A stretch of DNA of 63,912 nucleotides, the filler included, from Craspedostauros australis (lineage: Eukaryota): the NCBI GenBank assembly GCA_030167865.1. It is 19 parts of 19 records of this genome, joined end to end, with 100 filler letters (N's around TTAATTAATTAA, not from the genome) between each part and the next. Parts side by side here need not be neighbours in the genome. Positions count along the whole stretch, not along the records: positions 43,480 to 48,441 come from JALAGF010001851.1; positions 48,542 to 50,670 come from JALAGF010001852.1; positions 50,771 to 57,808 come from JALAGF010001853.1; 16 more parts are not named here. One strand, 5' to 3'. Position 1 is the stretch's first letter, and every line of letters starts with the position of its first letter. Shown one piece after another: positions 1 to 63,912 of this stretch. The notes under the pieces are model-generated. The model did not search any database. It was not told the DNA's origin and was given only the letters and a program-made list of their open reading frames with translations. Made by a program: the position numbers and the translations under genes.

Positions 1-1311
1 CCAGAAGGAGTCACCACATCGACAATTCTTCGGCAACGATCCACCATATGCGGATGCACTCCGCACGTTTGGAGAGGTGGGTGTCGTGAAGACTACCTAC
101 GGCGGGATCACCGCCAAACTCAAGAATAGAGGAGAGGAGATGGTGTTCATCGGATATGCACACCAACACGCATCAGGGGTCTACAACATGTACAGACCAT
201 CGACCAAGTCACTCATCTACTCACGAGACATCAAGTGGCTCAACCAATCATACGGACAGTTCCGTGGCTGGGCACCAGCACCGAACATATCCAACGAAAC
301 AGGAACAACGGACGCAGACGGCTTCACAACCATCGGACGGAAGGGAGCAACGCCAAGGACGGCAACACGTCAAACATCGGAAGCGAAGAGAGTATCTTTC
401 GCTGACAGCAACAGGTACTACATCCTATCAGACAGCGATGATGAGGATAATGAGGACGACGGAGTAGTAACGAAACTGGTCCACAATGACGAGGAAGATC
501 GGAGCGAATCCAATCATGAAGATGATGAGATCCTACCATCCGGCAACGAAGCCGATGATGAGACAGGTGTCACCCCTCCAAATACACCAGCGAGGTCTAT
601 ACATGACACACCATCCAGACCTCCACCGAGCAAACCAAGCAAGCGTGACATAGCTAGAAAGGAGAGGATCCGACGTCACGAAGCACGAGGCAGGAAGGGA
701 GAAGCTAATCCCAAGTCAACTGCAGGGAAGAGTATTCCCAGAGCTCTACGCGAGCTCGCAGATTTCAACGAACGAGGTCGAAAGGAAGAAGGCTATGAGA
801 GCGATCCATCATCTAACGAGGCGAGTGACGAACTCAGCGACGAGATGATCGACGATTCCAACAACGAAACTACAGATGATGAAGAAATCAAAGACGAAGA
901 TGAAGAGATCGAGATCACTCACCATAGCACAACAGGACTATACGGAATGAACGCAATCATCACCGAAATACCAGCGATCGACATCGGATTGTCGATGCAA
1001 GACGAAAACAAGGAACCAGAGAAGCACATCGAACCTACAACGTTTAACGGGGCTTTCAACCATCCAGATCCCATCCATCGAAAGGGATATCGAGCAGCCA
1101 TCAAGAAGGAGTTCGACTCCATGGATACATGAAAGGTATACAGCAAGATCAAACGAGACGCCATCCCACGCGGCCGCAGATGCTGCAAGTGCAAATGGGT
1201 CTTCAAGCTGAAGCGTGACGGCACACGTCGAGCGCGGCTCGTTGCATGTGGCTATTCACAAGTCGCAGGAGTAGACTTCCAAGAGCATTACTCACCCGTC
1301 ATCCATGACGT
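1..1311 (+). mobile_element. Ty1/copia pol fragment: integrase C-terminal region, acidic linker and start of reverse transcriptase, with one in-frame TGA at 1130-1132
   Basis: LRTFGE...KLKNRG...VFIGYA...YNMY (post-integrase SH3-like region) and EPTTFNGA...AAIKKEFDSM. After the stop the same frame reads KVY...CKWVFKLKRDGTRRARLVACGYSQVAGVDFQEHYSPVIHD, the copia RT N-terminus. Confidence 0.93.
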
Positions 1312-1411
1312 NNNNNNNNNNNNNNNNNNNNNNNNNNNNNNNNNNNNNNNNNNNNTTAATTAATTAANNNNNNNNNNNNNNNNNNNNNNNNNNNNNNNNN
1401 NNNNNNNNNNN
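1312..1411. other. Artificial contig linker N44-TTAATTAATTAA-N44 (first of 18; others start at 2551, 4857, 6106, 8333, 13331, 15779, 17687, 33846, 35018, 42107, 43380, 48442, 50671, 57809, 59563, 61124, 62705)
   Basis: The same 100-nt N-flanked spacer, with stops in all six frames, recurs 18 times, so adjacency across it is not biological. Confidence 0.98.
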
Positions 1412-1524
1412 CTGCAGAGGCGAAGCTGGCGCTCCATCGACAGGAACGACGAGAGAAGAGGCTCCGCGAAACAGGAGGCCAACCAAGCTCCCCATGGAAG
1501 AGACCTTTCCTCCACTATGGTTCG

Positions 1525-2358
1525 TTGATCAAAATTTTGGACAATTCTGCTGATGGCAATCACCATCACAGCCGAGCAATCGACTATGAGGATTTGACGC
1601 TTGATGGGGAGCTGGGAAACGTTCCCCTCCTATCTCAGATCATCCCAACCGCGGGCACACCTACTGCAGGAGGAGCAAGAGCATCCAACATGCCACCTCC
1701 GCCAGCACGAGGAGCAGGAGCATCCAATATGNCACCTCCTCCACCACCACTGATCACAACTGGAGCGGCAGCAGGAGGAGGCCGAGTTTCTGGAAACGCG
1801 CCACCACCACCACCAGCAACCACAGCAGCAGCAGGAGGAGGACAAGTTTCCGGAATCACACCACCACCACCACCAGCAACCATAGCAGGAGCAGCAGGAG
1901 GACGAGTTTCCGGAATCACACCGGCAACCACAGCAGGAGCAGGAGCATCCAATATGCTACCTCCTCCACCACCACCACCAGCAACCACAGCAGCAGCAGG
2001 AGGAGACCAAGTTTCTGGAAGCACACCATCACCACCAGCAGCAGCAACCACAGCAGCAGCAGGAGTATCCAATATGCCACCTCCACCACCACCACTGATC
2101 ACAACTGGAGCGGCAGCAGGAGGAGGCCGAGTTTCTGGAAATACACCAGCAGGAGCAACAATCACGGAAGAGACAGAATTGGGGCGAGCAGAGAAAGTCG
2201 ATGGAGAAGTCACTACCATGCATGAGGGCACCGATGGGATTGCTCCAAATGTACTGGGAGATACCAATGACAACACAGAAAGCCATGGAGAAACTTCAAC
2301 AGTGCCAACATCAGGATCAGGTGCACAGGCTAATCACAGTAGCAACAGCAGCAGTTGA
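1525..2358 (+). CDS. Pro/Ala/Gly/Thr-rich internally repetitive hypothetical protein fragment
   Basis: 277-aa ORF built from repeated PPPPP-ATTAAAGGG-(R/Q)VSG and ASNMPPPP units. The same frame continues past TGA 2356-2358 to the contig end. No recognisable domain. Confidence 0.4.
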   Translation: MIKILDNSADGNHHHSRAIDYEDLTLDGELGNVPLLSQIIPTAGTPTAGGARASNMPPPPARGAGASNMXPPPPPLITTGAAAGGGRVSGNAPPPPPATTAAAGGGQVSGITPPPPPATIAGAAGGRVSGITPATTAGAGASNMLPPPPPPPATTAAAGGDQVSGSTPSPPAAATTAAAGVSNMPPPPPPLITTGAAAGGGRVSGNTPAGATITEETELGRAEKVDGEVTTMHEGTDGIAPNVLGDTNDNTESHGETSTVPTSGSGAQANHSSNSSS

Positions 2359-4162
2359 AAGCCGAATCATCAGGTGAACACGAAAACGGAAGCAGCAGTA
2401 CTGGCACCCCAATCGCAGGAGGTGAGGAAAGCACAACAAGCAAACAGCATCTCATACACCTCAGGGAGGAAAGGGCGATGCCATGAAAACACCATGTGGA
2501 AGACAGAGAGGACCCCAGCCTGGCACAGTTGCATGGGCACCATGGAAATTNNNNNNNNNNNNNNNNNNNNNNNNNNNNNNNNNNNNNNNNNNNNTTAATT
2601 AATTAANNNNNNNNNNNNNNNNNNNNNNNNNNNNNNNNNNNNNNNNNNNNTCTTCCATGCGGTGAGGATGTCCACATCTCCTTGTTCTGCGGCGCGCAGA
2701 AGATCCTGGTCGGTGACGGTCGGGTTGGATGCATCACCAGGGGTCGACTTGAGCGAAAGGAGAGATGACCATTTTGCGGTTTGTGTTGACGAAGCCCGGA
2801 GGTTGCGCAATGGTGAGGTGGACAGTATAGCGAGTCGTGGAAGGATGAAGACCATGATGGAGCTGGCGTGTTTCGAGATGGAACGGCTTGTTGCTGAGAT
2901 CAGATCAATGCGACGGTTTTTTCGATGTGATTTGAATGATTGTTTGGCTGGTCGTAGTCGCTTGATCGCATCTCTGTTTGCCTTTATGAGGCTGGTGGTC
3001 TGTTTCATGGTCATTGCTGGTGGTATCCCGTGCTCCGTTTCACCCAGCGTGCATGGCATTCCGTTGATGACTGTTTCACGATGTTTTTCGTTTCACATTG
3101 TTACCGTGATGTCGCTGTGATCACCCGATCTACTTTGGCATCAACGTGAACATCAGCTTGAGCATTGGCTTGAACATTGTCTTGAACGTGATCGTGGCCG
3201 TGGCCAGCCACAGAAGGAGAAAGTTGATCGTGGGCGCAGGTGTCGGAAGTCATCATTGTCCCAACATCCTTGGAACGTGGAGACGATCGAGGATCCTGCG
3301 AGCGTGGTACGACTATGTTGCAAAGAATGCGAGTCGACACGAATCTGGAGAAACCGCTGGTGTTCCGTGTTGGATCGTGCCCGCTCTGTGGCGCCGAAAT
3401 TGGTCACGGCCATCTTCGCCACTGCTGCTGTTGTTGTTGTTGTTGTTCTCATCTGTTTTCCAGGAAGGTACGATGGATCGGTTGCGTCCTCATAATAGTG
3501 CCATGGCGACTGATGTCCCTCCTGAATGTAATTCTCTGCGTTTACCTGGACGAGAGGAAGAACACGGCGGAACTGCTCGTGCCGTGGGATCTCCGGGTGC
3601 TGATGCTAATACTTCGAATCTCTCTACTCGGAGGTCGATACTTCTACTGGTATCACTTCTGTTGGTACCACTTCTACTCGTATGCACATCATCATTGTAT
3701 TTGTTGCAGCGTCGTCAGTTCCGTGGCTGGTGGTGCAATGGGACATCCATGATCGTCAGACGAGTGCTCATCCCACGCCACGCTTGTCCTTGCTCTCGGT
3801 GTCATTCTTGTTCTCACGATGTTGTTGTCGGGTCGTTCATTCACGAATCCGTTTCTCTCTTCGACATTGAGTCACGCGATGCACTCAATCAACGTTCACC
3901 CAACGGTCGCTGCGAATCTGGCCACTGCCGCCATTTCCATCATTGTCATCATTGCCGTCGTTGCCATCATTGTCATCATTGCCATCATTGCCATCACTGC
4001 AGTCATAGCACAATACCAGTCAGTGCCGAGGCTGGTGCCAATCAAAGGCACGCGCAAGAGGAAGCGGTATCGCACCATACCATACCACACCACACCACAC
4101 CACACCATACGTACTTCATCCTGATCGCAGTGGTGTGCGCACTGCATTGGCTCAACAACACA

Positions 4163-4856
4163 ATGGCAGATGGCAGCCCACTGCACAAACACGATGGATC
4201 GTTCGCGCGAAAGATGATGGCTGGCATTTTGGTGTGCTTCATGCTTCTGCAAGCCAAGGGTCTGTACAATGTATCGAATCATCCCTGGTTTCTGGACTCT
4301 TCAATTCCACTGGACGGTGCCGACTATGCCACTCACATCGATCTGGCTTCTCCTCGTCGGGATGCACACACGGATGGTTGGAACGACATGACGACCACCG
4401 CATCCGCCTAGTCATTGGTGCAGTCATTGACTCAGGTGCCAACGGCAACACCAGCGAATACCAGACTACGAGTGGATGGAACACTGCAATCCTCTCATGC
4501 TCATCGCATTCAACAGGAGATGCCGCAACTCGTCCTTCATGTTGGACCGTCGAAGACAGCGACATCCACCATGCAAGCCAACATGCAAGAGCTCAAGCAG
4601 AAAGGGGTTTTCGAGCAGGACAACTACGTCTACTGGGGGCGGGAATCTTTTGATGGAAGCTATGGTGGGATCGAACTGAACTCCATTGGTGAGTTATGGA
4701 ACGTCACCTGCATGCACAAGGGGTACGCAGACTATCTCCAACGGAAACGGCATTCCGTCGATGCCAGGAACACCAACAATTTGACGATTTCGTCCACTGA
4801 ATTCGATTCAGCGGCGTCTTCGCCCACGCATGCTGTTCCGGCTTGCATACGGAACG
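4163..4856 (+). pseudogene. Type II membrane sulfotransferase-like protein, 5' part, interrupted by in-frame TAG at 4409-4411
   Basis: N-terminal TM (MMAGILVCFMLLQA), then LVLHVGPSKTATSTMQ in the same frame after the stop, resembling the 5'-PAPS-binding motif of sulfotransferases. Truncated by the contig end. Confidence 0.55.
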
Positions 4857-4956
4857 NNNNNNNNNNNNNNNNNNNNNNNNNNNNNNNNNNNNNNNNNNNN
4901 TTAATTAATTAANNNNNNNNNNNNNNNNNNNNNNNNNNNNNNNNNNNNNNNNNNNN

Positions 4957-6105
4957 CGAGATGGCATTCTTGAGGGAGTCTTCGGGTGGACGGAAAGGCC
5001 GCTCTATTTTGGGAATTGACTTCCCAGAAAGAAGCGTGTCTGCCAAATCCTTGAATCGACTGTGTGTGTCTTGGCGCATGGTGATTCGAGTGTTGGCAAC
5101 CTTGGCTTGTTCTTCTGTTGGTAGGGCGCGATAGTGCAATTGCAGGATACGCTCACATTGTGTGGCACCGCATGTGCATGCCAGCATCGCACGTGCAGCT
5201 CTGGAGAAATTGTTGTTTCCAAAGAAGGTGAAGAGGCAGACAGTCTCCAACAATCCTGCAGGAGGGAGAGCCTTGTCATGTCGGACATACTTGATGGCAT
5301 CGCACAGTTGGGGTGGAGCCTTGGTGTTGGGGGAAGCTGTGGTCCAAAACATGGAAACCTGCTCGCCCCAAGCTTGTTCCATGCAGTCCCAATGATGTCT
5401 ATTAGACTTGGTTGAGATCCCTGGATATCCACCCTTCAGGAAGTCTGTGAGCACATTTGTGTCTCTGCCAGCCATACCGAAGAGGGATACAAGCTTTTGT
5501 TTTGCAGACATATCCTTTGTCCAGGTTGGCCATTCAGGGACTGAGGCTTTGTTGTTGATGATGGTGTCACCCATCATCGTATCACCATCGCGATCATTGT
5601 CAATGCTGGTTGGGACTGGAGCAGGCATGACAATGCTGCGATTCACTTGGACATGCGGACGAGGTGCTGTTTCGAAGTGGTTTTGATTGCGACCATCTGG
5701 GGCAAAGCCCACTTGCCCAGCTCCTTCATGGTTTGCTCCACATTGCGGGCAGAACGAGAGTCTCGCATATGCCGGATTGCAGCAACCGCAGAACATGATA
5801 CCACAATCTTGACATTTCAAGTTGCCAAAGCAGGTGATTGGCATGCCGTGTGCGATTGGTGGCATTGGAGAGGTACCGTATGGAGCAGGCGTGGCAACCA
5901 TAGGTGGCATGGGGTAGTTTGGGATGCCAACGAAAGCAGAATGCAAGTTTGCATCATACCCAACAGTTGGCATCGCAGTGTTGTAGTGCCCACCTCCTGT
6001 GGGATAGTTGTAGTTGGCATGCGTTGGAGGGGACGCAGGGGTTGGACCGTAGAGAATGGTTGGGTAGTTGGCGAGGGGTGGGGATGGTACAAAGCGTGCC
6101 ACTGG
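4957..6105 (-). CDS. Uncharacterised protein fragment (Pro-rich N-terminus, Cys cluster, globular domain shared with 33946-35017); possibly transposon-encoded
   Basis: Open across the whole contig. Cys cluster CQDCGIMFCGCC...FCPQCG. The C-terminal ~180 aa align by eye with the ORF at 33946-35017. Confidence 0.6.
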
Positions 6106-6205
6106 NNNNNNNNNNNNNNNNNNNNNNNNNNNNNNNNNNNNNNNNNNNNTTAATTAATTAANNNNNNNNNNNNNNNNNNNNNNNNNNNNNNNNNNNNNNN
6201 NNNNN

Positions 6206-6289
6206 ACCGTCCAAGTGCGTATGAGAGAATAGCGGGTGAACGATGCACATATACACGTACATTTCGACATATACTCACATGTACATCTC
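6206..6289 (+). repeat. ~85-bp terminal-inverted-repeat-like sequence (A|CCGTCCAAGTGCG...), third copy of the repeat at 31948-32036 and 33762-33845
   Basis: Near-identical to 31947-32030. Similarity stops after CATGTACATCTC. Confidence 0.8.
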
Positions 6290-7322
6290 AAAATATTCCG
6301 CATATCTATGCATCCGGCCAGCCGTCTTGAGAGATGCGACCAGTGAAGCTACTCCAAGCAGACTCCAAAGGCGATGACCATGGAGTTGAAAGACCAAGAC
6401 CTGTTTGGAAAGATGTAATTCTACAGATGCTGATGTCCAGTGGCACTTGGCAGTGCCGTGACACGTGAATCACCTGGGCGCATGCCGATAGGCCTTGTTG
6501 ACGCCTGTACGGCATCAAACAATAAATCTGCACGCTGTGGAGTGTGTTGTGAGCCATCGAAGTATTGTATTGAAATATGATCGACATTTTCTATACACGT
6601 ATGCTCAGAACACTGTACAGCTTGGTGCGTACCGTTCAGTACTGTGTGATATTCATACCTGCAGAATTAGATCGCTTCCAGACGGATCTAAGACTTCAAA
6701 CTCCATGGTTGTAGTCCTTGGAGTGTGTTTGGAGTGGTGCAGCTGATCGGATCTCTCAAAACGGCCTGCCAAATGCGTAGATATGTAGAAGACTACAGCA
6801 CGATGCGTATCGCACAGTATTACAATATTCACAGATTTGGATACCAGCATCTCTTCCAGACAGATATAGACACTCGCAAGTTGGTATTTTTCCGATTGGA
6901 ATGCCCTCAATGCGCCGATCTTGTTAGAATGCAGTATTGCTATCTTTCCCAATGAAGGTTTCGTCTGAATACAATCCACAAGCAAGCACTTGGAGCATAC
7001 AGACGGATGATGTGCTTATCTATGCCTAAACCAGGCATTGATTCCCTTCATAAGATGCTATTCATTCTTGTGGAAAAATTAATGGCATATTGTTACGAGT
7101 ATAACAAATAAATATGCTGTGGCTTGTACTTTTCATGTGTGGTATTGGTAGTCTATATTTATATACTAGCCTTACGAGCCGACGCGAAATCTCTGTGTCC
7201 ATGAGATGTCGCATGGACATTTTGACGGTTTGAGTCGGTAACCAACGCAAAACAGGCTGGTTGGTGGAAATCGGCACTTCAAAAGGGCTGGTTCGTGAAT
7301 TTCCTCCAAAAATAGCAACGAG

Positions 7323-7904
7323 TTGAATGATGCCAATCATGCCCGTGTGTTTCTGACTGAACAGATGAACTGGAAACAGGGACTGAAACTGTTCCTTAAG
7401 CAGGGCGAGCACACAATCAGCAAAGAGCTGAAACAAGTGCACGACATGGAAGGCTTTGAACCAAAGCACTGGCACCAACTGCCAAAGGAGGAAAGAACAC
7501 AATTGCTACGATACCTGATGTATCTGAAGGAAAAACGCACAGGACTTTTCAAAGAATGTGGGTGTGCAGACGGACAGAAGCAACACCTGTACATGACGAA
7601 AGAAGAGACCAGCTCACTGACTGTCTCCCTCCTCGAGCTCATGCTCACCTGCACCATTGACGCACATGAAAATCATGATGTGGCCACAGTGGATGTGCCA
7701 GGTGCCTTCCTCCAAACCACCTTCGATGAGGGGGAAATTTTACACGTCCTGATCAAGGGATGAATGGCAGAGCTCCTTGCAAAGATTGTACCTGATGTGT
7801 ATGATGAATATGTGCAAAAGAAGAAAGGACAATCATTGATTTATGTGCAACTCACCAAGGCACTGTATGGGACACTCAAGGCCACTCTCCAATGGTGGAA
7901 GGAT
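7323..7904 (+). mobile_element. Decayed diatom-type copia (CoDi-like) reverse transcriptase fragment
   Basis: QMNWKQGLK...KELKQVHD...LMYLKEKRTG...CADGQKQH...DVATVDVPGAFLQ...G*MAELL...LTKALYGTLKA. In-frame TGA at 7761-7763. Truncated at 7904 by an LTR-like insertion. Confidence 0.88.
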
Positions 7905-8332
7905 TGTTGGCAAGTTCCGCTCATGGTAACCTACGATCATGGAAGATGGTGTTGGTTGATAGTCGTTCGTTTGCTATTTCATTTCTTGGCTACTCCGATC
8001 CTCTCAGTGTACGCCCGTTCTCTTGCCCGATGCTCTTGGCACGTTTGTCTGTTTCGTAGATTCAGTCTCCGACTATGAGTCGGTACGCGAGATCCTCTCT
8101 CGCCACTCTTCGTATTCTCTCTCTCTCTCAATATCGTGTACTCATGCTACATGATGCTTCTTGTTCGATGTGTACTCCGCATCCAACACTCCGTTGATTC
8201 ACTACTGGTTCCTACTCCATGAGTACTTACCATTTGAACTTCACCTCTTGTATCCATGATCTTGATGCCCTTCGGTCATCGGATCTTTGCCTCCTGCTCT
8301 GACTTGGAGACAGATGTCGACGTGGTGACATG
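7905..8332. mobile_element. LTR-like repeat (begins TGTTGG), partial, inserted into copia RT
   Basis: Similarity to 31237-~31670 begins exactly at TGTTGGCAAGTT in both copies and runs to the contig end. Confidence 0.75.
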
Positions 8333-10504
8333 NNNNNNNNNNNNNNNNNNNNNNNNNNNNNNNNNNNNNNNNNNNNTTAATTAATTAANNNNNNNNNNNN
8401 NNNNNNNNNNNNNNNNNNNNNNNNNNNNNNNNGTGTCTGACATGTTGGTCGATGGATCGTTGAGGCTCTTCGTGCTGCTCGTCCTGTTCTTGTGCAGCAT
8501 GTTGGACCGAGGTGTGCCGGCCAGCGGCACGCGAGATGATGTCGTTGTTGTCATTGTTGGCGTTGTTGTCATCGTTGGCGTTCATGTCATTGCGATCGTC
8601 GATTCGGTCGTTGTGGATGTCCAAATTGTGGAACTATCCTGTGGATGCCAACTTTGAGGTGTAAGTTCCGGTTTCAGTTTGTGATCTTTGTCTCTGTATC
8701 GGCACTTTTTGTTCGTTGAGAGTTGGATGTCGTATCTTCGGTTGCGATGTGCGATGTGCGAGGTGATGAACCAATGCGCATGTGCTCGTATCTGTTCTCC
8801 GCACGAGGCAGGGGCAGTCCACCGGAACTTTTAGGCCGGAGATGTGGTCTTGATCTCTCTCTCTCTCTCTCTCTTTGGCGTTTGCATCCACCACTGGCGC
8901 AACGCCCAAGACCAACGCGCTTGTATACAATCGTACAATTATGTGGAGAATGGCATTGCTGATCGGAAAAAGCTTCCTGTGCGAGTACGCGCCTGTCACA
9001 ATTCAGTTCCAATACCCTTGGACAGCATCGGCATTGTTGGACACCCGTCCCAATCATCACAAAGCCTGGACTGGAGGCGCGGATTTTGTCATCCATCAAA
9101 CAGACACTGGACAATACACTCACAAACTTCCCAGAAGGCTTGCGCACGACAATTGTGGTGGCAGAAGAGGCGCCAGTCTATATGATTTTGTCACGCGAAT
9201 CCGATCATGGATTTGTGACCTCATTGATAGTTTCATGTCGATAGCCAGACACGCACGAGACATTCCAGCGCATTGAAAGAGTTTCTGTTCATTCATGTTG
9301 GTAAATATTCTTTTTTATGACGTTTCACTCTGCGTGTCTGTTTGAACTACAAATGAATTGTCGATTGTATTGTCAAACAGACAGCTGTCTACAGACAATC
9401 AATACCGAACAGACAATTCAACAATAGATTCCTGTTCTCCGATTCACACGACCAAATCAATGTCGTGATCAACATTGATGGATCGCATCACGATTCGACC
9501 TCCACGTGTCGGCTGGTGTCGCCGAACAACTGTGGATTACGACACGACACATTTCGTGTTGCGGCGGTGGAGTGGCTGATGATTCGATGACAGTCACACA
9601 ACCATTCTTGGTTTCCAAACCACAGCGCATGTCGATCTCATTCCGCTCTTTCAGCCACTCGCAATTGATTGTTCGCGACTGGTTGTCTTGCGCCCCCTCG
9701 GAACAACTAACGCCAGGCAGACGGCGTAGGGCTTCTCAGAAGTCGTTTGGGGAATGCGGGTGTCAAAGAATCTGTCTTGTTGTGGTATCCAGTAGCAGCG
9801 CCAATTCACAGGGTGCGAAGATGCAATTCGCTGATACTTTCGCAGCCGGAATTTAGGTACGAGATTTATACAATCGTTTACGAACCTCATTCTGCGCAAT
9901 TCTTGTAGTAGTACTCTTCCCAAGCTTTTCGGTTCGAGACATTGGGAATTCCTGGCGGTGTGGGTTGGTGTGTTGTCACGCAGACGCGCAAGAGAGTCAA
10001 CGCAGAACAATCTCGGCTTCGCTGACAATAGCCTTCACAAGAATCTTTTCGTATCAAGAAAGAGAGGAATTCTTGGCATCACCTTGTCGTCGCGGCGATC
10101 GAACCACACCGACGCAAAGCAAATAAGAGGCAGGTTCGACACGCACACCGGACTGTTCCCAAGATCGAGGGACATTCGCTCTTTGTGGTGCACAACGCAT
10201 GCCGATACGAGGACCTCGAAATTGATTGCCTCTCTCTCTCTCTTAACCTCTCTGGGCATGCTTCGTGATCATCCACCATAGTGTGAATGTTCCTGACTTC
10301 ACCAACGAGCGCTCCACAAGACACAGGAAGCCCAAGAAGCACAAGAAACACAGGCAAAAGGGAAGGAGTGATCAACTGGCGATGATCTCTCTGGACATCT
10401 CATAAAAACAATTATACCATCTTGTGAACAATCACAAACCCCAAACTCTAACCAAACTACGAACAAATCCAACCTGTCCAACCTCCCCAACCTGCCTCAC
10501 CACC

Positions 10505-12384
10505 ATGCCCTCCTCTGAGCCAGGTCGGAACCAACCGCCGCCAAACGAGCACGAAACTCCCACCTTCGAGCCATTGGTCCACGATGAGAACATTGCACCC
10601 GCGAGCCGCCCACCGCGTTCAGCTTTCGTATCGTCCATGAACGAAGTTGGGCAGGACGTCGATCCCAGCGACGCATCGGGAAACAGCAGCCATCGCTTGG
10701 GCAACCCCCGCCGCCTGCGCGTGTGGCTGACCTTGCCACTGCTGGTCCTCGCGGTGATCGTCTCTGGAACCATCCTGGTGGTCCAACGCACACGTGGCCA
10801 TGCCGGCAGTAGCAATGGCAGCACAGCTCATGATCTCACCACCGTCAAGGTTGACGGCGCCAGTCGCGATGATGGTGGCCACACCGACTCCCCGAGTCAT
10901 CACGACAACGGTGACATCCTCAACGATGGCGCCGACTCGCCATCCGTCGAGGTGAACATCCGCCATGGTGTGACAGAGGAAAACGGTTCCATCACTCTTG
11001 GAGCTCGCATCGCTCTGCCGCACGATGGTGAAAACGATGAGACCAGCGCCAGCCGCCCAGCAACGGTGCAGACCTATTCGTGCCCCAGCGATGAATCGCA
11101 ACCCACAGTGGCAGTCAGCCCTGGGAGCATCCGAATCAGGCATTCTGCTCCATTGTGCACCCTCATCCGTGTCTCCTCATCCACGACATCCTTCCAGCCA
11201 ATTGCACGATCCTACAACAACAAACCTTGGAAAGTGATCGGCTCCACGGAAGCAATGGAATCATCTCCCAACTTGATCCAATTCAATCGGTGTGGCAGAC
11301 GCACTTGCATGATCCAACTGCCAGCTCCAGAGGACGGCCACACTTACGAGCTCAAGACCTTCAATGCCCCGGCGTACTCAGACCGGGACATCATCTCCCG
11401 CTTCTTGGAACAAACAACGTTCGGTGTGACGAGCGCAGCCCTCGACCAGATGAAGACAGAATACGATGCATCGTCATTCTCGGACTTGGACGATGTCTTC
11501 GCCAAGTGGATCGAAGACCAGCAGGATACAACCAAAACACCGATCCAATCCCATCGCGCCTTGTTCCGCCAGTTCTTGAATGCGCAGTTTGAGATCCCAA
11601 CCATCGTCGGTCGCACCACCCAACCATGCGAGGTTGGCACCAGATACCGCCACGAGGTCTTCATCGACAAGGACATCGGAGCCTTCCTCGAACTCAAGAC
11701 CGTCACGGGATCAAACGGGCAACGTCTGCGCGCCATTTCCAAGGTCCGCAATGGTGTTGCAAGACTCTACACCATCGTTGACTTCACCATGTACGACTAC
11801 GACTATGCGCACGAATCCGACAGCGAAGCATATGTTCCCACCACACGGTGGGATCAGGATGGTTTGTACACTATCTGCTGGATCGCCGGATCCATCTACG
11901 TTGAAAACGCGGACAGGACGGAGTGCCACGAAATGATCTTCAAGGACCCGGCAGTCCCGGCCTTCCAATGGGAGGAAGCGTTCTGGGTGAATCCGTTCGT
12001 CACCAGCGCAGCCAAGGACGCCATCCTCGCATCAAGCGACAGCGTCGTGCTGAACGTTCCCACCTCATCGCAGATTCTGAAACCCATCGACCAGCAATAC
12101 TATTTGGACGATTACGAAGACTACCCGTTGCGACACTACATCCTCGCGAACAGCATGGCAGACTCGCAATGCAACACAGCGACCTTCGAACCAAATGTGC
12201 CTGTCTTTGTCCAACACGGTACGTCAGCAGAGGTGTCCCAAGCTTACAGACGTATACCCCACCATCACCCTATCTCATCATTCCAATGTTCCTGTTGCTT
12301 CTGCTTCTCTTTACGCACTTGCCGCTGCTTGATTGTGCTGAAACATGAACCTTCGCAACCAAATAATCACACTACCACCAACAC

Positions 12385-12419
<35 letters not shown>

Positions 12420-13330
12420 TCGCATGAAACAGGCGACGATATGCTGATCCATGATCCACGCTTCAAGTTGTTGGACAACACGCTCGAGAATGTCCTCCCA
12501 GATGGCGGTGGCCAGGTCTTCGCAGATCATGCCGACCTCCTCGATCCGTACGAGACAGTGCACTGCGCCAACACCCCAAGAACCTTCCTGAACGAAGACA
12601 ACTGCTACGTCTCGACATCACCCTCCGCTTGCTCACCGCTGATGGGCTGGGTGGACCGCTCGCCCGATGTTGAGACCGGCTACTTCACACTGACCGAAGA
12701 TCTCATCCGCAAACTGTACAAGGAGACCGGAGGCACCGAGGATGATAGTTCCGCAACCACGCGATACTGGTATGCTGTCCANGGACTCGACCAATCGCGA
12801 CAGCAGCTGACCGACCCAAAGCCATGCGACCAGTACTCTCGTTCCCGTTGGATCCCAGTCACGTGCAACAGCGCTGAATTGGGAGCTGTCAACGCCGGTG
12901 TCGCAACCGTGTTCTCCGCCCTGATATCCGACTACAAAGTGTCGTTGAACGAGCAGAACGACATGAATCCTTACATGATGGATGTTTGGCTGTGGGAAGG
13001 TGAGCAATGCCCAGACGGACAGCGTGATACTGCCATCGATTTCATGGTCCAAGACGACGACGGTGACTGCTGGAAGAATGTGCACCAAGATCACCTGAAC
13101 GTGTACGACTTCACCGAATGGGTCAACGGCGGGCATAACGGCGGTCCAGCACCCATTGCCGCATTTGCCAAACAGGGCAGCGCTCGTCTCAACTTCCCCG
13201 GGTGGCATGAAATGTCTCGCTGGAACTACAACAAGGGCGACTTTGACGGTCCGTGGCGATTGGGTGATGAGGTCAACTTCTACCAGTTGCCACGCGAGAT
13301 GCGCAATGAAGAAATGGCGAAGATCTTCGG
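10505..13330 (+). CDS. Large membrane-anchored DUF1800-like protein, 5' part; intron 12219-12432
   Basis: N-terminal TM (VWLTLPLLVLAVIVSGTILVV), then SRFLEQTTFGVT...FAKWIEDQ...SHRALFR. A GTACGT...AAACAG phase-1 intron joins the two long ORFs in frame (VQHG-DDMLIHDPRF). Later CWKNVHQDHLNVYDFTEWV...HNGG. Confidence 0.75.
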
Positions 13331-13430
13331 NNNNNNNNNNNNNNNNNNNNNNNNNNNNNNNNNNNNNNNNNNNNTTAATTAATTAANNNNNNNNNNNNNN
13401 NNNNNNNNNNNNNNNNNNNNNNNNNNNNNN

Positions 13431-15267
13431 TTGGAAGACGCAGCATGAGCTGTGTTTGGAGATCTACCATCGATTATCCGAGGTTGAGCTGACCCTCGGC
13501 AACTATGAGAAGGGGTCGATCCTGTGCCAGGCTATCGTTGACAACTGCAACAATTCCATTGAAGACATTGTCAAGGCGAACATATCGCTCGCCGTGGCTC
13601 TCGAACGGATGGAGAGACACGGGGAAGCTTGTGATTTACACCTTCGGTCGCTCAAGTTGCTGGGGACGTTCCCAATGAGAAACCATCTATTCCTGGCACT
13701 GAGAGACTTCAGAAAGCTCAAGAAGTACTTCGCGAAGCACACGGATGAGGAGGTGCTGAACCTTCCCACCATGACCGATCCCAAGATGTTGATGACAATG
13801 AAGATCTTACAGTACCTCGGATCTGTTGCCTTCCTGGCTGCCAGGGATGCGACGTTGCTACTCGCGGGATTTCGCCAGGTGACGTTGATGCTGAAGCATG
13901 GGCTGAGTGGCGAAGGTGCCTATGGCGCTTATGTGACGCGATCGGTCGCATTACATGTCATGAAAGATGTGAAATTCGCAAAACGGCTGCAAACGCTCCC
14001 GGCAAGGATTCTCGCTACGACGGACTCCAAATACGTGATTTGCCAGTTCTTCGTGGCAGATACAGGATTCCTGGCTACATGGTCTGAGCCTGTACATGTA
14101 TGTTTCGCGGCCTATCAAAAAGGCCATCGAGCTGGGATGGAGGCAGGTGATTTGTCTCATGCGTATCGATGCTGGGGGATGTGCTTGCTGCATGGCTTCA
14201 TGTGCGGTGTCCCGCTTGTGTCCTTGTACCGCGCTGTGACGATGCTCCTGGTGCAAGCCAAGCATTACAACCTGAAAGAGATGTACAACTCGTATGGACA
14301 AGTCCAACGTTTCTTCGAGATCTTGCTGGGCATGTCGTCTTCTCGACTTCAAGGCGAAGTGATTCGGGAGCAATCAGGTGAACAATCAACCGGGCACTGG
14401 AAGGACCGGTCTGATGTCCCATCAGCCAAAGACATGGACCGTGAGCAACACATTCGTTGGGGTATATGGTACTGGTGCTACGAGCAATTAACGATGTACT
14501 TCGGTGAATTGGAGCTGGGAAAGATCTGCATGGGGCCATCAAAAGCTAGCGCTGGGCTCGACAATACCTTTGCTCGGCAGACCGTGAGAGTGTTTCAAGG
14601 TGGGCTCACCATGTCCAGGATGGCGCAAAAGACAGACAACAAGAGAAAGCGGAGGAAGTACCACCGCCAGGCGGCAAGCTACACGGCAGAACTTCGTCGT
14701 CTGGTCGAGAGAAATGGTGGCAACAACCTCCATCGGTACCTCATCATGGAGGCAGACACGATGGCAGCCGGAGGGAAGCAATCCGAACAGAAGGTGAAGG
14801 CAGCGTACGACAAGGCCATTTCCTATTGCGCCAGATCGGGACATGTCAATGACGCAGCGCTGGCAAATGAGCTTGCCGCTGAGTACTTTCTGAACAAGCA
14901 CACAGGCACACTGGCACTGTCTGGGTCTTTGCGTCGCACAACCTTGAGCGGTCCCTTACGAAGCTCCGATTTTGAAAGCACAGGTGTCCTGGATGATGAT
15001 AAAGACTTCTACTGGCCACGGCAGTATCTGGGAAATGCCATCTCGTTGTACAACGAATGGGGAGCAAGGGCAAAGGTCGAACAGCTGTTGGAGAAGCATC
15101 CGAATCTTGTAGATCGATGCATGCTGGAGGGTGGTGTTGACGGTGGTGACGGAGAAACCAATGGTCAGCGACGGAAACGAAGAACTGCAAGGCATACAGC
15201 AGATACGCGGATGTGCGTGGCCACAGCCCACAAGATCATGGCAGAGGTGAACTTTGATGCGCTTTAA
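13431..15267 (+). CDS. C-terminal helical half of a COG3899-like AAA/STAND ATPase-sensor protein (diatom-expanded family)
   Basis: LPTMTDP...LKHGLS...GMEAGD...AYDKAI...SGHVNDAALANELAAEYFL...AISLYNEWGARAKVEQL. 5' end truncated. Confidence 0.78.
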
Positions 15268-16218
15268 CTGATCCTATCATTTTAGATGCGTAACTTTACA
15301 AGCAGACTGGCCTCAGAGCAGAACTTCGCCTTGTCCCCGTCAGCGATTGTGGAATCGCGATAATGCTCGCGTTTGCGACCTCTCCTATCTCCAATGCTGC
15401 AGGCACTCATTGGATGGTGTCAGATATCAAGAGGCGCCGAGGAGAGCTGTCACGGTGAGGGTGGTGGTTGTTGGCGATCGTGGTGTGCTAGCATCTATTA
15501 TGCCTCTCTGCGGAGAAGTATTCATGGAATGTCGTGTCTACAGAACTCGCTTGTATTCGAACAGGTCGACGTCATTTGTTCTTTTGTGTTCGATCTCCTT
15601 CATTTCAGTCTTTCCAAGAATCATGTATTCAGTCGTGTACATGACCATCCAAACGTGTACCTACACTAAACACGTCTGAATCAACAAATCGTTCAACCAC
15701 AAAACAACCCCAAACAACACGGAACAGGACAACGTTGTGCCTTGGTTGCGTTTTTGTGCTTCGTTCTCCATTTCGTTCNNNNNNNNNNNNNNNNNNNNNN
15801 NNNNNNNNNNNNNNNNNNNNNNTTAATTAATTAANNNNNNNNNNNNNNNNNNNNNNNNNNNNNNNNNNNNNNNNNNNNAAGTTGCTGGTTTCGTGTTCCT
15901 CTCGTCTTTGTTGGCGCCAGTAAAAAGTGAGTTGTCTGTGCTGGTGCGCGTAGCGAAGAAATCGACACAGATCGTACGAATCAACAGGTCAATCCGTTTC
16001 GACGATTCGATGGATTGTTGGGACACCAGCGCTCTGCTGTTAGTATCACAAACATGACTAGACTGGACTTGACTAGGCTTTTAGTATCGTTTGCGTCGGA
16101 ATTCAACCTCGGGCGATTTGGAAGGGATCTACCATTGTTGGTTGAGATCATACAGTACTATAGTACGACTATGCATCTGTGGCTACTCTATTTCACTTCT
16201 CCCCGGTGCTCGCCCTCT

Positions 16219-17686
16219 TTACCCAAACAGGTCCTGTGTCTTTGCCTTCAGCACTTCCACCTTCTTCAAGGCCCCCCACTCCCTGTACAACCTCGATGAC
16301 TCTCCGTACCGATACTTTGCGTCATCGCAACGACCGTAATCCATCAAACAATCTGCAAGTCTCTCATTCGCCAGTGCCTGATCATGAACATACCCACGCT
16401 GCGATGTGCTTTGGATGGCCTGCGTATAAGCTGTGACGGCTTTGCTGTGCTTTCCGCGCAGGAATTGTTCTTCGGCATCTAGAATTGTGAGGTAGTGGGG
16501 GCAGTTGGGATGGCCCTGCTTGTTCCACACCTTCAGCTGCTTTGTGCATTGCTGGGCCGTCCTGAGGTATTTCCGCCTCGATTTGGCGCCTTGTTGTGAT
16601 GCAGCCAGACAATTCAGCGCTGTGCGAAAAAAGTTTGGGGCCGGGGCGAACGTGCCCATTGTCGCCTTGGCGAAGGCGAAAACGGATGGGGCTGCGAGAT
16701 TGGCGCCCATCTCGTATTCGCCGAAGTGGGAGCATAGCTCTGCTTTGCTCATGGCGAGTGCGTGCTTCTGAGTGTTGGCCATCAAGCCAACCGTATCGTC
16801 GGTGCCCTTGCGTTCGTCGAAGGCGTCCCCGATGAGGAGGACGGTATGCTTGGATGTGCCGCGGAGGTTCATAACCCTCTGCCACGCCATCGACAGGAAG
16901 TGATGCTGCTGGGTCTGCTTGAAATCCAGCATCACTTTGGCGTACATGGCGCAATCGGCATCGACTTGGGAAAGCCGAGTTCCGTCAAAAAAGGAGAACG
17001 CGATGTAATTGGAGATGCTCCACGACGCAGTTTCCAAATCGCCACATGCCGTGGCCGTGCGATACGCCTCCATGAACGGCTCTTTGATCTCTTCCAATGG
17101 CTGGTTCCAGTGCTGTATCAACGAGTAGAAATTGAAGATAATTGCAGGTTGGGTGGCGGGGTGATCTAGCTTTCTCAGAATATCAAGTGAAGCTCGTCCC
17201 AGATTCTCACGTGCCTTGACATCGCCCATGGCTGATCCCGTTATGAGGCCCAGGAAGATGAAGGCGATCGGGGAATGCTCGGACATGCCGTACTTGAACG
17301 TTCGTTGAAAAGTCTTGAGGGCGATGATGGGTATGAGCTCTGGGTCGGCGAGGTAGCAAAGCGTGACAAGCTTACCCAACGTGCTCATCACTGCTTCCTC
17401 CTTCTCATTTTCATTCAGCGGGAGCTTTGCAATGGATTCCGATGTCAACGAACGAGCGGCACGCTTCACCTTGAGGAGTCCAGAGATGATCGCAAATGTT
17501 CGTTTCATCCCGGGCTTTGGTATGTTGCATCCCAACATTGCTAGGACGCTCAAGCAAAGCTGTACTGCAGCGGATTCCTTGTCATCTCTCTTGTGCTCTG
17601 CTGCAGCGATGTCTGCCAGTGTGTGGTAGGCATCGATCTTCTCCAAGATATCGCACTTGGATTCGACGATGATGTTGCAGTATCTG
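16219..17686 (-). CDS. C-terminal helical half of a second COG3899-like ATPase-sensor protein
   Basis: FKYGMS...HWNQPL...ACGDLE...GHPNCPHYLTILDAE...AYTQAI...GYVHDQALANERLA...LYREWGALKKVEVL. 5' end truncated. Confidence 0.78.
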
Positions 17687-17786
17687 NNNNNNNNNNNNNN
17701 NNNNNNNNNNNNNNNNNNNNNNNNNNNNNNTTAATTAATTAANNNNNNNNNNNNNNNNNNNNNNNNNNNNNNNNNNNNNNNNNNNN

Positions 17787-19278
17787 GCACCGACTGCTTC
17801 TTGCTTTGGATGCTGATGAGGTGCTTGGCAATGGCTGCTTCCTCCTCGGCGATGGCAGCCATGAGAGCGGTTTCGTCTTCATTCGCATCCGCAATCGCAG
17901 CATCCAACATCGCGTCTGCTGAATGAATGCGAGCCCGTTGATCGAGAGTGGAAGTTGGGTTGGATGAAGGTTGTGGTGTGAACGATTCATCATGTGTCTG
18001 CAGTTGCGAACGAGATATTGTGGCATTCTGCTGCTGCTGTTTCTGTTGTTGCTGACGATGATGACCACCCTCTTCTTGATCCTTGTCATGCTCATGCTCG
18101 GGCTTGCGGTTGTCACCTCCTCCATTGCCAGCGGTGTTGGTTCCATCGCCTGCAGTTGAGAGAGCAGTCGTGCCTTCCTCCCTGTTTGGATCAGTTGCTC
18201 CCGACTGAGCTTCTGCATGTGCAGCTGCATCTGCATCTTCACCCTCTGCCTTTTCATCCTTAACAACATCATCCAGCGTGCGGAATGCATCATCCTCGAA
18301 TCTCAACATGTCATCTGTCGCCGCACCATCACCCGATGATGAGTTATCACCACCTGTCACACTTTCATCCACCAATAGATGATACAGGCTGGGAACGCAT
18401 CTCATTGACCTATCTGTGAAATGGATGATGCAGGCATTTGGTGGGAACGATTCGGGCATCTCATCCAGTGTCTTCAAGAAGGATGGGTGAATAGGAATAT
18501 CCAGAAGATCAAATGCTGGTGGTTGCCCCTTCTCTCGTGCATTTTTGTCAATGGATGTGTCTACATCTGCAATTGCGTCTGAGTTTCTCGTTGCACGTAG
18601 GATTTGATCTTCCTGATCCAGCCGACTCTTCAGATTCGCCATGACCTTCACCCTGAACCTCATGGACTTGTACAGATGTTCGCCCGCCTCTCCAGCCCAC
18701 CAGTTGTCGGGCAGATCCATCCTCTCGTTGATGTGTTCCCATGCCGGATTGATCGACGGGCTGACACAGCAGGAGCTGTATCTGCATGTTGTGTCGCGAG
18801 CATGAGTCGATGTCGCTGCCGCGGAATGACGAATTGCATCGTCCTCGTCCTCGTCGTCGTTGGCATCATGACCATCATGACCTTGGGAGACTGTGACGAT
18901 GTCCAAACGCAAAGGACGCAACAGATCGGTGCTGTGCGCAGGACGGTACTGCCTCCACTGCTTCGTGCTGCTTATGCTCCTGCTGTTGCTTTTGGGCGGT
19001 GGTATCGATGGCATCTTCTCCGTCGTTTCAATGGATCCTGCCAGGTCCGTCGGTTCTGCTTGCCCAGCCAGTTCGACAACGACGTTGAAGATCTGGACTG
19101 CTGTCGGAACGGGCACTCGTCCACTACCGCCTCCAGGTGCGCCTCTGTGAGTGCTGGCAACGTTGATGGCATCGACATCGCCATTGTTGCTTTCATCATG
19201 ATCGTGAGGAGCGATGCCGGCCGTGTTGATCTGAGTGCTGCTCCTCCGCAGGTTGTGCCGTGCGTTAATGGGGAACAT
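17787..19278 (-). CDS. Hypothetical protein, largely low-complexity, 3' truncated
   Basis: ATG-initiated ORF of ~497 aa open to the contig end, with a central globular-looking segment. No recognised motif. Confidence 0.55.
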
Positions 19279-19877
19279 CGTTTTGTCCTGATTGTTCCGA
19301 ATGCGATGAATCAGCCAACAAAGTATTATGGAGCAATCAGATCATCAGCACTGGAATGCGGGTGTTCTTCTTGTTGGTCGCACGACCACCAAAATCAACC
19401 CAATTATTGAAAACGACAATTCGGACTGTCCCGTGGTTCCGATGCCGTTCAATTCAGTACTGATGAATTGCGCTCAAATTGGATCCGACATTTTCCAAAG
19501 AGGTAATGAAACCGACTCCAAAGGTCGTGTTGGAGCAAGAAGCCAAACACGCACAAAAAACACGGCAGAGATGGAAGCAAGAGGCCTTCGGAGGCTGAGA
19601 GAGGGGGCTTGTACGAGCTATGCCTGTCAACATCAAGCATCGTCATGGGAGACAGCAGCTTCATAACGATCAATCACAGAATGGCAGGTTGGCCATTGAC
19701 CAGGGAAGAGACAGAGAAGACCTCTCGCTGCCAAGCAGAACGAAGGAGAAGTCGAAGCGAGATCGATGGGGGTTGAGGCGTTGCCGCCGTCTGCATCTTG
19801 GCCAGAGTATTGGTCATCCTTCCTCTAGGAGACCATGCAGCATCAGCGCACTTTGCAGCGGGAAGTGCTGCGGGGCC

Positions 19878-21524
19878 ATGGAAGATGCATCCAGAAGTCC
19901 AATCCAAAGACAGCGTACACTGTGGATGGTGCTGGCATCTCTGATCATGTCGTTGGTCGCATGCTGCGTCGTCCCGTGGACAGCGAAAGTGCTGTTTCCG
20001 TGGAAACAGATCGGTCCGAGTGGCCTCCAGGACACCACAGCTTTCAACGAGAGAGACGATCTGCTGATGGGGAAGAGCTGTCTGTTGCAGCGACACCCGC
20101 TCTTCTTCTGGAGACGCCGGTGGCTTTGCAAGGATTGCGGCGTTGCCTCATCCACCGCGCAAACACGCACGTCTTGGCATTCCTGCAAGACGCTGTCTCC
20201 CCTCGGAAAGTGCCCGCAGGCTGCGTTCGAAGACTTTGATGAAGTGCTGCCGCAGTCGGCTTCAACGCATCACGTCCGTTCCAGCACTCCGCTGCCGATT
20301 CGCAAGCTCACGACGTTTGGTGTTGGCAAGACCTATCGTGCCGAATACATCCAACCAGGCTGCGACATGGGCATGCCATGTTTCGATATGTCCAGATGCG
20401 CACCGCTCCTTGATCGCGCGTCCATCAATTCCGACCCACAACGCAGCACCACCAATGCATCCAAGGTTCAGTTGGCCGCAGTTCCGAATCCGCTGGCGAT
20501 TTATGCGTATCGTGAAATAGCCAGTGCGGATGTGGCCTCCATACTTCATGGGATCGCCCATCCGCGTGACAGTCTGTTCACGCTGACAGACGATCCAAAC
20601 AAAGCATGCCTGTGCATCGTTCATGCCAACGATGTGGAATTCGTCAAGCAGCAAGCGTCGTGGAATGGCGGCACCAACCATCTCGTGTATTCCATCACTG
20701 GAGACCACGCTGTGTCAATGGACAAAGCCTTTGGCGAAGTTCATCCGGGCATGGCCATGGTGGCATCGTCAACGGGAACAGTTGCGGATGTGCGGATGGG
20801 ATACGACATCCCGCTACCACTTGCGCCGCAGTGGAAACCGCAATCGCAATTGAAGGAGGCGAGGTCGACACCAAATCGACCGATCCTCGTGAGCTTCAAG
20901 GGATCGATCCAAGACACAATCCAACCGTACTACCAAGATCGATGGTTGGCGGCTGAGTTTTGGGATGCATCGGCCGCGGCCACAGCCAGACAGGACGAGA
21001 TCGCACGTCGCGTGGAAGTTGACGTGCAGTGCAAACACAAAACCGCGTGGGGACCGCGCCAGATCATTGCGCCGTACCACAACACCAGCCAGGCTCATTT
21101 TGAGTATCTGCTGTGCAACTCCATCTTCGTGTACTGTCCGGGCGGTTCCGGCGTCGGTTCGTATCGCTTCGCGGAAGGGCTGTCGGCAGGTGCGATCCCC
21201 GTGGTCCTCGCGGATTTGCCGATGCCGTGGACGCCCGAGATTGATTGGGAAGGCTGCGTCGTTCGCACCAGTCGGGCCCGCATCATTGATCTGCCACGCC
21301 TCTTGGGTGACATGGGCAGTGCCGAAGTGGTCCGAAGGCAACGGCGATGCCGGCAGCTGCACGAGCTGACAATGGCGATGGACGCGGATGTTGCCAGCGC
21401 TAAATCCTTGGCGATGCCAACATCACCCACGGTATCATCACGTTTCCTGTTCACGACGCTGAAGGTAATCCGGCTTCGCATCAAGCAGGCGCAGGAACGC
21501 CAACGTGAAGTCTTCCTGCGGTGA
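19878..21524 (+). CDS. Exostosin-family (GT47) glycosyltransferase
   Basis: N-terminal TM, CFDMSRC, TDDPNKACL, WNGGTNHLV, GYDIPLP, LVSFKG, SIFVYCPGGSGVGSYRFAEGLSAGAIPVVL...PWTPEIDW. Confidence 0.88.
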   Translation: MEDASRSPIQRQRTLWMVLASLIMSLVACCVVPWTAKVLFPWKQIGPSGLQDTTAFNERDDLLMGKSCLLQRHPLFFWRRRWLCKDCGVASSTAQTRTSWHSCKTLSPLGKCPQAAFEDFDEVLPQSASTHHVRSSTPLPIRKLTTFGVGKTYRAEYIQPGCDMGMPCFDMSRCAPLLDRASINSDPQRSTTNASKVQLAAVPNPLAIYAYREIASADVASILHGIAHPRDSLFTLTDDPNKACLCIVHANDVEFVKQQASWNGGTNHLVYSITGDHAVSMDKAFGEVHPGMAMVASSTGTVADVRMGYDIPLPLAPQWKPQSQLKEARSTPNRPILVSFKGSIQDTIQPYYQDRWLAAEFWDASAAATARQDEIARRVEVDVQCKHKTAWGPRQIIAPYHNTSQAHFEYLLCNSIFVYCPGGSGVGSYRFAEGLSAGAIPVVLADLPMPWTPEIDWEGCVVRTSRARIIDLPRLLGDMGSAEVVRRQRRCRQLHELTMAMDADVASAKSLAMPTSPTVSSRFLFTTLKVIRLRIKQAQERQREVFLR

Positions 21525-22285
21525 AGGTTGCGAGCCAGAGGGAGCCAAATCGTGACATCCACGACATGCCATGACAGGAAGTGGCGAGATGTCGAGGTCG
21601 ACAAAGGTAAAGGTACGGCGCCAAGCAAAATGCGGTTCCTCACGGATACGAGCTGCGCGTAGCTACAGGAGGGCAAGGTGAGCACCACTGCGAGTGTGTG
21701 ATACGATCTATGATCACGCTGAGTTGAGCTGGGTTGAGTTGCTCCATTCGGTCAACGAGCTGACCCAGGTGGAGACAGCTTCGTTCCATCACCAGTCAAC
21801 CAACCGGAATGCAAGGGCCGACACCGGCAGAGTGATCGTTCATGTGGATGATTGACATTCCCGAAGTTCTTCGGTACGCTTGACCTGCATCCTTGGTGCT
21901 TGTTGATAGTAACAGGACTTGAACCAGTTGAGAAGCAACAGAACGGTGGATCGGATCTCGCAAGTGCTTGGGAGCATCATGGTTTGGTAATGCTTCCGCA
22001 GATGTCGCTACCTTCTGGTGTTCATTGGATCTTGCTCTCAGAGGGTTGATCAGAACATGAACATGAACATGATCATGACAGTCGGATGTATAATAGTATG
22101 ATGAAGAGGGCCCGATCTTGCGAACGTCTCCACATGCTGGTATTGAGGATACTCGCGGGAAATGTCACGGAGTGCTCATTGTGAACGCCAAATGCATCAT
22201 TGAAACCCGCGATGATTGTGCGTCTCCGGAGGCTTCCTGCCTGCCCCTGCTTTGACTTGGATCGGACTTCACACGAAGCGCAGCC

Positions 22286-22385
22286 AGAGTAGAGTAGAGT
22301 GGAGCAGAGTATGATAGTAGTAGATGAGAGTGGAGTAGAGCAGAGTAGAGTAGTATGGTATGATAGATGAGAGTGGAGTGGAGCA
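22286..22385 (+). repeat. Degenerate (GAGTA/GAGTG)n pentanucleotide microsatellite
   Basis: agagtagagtagagtggagcagagta...agagtggagtagagcagagtagagtag visible directly. Confidence 0.75.
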
Positions 22386-23640
22386 GAACGCAGAGTATTG
22401 TTCCACAATTGGTGATTGGTGGCCTCGGTTGTTCGTCTCGCTGAGTGGTATCTGACCACCTCGGCGGGAGTGGATGACGGCAATGGCGAAATTGTGGGCG
22501 GAGTTTGTCACGGTGGCGGAAGGAAGAACGAAGCTGAATCCCGCTACTCATTTGGTTTGTCCCGTTTCGCCGATGTGACATGTTGTTCGGATATCTTTTC
22601 AATCACGAAATGGGGCTTGTGTTTTGGTCGATGCGACATGTTCATTTATCTCCGCGCGGTCTGCTTTCGTGACACATCCACCAACTTGTGGAGTTAGCGT
22701 TAAGTACGATACGGTTGTTCCGGCGATGAATGTGAAATGTGGGCAATAACGAAAACCGAGAATGTCACTTCCCGGTCCGCAAAAGACAACCGCAACGCGA
22801 GCCGCAGAATCAAAACGAACTTCCGAAAACGAATGAATGCGGTGTTGTGTGCAGCCCCGCGAGTAGAACCACAGTACGAATACTCGTGGCTGTACGCGTG
22901 CGGTTGTGACCGAAAATGCAGAAAATGAAAGCGGAGGCTGATGGAGTAAATCCACGCACAAATGGAGTGTCACTCGCCGAACACGCAACTCGCAGCGACG
23001 TGGGTACTGGTTCGGGATCACGTTGAGGCGTTCTCGCGAGAGCGGGCGAAAACTAGTGACACAAACACACTGAGCGTGTGTGATACTACCGGAGGTACAC
23101 AGAACCGTTCAAACACGAAGGAAAACGCAAACGCAAACACAACGCCAACACAAACAAGCACGAACAGGTCGTCCGAAGAGTCGTCGGATACAATTGCCAA
23201 AGAGAGCAAACACAGACAGAAAGAGAACAGATCAAAAGAGCGACACTTCTGCTCCAGGGTTCATTCTCTCTGCTTCCTTGCTTGGCAACGCATCGGCCAA
23301 ACAAAGCAACAAAGCAACAAAGCATCAAGGCATCACTCTTGGTTGCCGACCTTGGCCATCGATCGTGTGTGGCTGTGTGACGATAGAGTTCCCTTTGTGT
23401 GGTTGAGCACAAGAGGACGTTGCAGCATTCGTGGACTCCTCCATTGGTTGTTGGCTGCTGACTGTCGTTATTTGAGCGAGAGAGAGAGAGGCAGACGGAG
23501 ACCTCACAATCAAATCAAATCAAATCAAATCAGCACAAGACAACCAACACCCGACAGGCACAACTCATTCAGGAGGATAGCAACAGACACCAAGCAACAG
23601 CATTAGATAGCAGATATTAGATAACAGATATCACACACAC

Positions 23641-26271
23641 ATGAAGAACGAAGCAAGGACATCAACATCAACATCAACTATTTCATCCACTGTATCAACA
23701 ACAGGCAAGTCGCAGATACTCCAACCTTCGAATATTCGCACAAACACAGACTACCATTCAAACACAAGCGCAGAAACAGACGTCGGAGTTCACAGAGGCG
23801 ATCGACCGAAGAAGACAAAGAAGGGCAACCCTGGCAAACGAGCATCTCGGCGCAGAAGCAACGAGAGCACAGGCAGCCACTCTCGCAACCCACCGCAGCC
23901 GGAAGCCGAGTCGGACCACACGGAAGCAACGGCCTGGTCTTCCTCCAACTGCGACTTCGATTTCCCTCCTCCCAGTCCCACTGGAAGTCCCACTGCAATC
24001 CCATCTGCCAGTCCAGCCGTAAGTCCAACGACGAGCACCTCACGAACAAGGCCAAAAGCCAAAGTCCACTTTGAGACCAGCCGCCAACGGCATCGCAGAG
24101 CGAGCATCGGAGGTTCTGCGGGACGAGACAGAAGTGGAATCGATCTCGTGGCTCCCTTGACATCGCCGAACATGACGAAGAAGGTCCGTTCCTCGGATGC
24201 CGCCAACGCGGATGCCCTGCTGCCTCCCAAAACGCCAAAGTCGTCCTCTTCCTCCAAAAAGAAGAAATCCCGCCGCGCTTCGACCGGCTTCACCGGCCGC
24301 ACGGATGACGCAGACGAGAATGCCGGCGCTCCCCTCCTCACGGCAACCCCCAGCAGGCGCCAGCTCAAAATGAAGGTCGCCAGCAACCGCCACGTCGTCT
24401 CGCATAGCTTGGGCAAGCACGGCATTCCGACGGTCGATCTCAATGGCGACGCCTTCGCCCCGCCGCCGGTTTCCGCCACGAGGACGTCGCGGAAGAAGAG
24501 CATCAGCATGTCGGGCACCTCCGACGACAGGGGCTCCTCACGTCACAGACGCAGTATTCTCACCGGCGCTGCACCAGCTGCCCGAGAGCACAGCAAGCGC
24601 AGCGGGCGCAGGACCATGCCGCTGGAAGGAATGGCGGGAGAGACGCACGACTCATCCTTGCCCGCCAAACAACCGCAATCGTCCGGTAAGGCGAGGCGAC
24701 GCAGATCGATACAGTACGAACCGACACAGGAGACCCAGGAAGGCGACGCCGATGACGATGGCGAGGATCGCGATCGCTCCAGACGCAGCAAATCCAGGAC
24801 CAAAACGCGCAGCAAGTCCAAGGCGCGCAAGTCCAAGGACGGCGCAGACGAAGGCAAGCGAAGGAAGCGAGCGACCTCCGTGTCGGCCAAGAGAAATCGA
24901 TCACCATCAAGACGGAAACGCAGCGAGGCCGCCATGCGCGCCGAGGAGGAACTGGAGAAATCGCCCGTCGTCAAAGAAACGGAAACCGAGAACTGCAAGG
25001 AGGAGCTCAAGAGGCCCACTTCGGCCAATACGACGACGACCGCAAGCACCACCGCGAGCGCCAGCACAGTGACAGGCAGGATGGGTGCAGAATCCAGATC
25101 GCGCGCTCCCCAAATTCCCAGGCGGCAACTCAGCGTGGAAGACGCGCTGGAGGATTTCTCGCCCCTCACGGACGCGGGCGCCACCGCCAACGACGACAAG
25201 GACGCAGACATGATCAAGTCGCTGCAGGACCAGCTGTCGGACATGCATCACAGAGTCCGTGAAGTGACGGACCGGCATCGCCAGGATAAGACGGACGCCG
25301 ACAAGATCCGGGCCGAGCTCATCCACCTCAAGATCGAACATCAGAAGTCCAAGTCGGAACGGCTGGATCTGGCGTTGGAGCTGGAGCAGTCCGAATCGAC
25401 CATCAACGAGAAGAACCGCAAGATCGAGGTGCTGGAGAAGGCGGTCGAGTCGCAGCTCGATCAGGTGGACGAGCTCACCATGGAGCTTGAGCGTGCCAAC
25501 GAGGACGTCGCGGATCTGGAGGATCAGATCGCCGGCCTCGAGGAGAAGATGGATGAGACATCGCCGGGCGAATCTCAGCGCCACCAGCAGCAGCAGAATG
25601 ACATGGACGATCGTCAGAGACGGTTGGATCAGTACGAGCAGGAGCTGGAGGACCGCGAGGACGCCCTCAAAATGAAGGAGACCTACATGGCGAACGAGAC
25701 CATCCAGAGGCAGCAGGAGGAAATCGAGCAGCTCAGGAAGCAGCTGCAGGCGATGGCGGGCGGCGATGCAACCGTCCTGGCATCCATCGACGCGCAGCAG
25801 GAACTGACGAAGGTGAAGGCGACGCACGCATCCGACCTGCAAAAGAAGGATGACACGATCGCCTTCCTGAAGTTGGAGGTGGAGAAGTCCAAATCCGGTG
25901 ACACCAACGGCGACGCACGCAAGAAATCCAACACCCTCGTCCACGTCGCCACCAGCAAGTACGAAAGCGAGCGGCAGCGCAACCGCATGCTGGAGGAGGA
26001 CATCGAGCACTGGAAGTCGGTGAACTGCGATCTCGAGAACGACCTGGACATGTACAAGGCCGAAGCCGCCGAATGGCGACATAAGTACGAACGCGCGACC
26101 GCCGGCGACGGCAGCATCCCAGCCAACTACACCAACGCATCCGCTCGCAGCGTGATGGACGATGAGATGAGCCAACGGTCCGGCATTGGCAAGATTTGGA
26201 ACCGCTTCGTGACGCCGCAACAGGAGCGATGCAAATCAGTGGCGGGGGATCTGTCGACGACCATTCATTGA
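23641..26271 (+). CDS. Disordered basic N-terminus plus coiled-coil protein (paralog of the next gene)
   Basis: 876-aa ORF with an S/R/K-rich N-half and a heptad-rich E/Q/L C-half. Ends with EEDIEHWKSVNCDLENDL and IGKIWNRFVTP. Confidence 0.85.
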   Translation: MKNEARTSTSTSTISSTVSTTGKSQILQPSNIRTNTDYHSNTSAETDVGVHRGDRPKKTKKGNPGKRASRRRSNESTGSHSRNPPQPEAESDHTEATAWSSSNCDFDFPPPSPTGSPTAIPSASPAVSPTTSTSRTRPKAKVHFETSRQRHRRASIGGSAGRDRSGIDLVAPLTSPNMTKKVRSSDAANADALLPPKTPKSSSSSKKKKSRRASTGFTGRTDDADENAGAPLLTATPSRRQLKMKVASNRHVVSHSLGKHGIPTVDLNGDAFAPPPVSATRTSRKKSISMSGTSDDRGSSRHRRSILTGAAPAAREHSKRSGRRTMPLEGMAGETHDSSLPAKQPQSSGKARRRRSIQYEPTQETQEGDADDDGEDRDRSRRSKSRTKTRSKSKARKSKDGADEGKRRKRATSVSAKRNRSPSRRKRSEAAMRAEEELEKSPVVKETETENCKEELKRPTSANTTTTASTTASASTVTGRMGAESRSRAPQIPRRQLSVEDALEDFSPLTDAGATANDDKDADMIKSLQDQLSDMHHRVREVTDRHRQDKTDADKIRAELIHLKIEHQKSKSERLDLALELEQSESTINEKNRKIEVLEKAVESQLDQVDELTMELERANEDVADLEDQIAGLEEKMDETSPGESQRHQQQQNDMDDRQRRLDQYEQELEDREDALKMKETYMANETIQRQQEEIEQLRKQLQAMAGGDATVLASIDAQQELTKVKATHASDLQKKDDTIAFLKLEVEKSKSGDTNGDARKKSNTLVHVATSKYESERQRNRMLEEDIEHWKSVNCDLENDLDMYKAEAAEWRHKYERATAGDGSIPANYTNASARSVMDDEMSQRSGIGKIWNRFVTPQQERCKSVAGDLSTTIH

Positions 26272-27033
26272 TGTTGTTACAATACCATCTGCATTAAATT
26301 AGACGAGTATGTAGAGTACAATTGCAAGACGCCTTGTCGTTGTGCGCTATGTAGTGTGCATGTGCGAGATTAGTCGTACACACGAGCTGCTGGACTCTGC
26401 TCTAGTTCGTGGAGCATAGTTTGGTTGAGGAGTCAATCTCGCGTTGCCGACAGTTGCCTTCACAACGCGTTGGGCATGGATGAGATGCTGGCTGTCGGAG
26501 GGCCGATTTTGGCTGGGTTGGCCCAACGCCGAAGAATTATCCCGAACGGCGAATGACCACGTTTTTGTCGAGTGAACAAACCGCGCTTCTTGTGTCCAAA
26601 AGGGCGGATCTCGCCGTTTCCCCGAAACCAGGTTGCTGATCGAGCGTACTTTGTGTCACACGAAGAGGCAAAAGCCTTTGGTGCAGGCGGTCATCCCGTG
26701 CACGTGCGCCTCCATCCCCTGTTTCTCCTCTTTCCCAATCAACCACAGGATCGCATTCCGACTGGCCGACACCAAATCACACCAAGAGGTACCACAACAC
26801 AGCACAACACAACACAACACAACACAATTGGCAACACACAACACAAAGCAAGACGCAAGAGTCCCCAGTTCTGCCAACGACGACGGCGGCGGACATCATT
26901 CTCATCACCTGCCAGCATTGTCCCTCACACGAGCAGCTCGTACATACTCATACCAATCCCATAGGTCATTCTGTTCGTGGCACCAACAAGCAGAAGCAGA
27001 CAATCGGGGCACAGACCTGCGAGCAGAGCCAAG

Positions 27034-30000
27034 ATGGGAGAGGAAGAAACGACGACGACGGCGAAGAAGAAAAAGACCCAGCGCAGGTCCGTGTTCGGCG
27101 CTCTGAAGAGGCAGGGTTCCTCAGGTGACCAAGATGATCAGAGCAAGGACGATGATCTGGAGGACCGTCTCGACGATGCCTACGCCTACGAAGATGCCAG
27201 CCACGACAGCGACGGCGGCATCCCCCCTCACATCGATGCCAAGCATTCCAAGAACAGCAACACGACCACCAGCAGCAGCAACGACGACGATGTTGACAAC
27301 GTTGACAACGACAAAGATGATGATAATGACGATGACGACATCTTCCAAAAGTTCGCCGCCGGTGGACATTACACCAACGCGATGCCGCCCGATCAGCCGC
27401 AGGAACGAGGACGGGCCCGCGGCAGACGTCCGTCCTTCCAATCGATGCTGTCTGGCGTCAGCCTGGGACGCAACGAGCGACATGGCGATGACGGACGCTC
27501 CAGATCGCGTTCGAGGTCCATGTCGGTCACCAGAGTGCTCAAGAAGCTCATTCCTGGCCGTCGCAAGAGCAAGGATGGCAAGAAGGACAAGTTCAAGGAG
27601 AAGAAGGCAGCCAAGGAAAAGGAAAAGCCCAAAGACAAAGACAAGAAGAAGACCAGCGGGAAAGCCAAGGACAAGGCCAAATCCAGGAGCAAGAGCAAGG
27701 ACAGCGGTCTGACCACGGACGACGATGACCTGGAGGACAAGGACCCTGACTGCGGCTACGAGTACGACCAGGATCTCAACAACAGCCCGTCGGGTGGCTC
27801 GGCGAAGGCACCCAAAAAGCTCAAGAAGATCGGAAAGAAGAACAAGTCCAAGAACAACAAACATTCCGACAGCGCATCCGTCGGTTCCATCTCCCTGGGA
27901 GCAGCCTCCTACCACCATGACGGCACGGGAGCACCGCGCAAGCGCAAGAAGGGAAAACGACGCAAGGGCTCCAAGAGCATGCACCAGCGCAGCGTCAGCA
28001 TCAACAACGATTCCAACAACACCTCCCTCTCGTCGCTCCAATTCACAAATGATAACATCTCCGTGCGATCGGTTCGATCCGACATCAGCGACCTGCAATC
28101 TCCGCCCATGCGGCGCAAGAGAAAGAGCAAGGTGGCATCCAGACGATCCAGCAATGCCTCGCAACGGAGCAACCCCATCAACGACGTGGAAGCAGATCAG
28201 GAGCGTGCCAAGGCCACCCTCGAACGCAGGGTCAAGGCCATGCAGCACGGGAAACCACCGCTGACGCCAAAACGATCGGAGATGTCCAAGACCGATTCGT
28301 CAAGTCATGGCGTTGGCAGTTCCTCTTCCGACAGAAGCGATGAACAGGATCAGCAACGAAATGAACAGCAGCAGAAGGAGGACGATCAAAATGACCAATC
28401 GCAACAACCTGCCTCGGTCAACACCATTAACGCCCAGCTCGTGCAGAAGCAGGAGGCGGATATCGAACTCCTTCAGCACGCGCTGCACGACGCGACGTCC
28501 AAGATGATCGATCAGGCGGAACAACTGGAGACGGAAAAGCACCAGCACCAGCAGGTTGCGCAGTCCTACGACGATGCCAAGCAGCAGCTGGCACGAGTTA
28601 CGCAGCAGTTGGAAGCGGCCCAGCTCGAACAGGACGACACCCGCGTCAAGTCGCTCGAAAGAGATCTGGAAGCACAGCGTGACACGATCGCATCGCTGCA
28701 GGACAACTTGCGGCATGCCAACGAAGAGGCCCAGCGAGCGGAGACGCAACGTGCGCGGGAGGATTCGCAGCCGGAAGAGCTGCTGCAACATCAGGCCCAG
28801 CAGGACGAGATCGCCCAGCAAAAGGAACAGGAGATGCAACAGCGACTCGCAAAGCTGGAGGAGCGGGAGCGAAATGTGAAGGAGCAGGAGGAGGAGTTGC
28901 GCGCTCGCAACACAGCGCTGGAGAAGTTGCAAGATCTCGAGACGTCGCTGCAGGGGCGCAATGAGAAGGTGGAAGAGATGGAAGCAGCGCAGCGAACGCA
29001 GCAGGAACAGATGTCCAAGGAAATGGACCAGCTGCGCACACAGTTGGACAGCAGCAAGGCTCTGGTGACAGAGCTGCAGACGCAAGCAGAAGAAACCGAG
29101 CAGCGTCAGCGCATGCAGTCGGATGAAGCCGAAGCAGCGAGGGAGGCCAAGCTGCAGGAACTGTTGCTCAAGCAAAAGCAAACAGAACAAACGCACGCGG
29201 AGCAGGCATCGAACCTCATCGAGCTGCAACTGTTGAATGAAGAGATGGACCAGGAGCTGCAGATACTCAAACGGGAGCGCAAGGAATTGGTATCGCAGCA
29301 GGATCAGGAGATTCAGAAGATGGAGTTGCAGTTCGCCAAGGACCGGACCCGCATGGATGAGGAAACGAGTCTCCTCAAGGAGGAGCTCGTTGGTCAGATC
29401 ACCGAGCTCAAGGAGGAACGCACGCAGCTCGAAGAGAAGTTGCATGACGCGGAGCGGAAGCACCAGGAGGAAATGGCGAAAAAGACAGACGAAATCAGCG
29501 AGCTGCAGAAGACCACCGACGAACTCAAGGCCTCATTGGAGGATGGCCGCAAGGATGATGACGAGTACATCAACGACCTGTTGCAAGAAATCGAATCGCT
29601 GAAGAAATCGAATGATTCCATCCCCGGCATCCGCGAAGAGCTGGAGGAGATCATCATCGAACTGGAGAACAAGGAGGCCCTCGTCCTGGATCTGCAGAAG
29701 GAAGTTGCGGATCTCAATGACGATCTGGACAAGGAGATCGAACGCAGCGAGGAAGCGGTCAAGGCAGCCAACGCAGATCGGGATCCTGAGTCGCAAGAGT
29801 TCCTCGAACTCGAGGAAGAGCTCGCCAAGGTGAGAGAGCTGAGGAAGATCGAGCAGCAGGAAGCGGAGATGCAGCTCCAGAACAAGACCGCCACCATCGT
29901 GCTGCTGCAGGACCAGCTGACGGAGATCACTGCGAAAGCAAAAAAGGATGCCGGACGCACCGCAAAGGAACGCGTCGCCAACGGCAATTCCAAGGCGCGC

Positions 30001-30561
30001 CTGGAGCATCTGGAGGACGAGATCGATCACTGGAAATCCGTGAACTGCGAATTGGAGGACGAGCTGGCCTTGTGGAAGGATCGAACCGAGGTCTGGAAGG
30101 AGAGGGCATTCGATCATGGATTCGAATCCAAGGAAGTCAGCGACTTGGACAGTCTGGGCGAAGGCAGCAGAGACAGTGGCGATGACAGCATGTGCGGCGA
30201 GAAGGACTTCCTGAACACCTCGGTGAGCTCCGACATCAGCCAAGGCAGCGTGTCGCTCAGAAGCAGCAAGACGAATACGAACACGAACACGAACACGAAC
30301 ATGAACATGAATACGCACAGCAACGCCAACAGCGCCAACAGCAGCGTCAGGTCGTCAAGATCCACGCGCACGGCCAATGGCGCCGCCGGCGGTAACCCGG
30401 AATCACCTGGCGTTAGTAGCATGCGGGGTGGCCACGCCTTGGCCAACATCTGGAACGCTCTGACGGCGACGCCCAAGCGGCACCAGAAACAGCAGCAACT
30501 GCAGCAGCAGCAGGCCATGGGAATACCGTACACCAGGAGCCTCGACGAGGATGAGGATTAA
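27034..30561 (+). CDS. Disordered N-terminus plus long coiled-coil protein (paralog of the preceding gene)
   Basis: ~1175-aa ORF from ATG 27034 with the same architecture. Contains EDEIDHWKSVNCELEDEL and LANIWNALTATP. Confidence 0.85.
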   Translation: MGEEETTTTAKKKKTQRRSVFGALKRQGSSGDQDDQSKDDDLEDRLDDAYAYEDASHDSDGGIPPHIDAKHSKNSNTTTSSSNDDDVDNVDNDKDDDNDDDDIFQKFAAGGHYTNAMPPDQPQERGRARGRRPSFQSMLSGVSLGRNERHGDDGRSRSRSRSMSVTRVLKKLIPGRRKSKDGKKDKFKEKKAAKEKEKPKDKDKKKTSGKAKDKAKSRSKSKDSGLTTDDDDLEDKDPDCGYEYDQDLNNSPSGGSAKAPKKLKKIGKKNKSKNNKHSDSASVGSISLGAASYHHDGTGAPRKRKKGKRRKGSKSMHQRSVSINNDSNNTSLSSLQFTNDNISVRSVRSDISDLQSPPMRRKRKSKVASRRSSNASQRSNPINDVEADQERAKATLERRVKAMQHGKPPLTPKRSEMSKTDSSSHGVGSSSSDRSDEQDQQRNEQQQKEDDQNDQSQQPASVNTINAQLVQKQEADIELLQHALHDATSKMIDQAEQLETEKHQHQQVAQSYDDAKQQLARVTQQLEAAQLEQDDTRVKSLERDLEAQRDTIASLQDNLRHANEEAQRAETQRAREDSQPEELLQHQAQQDEIAQQKEQEMQQRLAKLEERERNVKEQEEELRARNTALEKLQDLETSLQGRNEKVEEMEAAQRTQQEQMSKEMDQLRTQLDSSKALVTELQTQAEETEQRQRMQSDEAEAAREAKLQELLLKQKQTEQTHAEQASNLIELQLLNEEMDQELQILKRERKELVSQQDQEIQKMELQFAKDRTRMDEETSLLKEELVGQITELKEERTQLEEKLHDAERKHQEEMAKKTDEISELQKTTDELKASLEDGRKDDDEYINDLLQEIESLKKSNDSIPGIREELEEIIIELENKEALVLDLQKEVADLNDDLDKEIERSEEAVKAANADRDPESQEFLELEEELAKVRELRKIEQQEAEMQLQNKTATIVLLQDQLTEITAKAKKDAGRTAKERVANGNSKARLEHLEDEIDHWKSVNCELEDELALWKDRTEVWKERAFDHGFESKEVSDLDSLGEGSRDSGDDSMCGEKDFLNTSVSSDISQGSVSLRSSKTNTNTNTNTNMNMNTHSNANSANSSVRSSRSTRTANGAAGGNPESPGVSSMRGGHALANIWNALTATPKRHQKQQQLQQQQAMGIPYTRSLDEDED

Positions 30562-31236
30562 CTCGCCAAAGCAAGAGCGCTCCGAGAGAGTACTGCACGA
30601 GCCATTCGTTCGGTACCGTACATGGTGTGATTACAAGTATTTAATAATATAATCCACGTACTCGTAGAATGTTATCATCACATCCATAGCTCGTAGCGCA
30701 GACTGAACCCTCTCTTGAACGGTGCTTTGCTCTCTCCATAGTCCCTCCCTGTCTCTCTGGAGAGAGAGGGTATTTGGTTGCGTGTCACTTGTGTAGGTAC
30801 ACGTGGTAGTATTGTTGGAATGGTTGGGGGAGGCTACAAATACGAGCTAGAGAGAGAGACAGTCCGACGTCTTGATGCTTGACCGGTTCGAGTGAAAGTC
30901 TTCGAGAGGTTGAGCCATCCGAATCAAAAAGATGACAAGAACACAGAAACGAGGATGTCGTCTGATGCGGCGGACCAACAATGCTGTCCCACAGACCACG
31001 AGTCGCTGCCGACGCTCAACTCAACCATGGCACTGCCACAACAACATTGCACACATCATCTTTCCTCTCCCACCCAAGCGAGAGAGAGAGAGTCGGTGTT
31101 GCTGCAACAGTGCAGTGGCAGTCCAACAGAGTATGCACAGAGGAGAGTAAGATAGAGTGATCCAATTCTCTGCGTGCATCCAGCAACCTTCCCACCCAAG
31201 GTTCAACAACAAGAACATCACCCGAAGCAACATGAG

Positions 31237-31933
31237 TGTTGGCAAGTTTCGTGATTGGTAACCTACGATCGTGGAAGATGGTGTTGGTTGATAGTCGTTC
31301 GTTTGCTATTTCATTACATTGGCTACTCCAATCCTCTCGGTGTATGCCCATTCTCTTGCATGATGCTCTCGGTGCTTCAATCTGTTTTGTAGATTCAGTC
31401 TCCGACTATGAGTCAGCGTGCGAGATGCTCTCTTGCTGCTCTTCGTATTCTCTCTCTGTCTCTCACCATCGTGTGCTTGTGCTACACGATACTCCGTGTT
31501 TGATGCGTACTCCGCATTTGACACTCCGTTCAGTCAATACTGGCTCCTACTCCATGAGTACTTACCATTTGAAGTTCACCTTCAGTATCCATGATCCTGA
31601 TGTCCTTCGGTCATCGGATCTTCACCTCCTGCTCTGACTTGGAGACAGATGTCAACGTGGTGACACGATGACATCCTGTCAACGTCAGTAGGCGTCCTTC
31701 TGCTCTCCAGATGTCACGTTCCATTGGTGATGCAGTAGTCTGTCAGATGATATCGTCATCTGAGGTTTAGTTGGGAAGTACCTCGAGATTCTCTTGGTAC
31801 CATTGATGCATGGACGGACGATCTTCCAATTCTCTCAGAAATCGTTATTTGCAAATTTCCTCCAGAAATCTTGCCCCTTTTCGTGTGTTCCGTTTCCCCT
31901 GTAATTCTGACGAATCACATTATACTATCGACA
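31237..31933. mobile_element. Probable LTR (TGTTGG...TCGACA), same family as 7905-8332; right boundary tentative
   Basis: Shared TG-initiated boundary with the 7905 copy. Candidate end ACTATCGACA is an imperfect inverted match. No target-site duplication found. Confidence 0.6.
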
Positions 31934-32493
31934 CGAATGTAGTTATACCGTCAAAGTGCGTATGAGAGAATAAGGGGTGAACGATGCACATATACTTGTA
32001 CATCTCGACATATACTCACATGTACATCTCGACACACGTGTACGAGTATGCATGAAGCATGGTTCATGAGAAATGGGGCCGCGGTGGGTGTTCGGACTTG
32101 GGCAGGATCTATCTGGACCATGCACAACAATGCCACAAGTCTGCAGCACTGCACAGGGTACTACTCCATGGGTACGTATATCCGCATGCTGCAGGCAAGA
32201 TGGCAGTGCCAAACAAAGCTACTGTGGAGACGCTGTTCTGCTTGCTGTTGTGACGAAAACAGTCATGCGTGTGTACTATACTCATGCTCAGTGGAGTATT
32301 GGTACATACGCGGGTGAGTACTCTGTGAACCTGTGTACGTCCAGAGAGCGTTTGCATTGGGGCGGGCAATTGGTGATGTGTGCGAATCTACGGGGTTCAT
32401 TCTATGTCCATTAGTTAGGATTCGGGCGTAGGCGTCGCGAATCGGTGGAGAATGCCTCGTGAATCTGCCGGCTTCGGGATAACCGTGTGATGC

Positions 32494-33096
32494 AGTTCAA
32501 GAGAGGTGTACTAATTGAAGAGTTATAACTTGTAACGATGAGGAGTAGAGTGCATTGTAGCTAATCCTTGTCTGTTTATTATGAGTTAGCTTGTAGTGTT
32601 AGTAGGGTGAAGAAACGATGCCACACAACTTGGCGAGACCCTGCACTGATGTACTTGGTTCAGTGCTCAAGGGTAGATGATCATAACAGTGCCTTGCTCT
32701 CCGCACATGTAGATACACTGTAGTATAGGCCATGACGCATGTTGGTAACAGTCATGAAGCAGTGGCTGTGGTTGGAGCTGACCCTCGGGTTCCATTGCTT
32801 GAGTTGAAGCAAGTTGGATACACACGTTGAGACTACGACAGTGATGCAGTAGTCGTCAGCATGAAGGGAATCGAGGTATGTTGTAGTAAGAGGATCTGAG
32901 GAGTATAGTTCCCAAGGTGAGGTGTGAGTCAGGTTGGTCATACTTGAGTCATGATGGATTCGTGAATGGAGGAGAGAAAGGAGGAGAAAAGATTTGGTGG
33001 TCGATCAAGTCGGAGGATTTCGCGCCAAAACGAGAATTTCTCCCATCTGGTTGATACCGTGTTCGGGAATAGTCTGTCCCTCATTGAATCTCAACT
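32494..33096 (-). mobile_element. Putative 3' LTR of the copia fragment, preceded by polypurine tract GAGAGGGAG (33105-33097)
   Basis: The PPT follows the RNase H ORF on the minus strand. The sequence then starts AGTTGAGA, and a candidate end TCTTGAACT lies at 32502-32494. The left boundary is inferred. Confidence 0.5.
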
Positions 33097-33762
33097 CTCC
33101 CTCTCAGTGTTGGGTCGTGATTGGAGTTGTGGTATCGATGAAAACTTCATCCTTCGTTGTTGTTTGTTGTTGTTTGGGTATTTCCAACCCATGATCTTGG
33201 ACCGCAAGTACTCGAAGACCACGATGGATAGTCCCTTCGTAAAGATGTCGGCGAGTTGCTCCGGCGTAGAGATGTGTTGAATGCAGATGAAGCCTGCCTT
33301 GACCCAGTACCAAAAGAAGTGCCACTTGGTCAAGAAGTGTTTGGTGCGTGCTGTCGGCTGATGATTGGTGGCGAGGGAAATGCAGGCTTGGTTGTCCTCG
33401 AAGACAGTGCACTGGAGGTTGGTGTGCAGCGGCATGTTGGTGCTTGCGTTTTCGATCACTTGGCGGATGAGCTGCTGAATTGGGATCAATGTTCGCATTG
33501 CCAGAGAAAGAGCGGCGTATTCAGACTCCATCGTGGACAGTGCGATCTCAGTTTGAAGCTTTGATTTCCAAATGAGAGGACATCCGCCAAGTGTGATGAG
33601 ATACCCCGTGCGTGACTTGACCGACACAGGGTCTTTGCTGTCCTCTCGTTGGTAGAGGCCTGCGAAGTCAGCGTCCACGTAGCACTTGAGATTGAGTTGC
33701 CCAGTGGGGCGAACGATGGTGCCCATGGTTTCCGTGTGCTTGAGATAGCGCATGATGCGCTT
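33091..33762 (-). mobile_element. Ty1/copia RT C-terminus and RNase H fragment
   Basis: KRIMRYLK...YVDADFAG...SRTGY...WKSKLQTEIALSTMESEY...FEDNQAC...RTKH...QLADIFTKGL...KIMGW. Confidence 0.95.
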
Positions 33763-33945
33763 GTGTCGAGATGTACATGTGAGTATACGTCAAGATGTAC
33801 GTGTATATGTGCATCGTTCACCCGCTATTCTCTCATACGCACTTGNNNNNNNNNNNNNNNNNNNNNNNNNNNNNNNNNNNNNNNNNNNNTTAATTAATTA
33901 ANNNNNNNNNNNNNNNNNNNNNNNNNNNNNNNNNNNNNNNNNNNN

Positions 33946-35017
33946 AGCCTTCAAAAGTGTGACGAGGCGCGAGATCGTGCGTTTGAGAGTGAGCATCGCC
34001 AGCAAGAAGTGGCTCTCGAAGGAAGACAGTCCTGTGTTCACTTTGCCACGTCGTGTTAGTAGCTTCGTCATCTCCTTAAATGCTGGCTTGCCCACCGGGT
34101 TGGTAGTGGTCGTCTTGTACATGTCGAATAGCGCCATGACGCTTTTTCCTCCACGATCGAAGACTGGAACGTTGTCGAATACAACTCCTTCCCACTCCAC
34201 TGCGTGGCACAAGCCAGCCTTGTACGTGGTTGTAGTGCAGAGAAAGGACACCACACCAGACAAGGCACATGCAGTCACACGGTATTGGAGAACTTTGGGA
34301 GGAATGGTTTCCCCATCGCTCAACATGTCGTGGTAACGATGCAATGTGCTAAGTTGGCTTCTAGTGACAGTTAATCTGTTTCCGTGTACACGCACGCGTT
34401 CTTCCTCCGGCAATCCATTGACGTATCCAGTGAGAATGTCTGTGCATGCTTTTGGAGATGCAGACTTCGCGAGAACGGCTCTCGCGCAGAGGTGCATGAG
34501 CTTGCTCCCTCCAACACATATGCGGAACAGATTTGGTGCAAGCGTCAGTGGTGGCAGTGGTTGCCCACCTCGGACAAATTGCACCACCTCATGCATCTGG
34601 CCAGTTGGTGTCGCTTCTTTTGGGAGCAACACACCCCAGAGCGCAGAAGCAATTGGCGCCCACAGCCGTTTGATGTTGCACCAGACTTGATTGTTGTGTT
34701 TTCCTCCAAGTGCGAATCCCGTCTTTGGCATACAGTCGAACGCTTTTGGAGAAAGGCCAGACTTAACCAAACCTGCGACGCGGACCAACGCGTCGCGACG
34801 CCATCCTCTCACCGTTTTGTTGATGATTCTGTTGCGTCCTGTTCGCTTCCTCCTGCGATCACGGCCATCCACGTAGTCGTCGTCGCTGTCAACGTCAACA
34901 TGGGTGGAAGCACCTCCAGCGACAGCGTTGGCATGTCGTGCAGTGCTTGCGCGGGTAGTTGGTTTGGCAGGAGACTCAACAGGAGGTGGCACGTTCACGC
35001 TGACGTCTACCACTGTG
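33946..35017 (-). CDS. Uncharacterised protein fragment homologous to 4957-6105; possibly transposon-encoded
   Basis: Open across the whole contig, with collinear shared blocks with the 4957-6105 ORF. Confidence 0.62.
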
Positions 35018-35117
35018 NNNNNNNNNNNNNNNNNNNNNNNNNNNNNNNNNNNNNNNNNNNNTTAATTAATTAANNNNNNNNNNNNNNNNNNNNNNNNNNN
35101 NNNNNNNNNNNNNNNNN

Positions 35118-35913
35118 CGATCTGGACCCCAGCCTGGGCATCTGGGTGTCGAATCAGCGCAAGCTGAACCGAAAGAACAAGCTCAGCGATCGGCGCAAGG
35201 CCAAGCTCAACAGCATCAACTTCGTTTGGGCGGTCAAGGCGAGCGCCATCCGCAAGAAGCCGCTGGACATGAGCACGCATGACAGGAAATGGCACAGGAT
35301 GTACCAGCAGCTGAAGGACTACAAGGCGCAGCACGGTACATGCAACGTGCGCTTCAACGACAAGAAGCACAAATCGTTGGCGCTGTGGGTCACGACGCAG
35401 CGACGCAAGAAGACTTGGTTTCACACGCAGCCGATCATTCGGGATGATCGCAAGAAGCTTCTGAATGAGATTGGGTTCGATTGGGGCAGCGGCGTTCCAA
35501 CATCATCTTCTCCTCGGCAGAGGAGGCTGCACGATGAAGGCGCTGGCGAGGGCGCTGATGGTGGGAACAACGAATCGGTCGATGCCGTCGCTGGCGGTGT
35601 GAGCAGCATGAACACAAATGCCGCCACAGCTGTGGATGCAGATGTTGTCAACGACAGCGTGGAGGCGGGGGACCACCCGCGCAAACGCTCCGCGCAGGAT
35701 GATGGCGCGAACAGGCGGCCGAGCATGAAAAGGTCGAAAAAGAAGAAGGAGCGCAAGAGACCAGCAACGTCGCCAACGAAATCGGCAGCCAAGGCAGCTC
35801 GTTCAGGCACGGTCACGCGCGCAGGCATTTATGCTGGCACTCCATTCGAACAAGGCATCGCGTTAGCCATCCCGACTGAGATGGAAACAAGCATCGAAGA
35901 GGGGGAGATATGA
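35118..35913 (+). CDS. Helicase-associated (HA) domain repeat protein, 3' part
   Basis: LGIWVSNQRK...RKAKLNSINFVW and KWHRMYQQLKDYKAQHGTCNV...LALWVTTQRR...RKKLLNEIGFDW. Confidence 0.9.
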
Positions 35914-36067
35914 GGCTGCAGCCTGCTGAGGGGACACCTGAATGACAGAGGAATATCATCAGGGAGAGCGCACGTGACGGGGTTCGAGCATTCACTTTAC
36001 ACCAGGTTGAGAATACCATTGAGAATACCATTGAGAGAGAGAGAGAGAGAGCGAGCAGTCCGCGAGC

Positions 36068-37713
36068 GTGCTGGTACAATTATGCTTCCAGTTGCAATCG
36101 CAACCAGGTCTACAAAAGGATAAACACAACAACAACACAGGCACGTCGTTTGGAGACAACTTTCGCATGCTGCCTTCCACAACCACCATGGTGAGGAACG
36201 AAGACGAGAATGCTGGGAGCATCGCCAACGCCAACGCCAACAGCAGTGCCAACGCCAACAGCAGTGCCAACGCCAACAGCAGTGCCAACGCCAACAGCAG
36301 TGCCAGCAACGACCGCAGCATGCGAACGACCGCAGGTTTTGGAATCCTTCCCTCCTCTTTGCTATCAAGTTCCGCCGCAACAGATCACAGCACATCATCA
36401 CAAAGGGCGCCGACCAGTCTAACCACGAACATGACAACTGGCACAAGTGGCAGCATTGCGGATGAAAGCTATCTGGAGGCCGCCATCCTCTCCGTCTACG
36501 ATCTTACAACGAGTCGTCAGCCCATTGCGGTGACCATGAATATTGGCAACGTGACTGTTTCCACAGGGCCTCTGGTTGCCAATCACATGGATCGAAACTC
36601 CTCGCGGTTCAGCACTGGCAATGCATCCACGCCAGCATCGGCAGCTGTATCGTCCAGCATGCGCGCTTCATCAACGGATAGCGAGAACAACGTCAATACG
36701 AAAACCCCTTTCCGCTGCTGCACAGATCGACCACGACGATCTGCGTGATCTGTGATGACCCAGATCTCAATCTGGAAACGAAGCTCTCGCTCAACGATTT
36801 GCGCATTCATCGACCATCCTGGCAGATTCTCAATTTCATCCAATCGCCATCACCAACACCAACACCACCTGCAGCAGCAACAACTCGAAGGATACCGAAT
36901 GCTGCAGGCAAATCTGCAACTACTCCTACGGCGACAGCATTGGCTGCGGCAAGATCATTCGCTTCATCGGTTGGCGATGGCGTCAGCGACAATCCATCAC
37001 CGACCATTCGAGTCAAGCTTCATCTGGATGCCCCGTACCGACCCGAAATCGCAGCGTTCATCGCCATCGCATAATGGTGGTTCCATCTCATCGATCCATC
37101 CGATGATTGGATACGGGACGCTGCATCCAAGATACGCCTACCGACATCCTCCAACATGATTCCCCTGCCATTGGTTCCGCTCATCACGGTCATCGTGGTG
37201 GCGTCGCCCATCATGTTGGGCACGCTCATCGTTTTCATGCCCGTCGCGTTGCCGTTCTTCATCATCGCGACCCCCTCAATCGTCGCGTCCGGCCTCGCGA
37301 TGTATTCCAGCACACGGCATGGACGCGAGCATGTTGGCGGCACGGTGTTCACACCCTTCGCCGATTCGTTGCTGTTGTCATCCAAGGCAGGGCAGCGACT
37401 GATCTATCAAACTGGACCGCGCCCAACACCCGTCAGCCTCGTGCGGCACGTTCTGTCGACCGATCCCAACTCCCTCTGGGTGTCGTTGGCGATAGGCTTC
37501 GTGGGTTCATCGTCGTACCTGTTGCCGGTCGTCGGCAAACTGTGCGATGTGATATGCACGCCGATCCAATTCATACCGGTGATGGTCATGTACGACTCCG
37601 TCCACTCCAGCTTGAAGTACGTGAGCCTCGTGGAAGAGCTGATGCCGTTCACAGATATCGTGTCAGCGGCGACAATTGGATGGACCAGGGAGCGCCACGG
37701 TGTTCATTCGTAG
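36068..37713 (+). pseudogene. Disrupted membrane-protein gene (C2-like N-region and C-terminal hydrophobic domain); frameshift near 36700-36745 and in-frame TAA at 37072-37074
   Basis: ORFs 36745-37074 and 37156-37713 share a frame and read through TAA as IAIA*WWFHLID...NMIPLP. The upstream ORF (LEAAILSVYDL...) is in another frame. An 18-bp tandem repeat encodes (NANSSA)n at ~36225-36305. Confidence 0.55.
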
Positions 37714-38321
37714 GCCACCAACGAGTCGAGGATGGAGGAAATGTGGCAAGCCGCGAGACCCGGTCATGGCCGCCGGCCGTTTGCGTTGCGACTCCATGCG
37801 GCATGCGCAGATTTGCCGATGCCTACCATACTCGGACACGCAGACGCTGTGGAACCGACAAGTGATATCTTCTCTCTCTCTCTCCAGAGACTTCCAACGC
37901 TTCCAGTTTCGCTCTTTTCTCCTGGTCCATAATACTATTACGAATGTTGGGTATGAGAATGGATTTCATGCAGTCCTCGTACCCGGAGCGTATCACCCTG
38001 GAATAAACATGGATCCGATCAAAATAGCGTGAAACACACCTGCCATACGTACAAGAAATATTCTGCGAGCTGTCTGCATACGATAATACGAGCTATGCGG
38101 ACGGAGGAGATTGGTAATGTACGTATGTATGTGCTTCTGTGAAGACATTCTAACATGTATCATATCATGGAGTAGATCGTTCATTCTTCAATCCTCGAGC
38201 TTCGATGGCATCTCTCATCCCATGGTCAAGGATTGTGACACAGCCTGGTGAGAGACCACCATCTGCCTTCATTGCTGCAACAGGAGCTGGATGCACGAGT
38301 ATCCATACTCATTGAGTTGTG

Positions 38322-41300
38322 TCATTTGGGGCTCTTCGACAACTTGCTTGATTTCGGTGACTTGGGAGACTTCGTCTTGCTCTCCTTTGATGACTTGTCC
38401 GATTTGTATGATTTCACCCCCTTGGTGCTGCGCATGTAAGATGGTTGGGAGGAAGGGAAGGACGACGGTGTGGATGACGGCATCTTCGAGTTACCGTTGC
38501 AGAATTCCAGTGAACCCATGAAGTACTCAAAGAAACCACCGTAGAGAGGAGGAGGATAATCACCGACAACATCGCTCGCCGTTCCCGTAAAGATAGTGAA
38601 TGGGCAATTGTCGCAATCAATCCAGTCTGGAGGGATGGGAATGATGTTGATCGTGAATTGCCTCCCCGTGCTCGTTCGTGTATCGATCCGGATGGAGATC
38701 ACGTCGTCGCTTTCGGACACAGCCAAAGGTTGGTCGAATGCAATCACGTCTGTGAATTCACCATCACCTCTGGCCTCGATCGTTCCCGATGCAAGTTCTG
38801 TCCAATTCCCGGGTGCATCCCACGTACTTGGGCGATAGAAGATTGTGAAAGTTTGGTTCCCCGTCGATGGCAGGACAAGCCTCATGCCTGTGATGTCGAC
38901 ACTATCCAGAATCTGAATGTCGTGTCGCACTGAAGCGACCGAGTCGGTCAATAATGATCTTGGCAGACCTGCTGTTTTTGCGTCGCGGCAGGTGTCTGTT
39001 GGTGCCTGTGTGGGGCCTGCGGATGGCTGGATTGTTGGCGATGTTGTTGTAGTGGGGGAAGCAGATCCAGTTGGCATCTCGGTGCTCAAATCCGGACAGA
39101 ATTCGAGGGTGCCATAAAAGACGGGGAACCCAATGCGGTAATTGGGCGGTCTGTTTCCAACTTCGAGGCTACCTTGTCCGGTGAATACCTCGAATGGGCA
39201 GTCTGGACACTCGAAGAAGTTCTCTGGGATCACAATCGGAAAGTCCGAGGCCAAACTCCTCAACCTGTCGGCCATGTCAATGCGGAAGGATACAATGTCA
39301 TCCTCCGCAGACACCACCACTGGCTGATCAAATATGAGGGAGGGGGACAAGCCAGACGAGTCCTTTTCTCCGTTGTTTCCTGATGCAATCTGAGTCCAGT
39401 TGCCATCGGCATCCCAGGTGCTTGGGCGGAAGAAGATCGTGTATGGCATGTTGGTGAATTCAGCAGCCACGGAGACCTTGATGGCGGTGAGTTCGACGCT
39501 GTCCAGTATGCGAACATCGAATCTGAATGACTCAGTGCGCTTAGGTAAACGAGGTTCGCTGAAGGATGTGAATTCCCACGTGCCGCAAATTTCGGTTGGA
39601 GCAGACGAGGGGGATCCCACCATGGTTGGAACATTCGATGGAGGCGATGACGATGATGGCGCCATAGAAACGGATGGTGTCGCGGTTGGCGGTTGACTGA
39701 AATCCAGTTTCACGCTCACCGTCGCACACATGGGTGTGGCCGAGTCATCGTCGATGTTGGATACCGAAATGACGATCCCATCCAGCAAAGACGACTGGGC
39801 GTCAATTCTGTACGATGATTGTGCCATGTTCAGGATGGCCTCCAGGTGAGAGAATCGCGTCTGGGTGGTGCCGTGGTCTTGTGCCCTTGTCACGAGGACC
39901 TGATCCCTGCCCAGCGGAGAATCGGCGTTGAAGCCNNNNNNNNNNNNNNNNNNNNNNNNNNNNNNNNNNNNNNNNNNNNNNNNNNNNNNNNNNNNNNNNN
40001 NNNNNNNNNNNNNNNNNNNNNNNNNNNNNNNNNNNNNNNNNNNNNNNNNNNNNNNNAAGTCGATGTCTTGACCTCCGGTGAGCAATGTGGTCTGATCGGA
40101 GTACCACCCCATCACCCAGCTCTTGGCACCTATGTGTGGTGGAGGAGCAGGCGCATGAGTAATGATATTGAAGGGGTAGGTTTGCAGCATGAACATGAGG
40201 GTGTGAAATGATTTGTCGTGGACGTAAAGAACGAAACGATGGAGAAGGTAACGATTGGTGAGACAGTGTACGTAGAGTGTCGCATTGTATCACATCGCGT
40301 GCGATGAGGTGACAAGACTCCTCCTGGAACGGAATCATCTGGGCCCTTGCTCTCCACAAAGCAACGGCGTCGTAGCACTTACCGTTGTACCCCACCTTAT
40401 CGGTCAGCGTTTCATTAAAAAATGGACTAAAAACTGCTCCGCCCATCGTGCCGCTGCGAAATAATGGTCGATGTTGGGGTTGGAATTCAATGGCCGGAAA
40501 ATATCAGAAAACGAGGAAGAGGATCCACGAAGACGGGGGTTAGATGGGCTTCGAACGAGAAAGAGGGTCCCTGCCATGTGATGAGGACCAGAACATAGCA
40601 CACGTGTCCAATGTGCTCTCTCCGAAGTTCGATTGTGTGCGTTCTTGTGTCTGCTCGTCCATCTGTCCACAAAGATTGATGCAGAATGTCACAGATCGTC
40701 TTCAACCTCTTTCTCTCTGCCGGCACATTGGTTGCGCTTACCTGAAATCTTCGTACTCTAACCCGTACCAATTGGAATGGCCAAGCCCAAAGTTGTGACC
40801 GAGTTCGTGGACGATTATGGAAGGGTTGGTTGCCCAGTGCGTGCCTGGATAGTTTTCGACACCGTTGTACATGCTGATCTTTTGGTCGAAATAAGCGTAC
40901 GCTGTGAATCAGTGGTGTGTCGGTTGCATTGGTGCGCGTTGATAATCGGGAGAGTTTGATTCGCACGGAAGAAAGATGGTATTGCACGGTGGAGTGAGAT
41001 GGGTTGGATAGGAGTATGAGCACGGGTGGAGCTCGTCACGATACCAGCGCGTAATGTTGATATGGAAGATACGAGCTGTGTGGTCCTTCTCGGCACTTAC
41101 CGGTCCAATCAGCTCCACCTTCATCCGACCCGAACGGGACCATGATCAAGAATAAATCAAAGTCATCATAGATCTTGACCTCCTGCTTCAGATATTGTGA
41201 GATGAGATTATCAAACAATATTGCCTCGAGAGTGGTGGGATCGACGTCAGGGGGGAACTCAATTGTCAAAATCCCATCATCTGTCCCATTCGTCGGCATG

Positions 41301-42100
41301 GTGGAGAGCCTCAGCTTGTCAAAAGACATGGCNNNNNNNNNNNNNNNNNNNNNNNNNNNNNNNNNNNNNNNNNNNNNNNNNNNNNNNNNNNNNNNNNNNN
41401 NNNNNNNNNNNNNNNNNNNNNNNNNNNNNNNNNNNNNNNNNNNNNNNNNNNNNNNNNGGACATCAGGAGTGGTCAGAGAACGACCATGTCCATGGCCATC
41501 GCTTTGTTCGCTTCGTTGATGATGCTCGATCGTCATGTCATCGATGATCTTCAAGTCCGGCAGCCTCAAGGAGAAGTCGGTGACATCGATGATGACATCC
41601 TCCAGAAACAACGTGGACTTGGAAGAGGGAGTTGGCCATGCCTTGTTGTTGTTGGCCCATTCCGGCGTCAGCCCTTCGATGGCCATATGCACAGGCCCAT
41701 GTGCTTCCTCATCGGAGCCTTGGAGCATGCAAGATAAGTCAGTTGCATCCGTTCCGTCGGCAGCGCCNNNNNNNNNNNNNNNNNNNNNNNNNNNNNNNNN
41801 NNNNNNNNNNNNNNNNNNNNNNNNNNNNNNNNNNNNNNNNNNNNNNNNNNNNNNNNNNNNNNNNNNNNNNNNNNNNNNNNNNNNNNNNNNNNNNGTGACG
41901 TGACGTAATGTGTTGTGATGTATTGCATAATACAAGGTACAGAATCATGGTTGAGTTGAGGATGAGATCATTGAATTGGATGCACGTACGCGTATGTCTG
42001 TGGATGCGGATGCGGCAAGGCAAGAATGCCAGCAAAGAAGGAGCCCCCACACGTCGAGACAACAGTGACAGTTGCCATCTTGCTCGTACTCACCAGCCAC
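38322..42100 (-). CDS. Multi-exon secreted gametolysin-like (peptidase M11) zinc metalloprotease with two C-terminal repeated domains and a Lys/Ser tail
   Basis: Exon 40901-40742 (AG...GTAAG bounded, absent from the ORF track) encodes YAYFDQKISMYN...IIVHELGHNFGLGHSNWYGLEYEDF (HExxHxxGxxH at 40809-40777). Later exons give GTMGG...GYNG and AKSWVMGWYSD. Upstream AMSFDKLRL. The 5' boundary is approximate because of N gaps. Confidence 0.85.
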
Positions 42101-42206
42101 CTTGACNNNNNNNNNNNNNNNNNNNNNNNNNNNNNNNNNNNNNNNNNNNNTTAATTAATTAANNNNNNNNNNNNNNNNNNNNNNNNNNNNNNNNNNNNNN
42201 NNNNNN

Positions 42207-43379
42207 AACCAGCCTCGCACCACATCTCGGCGCAAGGTCAACAACGCCAAGACCAGCGGCTCTGCTGGCAAAGGCAATGGCAAGGACTATGCCAAGGACG
42301 ACCGCCGTTCCATTCCCAACGAGGAATGGCGCGAGATGTCCAAGGATCAGCGTAAGGCTTTCCTTGAGGCAAAGGGCAAGTGGCGCAAGAACAAGGGCAA
42401 GGGCAAGGCTGACTCCCACCGAGCTGCCAACAACGCTGCCACATCTTCGGGTACCACCGACACTCCTTCCGCGACTCCGCCTGCTGGTAACACCGACTCT
42501 TCCAAGGCTGGTGACCAGTCCACTGCCATCAATCGCCTTCTCGCACAGACCAAGTCCACCTCTTCGTCTGACGATACTCCTCAGCTGGTCTACAAGGGCC
42601 AGACCTGGCGCCTTGCCAACTCCACGGTGGTCCGGTACAGCTTCAATAAGCTTGTCAAAGACCACTCTGGCTCTCTCGTCGACAGCGGTGCCAATGGTGG
42701 CCTGGCTGGCGATGACGTCCTCGTTCTCTGCAAGACAGGGCACACTGCCAATGTCAGTGGCATTGGTGACTCTGCCATCGCCAACCTCGACATCGGTACG
42801 GTTGCTGGTCTCATCCAGACCACCGAAGGGCCCATCATTGGTAAATTCCACCAATACGCGCTCTACGGAAAGGGCAAGACCATCCATTCATCCAACCAGC
42901 TTGGTACCTTCGGAATGGATGTCAATGAACGCCCACGGAATCTCCCTGGAGGTCGCCAGACCATCATCACACCAGGAGGCCACACCATCCCACTGGCTGT
43001 CCGGCAAGGCCTGTCCTACATGGACATGGCCAAGCCCACCTGCTCCGAACTCGACAAGTATCCACATGTCGACTTCACCGCGGACGACGAATGGGACCCT
43101 TCTTCCCTCGACCAGGAGATGAACCTCGACGACNNNNNNNNNNNTGACGCCGCAGCACTCCAGCGCCGCGAGAACAACTCTACCGTTCTCACGGCCTACA
43201 CTGGTGCTCGCCAAGCCGACATTGCTGACAACCCGGGCAGCATCATTGCCACTCGCAAGCCTGCCGACTACGAGGCTCTCCGCCCCCACTTCGGTTGGAT
43301 ACCAGCTCGTCGCGTTCGCGACACTCTTCGGTGCACCTCCCAGTGGTACCGTACCGCCGAGCGCTTCTCCATGCGCAAG
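42207..43379 (+). mobile_element. Diatom copia (CoDi-like) gag C-terminus, aspartic protease and pre-integrase fragment
   Basis: LVDSGANGGLAGDDV (protease), GPIIGKFHQYALYGKGKTIHSSNQL, GGRQTIITPGGHTIPL...GLSYM, FTADDEWDPS, DYEALRPHFGWIP. Confidence 0.9.
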
Positions 43380-43479
43380 NNNNNNNNNNNNNNNNNNNNN
43401 NNNNNNNNNNNNNNNNNNNNNNNTTAATTAATTAANNNNNNNNNNNNNNNNNNNNNNNNNNNNNNNNNNNNNNNNNNNN

Positions 43480-44560
43480 CAACACAACCCACCACCACAA
43501 CACAACCCACCACAATGAACACGACGCACCACAACACAACCCACCACAATCGCCACCATCACCACGACGCACCACAACGAACACGACGCACCACAACACA
43601 ACCCACTACAAGCACCACGATCACCACGACGCACCACAACACAACCCACCACTGTGATATTGTGTCCAGATGTCAGCACTGATTAGACCAGCGTAGGCAG
43701 TGGTGAGATCGTGAGCTCTGGTTTGGAGATAATTGTTATTGTTAGTTGTCAATTAGTTGGTTTGTCTGTTGGTTGGTGAGTTTGTTAGAACTCTTGGATT
43801 ATGAGATGAGGATGAGATGTTTTTCTGGACTGATTGCAAGTTGCAGGGTCAGCAGCATCTCTTCGTGTGAACGACCGTGATCATCATCTTCATTCAGTTT
43901 GCATTCGTCGTGATGCGCCGCGTTATCGGCCATGAGCATCATCGACATTCGGCTTGATTCAGTCGCGATGCGCCGTGGTATCGGCCATCAGCATCGTCGA
44001 CATTCTGTTCGTTTCTCTCGCACTGTCCTGTGTTATTCTGGTCTTGGTCTTGCATTGCGATTGTGCTCCGATATCGTATTCGGTATGGTTGATACTCCTC
44101 ATCCGATTCCACGGTTGATTCGGATGTGTTTTCTGTGTTTTTGTGTTTCGGACTCCCACACGATGGACATTGTTGAAATGTGGCGCGCAGTGATAACTTC
44201 GATTCGTAGATGTCTCCGTGATCAATCCTCCGTGATCGAAGAGTTGCTTCCGACACGGTCGGGGAATTCTCATGCCTCAATTTTTAGTCACTGGAATGAT
44301 CCCACAACCACGATCACCACGACCCAGCACAACACAACCCACCACGCTCACCACGACGCAACCACAACGCAACAGAACGCAACAGAACGCAACAGAACAC
44401 AACACATGACATGACCCACCACAACACACCATGGCGCAACACAACGCACCACGACACAACACACAATGTGACACAACACAACGCAACAGAACACAACACA
44501 ACGTGACGCAACACAACGTGATGAAACACAACACAAACAAACAAACACCTCACACCAACA
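43480..44560 (+). repeat. CA-rich minisatellite (CACCACAACACAACC / GAACACGACG units), split by a solo LTR
   Basis: Repeats at 43480-43652 and 44307-44560 use the same units and orientation as 57560-57808. Confidence 0.85.
43653..44306. mobile_element. Solo LTR, 654 bp, with 5-bp target-site duplication ACCAC
   Basis: ACCAC|TGTGATAT...ATCCCACA|ACCAC. TG...CA termini. Removing it restores the minisatellite phase (accac-gatcaccacgac). Confidence 0.82.
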
Positions 44561-44565
44561 CAGCA

Positions 44566-47054
44566 ATGGTGGGCTCTGATGTCCGCTTTTACAAAGATGG
44601 GCCTGATGCAGCTGCCTTGATGAAGGCACTAATCGATGACCCAACAAAATGGAACTGGGAGCCAGAACCTCTGCGTCTCCACCATTCATTTCTACGTAAG
44701 TATGATTACAAAAAAATTGTTCGGAGTCTACGTGACTTCAAACAAAGTTTGGTCAAAAAGAACTTGTTCCACAGTAAGTGCACATGTGGTTGAAGTGGTT
44801 CCGTGTTGATGTGTGTGCTGAAGTCTCTGTTCTCTGACCACCATGTGATCAAGCATCATTTGTGTACAACATCACCATTCCACCCAAGTCTCACCCCTTG
44901 CCTTTCTCTGTTTGTGGTACACACCAACATGTGTGGTTTGCACATTGCAAATGCAACAAAGTGGATGGCCAGCCCCATCAGAACTCTCAATCAAAGCTTG
45001 GAGCCAAGATCTGTCCACTTGACAACATGGACACCACAACATCCACCTCTGACAATCACAACCACAGCAACAACATCTCCAACACAGAAAAGAGAACTAA
45101 CAAGGAGCATTGTCACAGCCACACAGCAAGACTCAGAAGTCCACGCTGTCGCAACCACCAGAGGGCACTCAAGCACACCCCAGCTTCAACCCATGCTGCA
45201 GAGGATACTGACAGCAGCGTCCAGAGCATGTCGGATGCTTCAAGCCATGATTCCAATGTTGTGGACAGTGACTCCAACCACGATGTTGGATATGTTGAAT
45301 CAAAACTTCAGCCGGTGTTGCCCCCACACAAGGACCCACCCAGTGACCCCATCACTGCAAGGTTTCAACGTTTCTTCAACCTTCCAGAGGAGCAACATGT
45401 CACACAGTTCCACAAACTTCATTGAACCATAGAGGTGTTCCACACAACACAAGTGTGGAGGCCTCCTGGTGAGAAGTATTGGATGATTGGTGTGGACTTC
45501 CACATGCCAGCCTGCATCACCAAACGTGATGCGACTGTCACAATTGAGAGCCGAAAGGTTGGCAGCATACCCCGCATGTTCCTTGTCCTCATCTACAAAC
45601 CACCAGAGGCTTTTGGAAAAGATGGGAGTATTGTTGATGTCCTTGTGGAAAAGCTTGGCCATTCTTTCTCAGATGCCAGTCAGAAACGAGCTGCACACAT
45701 TCAGCAATTCTGAACTGAGGACTTTGGGCAATCCTTTCGGTCAGAAATGCTCGTTCCAATGCCATTCCCAATTGACACCATCTTTTGCGATATGCCATGC
45801 AGGAGGTTGGGAGGATGTGTGTGGCTTCGTCATGCAGTGGCAGACAACAAAGGCACCATGCATGACACACTCACCATCACCGTTCGACTCAAAGAAGCAA
45901 CAACAAGTGTTGGTGTGACCAGGCACTTCTCGACCTGCCATGGCCTTGGCTTCACAGACGTCAAAATGAGCATGCAGGTTGGAGATGTCCCTGCCACCAA
46001 TGGTGGTATCAACACACCAAGCAGCACGGATGCAAACAACATGGCATATGCAACCAGCAGCATGACGTCATCCAGGACATTGTTGGTCACACAGGAGAAG
46101 GCTATTCTTCCAGCACTTCCTACGTTTCAACAGCAGAAACAACTACCACCTGTTGTGGGCGATGCCATGTCTGTGATGACTGAAAACACAGAGCTTCTCC
46201 AAGATCACCTTGCTCTGCAGAAGGCACGAATTGCGAAAATGGAGTTGCAACTGGCTATCAAGATGGAAGTGAGGCGTGCAAAGAAGAGGGAGGCTACAGG
46301 AAATGTCAACAAAGCAAAGGCATTCAGAGACGTCCACCAAATTGATCAACCAACAAAGAAACTCTGCATCCGTGGAGATGAACAGGGGAGCAACAAGGCT
46401 AATGTGGACATCAATGTGCCTTTGGGATCTAACAGGTGGTGGGAACATGAGGAGATAACTCTGGATGCTGCCTTGATGGAAAAATCTGGACTACCAATTA
46501 ACAGAGGTGATCTGCACAGCAAAGAGAATGCTGTGACGATACATGTTCCAAAAGAGAGAGCAAACTATGGCTGTCAACAGGGTGCAGTCATTGGTGAAGG
46601 AGAGAACAGTGGCCGCATACTGCCAATGCCATCATCGACTGTGGCGAAAGCCATAGACAGTGCACATCATGCAGTGGATGATGTCGTGATGATGCCACCA
46701 CCACAATCACCTCCAAAGGTTGCACCGGGGGAAGCAGTTGTGGACAAAGTCTCAGAAGCAACTCACACCGACATGAACCCAGCAGCAGAAGATGCTACAA
46801 CACACCCAACAGACCCAGAAAAAGAGGCAACGCATCCGCAATCACCAGCAACCACAGCACAAACGCAAGCAGAAATGACGAAGGGAAATGAGACGACAGA
46901 AGAGCCGGAAGCGGTGCAACAGCAACAAAATCAGAATGAAGCCAACAGACGAAAGGGACCAGATGCCCAAGCCAATGTGGGGATGAGAACACGACGACGA
47001 GCAGCACAGGAGGAACGCAAAACTGATCGAGGACAACATGAAGACAACAACTGA
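44566..47054 (+). pseudogene. Accessory gene of the Harbinger-type element (unknown family), with an intron from 44774 and in-frame TGA at 45423-45425 and 45711-45713
   Basis: Exon 1 MVGSDVRFYKDGPDAAALMK...NLFH then GTAAGT. ORFs 44862, 45435 and 45747 share one frame, separated only by single TGA codons. Lies inside the right TIR. Confidence 0.65.
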
Positions 47055-47364
47055 TGAGGTGAAACTGGAGAGGAGAGTGTATGAGTATGCAAGTGAGACT
47101 AATGCACTAAGCTAACAAGAATGATAATGGTCATTGCTGCAGTCATCAACCTTGTGTTAGCCAATGCATGTGGTGACAGCTAGTCAGCAGGGAACGAGGA
47201 ATGTATGCTGTGATGTGGACCCAAAGAAATCAATCAGAGAAACCGGACATCGTTCAGAACACAGTGAACACAAAAAGAGACCAAAAAGGCACAGGGAGTT
47301 TTGGAGAATACACAAGAATTTCTCACCATTTGGTAGCAACCACCCATTTTCGCCATTCTTTTTG

Positions 47365-47406
47365 CTGCGTCGTAATGTGACAAAAATCGTGATTTCCCTT
47401 CCCCCC
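47365..47406 (-). repeat. Right TIR of the Harbinger-type element
   Basis: The reverse complement GGGGGGAAGGGAAATCACGATTTTTGTCACATTACGACGCAG matches 51508-51551. Followed by CTC. Confidence 0.8.
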
Positions 47407-47671
47407 CTCGGGACTACTTGTCGCAATTGATGTCATTCACACATCAATGCGAGTACCAGCGTACGCACAGCAAACGCAAATGCCAACCACACCATACGAC
47501 GACGTCACATCAGCACTGGTGTTTACGTACAACTCTTTGATGAACAGACGTGACCGTGGCCAAACGCGTCCAACCCAAGAATCCTTGGGACGGATGTGAG
47601 AACAAGGCAGTCCACGCCGCCAAATCCAACTACCATGGACTGTTACAATCCACGATACAACATGATGTGGT

Positions 47672-48441
47672 GTGATGCGGTGTGACATACCACCACAGGA
47701 ACCATTCGAAAGAGTGCTGCCTCGGGTTGAAGACAAGTCAATGTGCTCACAATTTCACAATCTCATCAACCACAACGCACAACCAACCACAACCAACCAA
47801 TTCAGGTCCCCCATGTCACAACGCACCCCAACCCATTTGGTCGCCAGGAACATGAGATCCCACCATCCTGGAATCACCCGGCACATGGTGCTTGTCGCAA
47901 GCATGGCCGCTTGCGTCTTCTGCATTCTCCAACTGAACTGCACCATGCTGAAGCAAGTGCTGCCACGCACGCAGTACTTGCGCAACATCTACGTCGTGTC
48001 TCCCAAAGAATACATCATGGTCGACGGCTCAGGCCAAGACATGCGGGCTCTCGCCAACAACTACGGAAACAAGGACGACGGGGAGAACTTCTTCGTCTCT
48101 CACAGCGATCCAATCTTCGCTGGCACTCCCATCTCCACTCGATCCTTCCAGACCGTGCGTAAGACGTACAGCACACAAAACGAAATCACCCAGCCGATGG
48201 CCGTCGTTCCCTTGCCAACTGGCTTCCAGGGCGAGTACAGACCGGAGACGCTCAAGGAATTCATCAAACTCGCAAGAACCATCTTTGACGATTCCGAGAT
48301 CGGCCGCTCCCTCCAAGCACGGTCGTCTCAGATTGAACAGCAGAACAACCTGCATGGCAGAGATTCGCCAGAGTACGCCATTGTGAGCATCTGTGTCGGA
48401 ATGGATCTGTGCGACATCTCCAAGCGCAACCACCAGCACTA
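47672..48441 (+). CDS. Hypothetical type II membrane protein, 5' part
   Basis: ORF open to the contig end with hydrophobic segment MVLVASMAACVFCILQL and C-ending codon bias. True start uncertain. Confidence 0.45.
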
Positions 48442-48541
48442 NNNNNNNNNNNNNNNNNNNNNNNNNNNNNNNNNNNNNNNNNNNNTTAATTAATTAANNN
48501 NNNNNNNNNNNNNNNNNNNNNNNNNNNNNNNNNNNNNNNNN

Positions 48542-49435
48542 ACAAGCAAGCCCACTTCGGCACCTACAGTTGGAAGCAACTCGAATGGCTGTGCATCCAA
48601 TGAGTCCATGGTCCGCGTACAAATACTGACAGATAACTACGGATCCGAAACCACCTGGGAGCTGAAGAATGGAGACAGCGTCCTCCTCCAAGATGGCCCG
48701 TTTACCGACGACACCATCCAGGTCCACACCAAGGAGATGTGCGTCTCCGAGTCTGCCTGCTTGAGCATGACGATTTCTGACTCATTCGGTGACGGCATCT
48801 GCTGCAGTGAAGGTTCGGGATCATACAAGATCTTCGTCGATGGCGTCGAGCAGAAGTCTGGAGGAGAATTCGAATCATCCGAGACGACCCCGATCGGAAA
48901 TTGTCAGGGCCCGGAACCAACGACTGCTCCGGTGACTCCGCCCACAGCATCCCCGGTGACTCCGCCCACAGCATCCCCGGTGACTCCGCCCACGGCGTCC
49001 CCAGTCAGCAGTGGAGGCGGAAACAACTCATGCCCAACCGGACAGACCCCGGTCCAGATCACTCTCAAGACTGACAACTTCGGCGACGAGACCCTGATCA
49101 ACTTGAAGCAGGATGGGGAGGACGTCTATTTGAATTCTGTCTTCGAGAACGGCATAGAGCTGATCATTGACGAGTGCGTCAACAACGGGGCCTGCCTCGA
49201 GTTCATCATCGAGGATTCGTACGGCGATGGTATCTGCTGCAGCGAGGGCCAAGGCTCTTACACCGTCACCATGGGCGGAGCCGTCGTAGCGTCCGGAGGG
49301 GAGTTCGATTCGGTCGAGACCTCCACCTTCGGGCAGTGTGGCACCCGAAGGGGGCTACGAGCCAACGGCAGTAGGCAGAAAGCCAAGCCAGCACGCAAAG
49401 AGAAGAAGAGAGCGACCAAGCCACGCAATGCATAG
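48542..49435 (+). CDS. C-terminal part of a secreted protein with two DS(F/Y)GDGICC repeat domains and a (PVTPPTAS)3 linker
   Basis: TDNYGSETTW...ISDSFGDGICCSEGSGSY...GGEF and TDNFGDET...IEDSYGDGICCSEGQGSY...GGEF. 24-bp tandem repeat at ~48930-49005. Confidence 0.85.
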   Translation, partial: TSKPTSAPTVGSNSNGCASNESMVRVQILTDNYGSETTWELKNGDSVLLQDGPFTDDTIQVHTKEMCVSESACLSMTISDSFGDGICCSEGSGSYKIFVDGVEQKSGGEFESSETTPIGNCQGPEPTTAPVTPPTASPVTPPTASPVTPPTASPVSSGGGNNSCPTGQTPVQITLKTDNFGDETLINLKQDGEDVYLNSVFENGIELIIDECVNNGACLEFIIEDSYGDGICCSEGQGSYTVTMGGAVVASGGEFDSVETSTFGQCGTRRGLRANGSRQKAKPARKEKKRATKPRNA

Positions 49436-49746
49436 ACCCCATGGCGGAGCCTGCCATAGAAAAAGGGGGACAGCTGTCACAGCAGGAACCAACATAAGTG
49501 CATCATATTATATAATATTCTGGTATATACTTACCATCCAAGATCAGCAATGAAACTGTACAACACCACTCGTCAGCTATGGTGAATAATAATACGTATT
49601 ACATGATGATTCAACTATGGTGCGCCGGTGGAAGGCTCCATGAATGGGCGCGCAAGCGAAAATCCGAAGCCGAATCAGTGCTCTGCGGTGTTTTGGGCCT
49701 GCAAAGCGTGGCAGATCGCAGTACATACGAGAATACACTCTCTGCT

Positions 49747-50442
49747 CTACTGCTTCTCACTACTGACAGCGCCACCGCCACCACCACTACCGCCGCCGGT
49801 CTCCGGAACATCCTTCTTCGACACAATGGTGGCATCCACAACCCCGGTTCCTGCAGGACCATCATCGTCCCATTGGTTCATCGTCGGAATGACAGTGGAC
49901 TGCACCGGTGGCTCCTCCTGCTGCGCCGGCGTTGATCGCGGCATGGGATTGAGAGTGCTCTGCAAGGCCGAGAGCTCTCCGTTGTCGTCCATCTTCTTCA
50001 GTTTGTCTTCCAAAAACGGCTGCAGCTTGGTGCCCAGCTCCTGCATGAGATCGGGTCGCTGCGCCATCGTCTCGCCTTTGTTCAATTGCGCTACGTACTC
50101 TTCCCACAATCCCGGCTGCAGCTCCTTGCATTCCTTCTCGAGCTGTTCGGCCGCGGCCGGGATGATGAAGCTGGCATAGAGAAAGGCGACGGCGGCGAAG
50201 AAGAAGATGAGGCCTGTGATGACGGCTGCCACGGTCTGCAGGACGCCGCCGGCTTGCTGCAGCATGGAGGGATCCGTCGCGGCGGCCACGACGGCATCGT
50301 CAGCGATGAGAAACGTCTCGGGCAGCAACGTGCCGGCGCCGAGCATGGTGGCAGTATTGCGCGTGTGGTGCATGCGCGGCGTTTGGAACGCGCTCGCGGA
50401 TGCTGCGAGGATCAGGAGGACGGAGATGGAATGGAAGGTCAT
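49747..50442 (-). CDS. Plastid-targeted single-TM hypothetical protein
   Basis: Signal peptide ending ASA|FQ (ASAFAP-type cleavage motif), transit-like region, then TM VAAVITGLIFFFAAVAFLYASFII. Confidence 0.8.
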   Translation of the reverse strand: MTFHSISVLLILAASASAFQTPRMHHTRNTATMLGAGTLLPETFLIADDAVVAAATDPSMLQQAGGVLQTVAAVITGLIFFFAAVAFLYASFIIPAAAEQLEKECKELQPGLWEEYVAQLNKGETMAQRPDLMQELGTKLQPFLEDKLKKMDDNGELSALQSTLNPMPRSTPAQQEEPPVQSTVIPTMNQWDDDGPAGTGVVDATIVSKKDVPETGGGSGGGGGAVSSEKQ

Positions 50443-51507
50443 GATGCTGGAGTAGTGGAAAGGGATGCGTTGTGTTGAATAGCGTTATGGTGCTTGGTGT
50501 TGTGCTTCTTGTGCTCTCTTGTTGTTGTGGAGACACTGCGCGCACCCAGCATTGCACAAGTGTGCGAAGAGAAGAAACATCAGCCACAGCGATGTCAAAC
50601 GGAGCAGGCAGCAGCAACCAACGCAACAGAGATGTGGAAAACGTGTTGATGTTCGTGTCTGTCAGATCCANNNNNNNNNNNNNNNNNNNNNNNNNNNNNN
50701 NNNNNNNNNNNNNNTTAATTAATTAANNNNNNNNNNNNNNNNNNNNNNNNNNNNNNNNNNNNNNNNNNNNACGTGGCGCAACTGGAGGCAACGCTGCCTA
50801 CTCCAACACTCAAGATGTGGCACGATGCAATGCCATGGTAATCAGATCTGTTGCAGAAGGTGATCGCTTCCGTCACTGGTGCCGATCTCGCCATGCAATC
50901 GTGTGTTTTGCCTGTATAATAGTAGAGCCATGTGGTGACCATTGGGTCGATCCCGTCAAGACAGAGGCGAAGCAATCTGTGACGGCGGGGCTTGTTTGCT
51001 CTCTGATCGTCATGCGCTGTTGTCATTGTTGCCAACATGAATTGCAGTGCTGCACTCTACTCTAATTGTATGCCCTCTCTTTCTCTCTCTCTTGTCTCTG
51101 TGAGTAGAGAGACCCATAGAGTATTCGCCACGTTCAACCATCGTATTATATCTTGCGCTATGCTCAATAGTATCATTATTCACGACTCGAACGCTGACCA
51201 CCAATAGCGAGACAGCATTGAATCGTGTTGGAGGAATCATGTGGTCGGAGTTGGCATGACAGAAAGGAGAATGAAGGTGGAACGAGACGAAAGGAAAGGT
51301 CCCCCATGTGTCCAAAGGCAGAGAGACTGAGACAAGGACACAGACACAGAGACGAAGAGGATGGAAGTGCGTCACCGCTCGCATGGGACGGCCAATAAAT
51401 GCGTTCTGCTCCTGCCTCCTTGATCGAGGATGGGCATCAGTGACTTCGATGTAACATTGTATCGTGCCAAATTGATCGATGGCAAGATCTGTTCCGCTCC
51501 TGCCCTC

Positions 51508-51551
51508 GGGGGGAGAGGGGAAATCACAATTTTTGTCACATTTGGACTCAG
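51508..51551 (+). repeat. Left TIR of the Harbinger-type element
   Basis: CTC|GGGGGGAGAGGGGAAATCACAATTTTTGTCACATTTGGACTCAG, an inverted match to 47365-47406. Confidence 0.8.
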
Positions 51552-52214
51552 AAAGAATAGAAAGTGGGTCCATTATCACTCTTTTCAAATTTTTCTTGCA
51601 CTTCGTTGGAGTCAGCCATTTCATAAGATTCGCTGTTTGTTTCCTCGTCGGCCTGCAACTTTCTTTCGTCTTTGGCCAGACCAACTTCGTTCGAAGCTCA
51701 CGCACACACTTGGCCTCCAGAACTGATGCCCCACCAATCTGCCATGCCAACAATGCAAGTTGTTTCTCTCTGCCTCCCCATGCATGCTGTGTACAGTTCT
51801 GTTTCTGTTTCTGTTGTTGTTGTGCTATATAGACTATAATCCATAACCATGTGCTGTACCTGCTTTTGTGCCATCTCATTTATTCCACACAAGTCATTGA
51901 GTGGGAACGGATAATGTTGGCAGGTCTTGCCTTGCCATTTGGTTGCGTACAATTGTGTATGCCACCGCATATGTAATGTACACACAGGAGACGCACGTGG
52001 TGGCACCAACTGCCATTGCAGTGACTCATGTGAGGCATGCCAGGTGTGCGTTCACGCCGGAGGATGTTGGGTGTACATGGTGTACGGCGCAGCCATGCTG
52101 AATGCTCTGGAGAAACTGTGGCCCCAGTATGCGGCTTGTCATGTGTCACAGCTAGCAGCCACTCTGCTAGAGTTGGCCCGGTTCCTTGTAGATGCTGAGC
52201 GAGCTTACACAGGG

Positions 52215-52580
52215 TGGGTACATGTGGTGCTGCAAGGCAGCTCTACCAAGGCTTAGCAATCGGCATCCATGCACTGCAACATGATGCCACGCTTGCTTTC
52301 TTCAAGGAGGAGGTGATTTTGGATCGACCATTGTTGTAATGGCCCATGGCATAGCTCATGAGTCAATCCAGCTTGCCAGTGGGAGGGTTTGTGCTGCTTC
52401 AATGTGTTACGAATCGAGGGTACAACTTTGTCAGGTTCCCCACGATTGCTGCACCTCCTAAAACAATATCAATCACAACTCGACTCTTACCGATCACACC
52501 TTTGACTCGTGTTGATCACACCCTTGCCTCAACGCAATTGTGACTGATCTCAATATTTCCAAGAAAAACAGCCTGTCCCC
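52215..52580 (-). pseudogene. Decayed third ORF remnant inside the Harbinger-type element
   Basis: After a candidate acceptor TTGCAG it reads GQAVFLGNIEISHNCVEARV*STRVKGVIGKSRVVIDIVLGGAAIVGNLTKLYPRFVTH*SSTNPPTGKLD*LMSYAMGHYNNGRSK. All three internal stops are TGA. Confidence 0.35.
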
Positions 52581-53920
52581 CTGCAATAGGAAAAATCATG
52601 ACAACCAGACAAACCAAGCAACGACGTCATAGGAGAAAGATTGATGACCAACAGGTATGAGATACGCCCCATCCGGAGAACGAAACACATGCCCTGTGCG
52701 GATTGGATCATTCATATGATTGGACAATCAGAATGATTCAGAAAAGCAGTCAACCTGACATCAATCACAAAACAGGTGCAATCAAGACATCACAGGATCA
52801 AAGGCAAAACCTGTGACAAGATAGATGCATGACAGCGGAATCGTGCCGCACGAACGTAGACAACAGTGAGAGTGAGGATATGCATGACGAACATGGCTGA
52901 TGAAAGGCTAAATGAGATGCACACAAAGACGCATGATGAAAGGACATGATGACAATGCATGAGTGCAGCAACAAAATGTGACGTTGCTGCGGAAGATGCC
53001 TGATGCGAAATCGAAATCGAAAGAGATAATGAGATTGAGCTCACAGTTTTAAAGCGGTACGATCTACGAACAGATTAGATTACTACTATCATAACCCTGG
53101 ATTTCCAACACGAAAGACCCGGCAGGGTTTCAACCGTGCTTTCTCCACTCCACCAACCGCGCAGTCTATATCAGGCCGTTCCTGCCCGCTCCTTGCCAAG
53201 CTTCCTTGACAAGGTCAATCGACATGTAGTTGCTTGCTTCTGACCGAGTGCTGCCTTCCTTCAAGATGTTGAGACCTTTAATAACGAGCTCGGCTCCCAT
53301 CTCCATGGACCTTGATGGTCGCATGTTGTGCCAGACTTGTTTGATGCAGGAGTCCAAAACTACCAGGCTATATGCATTGCTGTTGGTCTTATGTTGTACA
53401 AGCGGCTCCGGGGCGCTGCTCAAGTGGATTAGTCTCCGTGCCAGGCACAGCTGCAGGACGTCGTCTCGACGCCCTCCCATTGCCACTACACAAGATACAC
53501 GAGAAACCCAACAACACACTAGAGATTCCGTGCCCTCTGCCCGCGTGGCGGGCAGTTGCAAAGGGGCGGAGAAAAGCGCCATCGGCGCAGTCAATTAAAA
53601 GACTAATCATTGAGTTATTTATTTGTTTGTTGTACAAGCGGCTTCTTCTTGTTCATCCATGTGTTGTCAACAACACAATCATGAATGCAAATGAAGCGCT
53701 TTATGTCACTGTTGCTTCTCCTCTTCCTTGTCCTTTTTTACCTTCGGAGACCAGGATCGCTCCTCCAGTGTACCTTAGTTTGGCCTGAGATACGTTCTTG
53801 TTTGGTGCAGCCAACTGCATCATCTTTCCAGGAGTTGCAGTGACAAATAGATTGAAAAGTGGATGTTGTTGTTGCTATTCTAAAATGAAGTGGTTTATTG
53901 CATGTGGCTATTGTGTATTC

Positions 53921-54960
53921 CTACAGTTCCACCAGGGAATCCAACCAATCATCCATCTCTTGGATGGTCCGCATCGTTCGGGTGAGGTCAAACAGTGGAT
54001 TTGTATGTTTGAGTTCCAATTGTGTGATTGCGGCTACCGAGTACATTGCGTACTGGTACTTCTCCAGTGTGTGCCGCCATTTTTGCTTTAGGCACTTCCA
54101 GTTCTTGAACCTTTTGTGTACGGTTTCATGGCGTGCACGAATCACGCCATTGCATCGGGTGCGATCCAAGCAGCAGCTTTGCTCACCTCTGTACCCTCGG
54201 TCCGCAATAACCTGTTCATTGGGATCCAATGCATGTAGGAGCTTCTCTCAATAAATTTTGATGTCCAGCCACTCCCCACAAGGATACGGTCCATCCACCC
54301 ACACAAGGTGCCCAGTCGCAATGGAGACACAAGTTTCGTATCGGAGGCCCACAGCTTTGAATTTGTGGGAATACCAGCCTGGGTCATACAAAACAGGCTC
54401 CATGATGGGGAAGTCAGTGCCATCTACAGATGCCATTGTTGTAGTTCCTGGCGCACATCCCATTTTCCAATCTTCAAAACATATCTGGGATAGGATGAAC
54501 ACATGTGAACATTGGAAGAGAAAGAGAATGTGAGAGGTAAGTCATGCTGCTCATCAATTGCATTGTCTATGTTGCAGTCTGGATGTTGATGTTCCAAAGT
54601 TGTGCCACTTACAAGTTCACGGCTGAGGAGACCCAACGCACGAAGAATAATCCAGGTCCACTTCTGTACAGTTTTCACATCCTTTCCCATTCGTCCTGCC
54701 AGCACACCCCATGTTGGATATTGCTTGAGGAACATGAGAGCACACAACAGGTGATCCATAGTGGCATTCCAAGGCAGCAAGTCCTCCTCATTCAGTGCCT
54801 CCCATGTCATTGCAGCCACTTTTGTGTGGGTTCCAAAGTTGCTTCGGAAGCATGCTTGCACACCATACAATGGTTGAGTCTGGGGTCTAGTGTCAACTGC
54901 TCGTCCCAGAAGCTTCATTCCCTTGTGTGCAATGGCTGCTTTGGTTGTCTCAGTGGCCAT
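53921..54960 (-). mobile_element. PIF/Harbinger (DDE_Tnp_4-like) transposase, intron 54612-54485, in-frame TGA at 54250-54248
   Basis: FRSNFG...HLLCALMFLKQY...KW (HTH region). A GTAAGT...CAG phase-0 intron is followed by SVDGTDF...WYSHKF...GLRYE...VWVDGPYPCG...IADRGYRG...RARHETVHKRFKNW (DDE triad). Confidence 0.93.
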
Positions 54961-55164
54961 TTTCTTGTGTCTTGGTATGCCAAAAGGATGGAGGACAGAG
55001 TCATGGTATCCACAAGCACAACATCCAAATCGGCAGGAGAGAGAGATGAAAACAGTCAGGGCAAGTGCTACTAATATTGACTAGTACTGAACATAAAACA
55101 ACATGAACCATTCTGTGTGTTATTTGGCCGGCTATCTGTGTTGGTTTGGACTTGCACACAGAAA

Positions 55165-56490
55165 ACCGGCATACACAGACACTGAGGGAGATTGGACTGT
55201 CATGTCGAAAACCGCATGAACGATTTGCCTGTTCGATGTGGTTGATGCTGTGTCTGTCTCATCTTTTTTGCACTAGTACCACAAACCGTTGATGAGACAC
55301 AGCGCCGATCGTACTGCATGGTCAGACATGCAACCACACAAGTAGAATCGAACAGGCTGGATCACACCACACCGATAATGACTGGCATGCACAGGCGCAG
55401 AGGGAGATGGGACTGTCGTATCCAACACCGAATGAACGATTTGCATGTTCGATGTGCGTCTGTCTCGTCTTTTTTGCACTAGTACAACAAACCGTTGATG
55501 GAGCACAGCGCTGGTCGTACTACATGGTCAGACGCGCAACCACACAAGTACAATTGGACAGGCTGGGTCGTACCAAACCAAAAATGACCGGCATGCACAG
55601 GTGCTGACAGAGATTGGACTGCTGTATTGAACAGTGCACGAACGATTTGCCTGTTCGATGTGGTTGATGCTGTGTCTGTCTCATCTTTTTTGCACTAGTA
55701 CCACAAACCGTTGATGAGACACAGCGCCGATCGTACTGCATGGTCAGACATGCAACCACACAAGTAGAATCGAACAGGCTGGATCACACCAAATCAAAAA
55801 TGACCAGCGTGCACAGAGACACTGACGGAGATTGGACTGTCGTATCCAACACCGAATGAACGATTTGCATGTTCGATGTGCGTCTGTCTCGTCTTTTTTG
55901 CACTAGTACAACAAACCGTTGATGGAGCACAGCGCTGGTCGTACTACGTGGTCAGATACACAACCACACAAGTACAATCGAACAGGCTGGATCACACCAA
56001 ACCGAAAACGACCGGCATGCACAAACACGGAAGCAGATTGGACTGTTGTGTTGACACCGCATGAATGATTTGCCTGTTCGATGTGGTTGATGTTGTGTTT
56101 GTCCTTGTCTTTTTGCGCTAGTACAACAAACCGTTGATGTAACACAGCGCTGGTCGTACTACATGGTCAGACACGCAACCACACAAGTAGAATCGAACAG
56201 GCTGGATCACACCAAACCGAAAACGACCGGCATGCACAGACACTGAGGGAGGTTGAACTGTCATGTCGAAAACCGCATGAACGATTTGCCTGTTCGATGT
56301 GGTTGATGCTGTGTCTGTCTCGTCTTTTTTGCACTAGTACAACAAACGGTTGATGAGACACAGCGCCGATCGTACTGCATGGTCAGACATGCAACCACAC
56401 AAGTAGAATCGAACAGGCTGGATCACACCAAACCAAAAATGACCGGCATGCACAGGCGCAGAGGGAGATGGGACTGCTGTGTCGAACACT
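55165..56490 (+). repeat. Tandem array of ~6.2 units of 206-216 bp upstream of the transposase
   Basis: Unit starts at 55165, 55381, 55587, 55803, 56011, 56226 and 56442. Conserved TTTTTTGCACTAGTAC(A/C)ACAAAC, TGGTCAGA, CAACCACACAAGTA and CAGGCTGG. Confidence 0.95.
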
Positions 56491-57559
56491 ACAAGTGCCA
56501 TCTTCGACTGGGTATGCCGCACTTGGACCAGGGACATTCCTTTGTTCCTTTTTGCGTTCGGATTGTGGAACACGGACTTACTCATGTTGTCGCGTCTTGC
56601 GCTGTCTGGATCGAACCAGTGTTTCTCCTGTATTGCCTGGGGCGCATTGGCCCCACATGCTGGTCGGTGTGAACGCACATTGCAAAGTTGAACGGTTGGC
56701 GACATGAGGCGCCATGTACTGGGGATGTTGCTGTGGTGGTTGCAGTTTCAGACAGACACCTTCAGGAAAATTGGTAAAATCAACGATATTTGGGGATTTA
56801 TTAGCCCTTTGTCATCTAATTTTGGCGAATATTTGAAACTATTTTATGCCTTTGTGTCGATTGGGACATAAAAAACGTTATTCAGACTCAAATTTGTAGC
56901 GTTTTGTACGATTCGTGTCACTTTTGGAGATATCAGGGTCTTTTGGACGATTGTGTTGCGAATTAGAGGGAATGTGCTGAACCGTTGTTCGAACCTGTTC
57001 CTACGAGGGCGTATTTAACCAATGCAACCAAATGTCCCATCCTCCATGGTCTTTTCACGACATTCGGAAACTTCCACCACCTCTGTTTCGGAATGTGACA
57101 TTGCAACTCGCTCCTCCTCTATTCACGAGGTGGGATTTTGCCGCCCCAAGGAATTGTCCGATCCGGGATGGTCTTTTCACGACCTCGCAAGTCATCTACA
57201 ACCACTTGTGCGGAATGCGCTGTGGCATTTTCCTCCTTCTCAACTCGCGAGGGTGTGGTTCGCCCCTACAACTGACTGTCGCATCTTGCAGGGCCTTTCC
57301 ACTGCCTTGTGAGACCACAACCAATGACGATGGTTGTCACATGGCGACTCGGTTGCGCCAGGTTCTGTGCATGCACATGATCCGACAGAAAGGCATCCGC
57401 ATGGTGGCGGAGTACACGACCGTGCTGTTCGGTTGCAACACAAACAAAGGAGCCACAGCAGTGTTACAACACGACAACTCCAGTCGCAACATGCACGAAA
57501 ACGACCATACATCCGGCCCAAACGAGTCGACGATCTCACAAAAACAAAATCGCAAAACT

Positions 57560-57808
57560 CAGAACACAGCACAGCACAACACGACGCGAAGCAAAGCAAC
57601 GCACCACAACACGCTCACCACGACGCAACCACAACACAGCCCACCACAACGAACATGACGTACCACAACACAACCCACCACAACGAACACGACGCACCAC
57701 AACACAACCCACCACACTGAACATGACGCACCACAACGAACATGACGCACCACAACACAACCCACCACAACGAACACGACGCACCACAATGAACACGACC
57801 CACCACCA
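57560..57808 (+). repeat. CA-rich minisatellite running into the contig end
   Basis: CACCACAACGAACACGACGCACCACAACACAACC units, the same type as those starting contig 43480. Confidence 0.85.
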
Positions 57809-57908
57809 NNNNNNNNNNNNNNNNNNNNNNNNNNNNNNNNNNNNNNNNNNNNTTAATTAATTAANNNNNNNNNNNNNNNNNNNNNNNNNNNNNNNNNNNN
57901 NNNNNNNN

Positions 57909-59562
57909 CGCTCCGATCAGCGCCTGTTGAATTGGCTGAAGGCGAACGCTCTCCAGCATTCCGTTCATCCGGTATGCATTCACGCAGATGTCAAGTGCGC
58001 CTCGCACTCCGATTTGGTGCATCAGATAGTACAGGGAGCGTGGCTCCACCCCCGTCAGTCTGAGGGTTGCAATGTTATGCACTGCATCGATGCAGATGAG
58101 GGAGAGTTCGGACCGGACGTCGTTTGGTGAAAGGACGTTGCTCAGCGAGCATCGGGCGGTCACGAATAACAATCCGCTCGTCTCATCTAGCACCTCTCTG
58201 CGCACCATCCTTTCGCCTTCGTTTCTAGGCACGGCACCTCTTGGCTCGTTGGCGAGCTGGATGAAGAANGGNATGTTCGGGCAGTCCACGCACCATGCGT
58301 AGAGNGGCCCNCGCTTGAGGCACAACGGACACCATCCGTTGTTCATGTCGCGACGCGATGATTGCTCGATCATGTCGTCGAGTGCGCTTGGACGGGATGG
58401 GAGACTATAGACTGGTTCGTTGATGGCGCGGTCGATGTTGTCGTTGTCGACTCCTGTCATCGCCATCTCCGTTACGTCTGCGTCCTCCTCATCTGTCGTT
58501 CCCTCGTGGTATTCTGTGACCACATCGTCGGGATCCTCGGCTTCTGCGTCGGATGAAAAGAGCTCGTCTTTGATCATCTCCTCGTCATTGATAGGAGGCC
58601 CGTAGTAACCGTACTCTCGTGGAGAGTGCTTGGCCATATCCTCGGTAGTCCACGCTCTCTCCGCGTTGGGTGTTCCGCTTTCGAAGCTGGCGGTTCCGTC
58701 GACGTCGATCGTGACGAACGCCATGTCGTCCATCATCACATCATCATCGTGTAAAAACACACGGTCCTGTGTGGTCACATTTCTGTCTTGGTTCGCGAAT
58801 TCGGTGATTTTGTTGAGTTTTTCGCTGGTCACACTTTCCTCTTCGCTCGCGTCTTCGTTGATGAACACACACATCATATCATCTGATGCGGTGAGTGCGA
58901 CGTCGTCGACTCCATCCATCCCGTCGGTAGCGACGTTGGCAGAGTCTGATTCCTTCATAGCGGCCCTGAGCTTGAAGCACTGCACGATCTTGTGCCCCTT
59001 CTTGCCGCAGTAGTTGCATTCCCCGTTGAATTTGGGTTTGCCTCCGCCGTTGCCTTGGCCCTTCGGCTTGTTCTTGCCGTTGCCCTTCTTGGCTGCAGAG
59101 CGACAGTCGGCCTTCTTGTGGCCGTAGGCGCCACAGTTGCGACAGTTGCCCTTGAAGCTCCCAATGGCTGCGAGTGTCATCTCCTCCTTGCTGTTGTTGC
59201 CGCCGCGATTGGAGTTGCCTCCTTTGATGTTGCGGCCGTCGTAGGTGGCGCTCATGGTCTCGCGGATGTCTTCGATGGTCATGGTCTCTTCCTTTCCGAG
59301 GAATCTGAGTTCTATGATCTTCACATCCATTTCGTACTCCTTGCCAAGGGCGTTGAGCACGAGCATGTGGTACTGCTGCATATCCATGTTGATACCAGCG
59401 TTTCCGAGGCGATTGCGCAGCACTTCCATTTTGGTGAGGAACGTGTCTGGGTTCTCGCCCTTCTTCAATCGCATCCCATTGAGTTGAGCCAACAACTTTG
59501 CCTTCATAGGCGCGGTTCGTTGCTCGTAGATGCGCTCAAGAGCCTTCCACGCCTTGCGCGGG
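57909..59562 (-). mobile_element. Ty1/copia gag fragment with two CCHC zinc knuckles and a long downstream extension
   Basis: AWKALERIYE...ENPDTFLTKME...VLNALGKEY (UBN2/gag-like), CRNCGAYGHKKADC and CNYCGKKGHKIVQC. Confidence 0.88.
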
Positions 59563-59662
59563 NNNNNNNNNNNNNNNNNNNNNNNNNNNNNNNNNNNNNN
59601 NNNNNNTTAATTAATTAANNNNNNNNNNNNNNNNNNNNNNNNNNNNNNNNNNNNNNNNNNNN

Positions 59663-61064
59663 TCACGTGGAGGGTGTCGTCCCAAATTAGATTGTTGAAT
59701 GGACCATACACGCCTTCGTTGAGGTAGTAGGCGAAGTCGTCGCGGGTGGCGACAGCCGTCTTGTCTGAGCCCTCGGTGTTGTCTTTGTTGGCAAGGTTGC
59801 TGCGGACACTGGTGACAGAAACGACGACAGCAGAGCAGGCGGACACCAGGTATCGTCCTGGCTCGCCCATGACTCGGATGCTGTCCTCAGGGAAGATCTC
59901 GTCGATGAGGGGCGAGATCTGATCGGCCATGCCGGGGAACGACATGAGGGACATCGCCCTCTCGAGCGCCTCTTCATCTTCCTCCAATTCCTTGGGATGA
60001 TCCTCATTGGGGACCTCGGAGAGGTTGGCCGGATTCCAAGGGGAGATCGTGTCGCCAGGGAAGCCACCGCCGATGTCCAAGAGGTTCATATCGAAGCCGA
60101 ACTCGTTCTTACCCATATCGAAGATTTCGCGGGCATCGTTCAGCGCCGTCTTGTACGTGGATGCAGTGCGGCAGTTGGAACCAACATGGAAGGCAACACC
60201 GACAACGGGCAAGCCGCATTCCTTGGCGGTGCTCAGCAGATCCCTCCAGTGCGCGCGCGTTGCACCAAACTTGGTGGAGAGTGGGTATTCCGAGCAGGAG
60301 TCATCCGTGACGATGCGCAGCACAAGCTCGATGTCCTTGGATACCCCCGCGCACTTTCGGATCTCGTCAGCATTGTCGAATGTGACCCTGCATACATTCT
60401 TTTTGACGGCGGCCTCGATGTGCGAGCGCTGCTTGCAGGGGTTGGCGAAGATGATGTCGGGGCGCTGCGGCAGATCCGCGGAGCATTCTTCCACGAGAGT
60501 AATCTCGCCCAGCGACGCGCAGTCGAAACCAGCCCCAAGTCTTGCCAGCATCTTGACGATGACGGGATCTGGGTTGGACTTCACAGCAAAGTACGGCGCA
60601 ACGCGGGGTAAGCGATGCTTCCATTGCATGTACTGCTGCACAATGCTGCCCAGATCGCACACGTAGAATGCCTCGTCGGTGATGTCGGACCCGTTCGTCT
60701 TGGCAATGGCCTGCTCCCTGCGGAGGAAATGGCGAGTGGCGTGGCGCAGACCCTTGCCGATGGCCGAGCCTTCCATGAACACCTCGTTGTCCTGGAGAAT
60801 GTCAGCAATCACACTGTGTTCGGGTGAGGCCAGCGAAGGGCGGGCGCTGTCTGTCTGCGTTTGCATTGTTTCTTTGTTGTCTCTCACTGAGTCATAATCG
60901 GTACTTGTCGGCATGATGCTCATCGACATGCCCAGTTGTTGGCGAGGCGTCATTGACGGTCGATGGATCGACACTTGCATTCGTCCTGTCCTGATACGTG
61001 TGGGCGGTGTCAGTCCACAACGGAGTGATCTGCGTGTGACGACACGTACTGTGGCAGAAATCAT
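59663..61064 (-). CDS. ODC: Ornithine decarboxylase (fold-type III PLP decarboxylase), 3' truncated
   Basis: AFYVCDLG, PYFAVKSNP (PLP lysine), GFDCAS, IIFANPCK, TFDN, KFGA, VGVAFHVGS, LLDIGGGFPG, EPGRY, YYLNEGVYGPFN. Confidence 0.93.
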
Positions 61065-62804
61065 CTTGATGTGTCTGATGTGGTGTTGTATCGGACGGTA
61101 TGTCTGTGGTGGATTGTTGTAATNNNNNNNNNNNNNNNNNNNNNNNNNNNNNNNNNNNNNNNNNNNNTTAATTAATTAANNNNNNNNNNNNNNNNNNNNN
61201 NNNNNNNNNNNNNNNNNNNNNNNAATCCGGGGTGGTGTTAGTAGTAGAAGACTAATCGATATTAGAATCTACTCTTTCGAACTGTGAGCTCTTCATTGCT
61301 CTTTCATGTTGATGATCGATCTCCTGCTGCAGTCCTCGTGGTTGCATCTGCTCATCTACCATGCATTCATCTTGCAAGGTTGCCCATCTCGTGAATTCAC
61401 CCTGTCTTTCCTCTGATAGATTCATCATCGTAGACATGGCTGATTCACAGGCATCACCAATTCAATTCACTCGGTCGGATCGTCATCTTCGTGTTTTTCA
61501 CAAAACACAAGAGACACAACTGTTCTCACGGTTGAACCGTTGTTCTCACGATTTCTCACACGATGTCTCGTGTTGAGGCAGACATCCCTTACCACATGCA
61601 TTTCGCTGGTTCGTCACCAGCTTCATCCATTATCACCGGAGGGTTCTCTCACGATCCTTTTTGTACTTCGTGGTAATGGAATATTCCCACTCCTCGGTTC
61701 TTTGTTCGTCATTACATGAGGGCTGTATTCGCTTGTACCTGATGATGGTCACGAATGCATCATTGCAGCCCTGTGTGACATGCAACCGTGTATTGGATGA
61801 TTGCATTACCCTTCACAGTCATCATCATCCGATCCACACTTGTCATTCACCATTTGTCTCATGGTACCATTCGCCCTGTCATGTACCTCACATTTTGGTG
61901 TTCACAATGTCACGGTGGGAGGCACGGTAATATAGTGTTTCATGGCACTTGTCTTCTCACTCTTGGGAGGTGCGGCAATCATGCGTTTCATAACACCCGA
62001 TTCCTGACATATGGTCGATGGCCACAATGGCGTCGTTGTTGGCGACAATGTTGACCTGCGCCCCTGGTTGACTTGCTGTGGTGGACGTAATTGTGTTTGT
62101 TTTTCTTATACCTGTTGCTAACGGTGTTATTGGGGCGAATGTGTTGGTGCACTCAACACCTCTCGCCAAACGATGTGTTGGATTTGTTTGGTTTTGAGGC
62201 TTTGCGGGAACAAAACACTGTCTGTCCGTATGTACGTGTGCATACGTCATGATTCTGAGACGAAATGATTGGACAACGCAATTTGATAGTGACGTATGAC
62301 GAATGTCAATGATAAAAGATGAGAAAAATCTGGAAATTTCAAATTTGAAAGTGAAACGTTCACATCGATCAGTAGTACAAATCACGTACAATTTTGCCAT
62401 ACATGAAGAAGGACGTTTTGGGGGTTGCGCGAGCCGATATTCGAAATGATCACTCTCGCTTTGGATTGATGACGACCGGATGGGCTCCGCGATTGCTTCT
62501 TCCCCAGCACACNCACTTCAATCCAGCAGACTGCATCTCATTGTATGCTTAAAAAATGATCCACTTCAGAGACTGGAGACAGTTTCTTCGACAAGGGTTG
62601 GATTGAACCACTGGGATCGAACAAATGTGAACAAGGACATTCCCGACAGTCCAACACGGTGATCCACTGGGGTGATAATGCCAACGCCACTCTCCATCAT
62701 CGCCNNNNNNNNNNNNNNNNNNNNNNNNNNNNNNNNNNNNNNNNNNNNTTAATTAATTAANNNNNNNNNNNNNNNNNNNNNNNNNNNNNNNNNNNNNNNN
62801 NNNN

Positions 62805-63912
62805 TCTGGATGGTGTGTCATGTGTAGACCTCGCTGGTGTATTCGGAGGGGTGACACCTGTCTCATCATTGGCTTCGTCGCCGGAGGGTAGGATTTCGTC
62901 ATCCTCATGATTGGATTCGCTCCGATCTTCCTCGTCATTCTGGATTAGTTGAGTCACTACTCCGTCGTCCTCATTATCCTCATCATCGCTGTCTGATAGG
63001 ATGTAGTATCTGTTGCTGTCAGCGAAAGATACTCTCTTTGCTTCCGATGTTTGACGCGTTGCCGTCCTTGGCGTTGCTCCCTTCCGTCCGATGGTTGTGA
63101 AGCCGTCTGCGTCCGTNNNNNNNNNNNNNNNNNNNNNNNNNNNNNNNNNNNNNNNNNNNNNNNNNNNNNNNNNNNNNNNNNNNNNNNNNNNNNNNNNNNN
63201 NNNNNNNNNGAGTGACTTGGTCGATGGTCTGTACATGTTGTAGACCCCTGATGCGTGTTGGTGTGCATATCCGATGAACACCATCTCTTCTCCTCTGTTC
63301 TTGAGCTTCGCGGTGATCCCGTCATAGGTAGTCTTCACAACACCCACTTCTCCAAACGTGCGAAGTGCATCCGCATATGGTGGATCGTTGCCAAAGAATT
63401 GTCGATGTGGTGACTCCTTCTGGTTCTTCGCTATGGTGATATTGGCGATGGCGGTGGCAGTGCTAGCAGCTGCTGCCCACAGGCCATGCCTATACTCTTC
63501 GTCGAGCTGTGCTCCGTTGAGCATGGAGCGAACCTTGGTGTAGAGGTACGCGAACTTGCGTTCTACTCTGCCGTTCTGTTGCGGCGTGTTCGATGCCGTG
63601 AATTCGAATTTCACGTTCAGTCCTGCATCGATGAGAATATCCTGCGTGGACTTGTTCTCTCCGCTGTTGTCACCTCGGAAGATGATCTGTTGGTCACCAG
63701 TCTGTGACTTGATCGTTTGAACGAACCGTTTGATGTACCCTGGTTGATCACTTTTGTTCTTGAGAAATAAACTCCAGCAGTGATCCGTGAAGTCGTCCAC
63801 GATCAGGGTCCAGTAGCGTTTATCTCCAAAGCTTATGTGTTTAGTGTAACTAATGTCAATGAAGAGTCGTTCGCCACGGCGAGTTGCTCTCGGAATGGTT
63901 GCCTTCGGAATA
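62805..63912 (-). mobile_element. Ty1/copia integrase core and C-terminal region; second copy of the family at 1-1311
   Basis: RLFIDIS...IVDDFTDHCWS...FRGDNSGEN...TPQQNGRVERKF...LWAAA. ~63430-62805 is a near-identical reverse complement of 1-620. Confidence 0.95.

Follow-up and report, generated by a model that had tools for sequence, protein, structure and literature searches.

Two contigs of the window (the whole stretch of Craspedostauros australis DNA that we analysed, 63,912 nucleotides with filler) probably, at a likelihood that we put near 60%, each hold one half of a single, inactivated cut-and-paste DNA transposon in the PHIS superfamily (PIF/Harbinger-ISL2EU-Spy, IS5-like). Joined as 51508-57808 followed by 43480-47406, the proposed element would measure at least 10,228 bp. 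As a PHIS member it is mobile DNA of an ordinary kind, but no PHIS group accommodates it cleanly. This copy is dead, as both of its genes are pseudogenes, the transposase gene with one TGA and the second gene with two. For annotation, both contigs are thus repeat DNA, belonging to a dead transposon and its two pseudogenes rather than to host genes, and the gap between the contigs would be placed in a minisatellite.

Termini, flanks and contig ends

The window consists of 19 separate sequences with N44-TTAATTAATTAA-N44 spacers between them. Since these spacers part 43480-48441, 48542-50670 and 50771-57808, the three are separate contigs, as the earlier, sequence-only reading of this DNA had held. 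The same reading had proposed inverted repeats at the outer ends of the element, and these were recovered by blastn within the window (47342-47407 against 51569-51509, inverted; 80.3% over 66 columns, E 1.9e-9). The left terminal inverted repeat (TIR; 51508-51569, plus strand), delimited by blastn, core search and alignment with the TIRs of relatives, begins GGGGGG; the right one (47342-47406, minus strand) was delimited by blastn, core search and tip alignment. The first 42 aligned bases of the tips are identical at 36 positions (86%), and similarity reaches about 66 bp. A 24-nt core, with one difference between the arms, has exactly two sites in the window at up to three mismatches, against 0.00 expected (100 shuffles); in viral contigs the core had no match. 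Both termini point outward from the genes, as the proposed join needs. A terminal G-run followed by a GGnAAAT..C.AT box is also present in the TIRs of three related elements (L040, L025 and L061), so that the G-run and the GGnAAA..C box, at TIR positions ~11-24, are found in four of the seven lineages aligned, the window included. The shared G-run and box therefore tie the window TIRs to this transposase clade, and it is plausible that the inverted repeats are the TIRs of the transposase described below.

On the outer side of each TIR the sequence reads CTC (51505-51507 on the left, 47407-47409 on the right), in agreement with the sequence-only reading, which had taken it for a 3-bp target-site duplication (TSD). 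The length of the duplication proved less firm. The runs at the tips are unequal, with six G on the left (51508-51513) and seven C on the right (47401-47407), so that both junctions show the same 8-bp string, CCCTCGGG. A duplicated length of 2 bp (TC), 3 bp (CTC) or more is equally compatible with this; because CTC abuts the G-run, the left copy may be read as anything from 2 to 8 bp. None of the four related elements with both flanks available shows a 3-bp TSD (one has a 2-bp match), so the CTC match may also reflect chance or a target preference common to different insertions. A chance match has a probability of 1 in 64 at fixed ends, and a higher one with slippage of the G-run. We thus treat CTC as a candidate TSD.

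The ends of the two contigs that would face each other carry the same CA-rich minisatellite in the same orientation (43494-43652 against 57662-57806; 81% over 163 columns), as had been noticed from the sequence. On one contig the minisatellite occupies 57599-57808 and runs off the end, and on the other it opens the sequence (43480-43652), both stretches being identified by self-match and recurrence of 20-mers; a repeat search and self-match placed a more diverged resumption at 44307-44536. Of the 191 20-mers from 57599-57808, 48 recur in 43480-44540 and none elsewhere in the window, where the minisatellite is limited to the facing ends of these two contigs. Its orientation puts both TIRs outermost, a one-in-two test that the join passed. 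No exact suffix-prefix overlap of 8 nt or more was found between any of the contig ends, and the physical join of 50771-57808 with 43480-48441 is a candidate one, in which the assembler would have broken the element inside the minisatellite. In this join, the left half (51508-57808) would run from a TIR through 2.35 kb of non-coding DNA to the two-exon, minus-strand transposase gene, and then through a 216-bp tandem array into the minisatellite. The right half (43480-47406) would resume in the minisatellite, which has a 654-bp insert, and continue with the long, plus-strand second gene up to the other TIR.

The DNA that lies between the two halves in the window (47407-51507) is not part of the element, as had been proposed. 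The left flank (50771-51504) matches no repeat in the rest of the window and has a CpG observed/expected ratio of 0.84, in contrast to 0.3-0.4 in the genes of the element; the ratio of the right flank (47410-48441) is 0.94, measured on 47407-48441. No open reading frame (ORF) spans the rebuilt empty site, the longest one crossing the junction having 174 codons, 165 of them in the left flank.

Two genes and their decay

The transposase gene (54960-53924, minus strand, contig 50771-57808) has two exons. Exon 1 (54613-54960; 116 codons from ATG) was defined by translation and by comparison with relatives, being 24-47% identical to the N-termini of 13 of them; it encodes a helix-turn-helix-like part, with a weak match to HTH_36 (E 0.085). 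A phase 0 intron of 128 nt (54485-54612, GTAAGT...CAG) separates it from exon 2, and relatives have their genes interrupted at the same point, where the helix-turn-helix part gives way to the DDE part. Exon 2 (53924-54484) encodes the DDE catalytic domain and contains a premature TGA (54250-54248), as judged from translation, Pfam, alignment and tblastn of relatives, which match both exons. Read across the TGA as X, the protein scores 30.9 bits on Pfam DDE_Tnp_4 (PF13359; cut-off 24.8 bits, E 2.5e-7), and is of the PIF/Harbinger/IS5-like type, in line with the Harbinger-type element proposed from the sequence. The catalytic columns D21/D24, D74 and E120 are invariant in an alignment with six relatives, five of which have R in the column of the premature TGA. 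The clade also gives weak matches to IS5-family (NCBIfam) and DDE_Tnp_1 models. By sequence, the transposase profile found among solved structures just chance-level matches to coatomer and a ribosomal protein, and no relatives of the transposase were found in viral contigs.

The second gene (44566-47057, plus strand) had been described as an accessory gene of ~800 amino acids. What stands of this description is a frame of 738 codons (44838-47051), to which the main exon (44854-47057) belongs, together with a possible first exon of 69 codons in our gene model (44566-44773, from ATG 44566 to a donor GTAAGT at 44774). The frame has internal TGA codons at 45423-45425 and 45711-45713 and closes with TGA TGA. 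Against these two internal stops, each of the other five frames has 14-30, and none of 2000 shuffles had fewer than 18; the second gene is, or was, coding. No homologue was found in a word-indexed search (405-1292 amino acids) or among 1.84 billion representatives, and the gene has no Pfam family and no detectable Myb/SANT domain. An AlphaFold model of window 45300-46100 had a pLDDT of 33 and was unusable.

We compared the gene with the accessory protein of related elements using a profile built from L015, L061, L060, L038, L008, L016, L040, L025 and others. After five iterations the profile recognized, at E<1e-3, 12 of the 80 related loci but none of the window ORFs. The second-gene frame (P0009) scored -2.8 bits, under the best of 500 shuffles (up to 11.6), and its comparison with the N-terminal domain of the accessory protein was not significant (HMM E 33; hhalign P 0.057). 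Without a match to the profile, membership of the second gene in this family is therefore unsupported; among window ORFs, the transposase alone matches the 80 related loci. A likeness to the accessory protein seen by eye ('KYD', 'IVR', 'LPF..DP') was rejected on the same scores, together with an HMM E of 3.

All three internal stops are TGA, and all fit a C-to-T change of CGA at CpG. The second gene closes with TGA TGA, which shows TGA to act as a stop codon in this DNA; recoding of TGA was rejected for this reason and because the TGA of the transposase aligns with Arg. That the transposase gene is a pseudogene goes beyond what the sequence-only reading had recorded. The CpG ratio is 0.42 in the transposase gene body and 0.38 in the second gene, compared with 0.84-1.14 in 12 of the 17 other contigs; the central part of the element has 0.8-1.1. 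Decay of methylated CpG may have produced the stops, and the equal CpG depletion of the two genes, together with three CGA-type TGA stops, offers a small testable case of methylation-linked DNA transposon decay in a diatom.

In a live element, the transposase would bind the TIRs (~45-65 bp, with the terminal G-run and the GGGAAATCAC box), excise the element and insert it at another site, and the protein from the second gene, which is transcribed divergently, may have assisted transposition.

Relatives and placement among PHIS groups

The transposase clade is very abundant, aquatic and diatom-associated: 552 of 569 candidate proteins matched at E<=0.001, and 304 metagenome loci encode a relative. 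Its named members are all diatoms, in line with the diatom lineage that had been suggested. A close comparison is with an unnamed group of diatom and metagenome elements (for example L040, L061, L038, L025 and L008), whose transposases are 38-52% identical to that of the window and share with it the motif VDGTDF...GP[FY]PCG...D...ARHE and the position of the intron; in three relatives the TIRs likewise have a G-run and an AAAT box. Where a related locus carries a second gene, this lies upstream of the transposase gene on the opposite strand in 10 of 12 cases, and the order proposed from the sequence, with the two genes of the window diverging from a repeat-rich centre, is therefore one seen in the clade. 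Repeat arrays lie between or upstream of the genes in L008, L016 and L003. The proposed join fits the architecture of the clade, because relatives have TIRs, a second gene that is mostly divergent where present, some central arrays and sizes of 3.4-8.4 kb. Complete relatives measure 3,413-8,425 bp, the biggest having additional conserved ORFs. At more than 10 kb, the proposed element exceeds the largest complete relative found.

Unlike the window element, these relatives have a second gene of a recognizable family, encoding a helical N-terminal domain and an alpha-crystallin/CS-like beta-sandwich, whereas the second gene of the window has no match; they also lack a clear TSD, against the candidate CTC of the window, and are smaller (3.4-8.4 kb against at least 10.2 kb). 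The N-terminal domain of the accessory protein, a small helical bundle, weakly resembles the Myb-like DNA-binding domain 8xas (Z 5.4 over 56 residues, rmsd 2.4, rank 50); by sequence, no Myb family was detected in the accessory protein, and the L040 protein had no usable match in the ESM Atlas.

The window element shows the general features of PHIS, namely a DDE_Tnp_4-type domain with a D, D, E triad and bounding TIRs, the two arms of which lie on separate contigs. PHIS elements have a TSD of 0-3 bp; here the flanks read CTC on both sides in a single copy, with ends on two contigs and a boundary of six G against seven C. Harbinger-like elements have already been reported in diatoms (PMC2806351, PMC7466962). 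As described by Han et al. (2015; PMC4482050), PIF/Harbinger elements have the TSD 5'-TWA-3' and a second ORF encoding a Myb/SANT DNA-binding protein, and average ~4.1 kb. The window element resembles them in its DDE_Tnp_4-type transposase with an N-terminal helix-turn-helix-like part, its short TIRs starting with G, its layout of two genes and, possibly, a flank duplication of 3 bp. It differs in that its flank is CTC (or TC) and not TWA, its second gene is without a detectable Myb/SANT domain, its size is at least 10.2 kb with large internal tandem arrays, and its transposase is barely above the Pfam cut-off.

The remaining groups do not fit cleanly either. Pangu, in the same paper, is close to bacterial IS5, has TIRs starting GG or AG, a TSD of ANT, an average size of ~3.5 kb, and hosts that include one heterokont and two algae; its second ORF is without a known motif according to the Results, at odds with the Discussion, which credits it with Myb/SANT (PMC4482050). 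Compared by description only, Pangu is like the window element in the motif-less second gene, the TIRs beginning GG and the weak IS5-family matches of the clade, and unlike it in the TSD (5'-ANT-3', against CTC or TC in the window) and in size (at least 10.2 kb in the window). NuwaI has TIRs mostly starting GGG, a G/C-flanked 3-bp TSD (5'-CWG-3') and a Myb/SANT second ORF, and is in that account reported only in animals (PMC4482050). The window TIRs also begin GGG, and CTC differs from CTG in the last base alone; it is nevertheless not CWG, no Myb/SANT domain was detected in the second gene, and the hosts of NuwaI are animals. ISL2EU is defined by a THAP domain in the transposase, an ORF for a YqaJ exonuclease and an AT TSD, whereas the 131 window ORFs of at least 60 amino acids gave no THAP or YqaJ match and the flank is CTC.

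In its second gene, its behaviour at target sites and its range of sizes, the clade does not fit the published PHIS groups, and its full description would refine both transposon classification and the annotation of diatom repeats. A further proposal, which we advance tentatively and consider doubtful, is that the window element is a member of a large uncharacterized PHIS clade, centred on diatoms, that departs from the Harbinger template. Such a clade would combine a GP[FY]PCG...D transposase, sizes of up to 8-10 kb with extra genes and central arrays, no evident TSD (four of four relatives), and a partner built of a helical N-terminal domain and an alpha-crystallin/CS-like beta-sandwich in place of a recognizable Myb/SANT protein, the partner being so fast-evolving, or replaced, that it appears as an orphan in the window.

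One insertion or two, and other internal sequence

Possibly, each contig is instead the end of a separate insertion, the two belonging to one family or to sister families: contig 50771-57808 would be the left part of an autonomous copy, and contig 43480-48441 the right part of another copy, perhaps with a different or captured gene. In that case the minisatellite and TIR would characterize the family, and CTC would be a target that it prefers. We consider this clearly less probable than a single element. Assemblies break precisely at multicopy repeats, the contig ends show no overlap or link, and the second gene is unrelated to the accessory family of the clade, all of which two insertions would explain; a family with a target preference would be expected to show TSD-like matches across copies. 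Between the TIRs, 6 of 42 tip positions differ, but 86% identity is not unusual for one element, because the TIRs of single related elements range from 78 to 98%. Moreover, the 64-kb window holds just one copy each of the transposase, the TIR arms and the other element parts, and a single copy agrees with the orientation, with CTC and with the equal CpG depletion of the two genes.

An unlikely alternative to a single element spanning both contigs is that the frame at 44566-47057 is a decayed host gene, or a gene of an unrelated repeat, that happens to lie beside a lone TIR or MITE-like end. The actual transposon would then be a shorter one, built around the transposase, whose right end is located elsewhere. 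The frame does lack a homologue, a family and a match to the accessory profile, but it sits on the inner side of the TIR, in the same orientation relative to it as in 10 of 12 relatives, and the minisatellite upstream of it is common to the transposase contig. Its CpG ratio (0.38) is like that of the transposase (0.42) and unlike that of the flank (0.94), and two nonsense codons are expected for a dead mobile-element gene. That the inverted repeat and flank match arose by chance, with no transposon end here, is very unlikely: G-rich tips ease short matches and nothing further favours it, against the 24-nt core, the blastn E value and the box conserved in the TIRs of related elements.

Between the left TIR and the transposase gene, the sequence-only reading had placed a decayed third ORF, which we could not uphold: all six frames of this 2.35-kb region (51570-53923) have 24-39 stops and no frame stands out, and the region has no Pfam match above cut-off and no match to the 80 related loci. 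The tandem array upstream of the transposase gene, previously given a 210-bp unit, was found by repeat search and self-match at 55165-56489, with a unit of 216 bp in 6.2 copies (82% matches). The 654-bp insert in the minisatellite (43653-44306), single in the 64-kb window, begins TG, ends CA and has ACCAC on each side; it is possibly a solo LTR.

Inverted termini and central repeats

The window consists of 19 separate sequences with 18 spacers of the form N44-TTAATTAATTAA-N44 (63,912 bases), so the question of the element concerns three independent contigs, 43480-48441, 48542-50670 and 50771-57808. Self-comparison of all contigs revealed an inverted pair at 47342-47407 and 51569-51509, with 80.3% identity over 66 columns; in an anchored alignment, 36 of the 42 bases at the tips are identical. 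The 24-nt core of these terminal inverted repeats (TIRs), GGGAAATCAC[A/G]ATTTTTGTCACAT, is present at two sites only in the window, even with up to 3 mismatches, the chance expectation being 0.00 matches (100 shuffles). The inverted repeats described in the sequence-only reading are, thus, real. Their G-rich tips point toward each other over the intervening DNA between 47406 and 51508, and the bodies of the element therefore lie on the outer sides, rightward from 51508 and leftward from 47406, in agreement with the orientation proposed earlier.

A CA-rich minisatellite in the same orientation was reported to end one contig and begin the other, and this also held: 57599-57808 and 43480-43652 match at 81% over 163 columns, and 48 of 191 20-mers are common to both contig ends and absent elsewhere in the window. 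The tandem array given as 210 bp has a 216-bp unit (55165-56489, 6.2 copies, 82% matches). The proposed solo LTR corresponds to a 654-bp insert at 43653-44306, which starts with TG, ends with CA and has ACCAC on each side; ACCAC, however, is a frequent word within the minisatellite, and the identification as a solo LTR is a guess. The supposed ORF3 left no sign in 51570-53923, where every frame contains 24-39 stops and no match to anything was found. A 289-codon open frame at 51013-51879 (minus strand) extends from the element over the left TIR into flanking DNA; chance ORFs are seldom this long, and it gave no family or homologue signal.

The transposase and its clade

The transposase gene lies on the minus strand. 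Exon 1 (54960-54613, 116 codons) starts with the ATG at 54960 and is followed by a 128-nt intron (54612-54485, GTAAGT...CAG) and, in phase, by exon 2 (54484-53924), with TAG after 53924. The frame contains a single in-frame TGA at 54250-54248. Reading the TGA as X gives exon 2 a Pfam DDE_Tnp_4 score of 30.9 bits (cut-off 24.8), whereas the separate ORF pieces reach 16.6 bits, under the cut-off. In an alignment with six relatives, the motifs VDGTDF, GP[FY]PCG..D and ARHE, which include the D, D and E residues, are invariant. The TGA column is Arg in five of these six, and a CGA-to-TGA mutation is the simplest origin of the stop. Thirteen relatives match both exons, and within the window they match contig 50771-57808 only, apart from one weak hit. 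That hit, on contig 4957-6105 (about 5201-5359, minus strand; tblastn E 0.002, 38% over 53 aa), falls in the N-terminal region of a transposase relative from Fragilaria crotonensis; this contig is CpG-depleted (0.55) and may carry a piece of a further element belonging to the same superfamily.

The family comprises 552 of 569 candidates at E<=0.001 (proteins of 102-328 aa) and 6 more members among longer proteins; 304 metagenome stretches encode a relative. The best identity to the window transposase is 50-52%, and the only organisms named on relatives are diatoms (Seminavis robusta, F. crotonensis and Mayamaea pseudoterrestris); on these names, the host of the window element is probably a diatom as well. 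Pfam scores of the members lie close to the cut-off, and DDE_Tnp_1 and, weakly, NCBIfam IS5 models also match some of them, which places the clade at the IS5-like edge of the superfamily. Among the 80 metagenome loci kept (L handles), six have a TIR pair around the transposase, delimiting elements of 3,413 bp (L040), 3,622 bp (L061), 4,550 bp (L038), 4,715 bp (L025), 8,425 bp (L008) and at least 3,321 bp (L052). The tips of L040, L025, L061 and the window element have a terminal G-run and then a GG[G/T]AAA..C box at about positions 11-24, a pattern absent from the tips of L038, L052 and L008. Repeat arrays lie between or upstream of the genes in L008, L016 and L003, and L008 and L016 have further conserved ORFs.

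The relatives also bear on the target site. CTC is indeed found on both outer flanks of the window element (51505-51507 and 47407-47409), but the 3-bp duplication read from it is ambiguous in length. With 6 G in the left tip and 7 C in the right, the 8-mer CCCTCGGG is present at both junctions, and the duplication could equally be read as 2 bp, 3 bp or longer. In the four relatives with both flanks (L040, L038, L061 and L025) the TIR ends are sharp; none has a 3-bp duplication and one has a 2-bp duplication. The clade may insert without a target-site duplication (TSD), as the Spy group does, which makes the meaning of the window's CTC ambiguous.

Beside the transposase, relatives carry an accessory gene, usually of two exons. 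An iterated profile detected it in 12 of the 80 loci (E<1e-3), many of the others being too short to contain it; in 10 of the 12 it is upstream on the opposite strand to the transposase, and in two (L021 and L005) downstream and convergent. The intron-less gene at L040:378-1253 (minus strand) has homologues in L015, L060, L061, L038, L008, L016, L025, L021 and L005. No Pfam family recognises the protein. Its AlphaFold model (mean pLDDT 67.9; >90 over residues 30-85) has two parts, a small helical N-domain and, after it, a beta-sandwich that resembles domains of the alpha-crystallin/HSP20 and CS types (Foldseek E 6.6e-4; VIA-align Z 9.9, rmsd 2.1 over 82 residues, 17 chains at Z>=8). For the N-domain, a Myb-like DNA-binding domain was a weak match (rank 50; Z 5.4, rmsd 2.4, 56 residues aligned), and no Myb family was found by sequence. 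As modelled, a helical and alpha-crystallin/CS-like protein would be an unusual partner for a Harbinger-like transposase.

The second gene and CpG depletion

On contig 43480-48441, the main frame of the second gene (44838-47051, plus strand) spans 738 codons and ends in TGA TGA. Its only internal stops are TGA at 45423 and 45711; the other five frames contain 14-30 stops, and 2000 shuffles gave a mean of 35 and a minimum of 18. The gene is, or recently was, coding. A possible exon 1 (ATG at 44566, donor GTAAGT at 44774, acceptor at 44853) would splice in frame, suggesting a two-exon model. The protein has no Pfam family, no homologue in a word-indexed search and none at E<=0.001 among 1.84 billion representatives.

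Several motifs align by eye between this protein and the relatives' accessory protein. The accessory profile matches no window ORF; the read-through protein scored -2.8 bits (shuffles up to 11.6), the N-domain profile gave E 33 and hhalign P 0.057. A fold model of a segment of the window protein had a pLDDT of 33. Since no test backs homology to the accessory family, we treat the second gene as an orphan and assign it to the element by its position, orientation and composition.

Observed/expected ratios of CpG are 0.42 (transposase gene) and 0.38 (second gene), compared with 0.84 and 0.94 for the two flanks; 12 of the other 17 contigs fall between 0.84 and 1.14. Bins of 500 bp show depletion in the two gene bodies only (0.24-0.48), with values of 0.8-1.1 over the central arrays. 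Together with the internal stops across both genes (three, all TGA), this composition fits a putative methylation-linked C-to-T decay of both the transposase and the second gene. The CpG signature is an independent trait common to both contigs. The window copy is dead.

The proposed join, classification and other contigs

No pair of contig ends overlaps exactly by 8 nt or more, and it is conceivable, although less likely than a single copy, that the two contigs represent two different copies. The best single explanation, to which we assign a probability of about 0.6, is that they would form a single element, 10,228 bp long or longer. This agrees with the architecture of the clade, the minisatellite, the orientation, the CTC flanks and the shared CpG signature.

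Its DDE_Tnp_4 domain and TIRs place the window element in the PIF/Harbinger-ISL2EU-Spy (PHIS) superfamily, and the broad Harbinger-type reading was right. Han et al. (2015, PMC4482050) split the superfamily by TSD: PIF/Harbinger (TWA, Myb/SANT second ORF, about 4.1 kb), ISL2EU (AT, THAP and YqaJ), Spy (none), Pangu (ANT, second ORF without motif according to the Results, a heterokont among the hosts), NuwaI (CWG, TIRs beginning GGG, animals only) and NuwaII (TNA). Compared by these published traits, the window element fits none of the groups as defined there. Harbinger-like elements in diatoms have been reported since the first genomes (PMC2806351, PMC7466962), so this kind of element was already known, and as a kind of object it is ordinary. 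The more interesting by-product is an abundant diatom-associated clade with an unusual accessory protein and an apparent lack of TSDs.

Other contigs carry repeats and genes of their own. Contig 1412-2550, with internal direct repeats, has the lowest CpG ratio of all contigs (0.41) and is probably another methylated repeat. Contigs 1-1311 and 62805-63912 are 94-95% identical in inverted orientation and probably represent an LTR-retrotransposon fragment in two copies or two haplotypes; the former encodes a retroviral-polymerase SH3-like domain (Pfam PF25597, E 2.2e-8). Contigs 6206-8332 and 17787-33845 share a repeat (7902-8330 and 31234-31665, 86% over 432 bp) and another of about 80 bp (6206-6289, 31947-32036 and 33762-33845, 93-96%); these represent either a dispersed repeat or LTR-like DNA located at contig ends. 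In the unrelated middle contig, 48542-49432 (plus strand) encodes a protein without Pfam match that has two Cys-rich DS[FY]GDGICCSEG.GSY modules with a PVTPPTAS repeat between them (24-bp unit x 3.1, 48929-49002). At 19599-21521 (plus strand), an exostosin/GT47 glycosyltransferase domain (Pfam PF03016, E 1.4e-20) marks an ordinary host gene, in which CpG is as frequent as expected.
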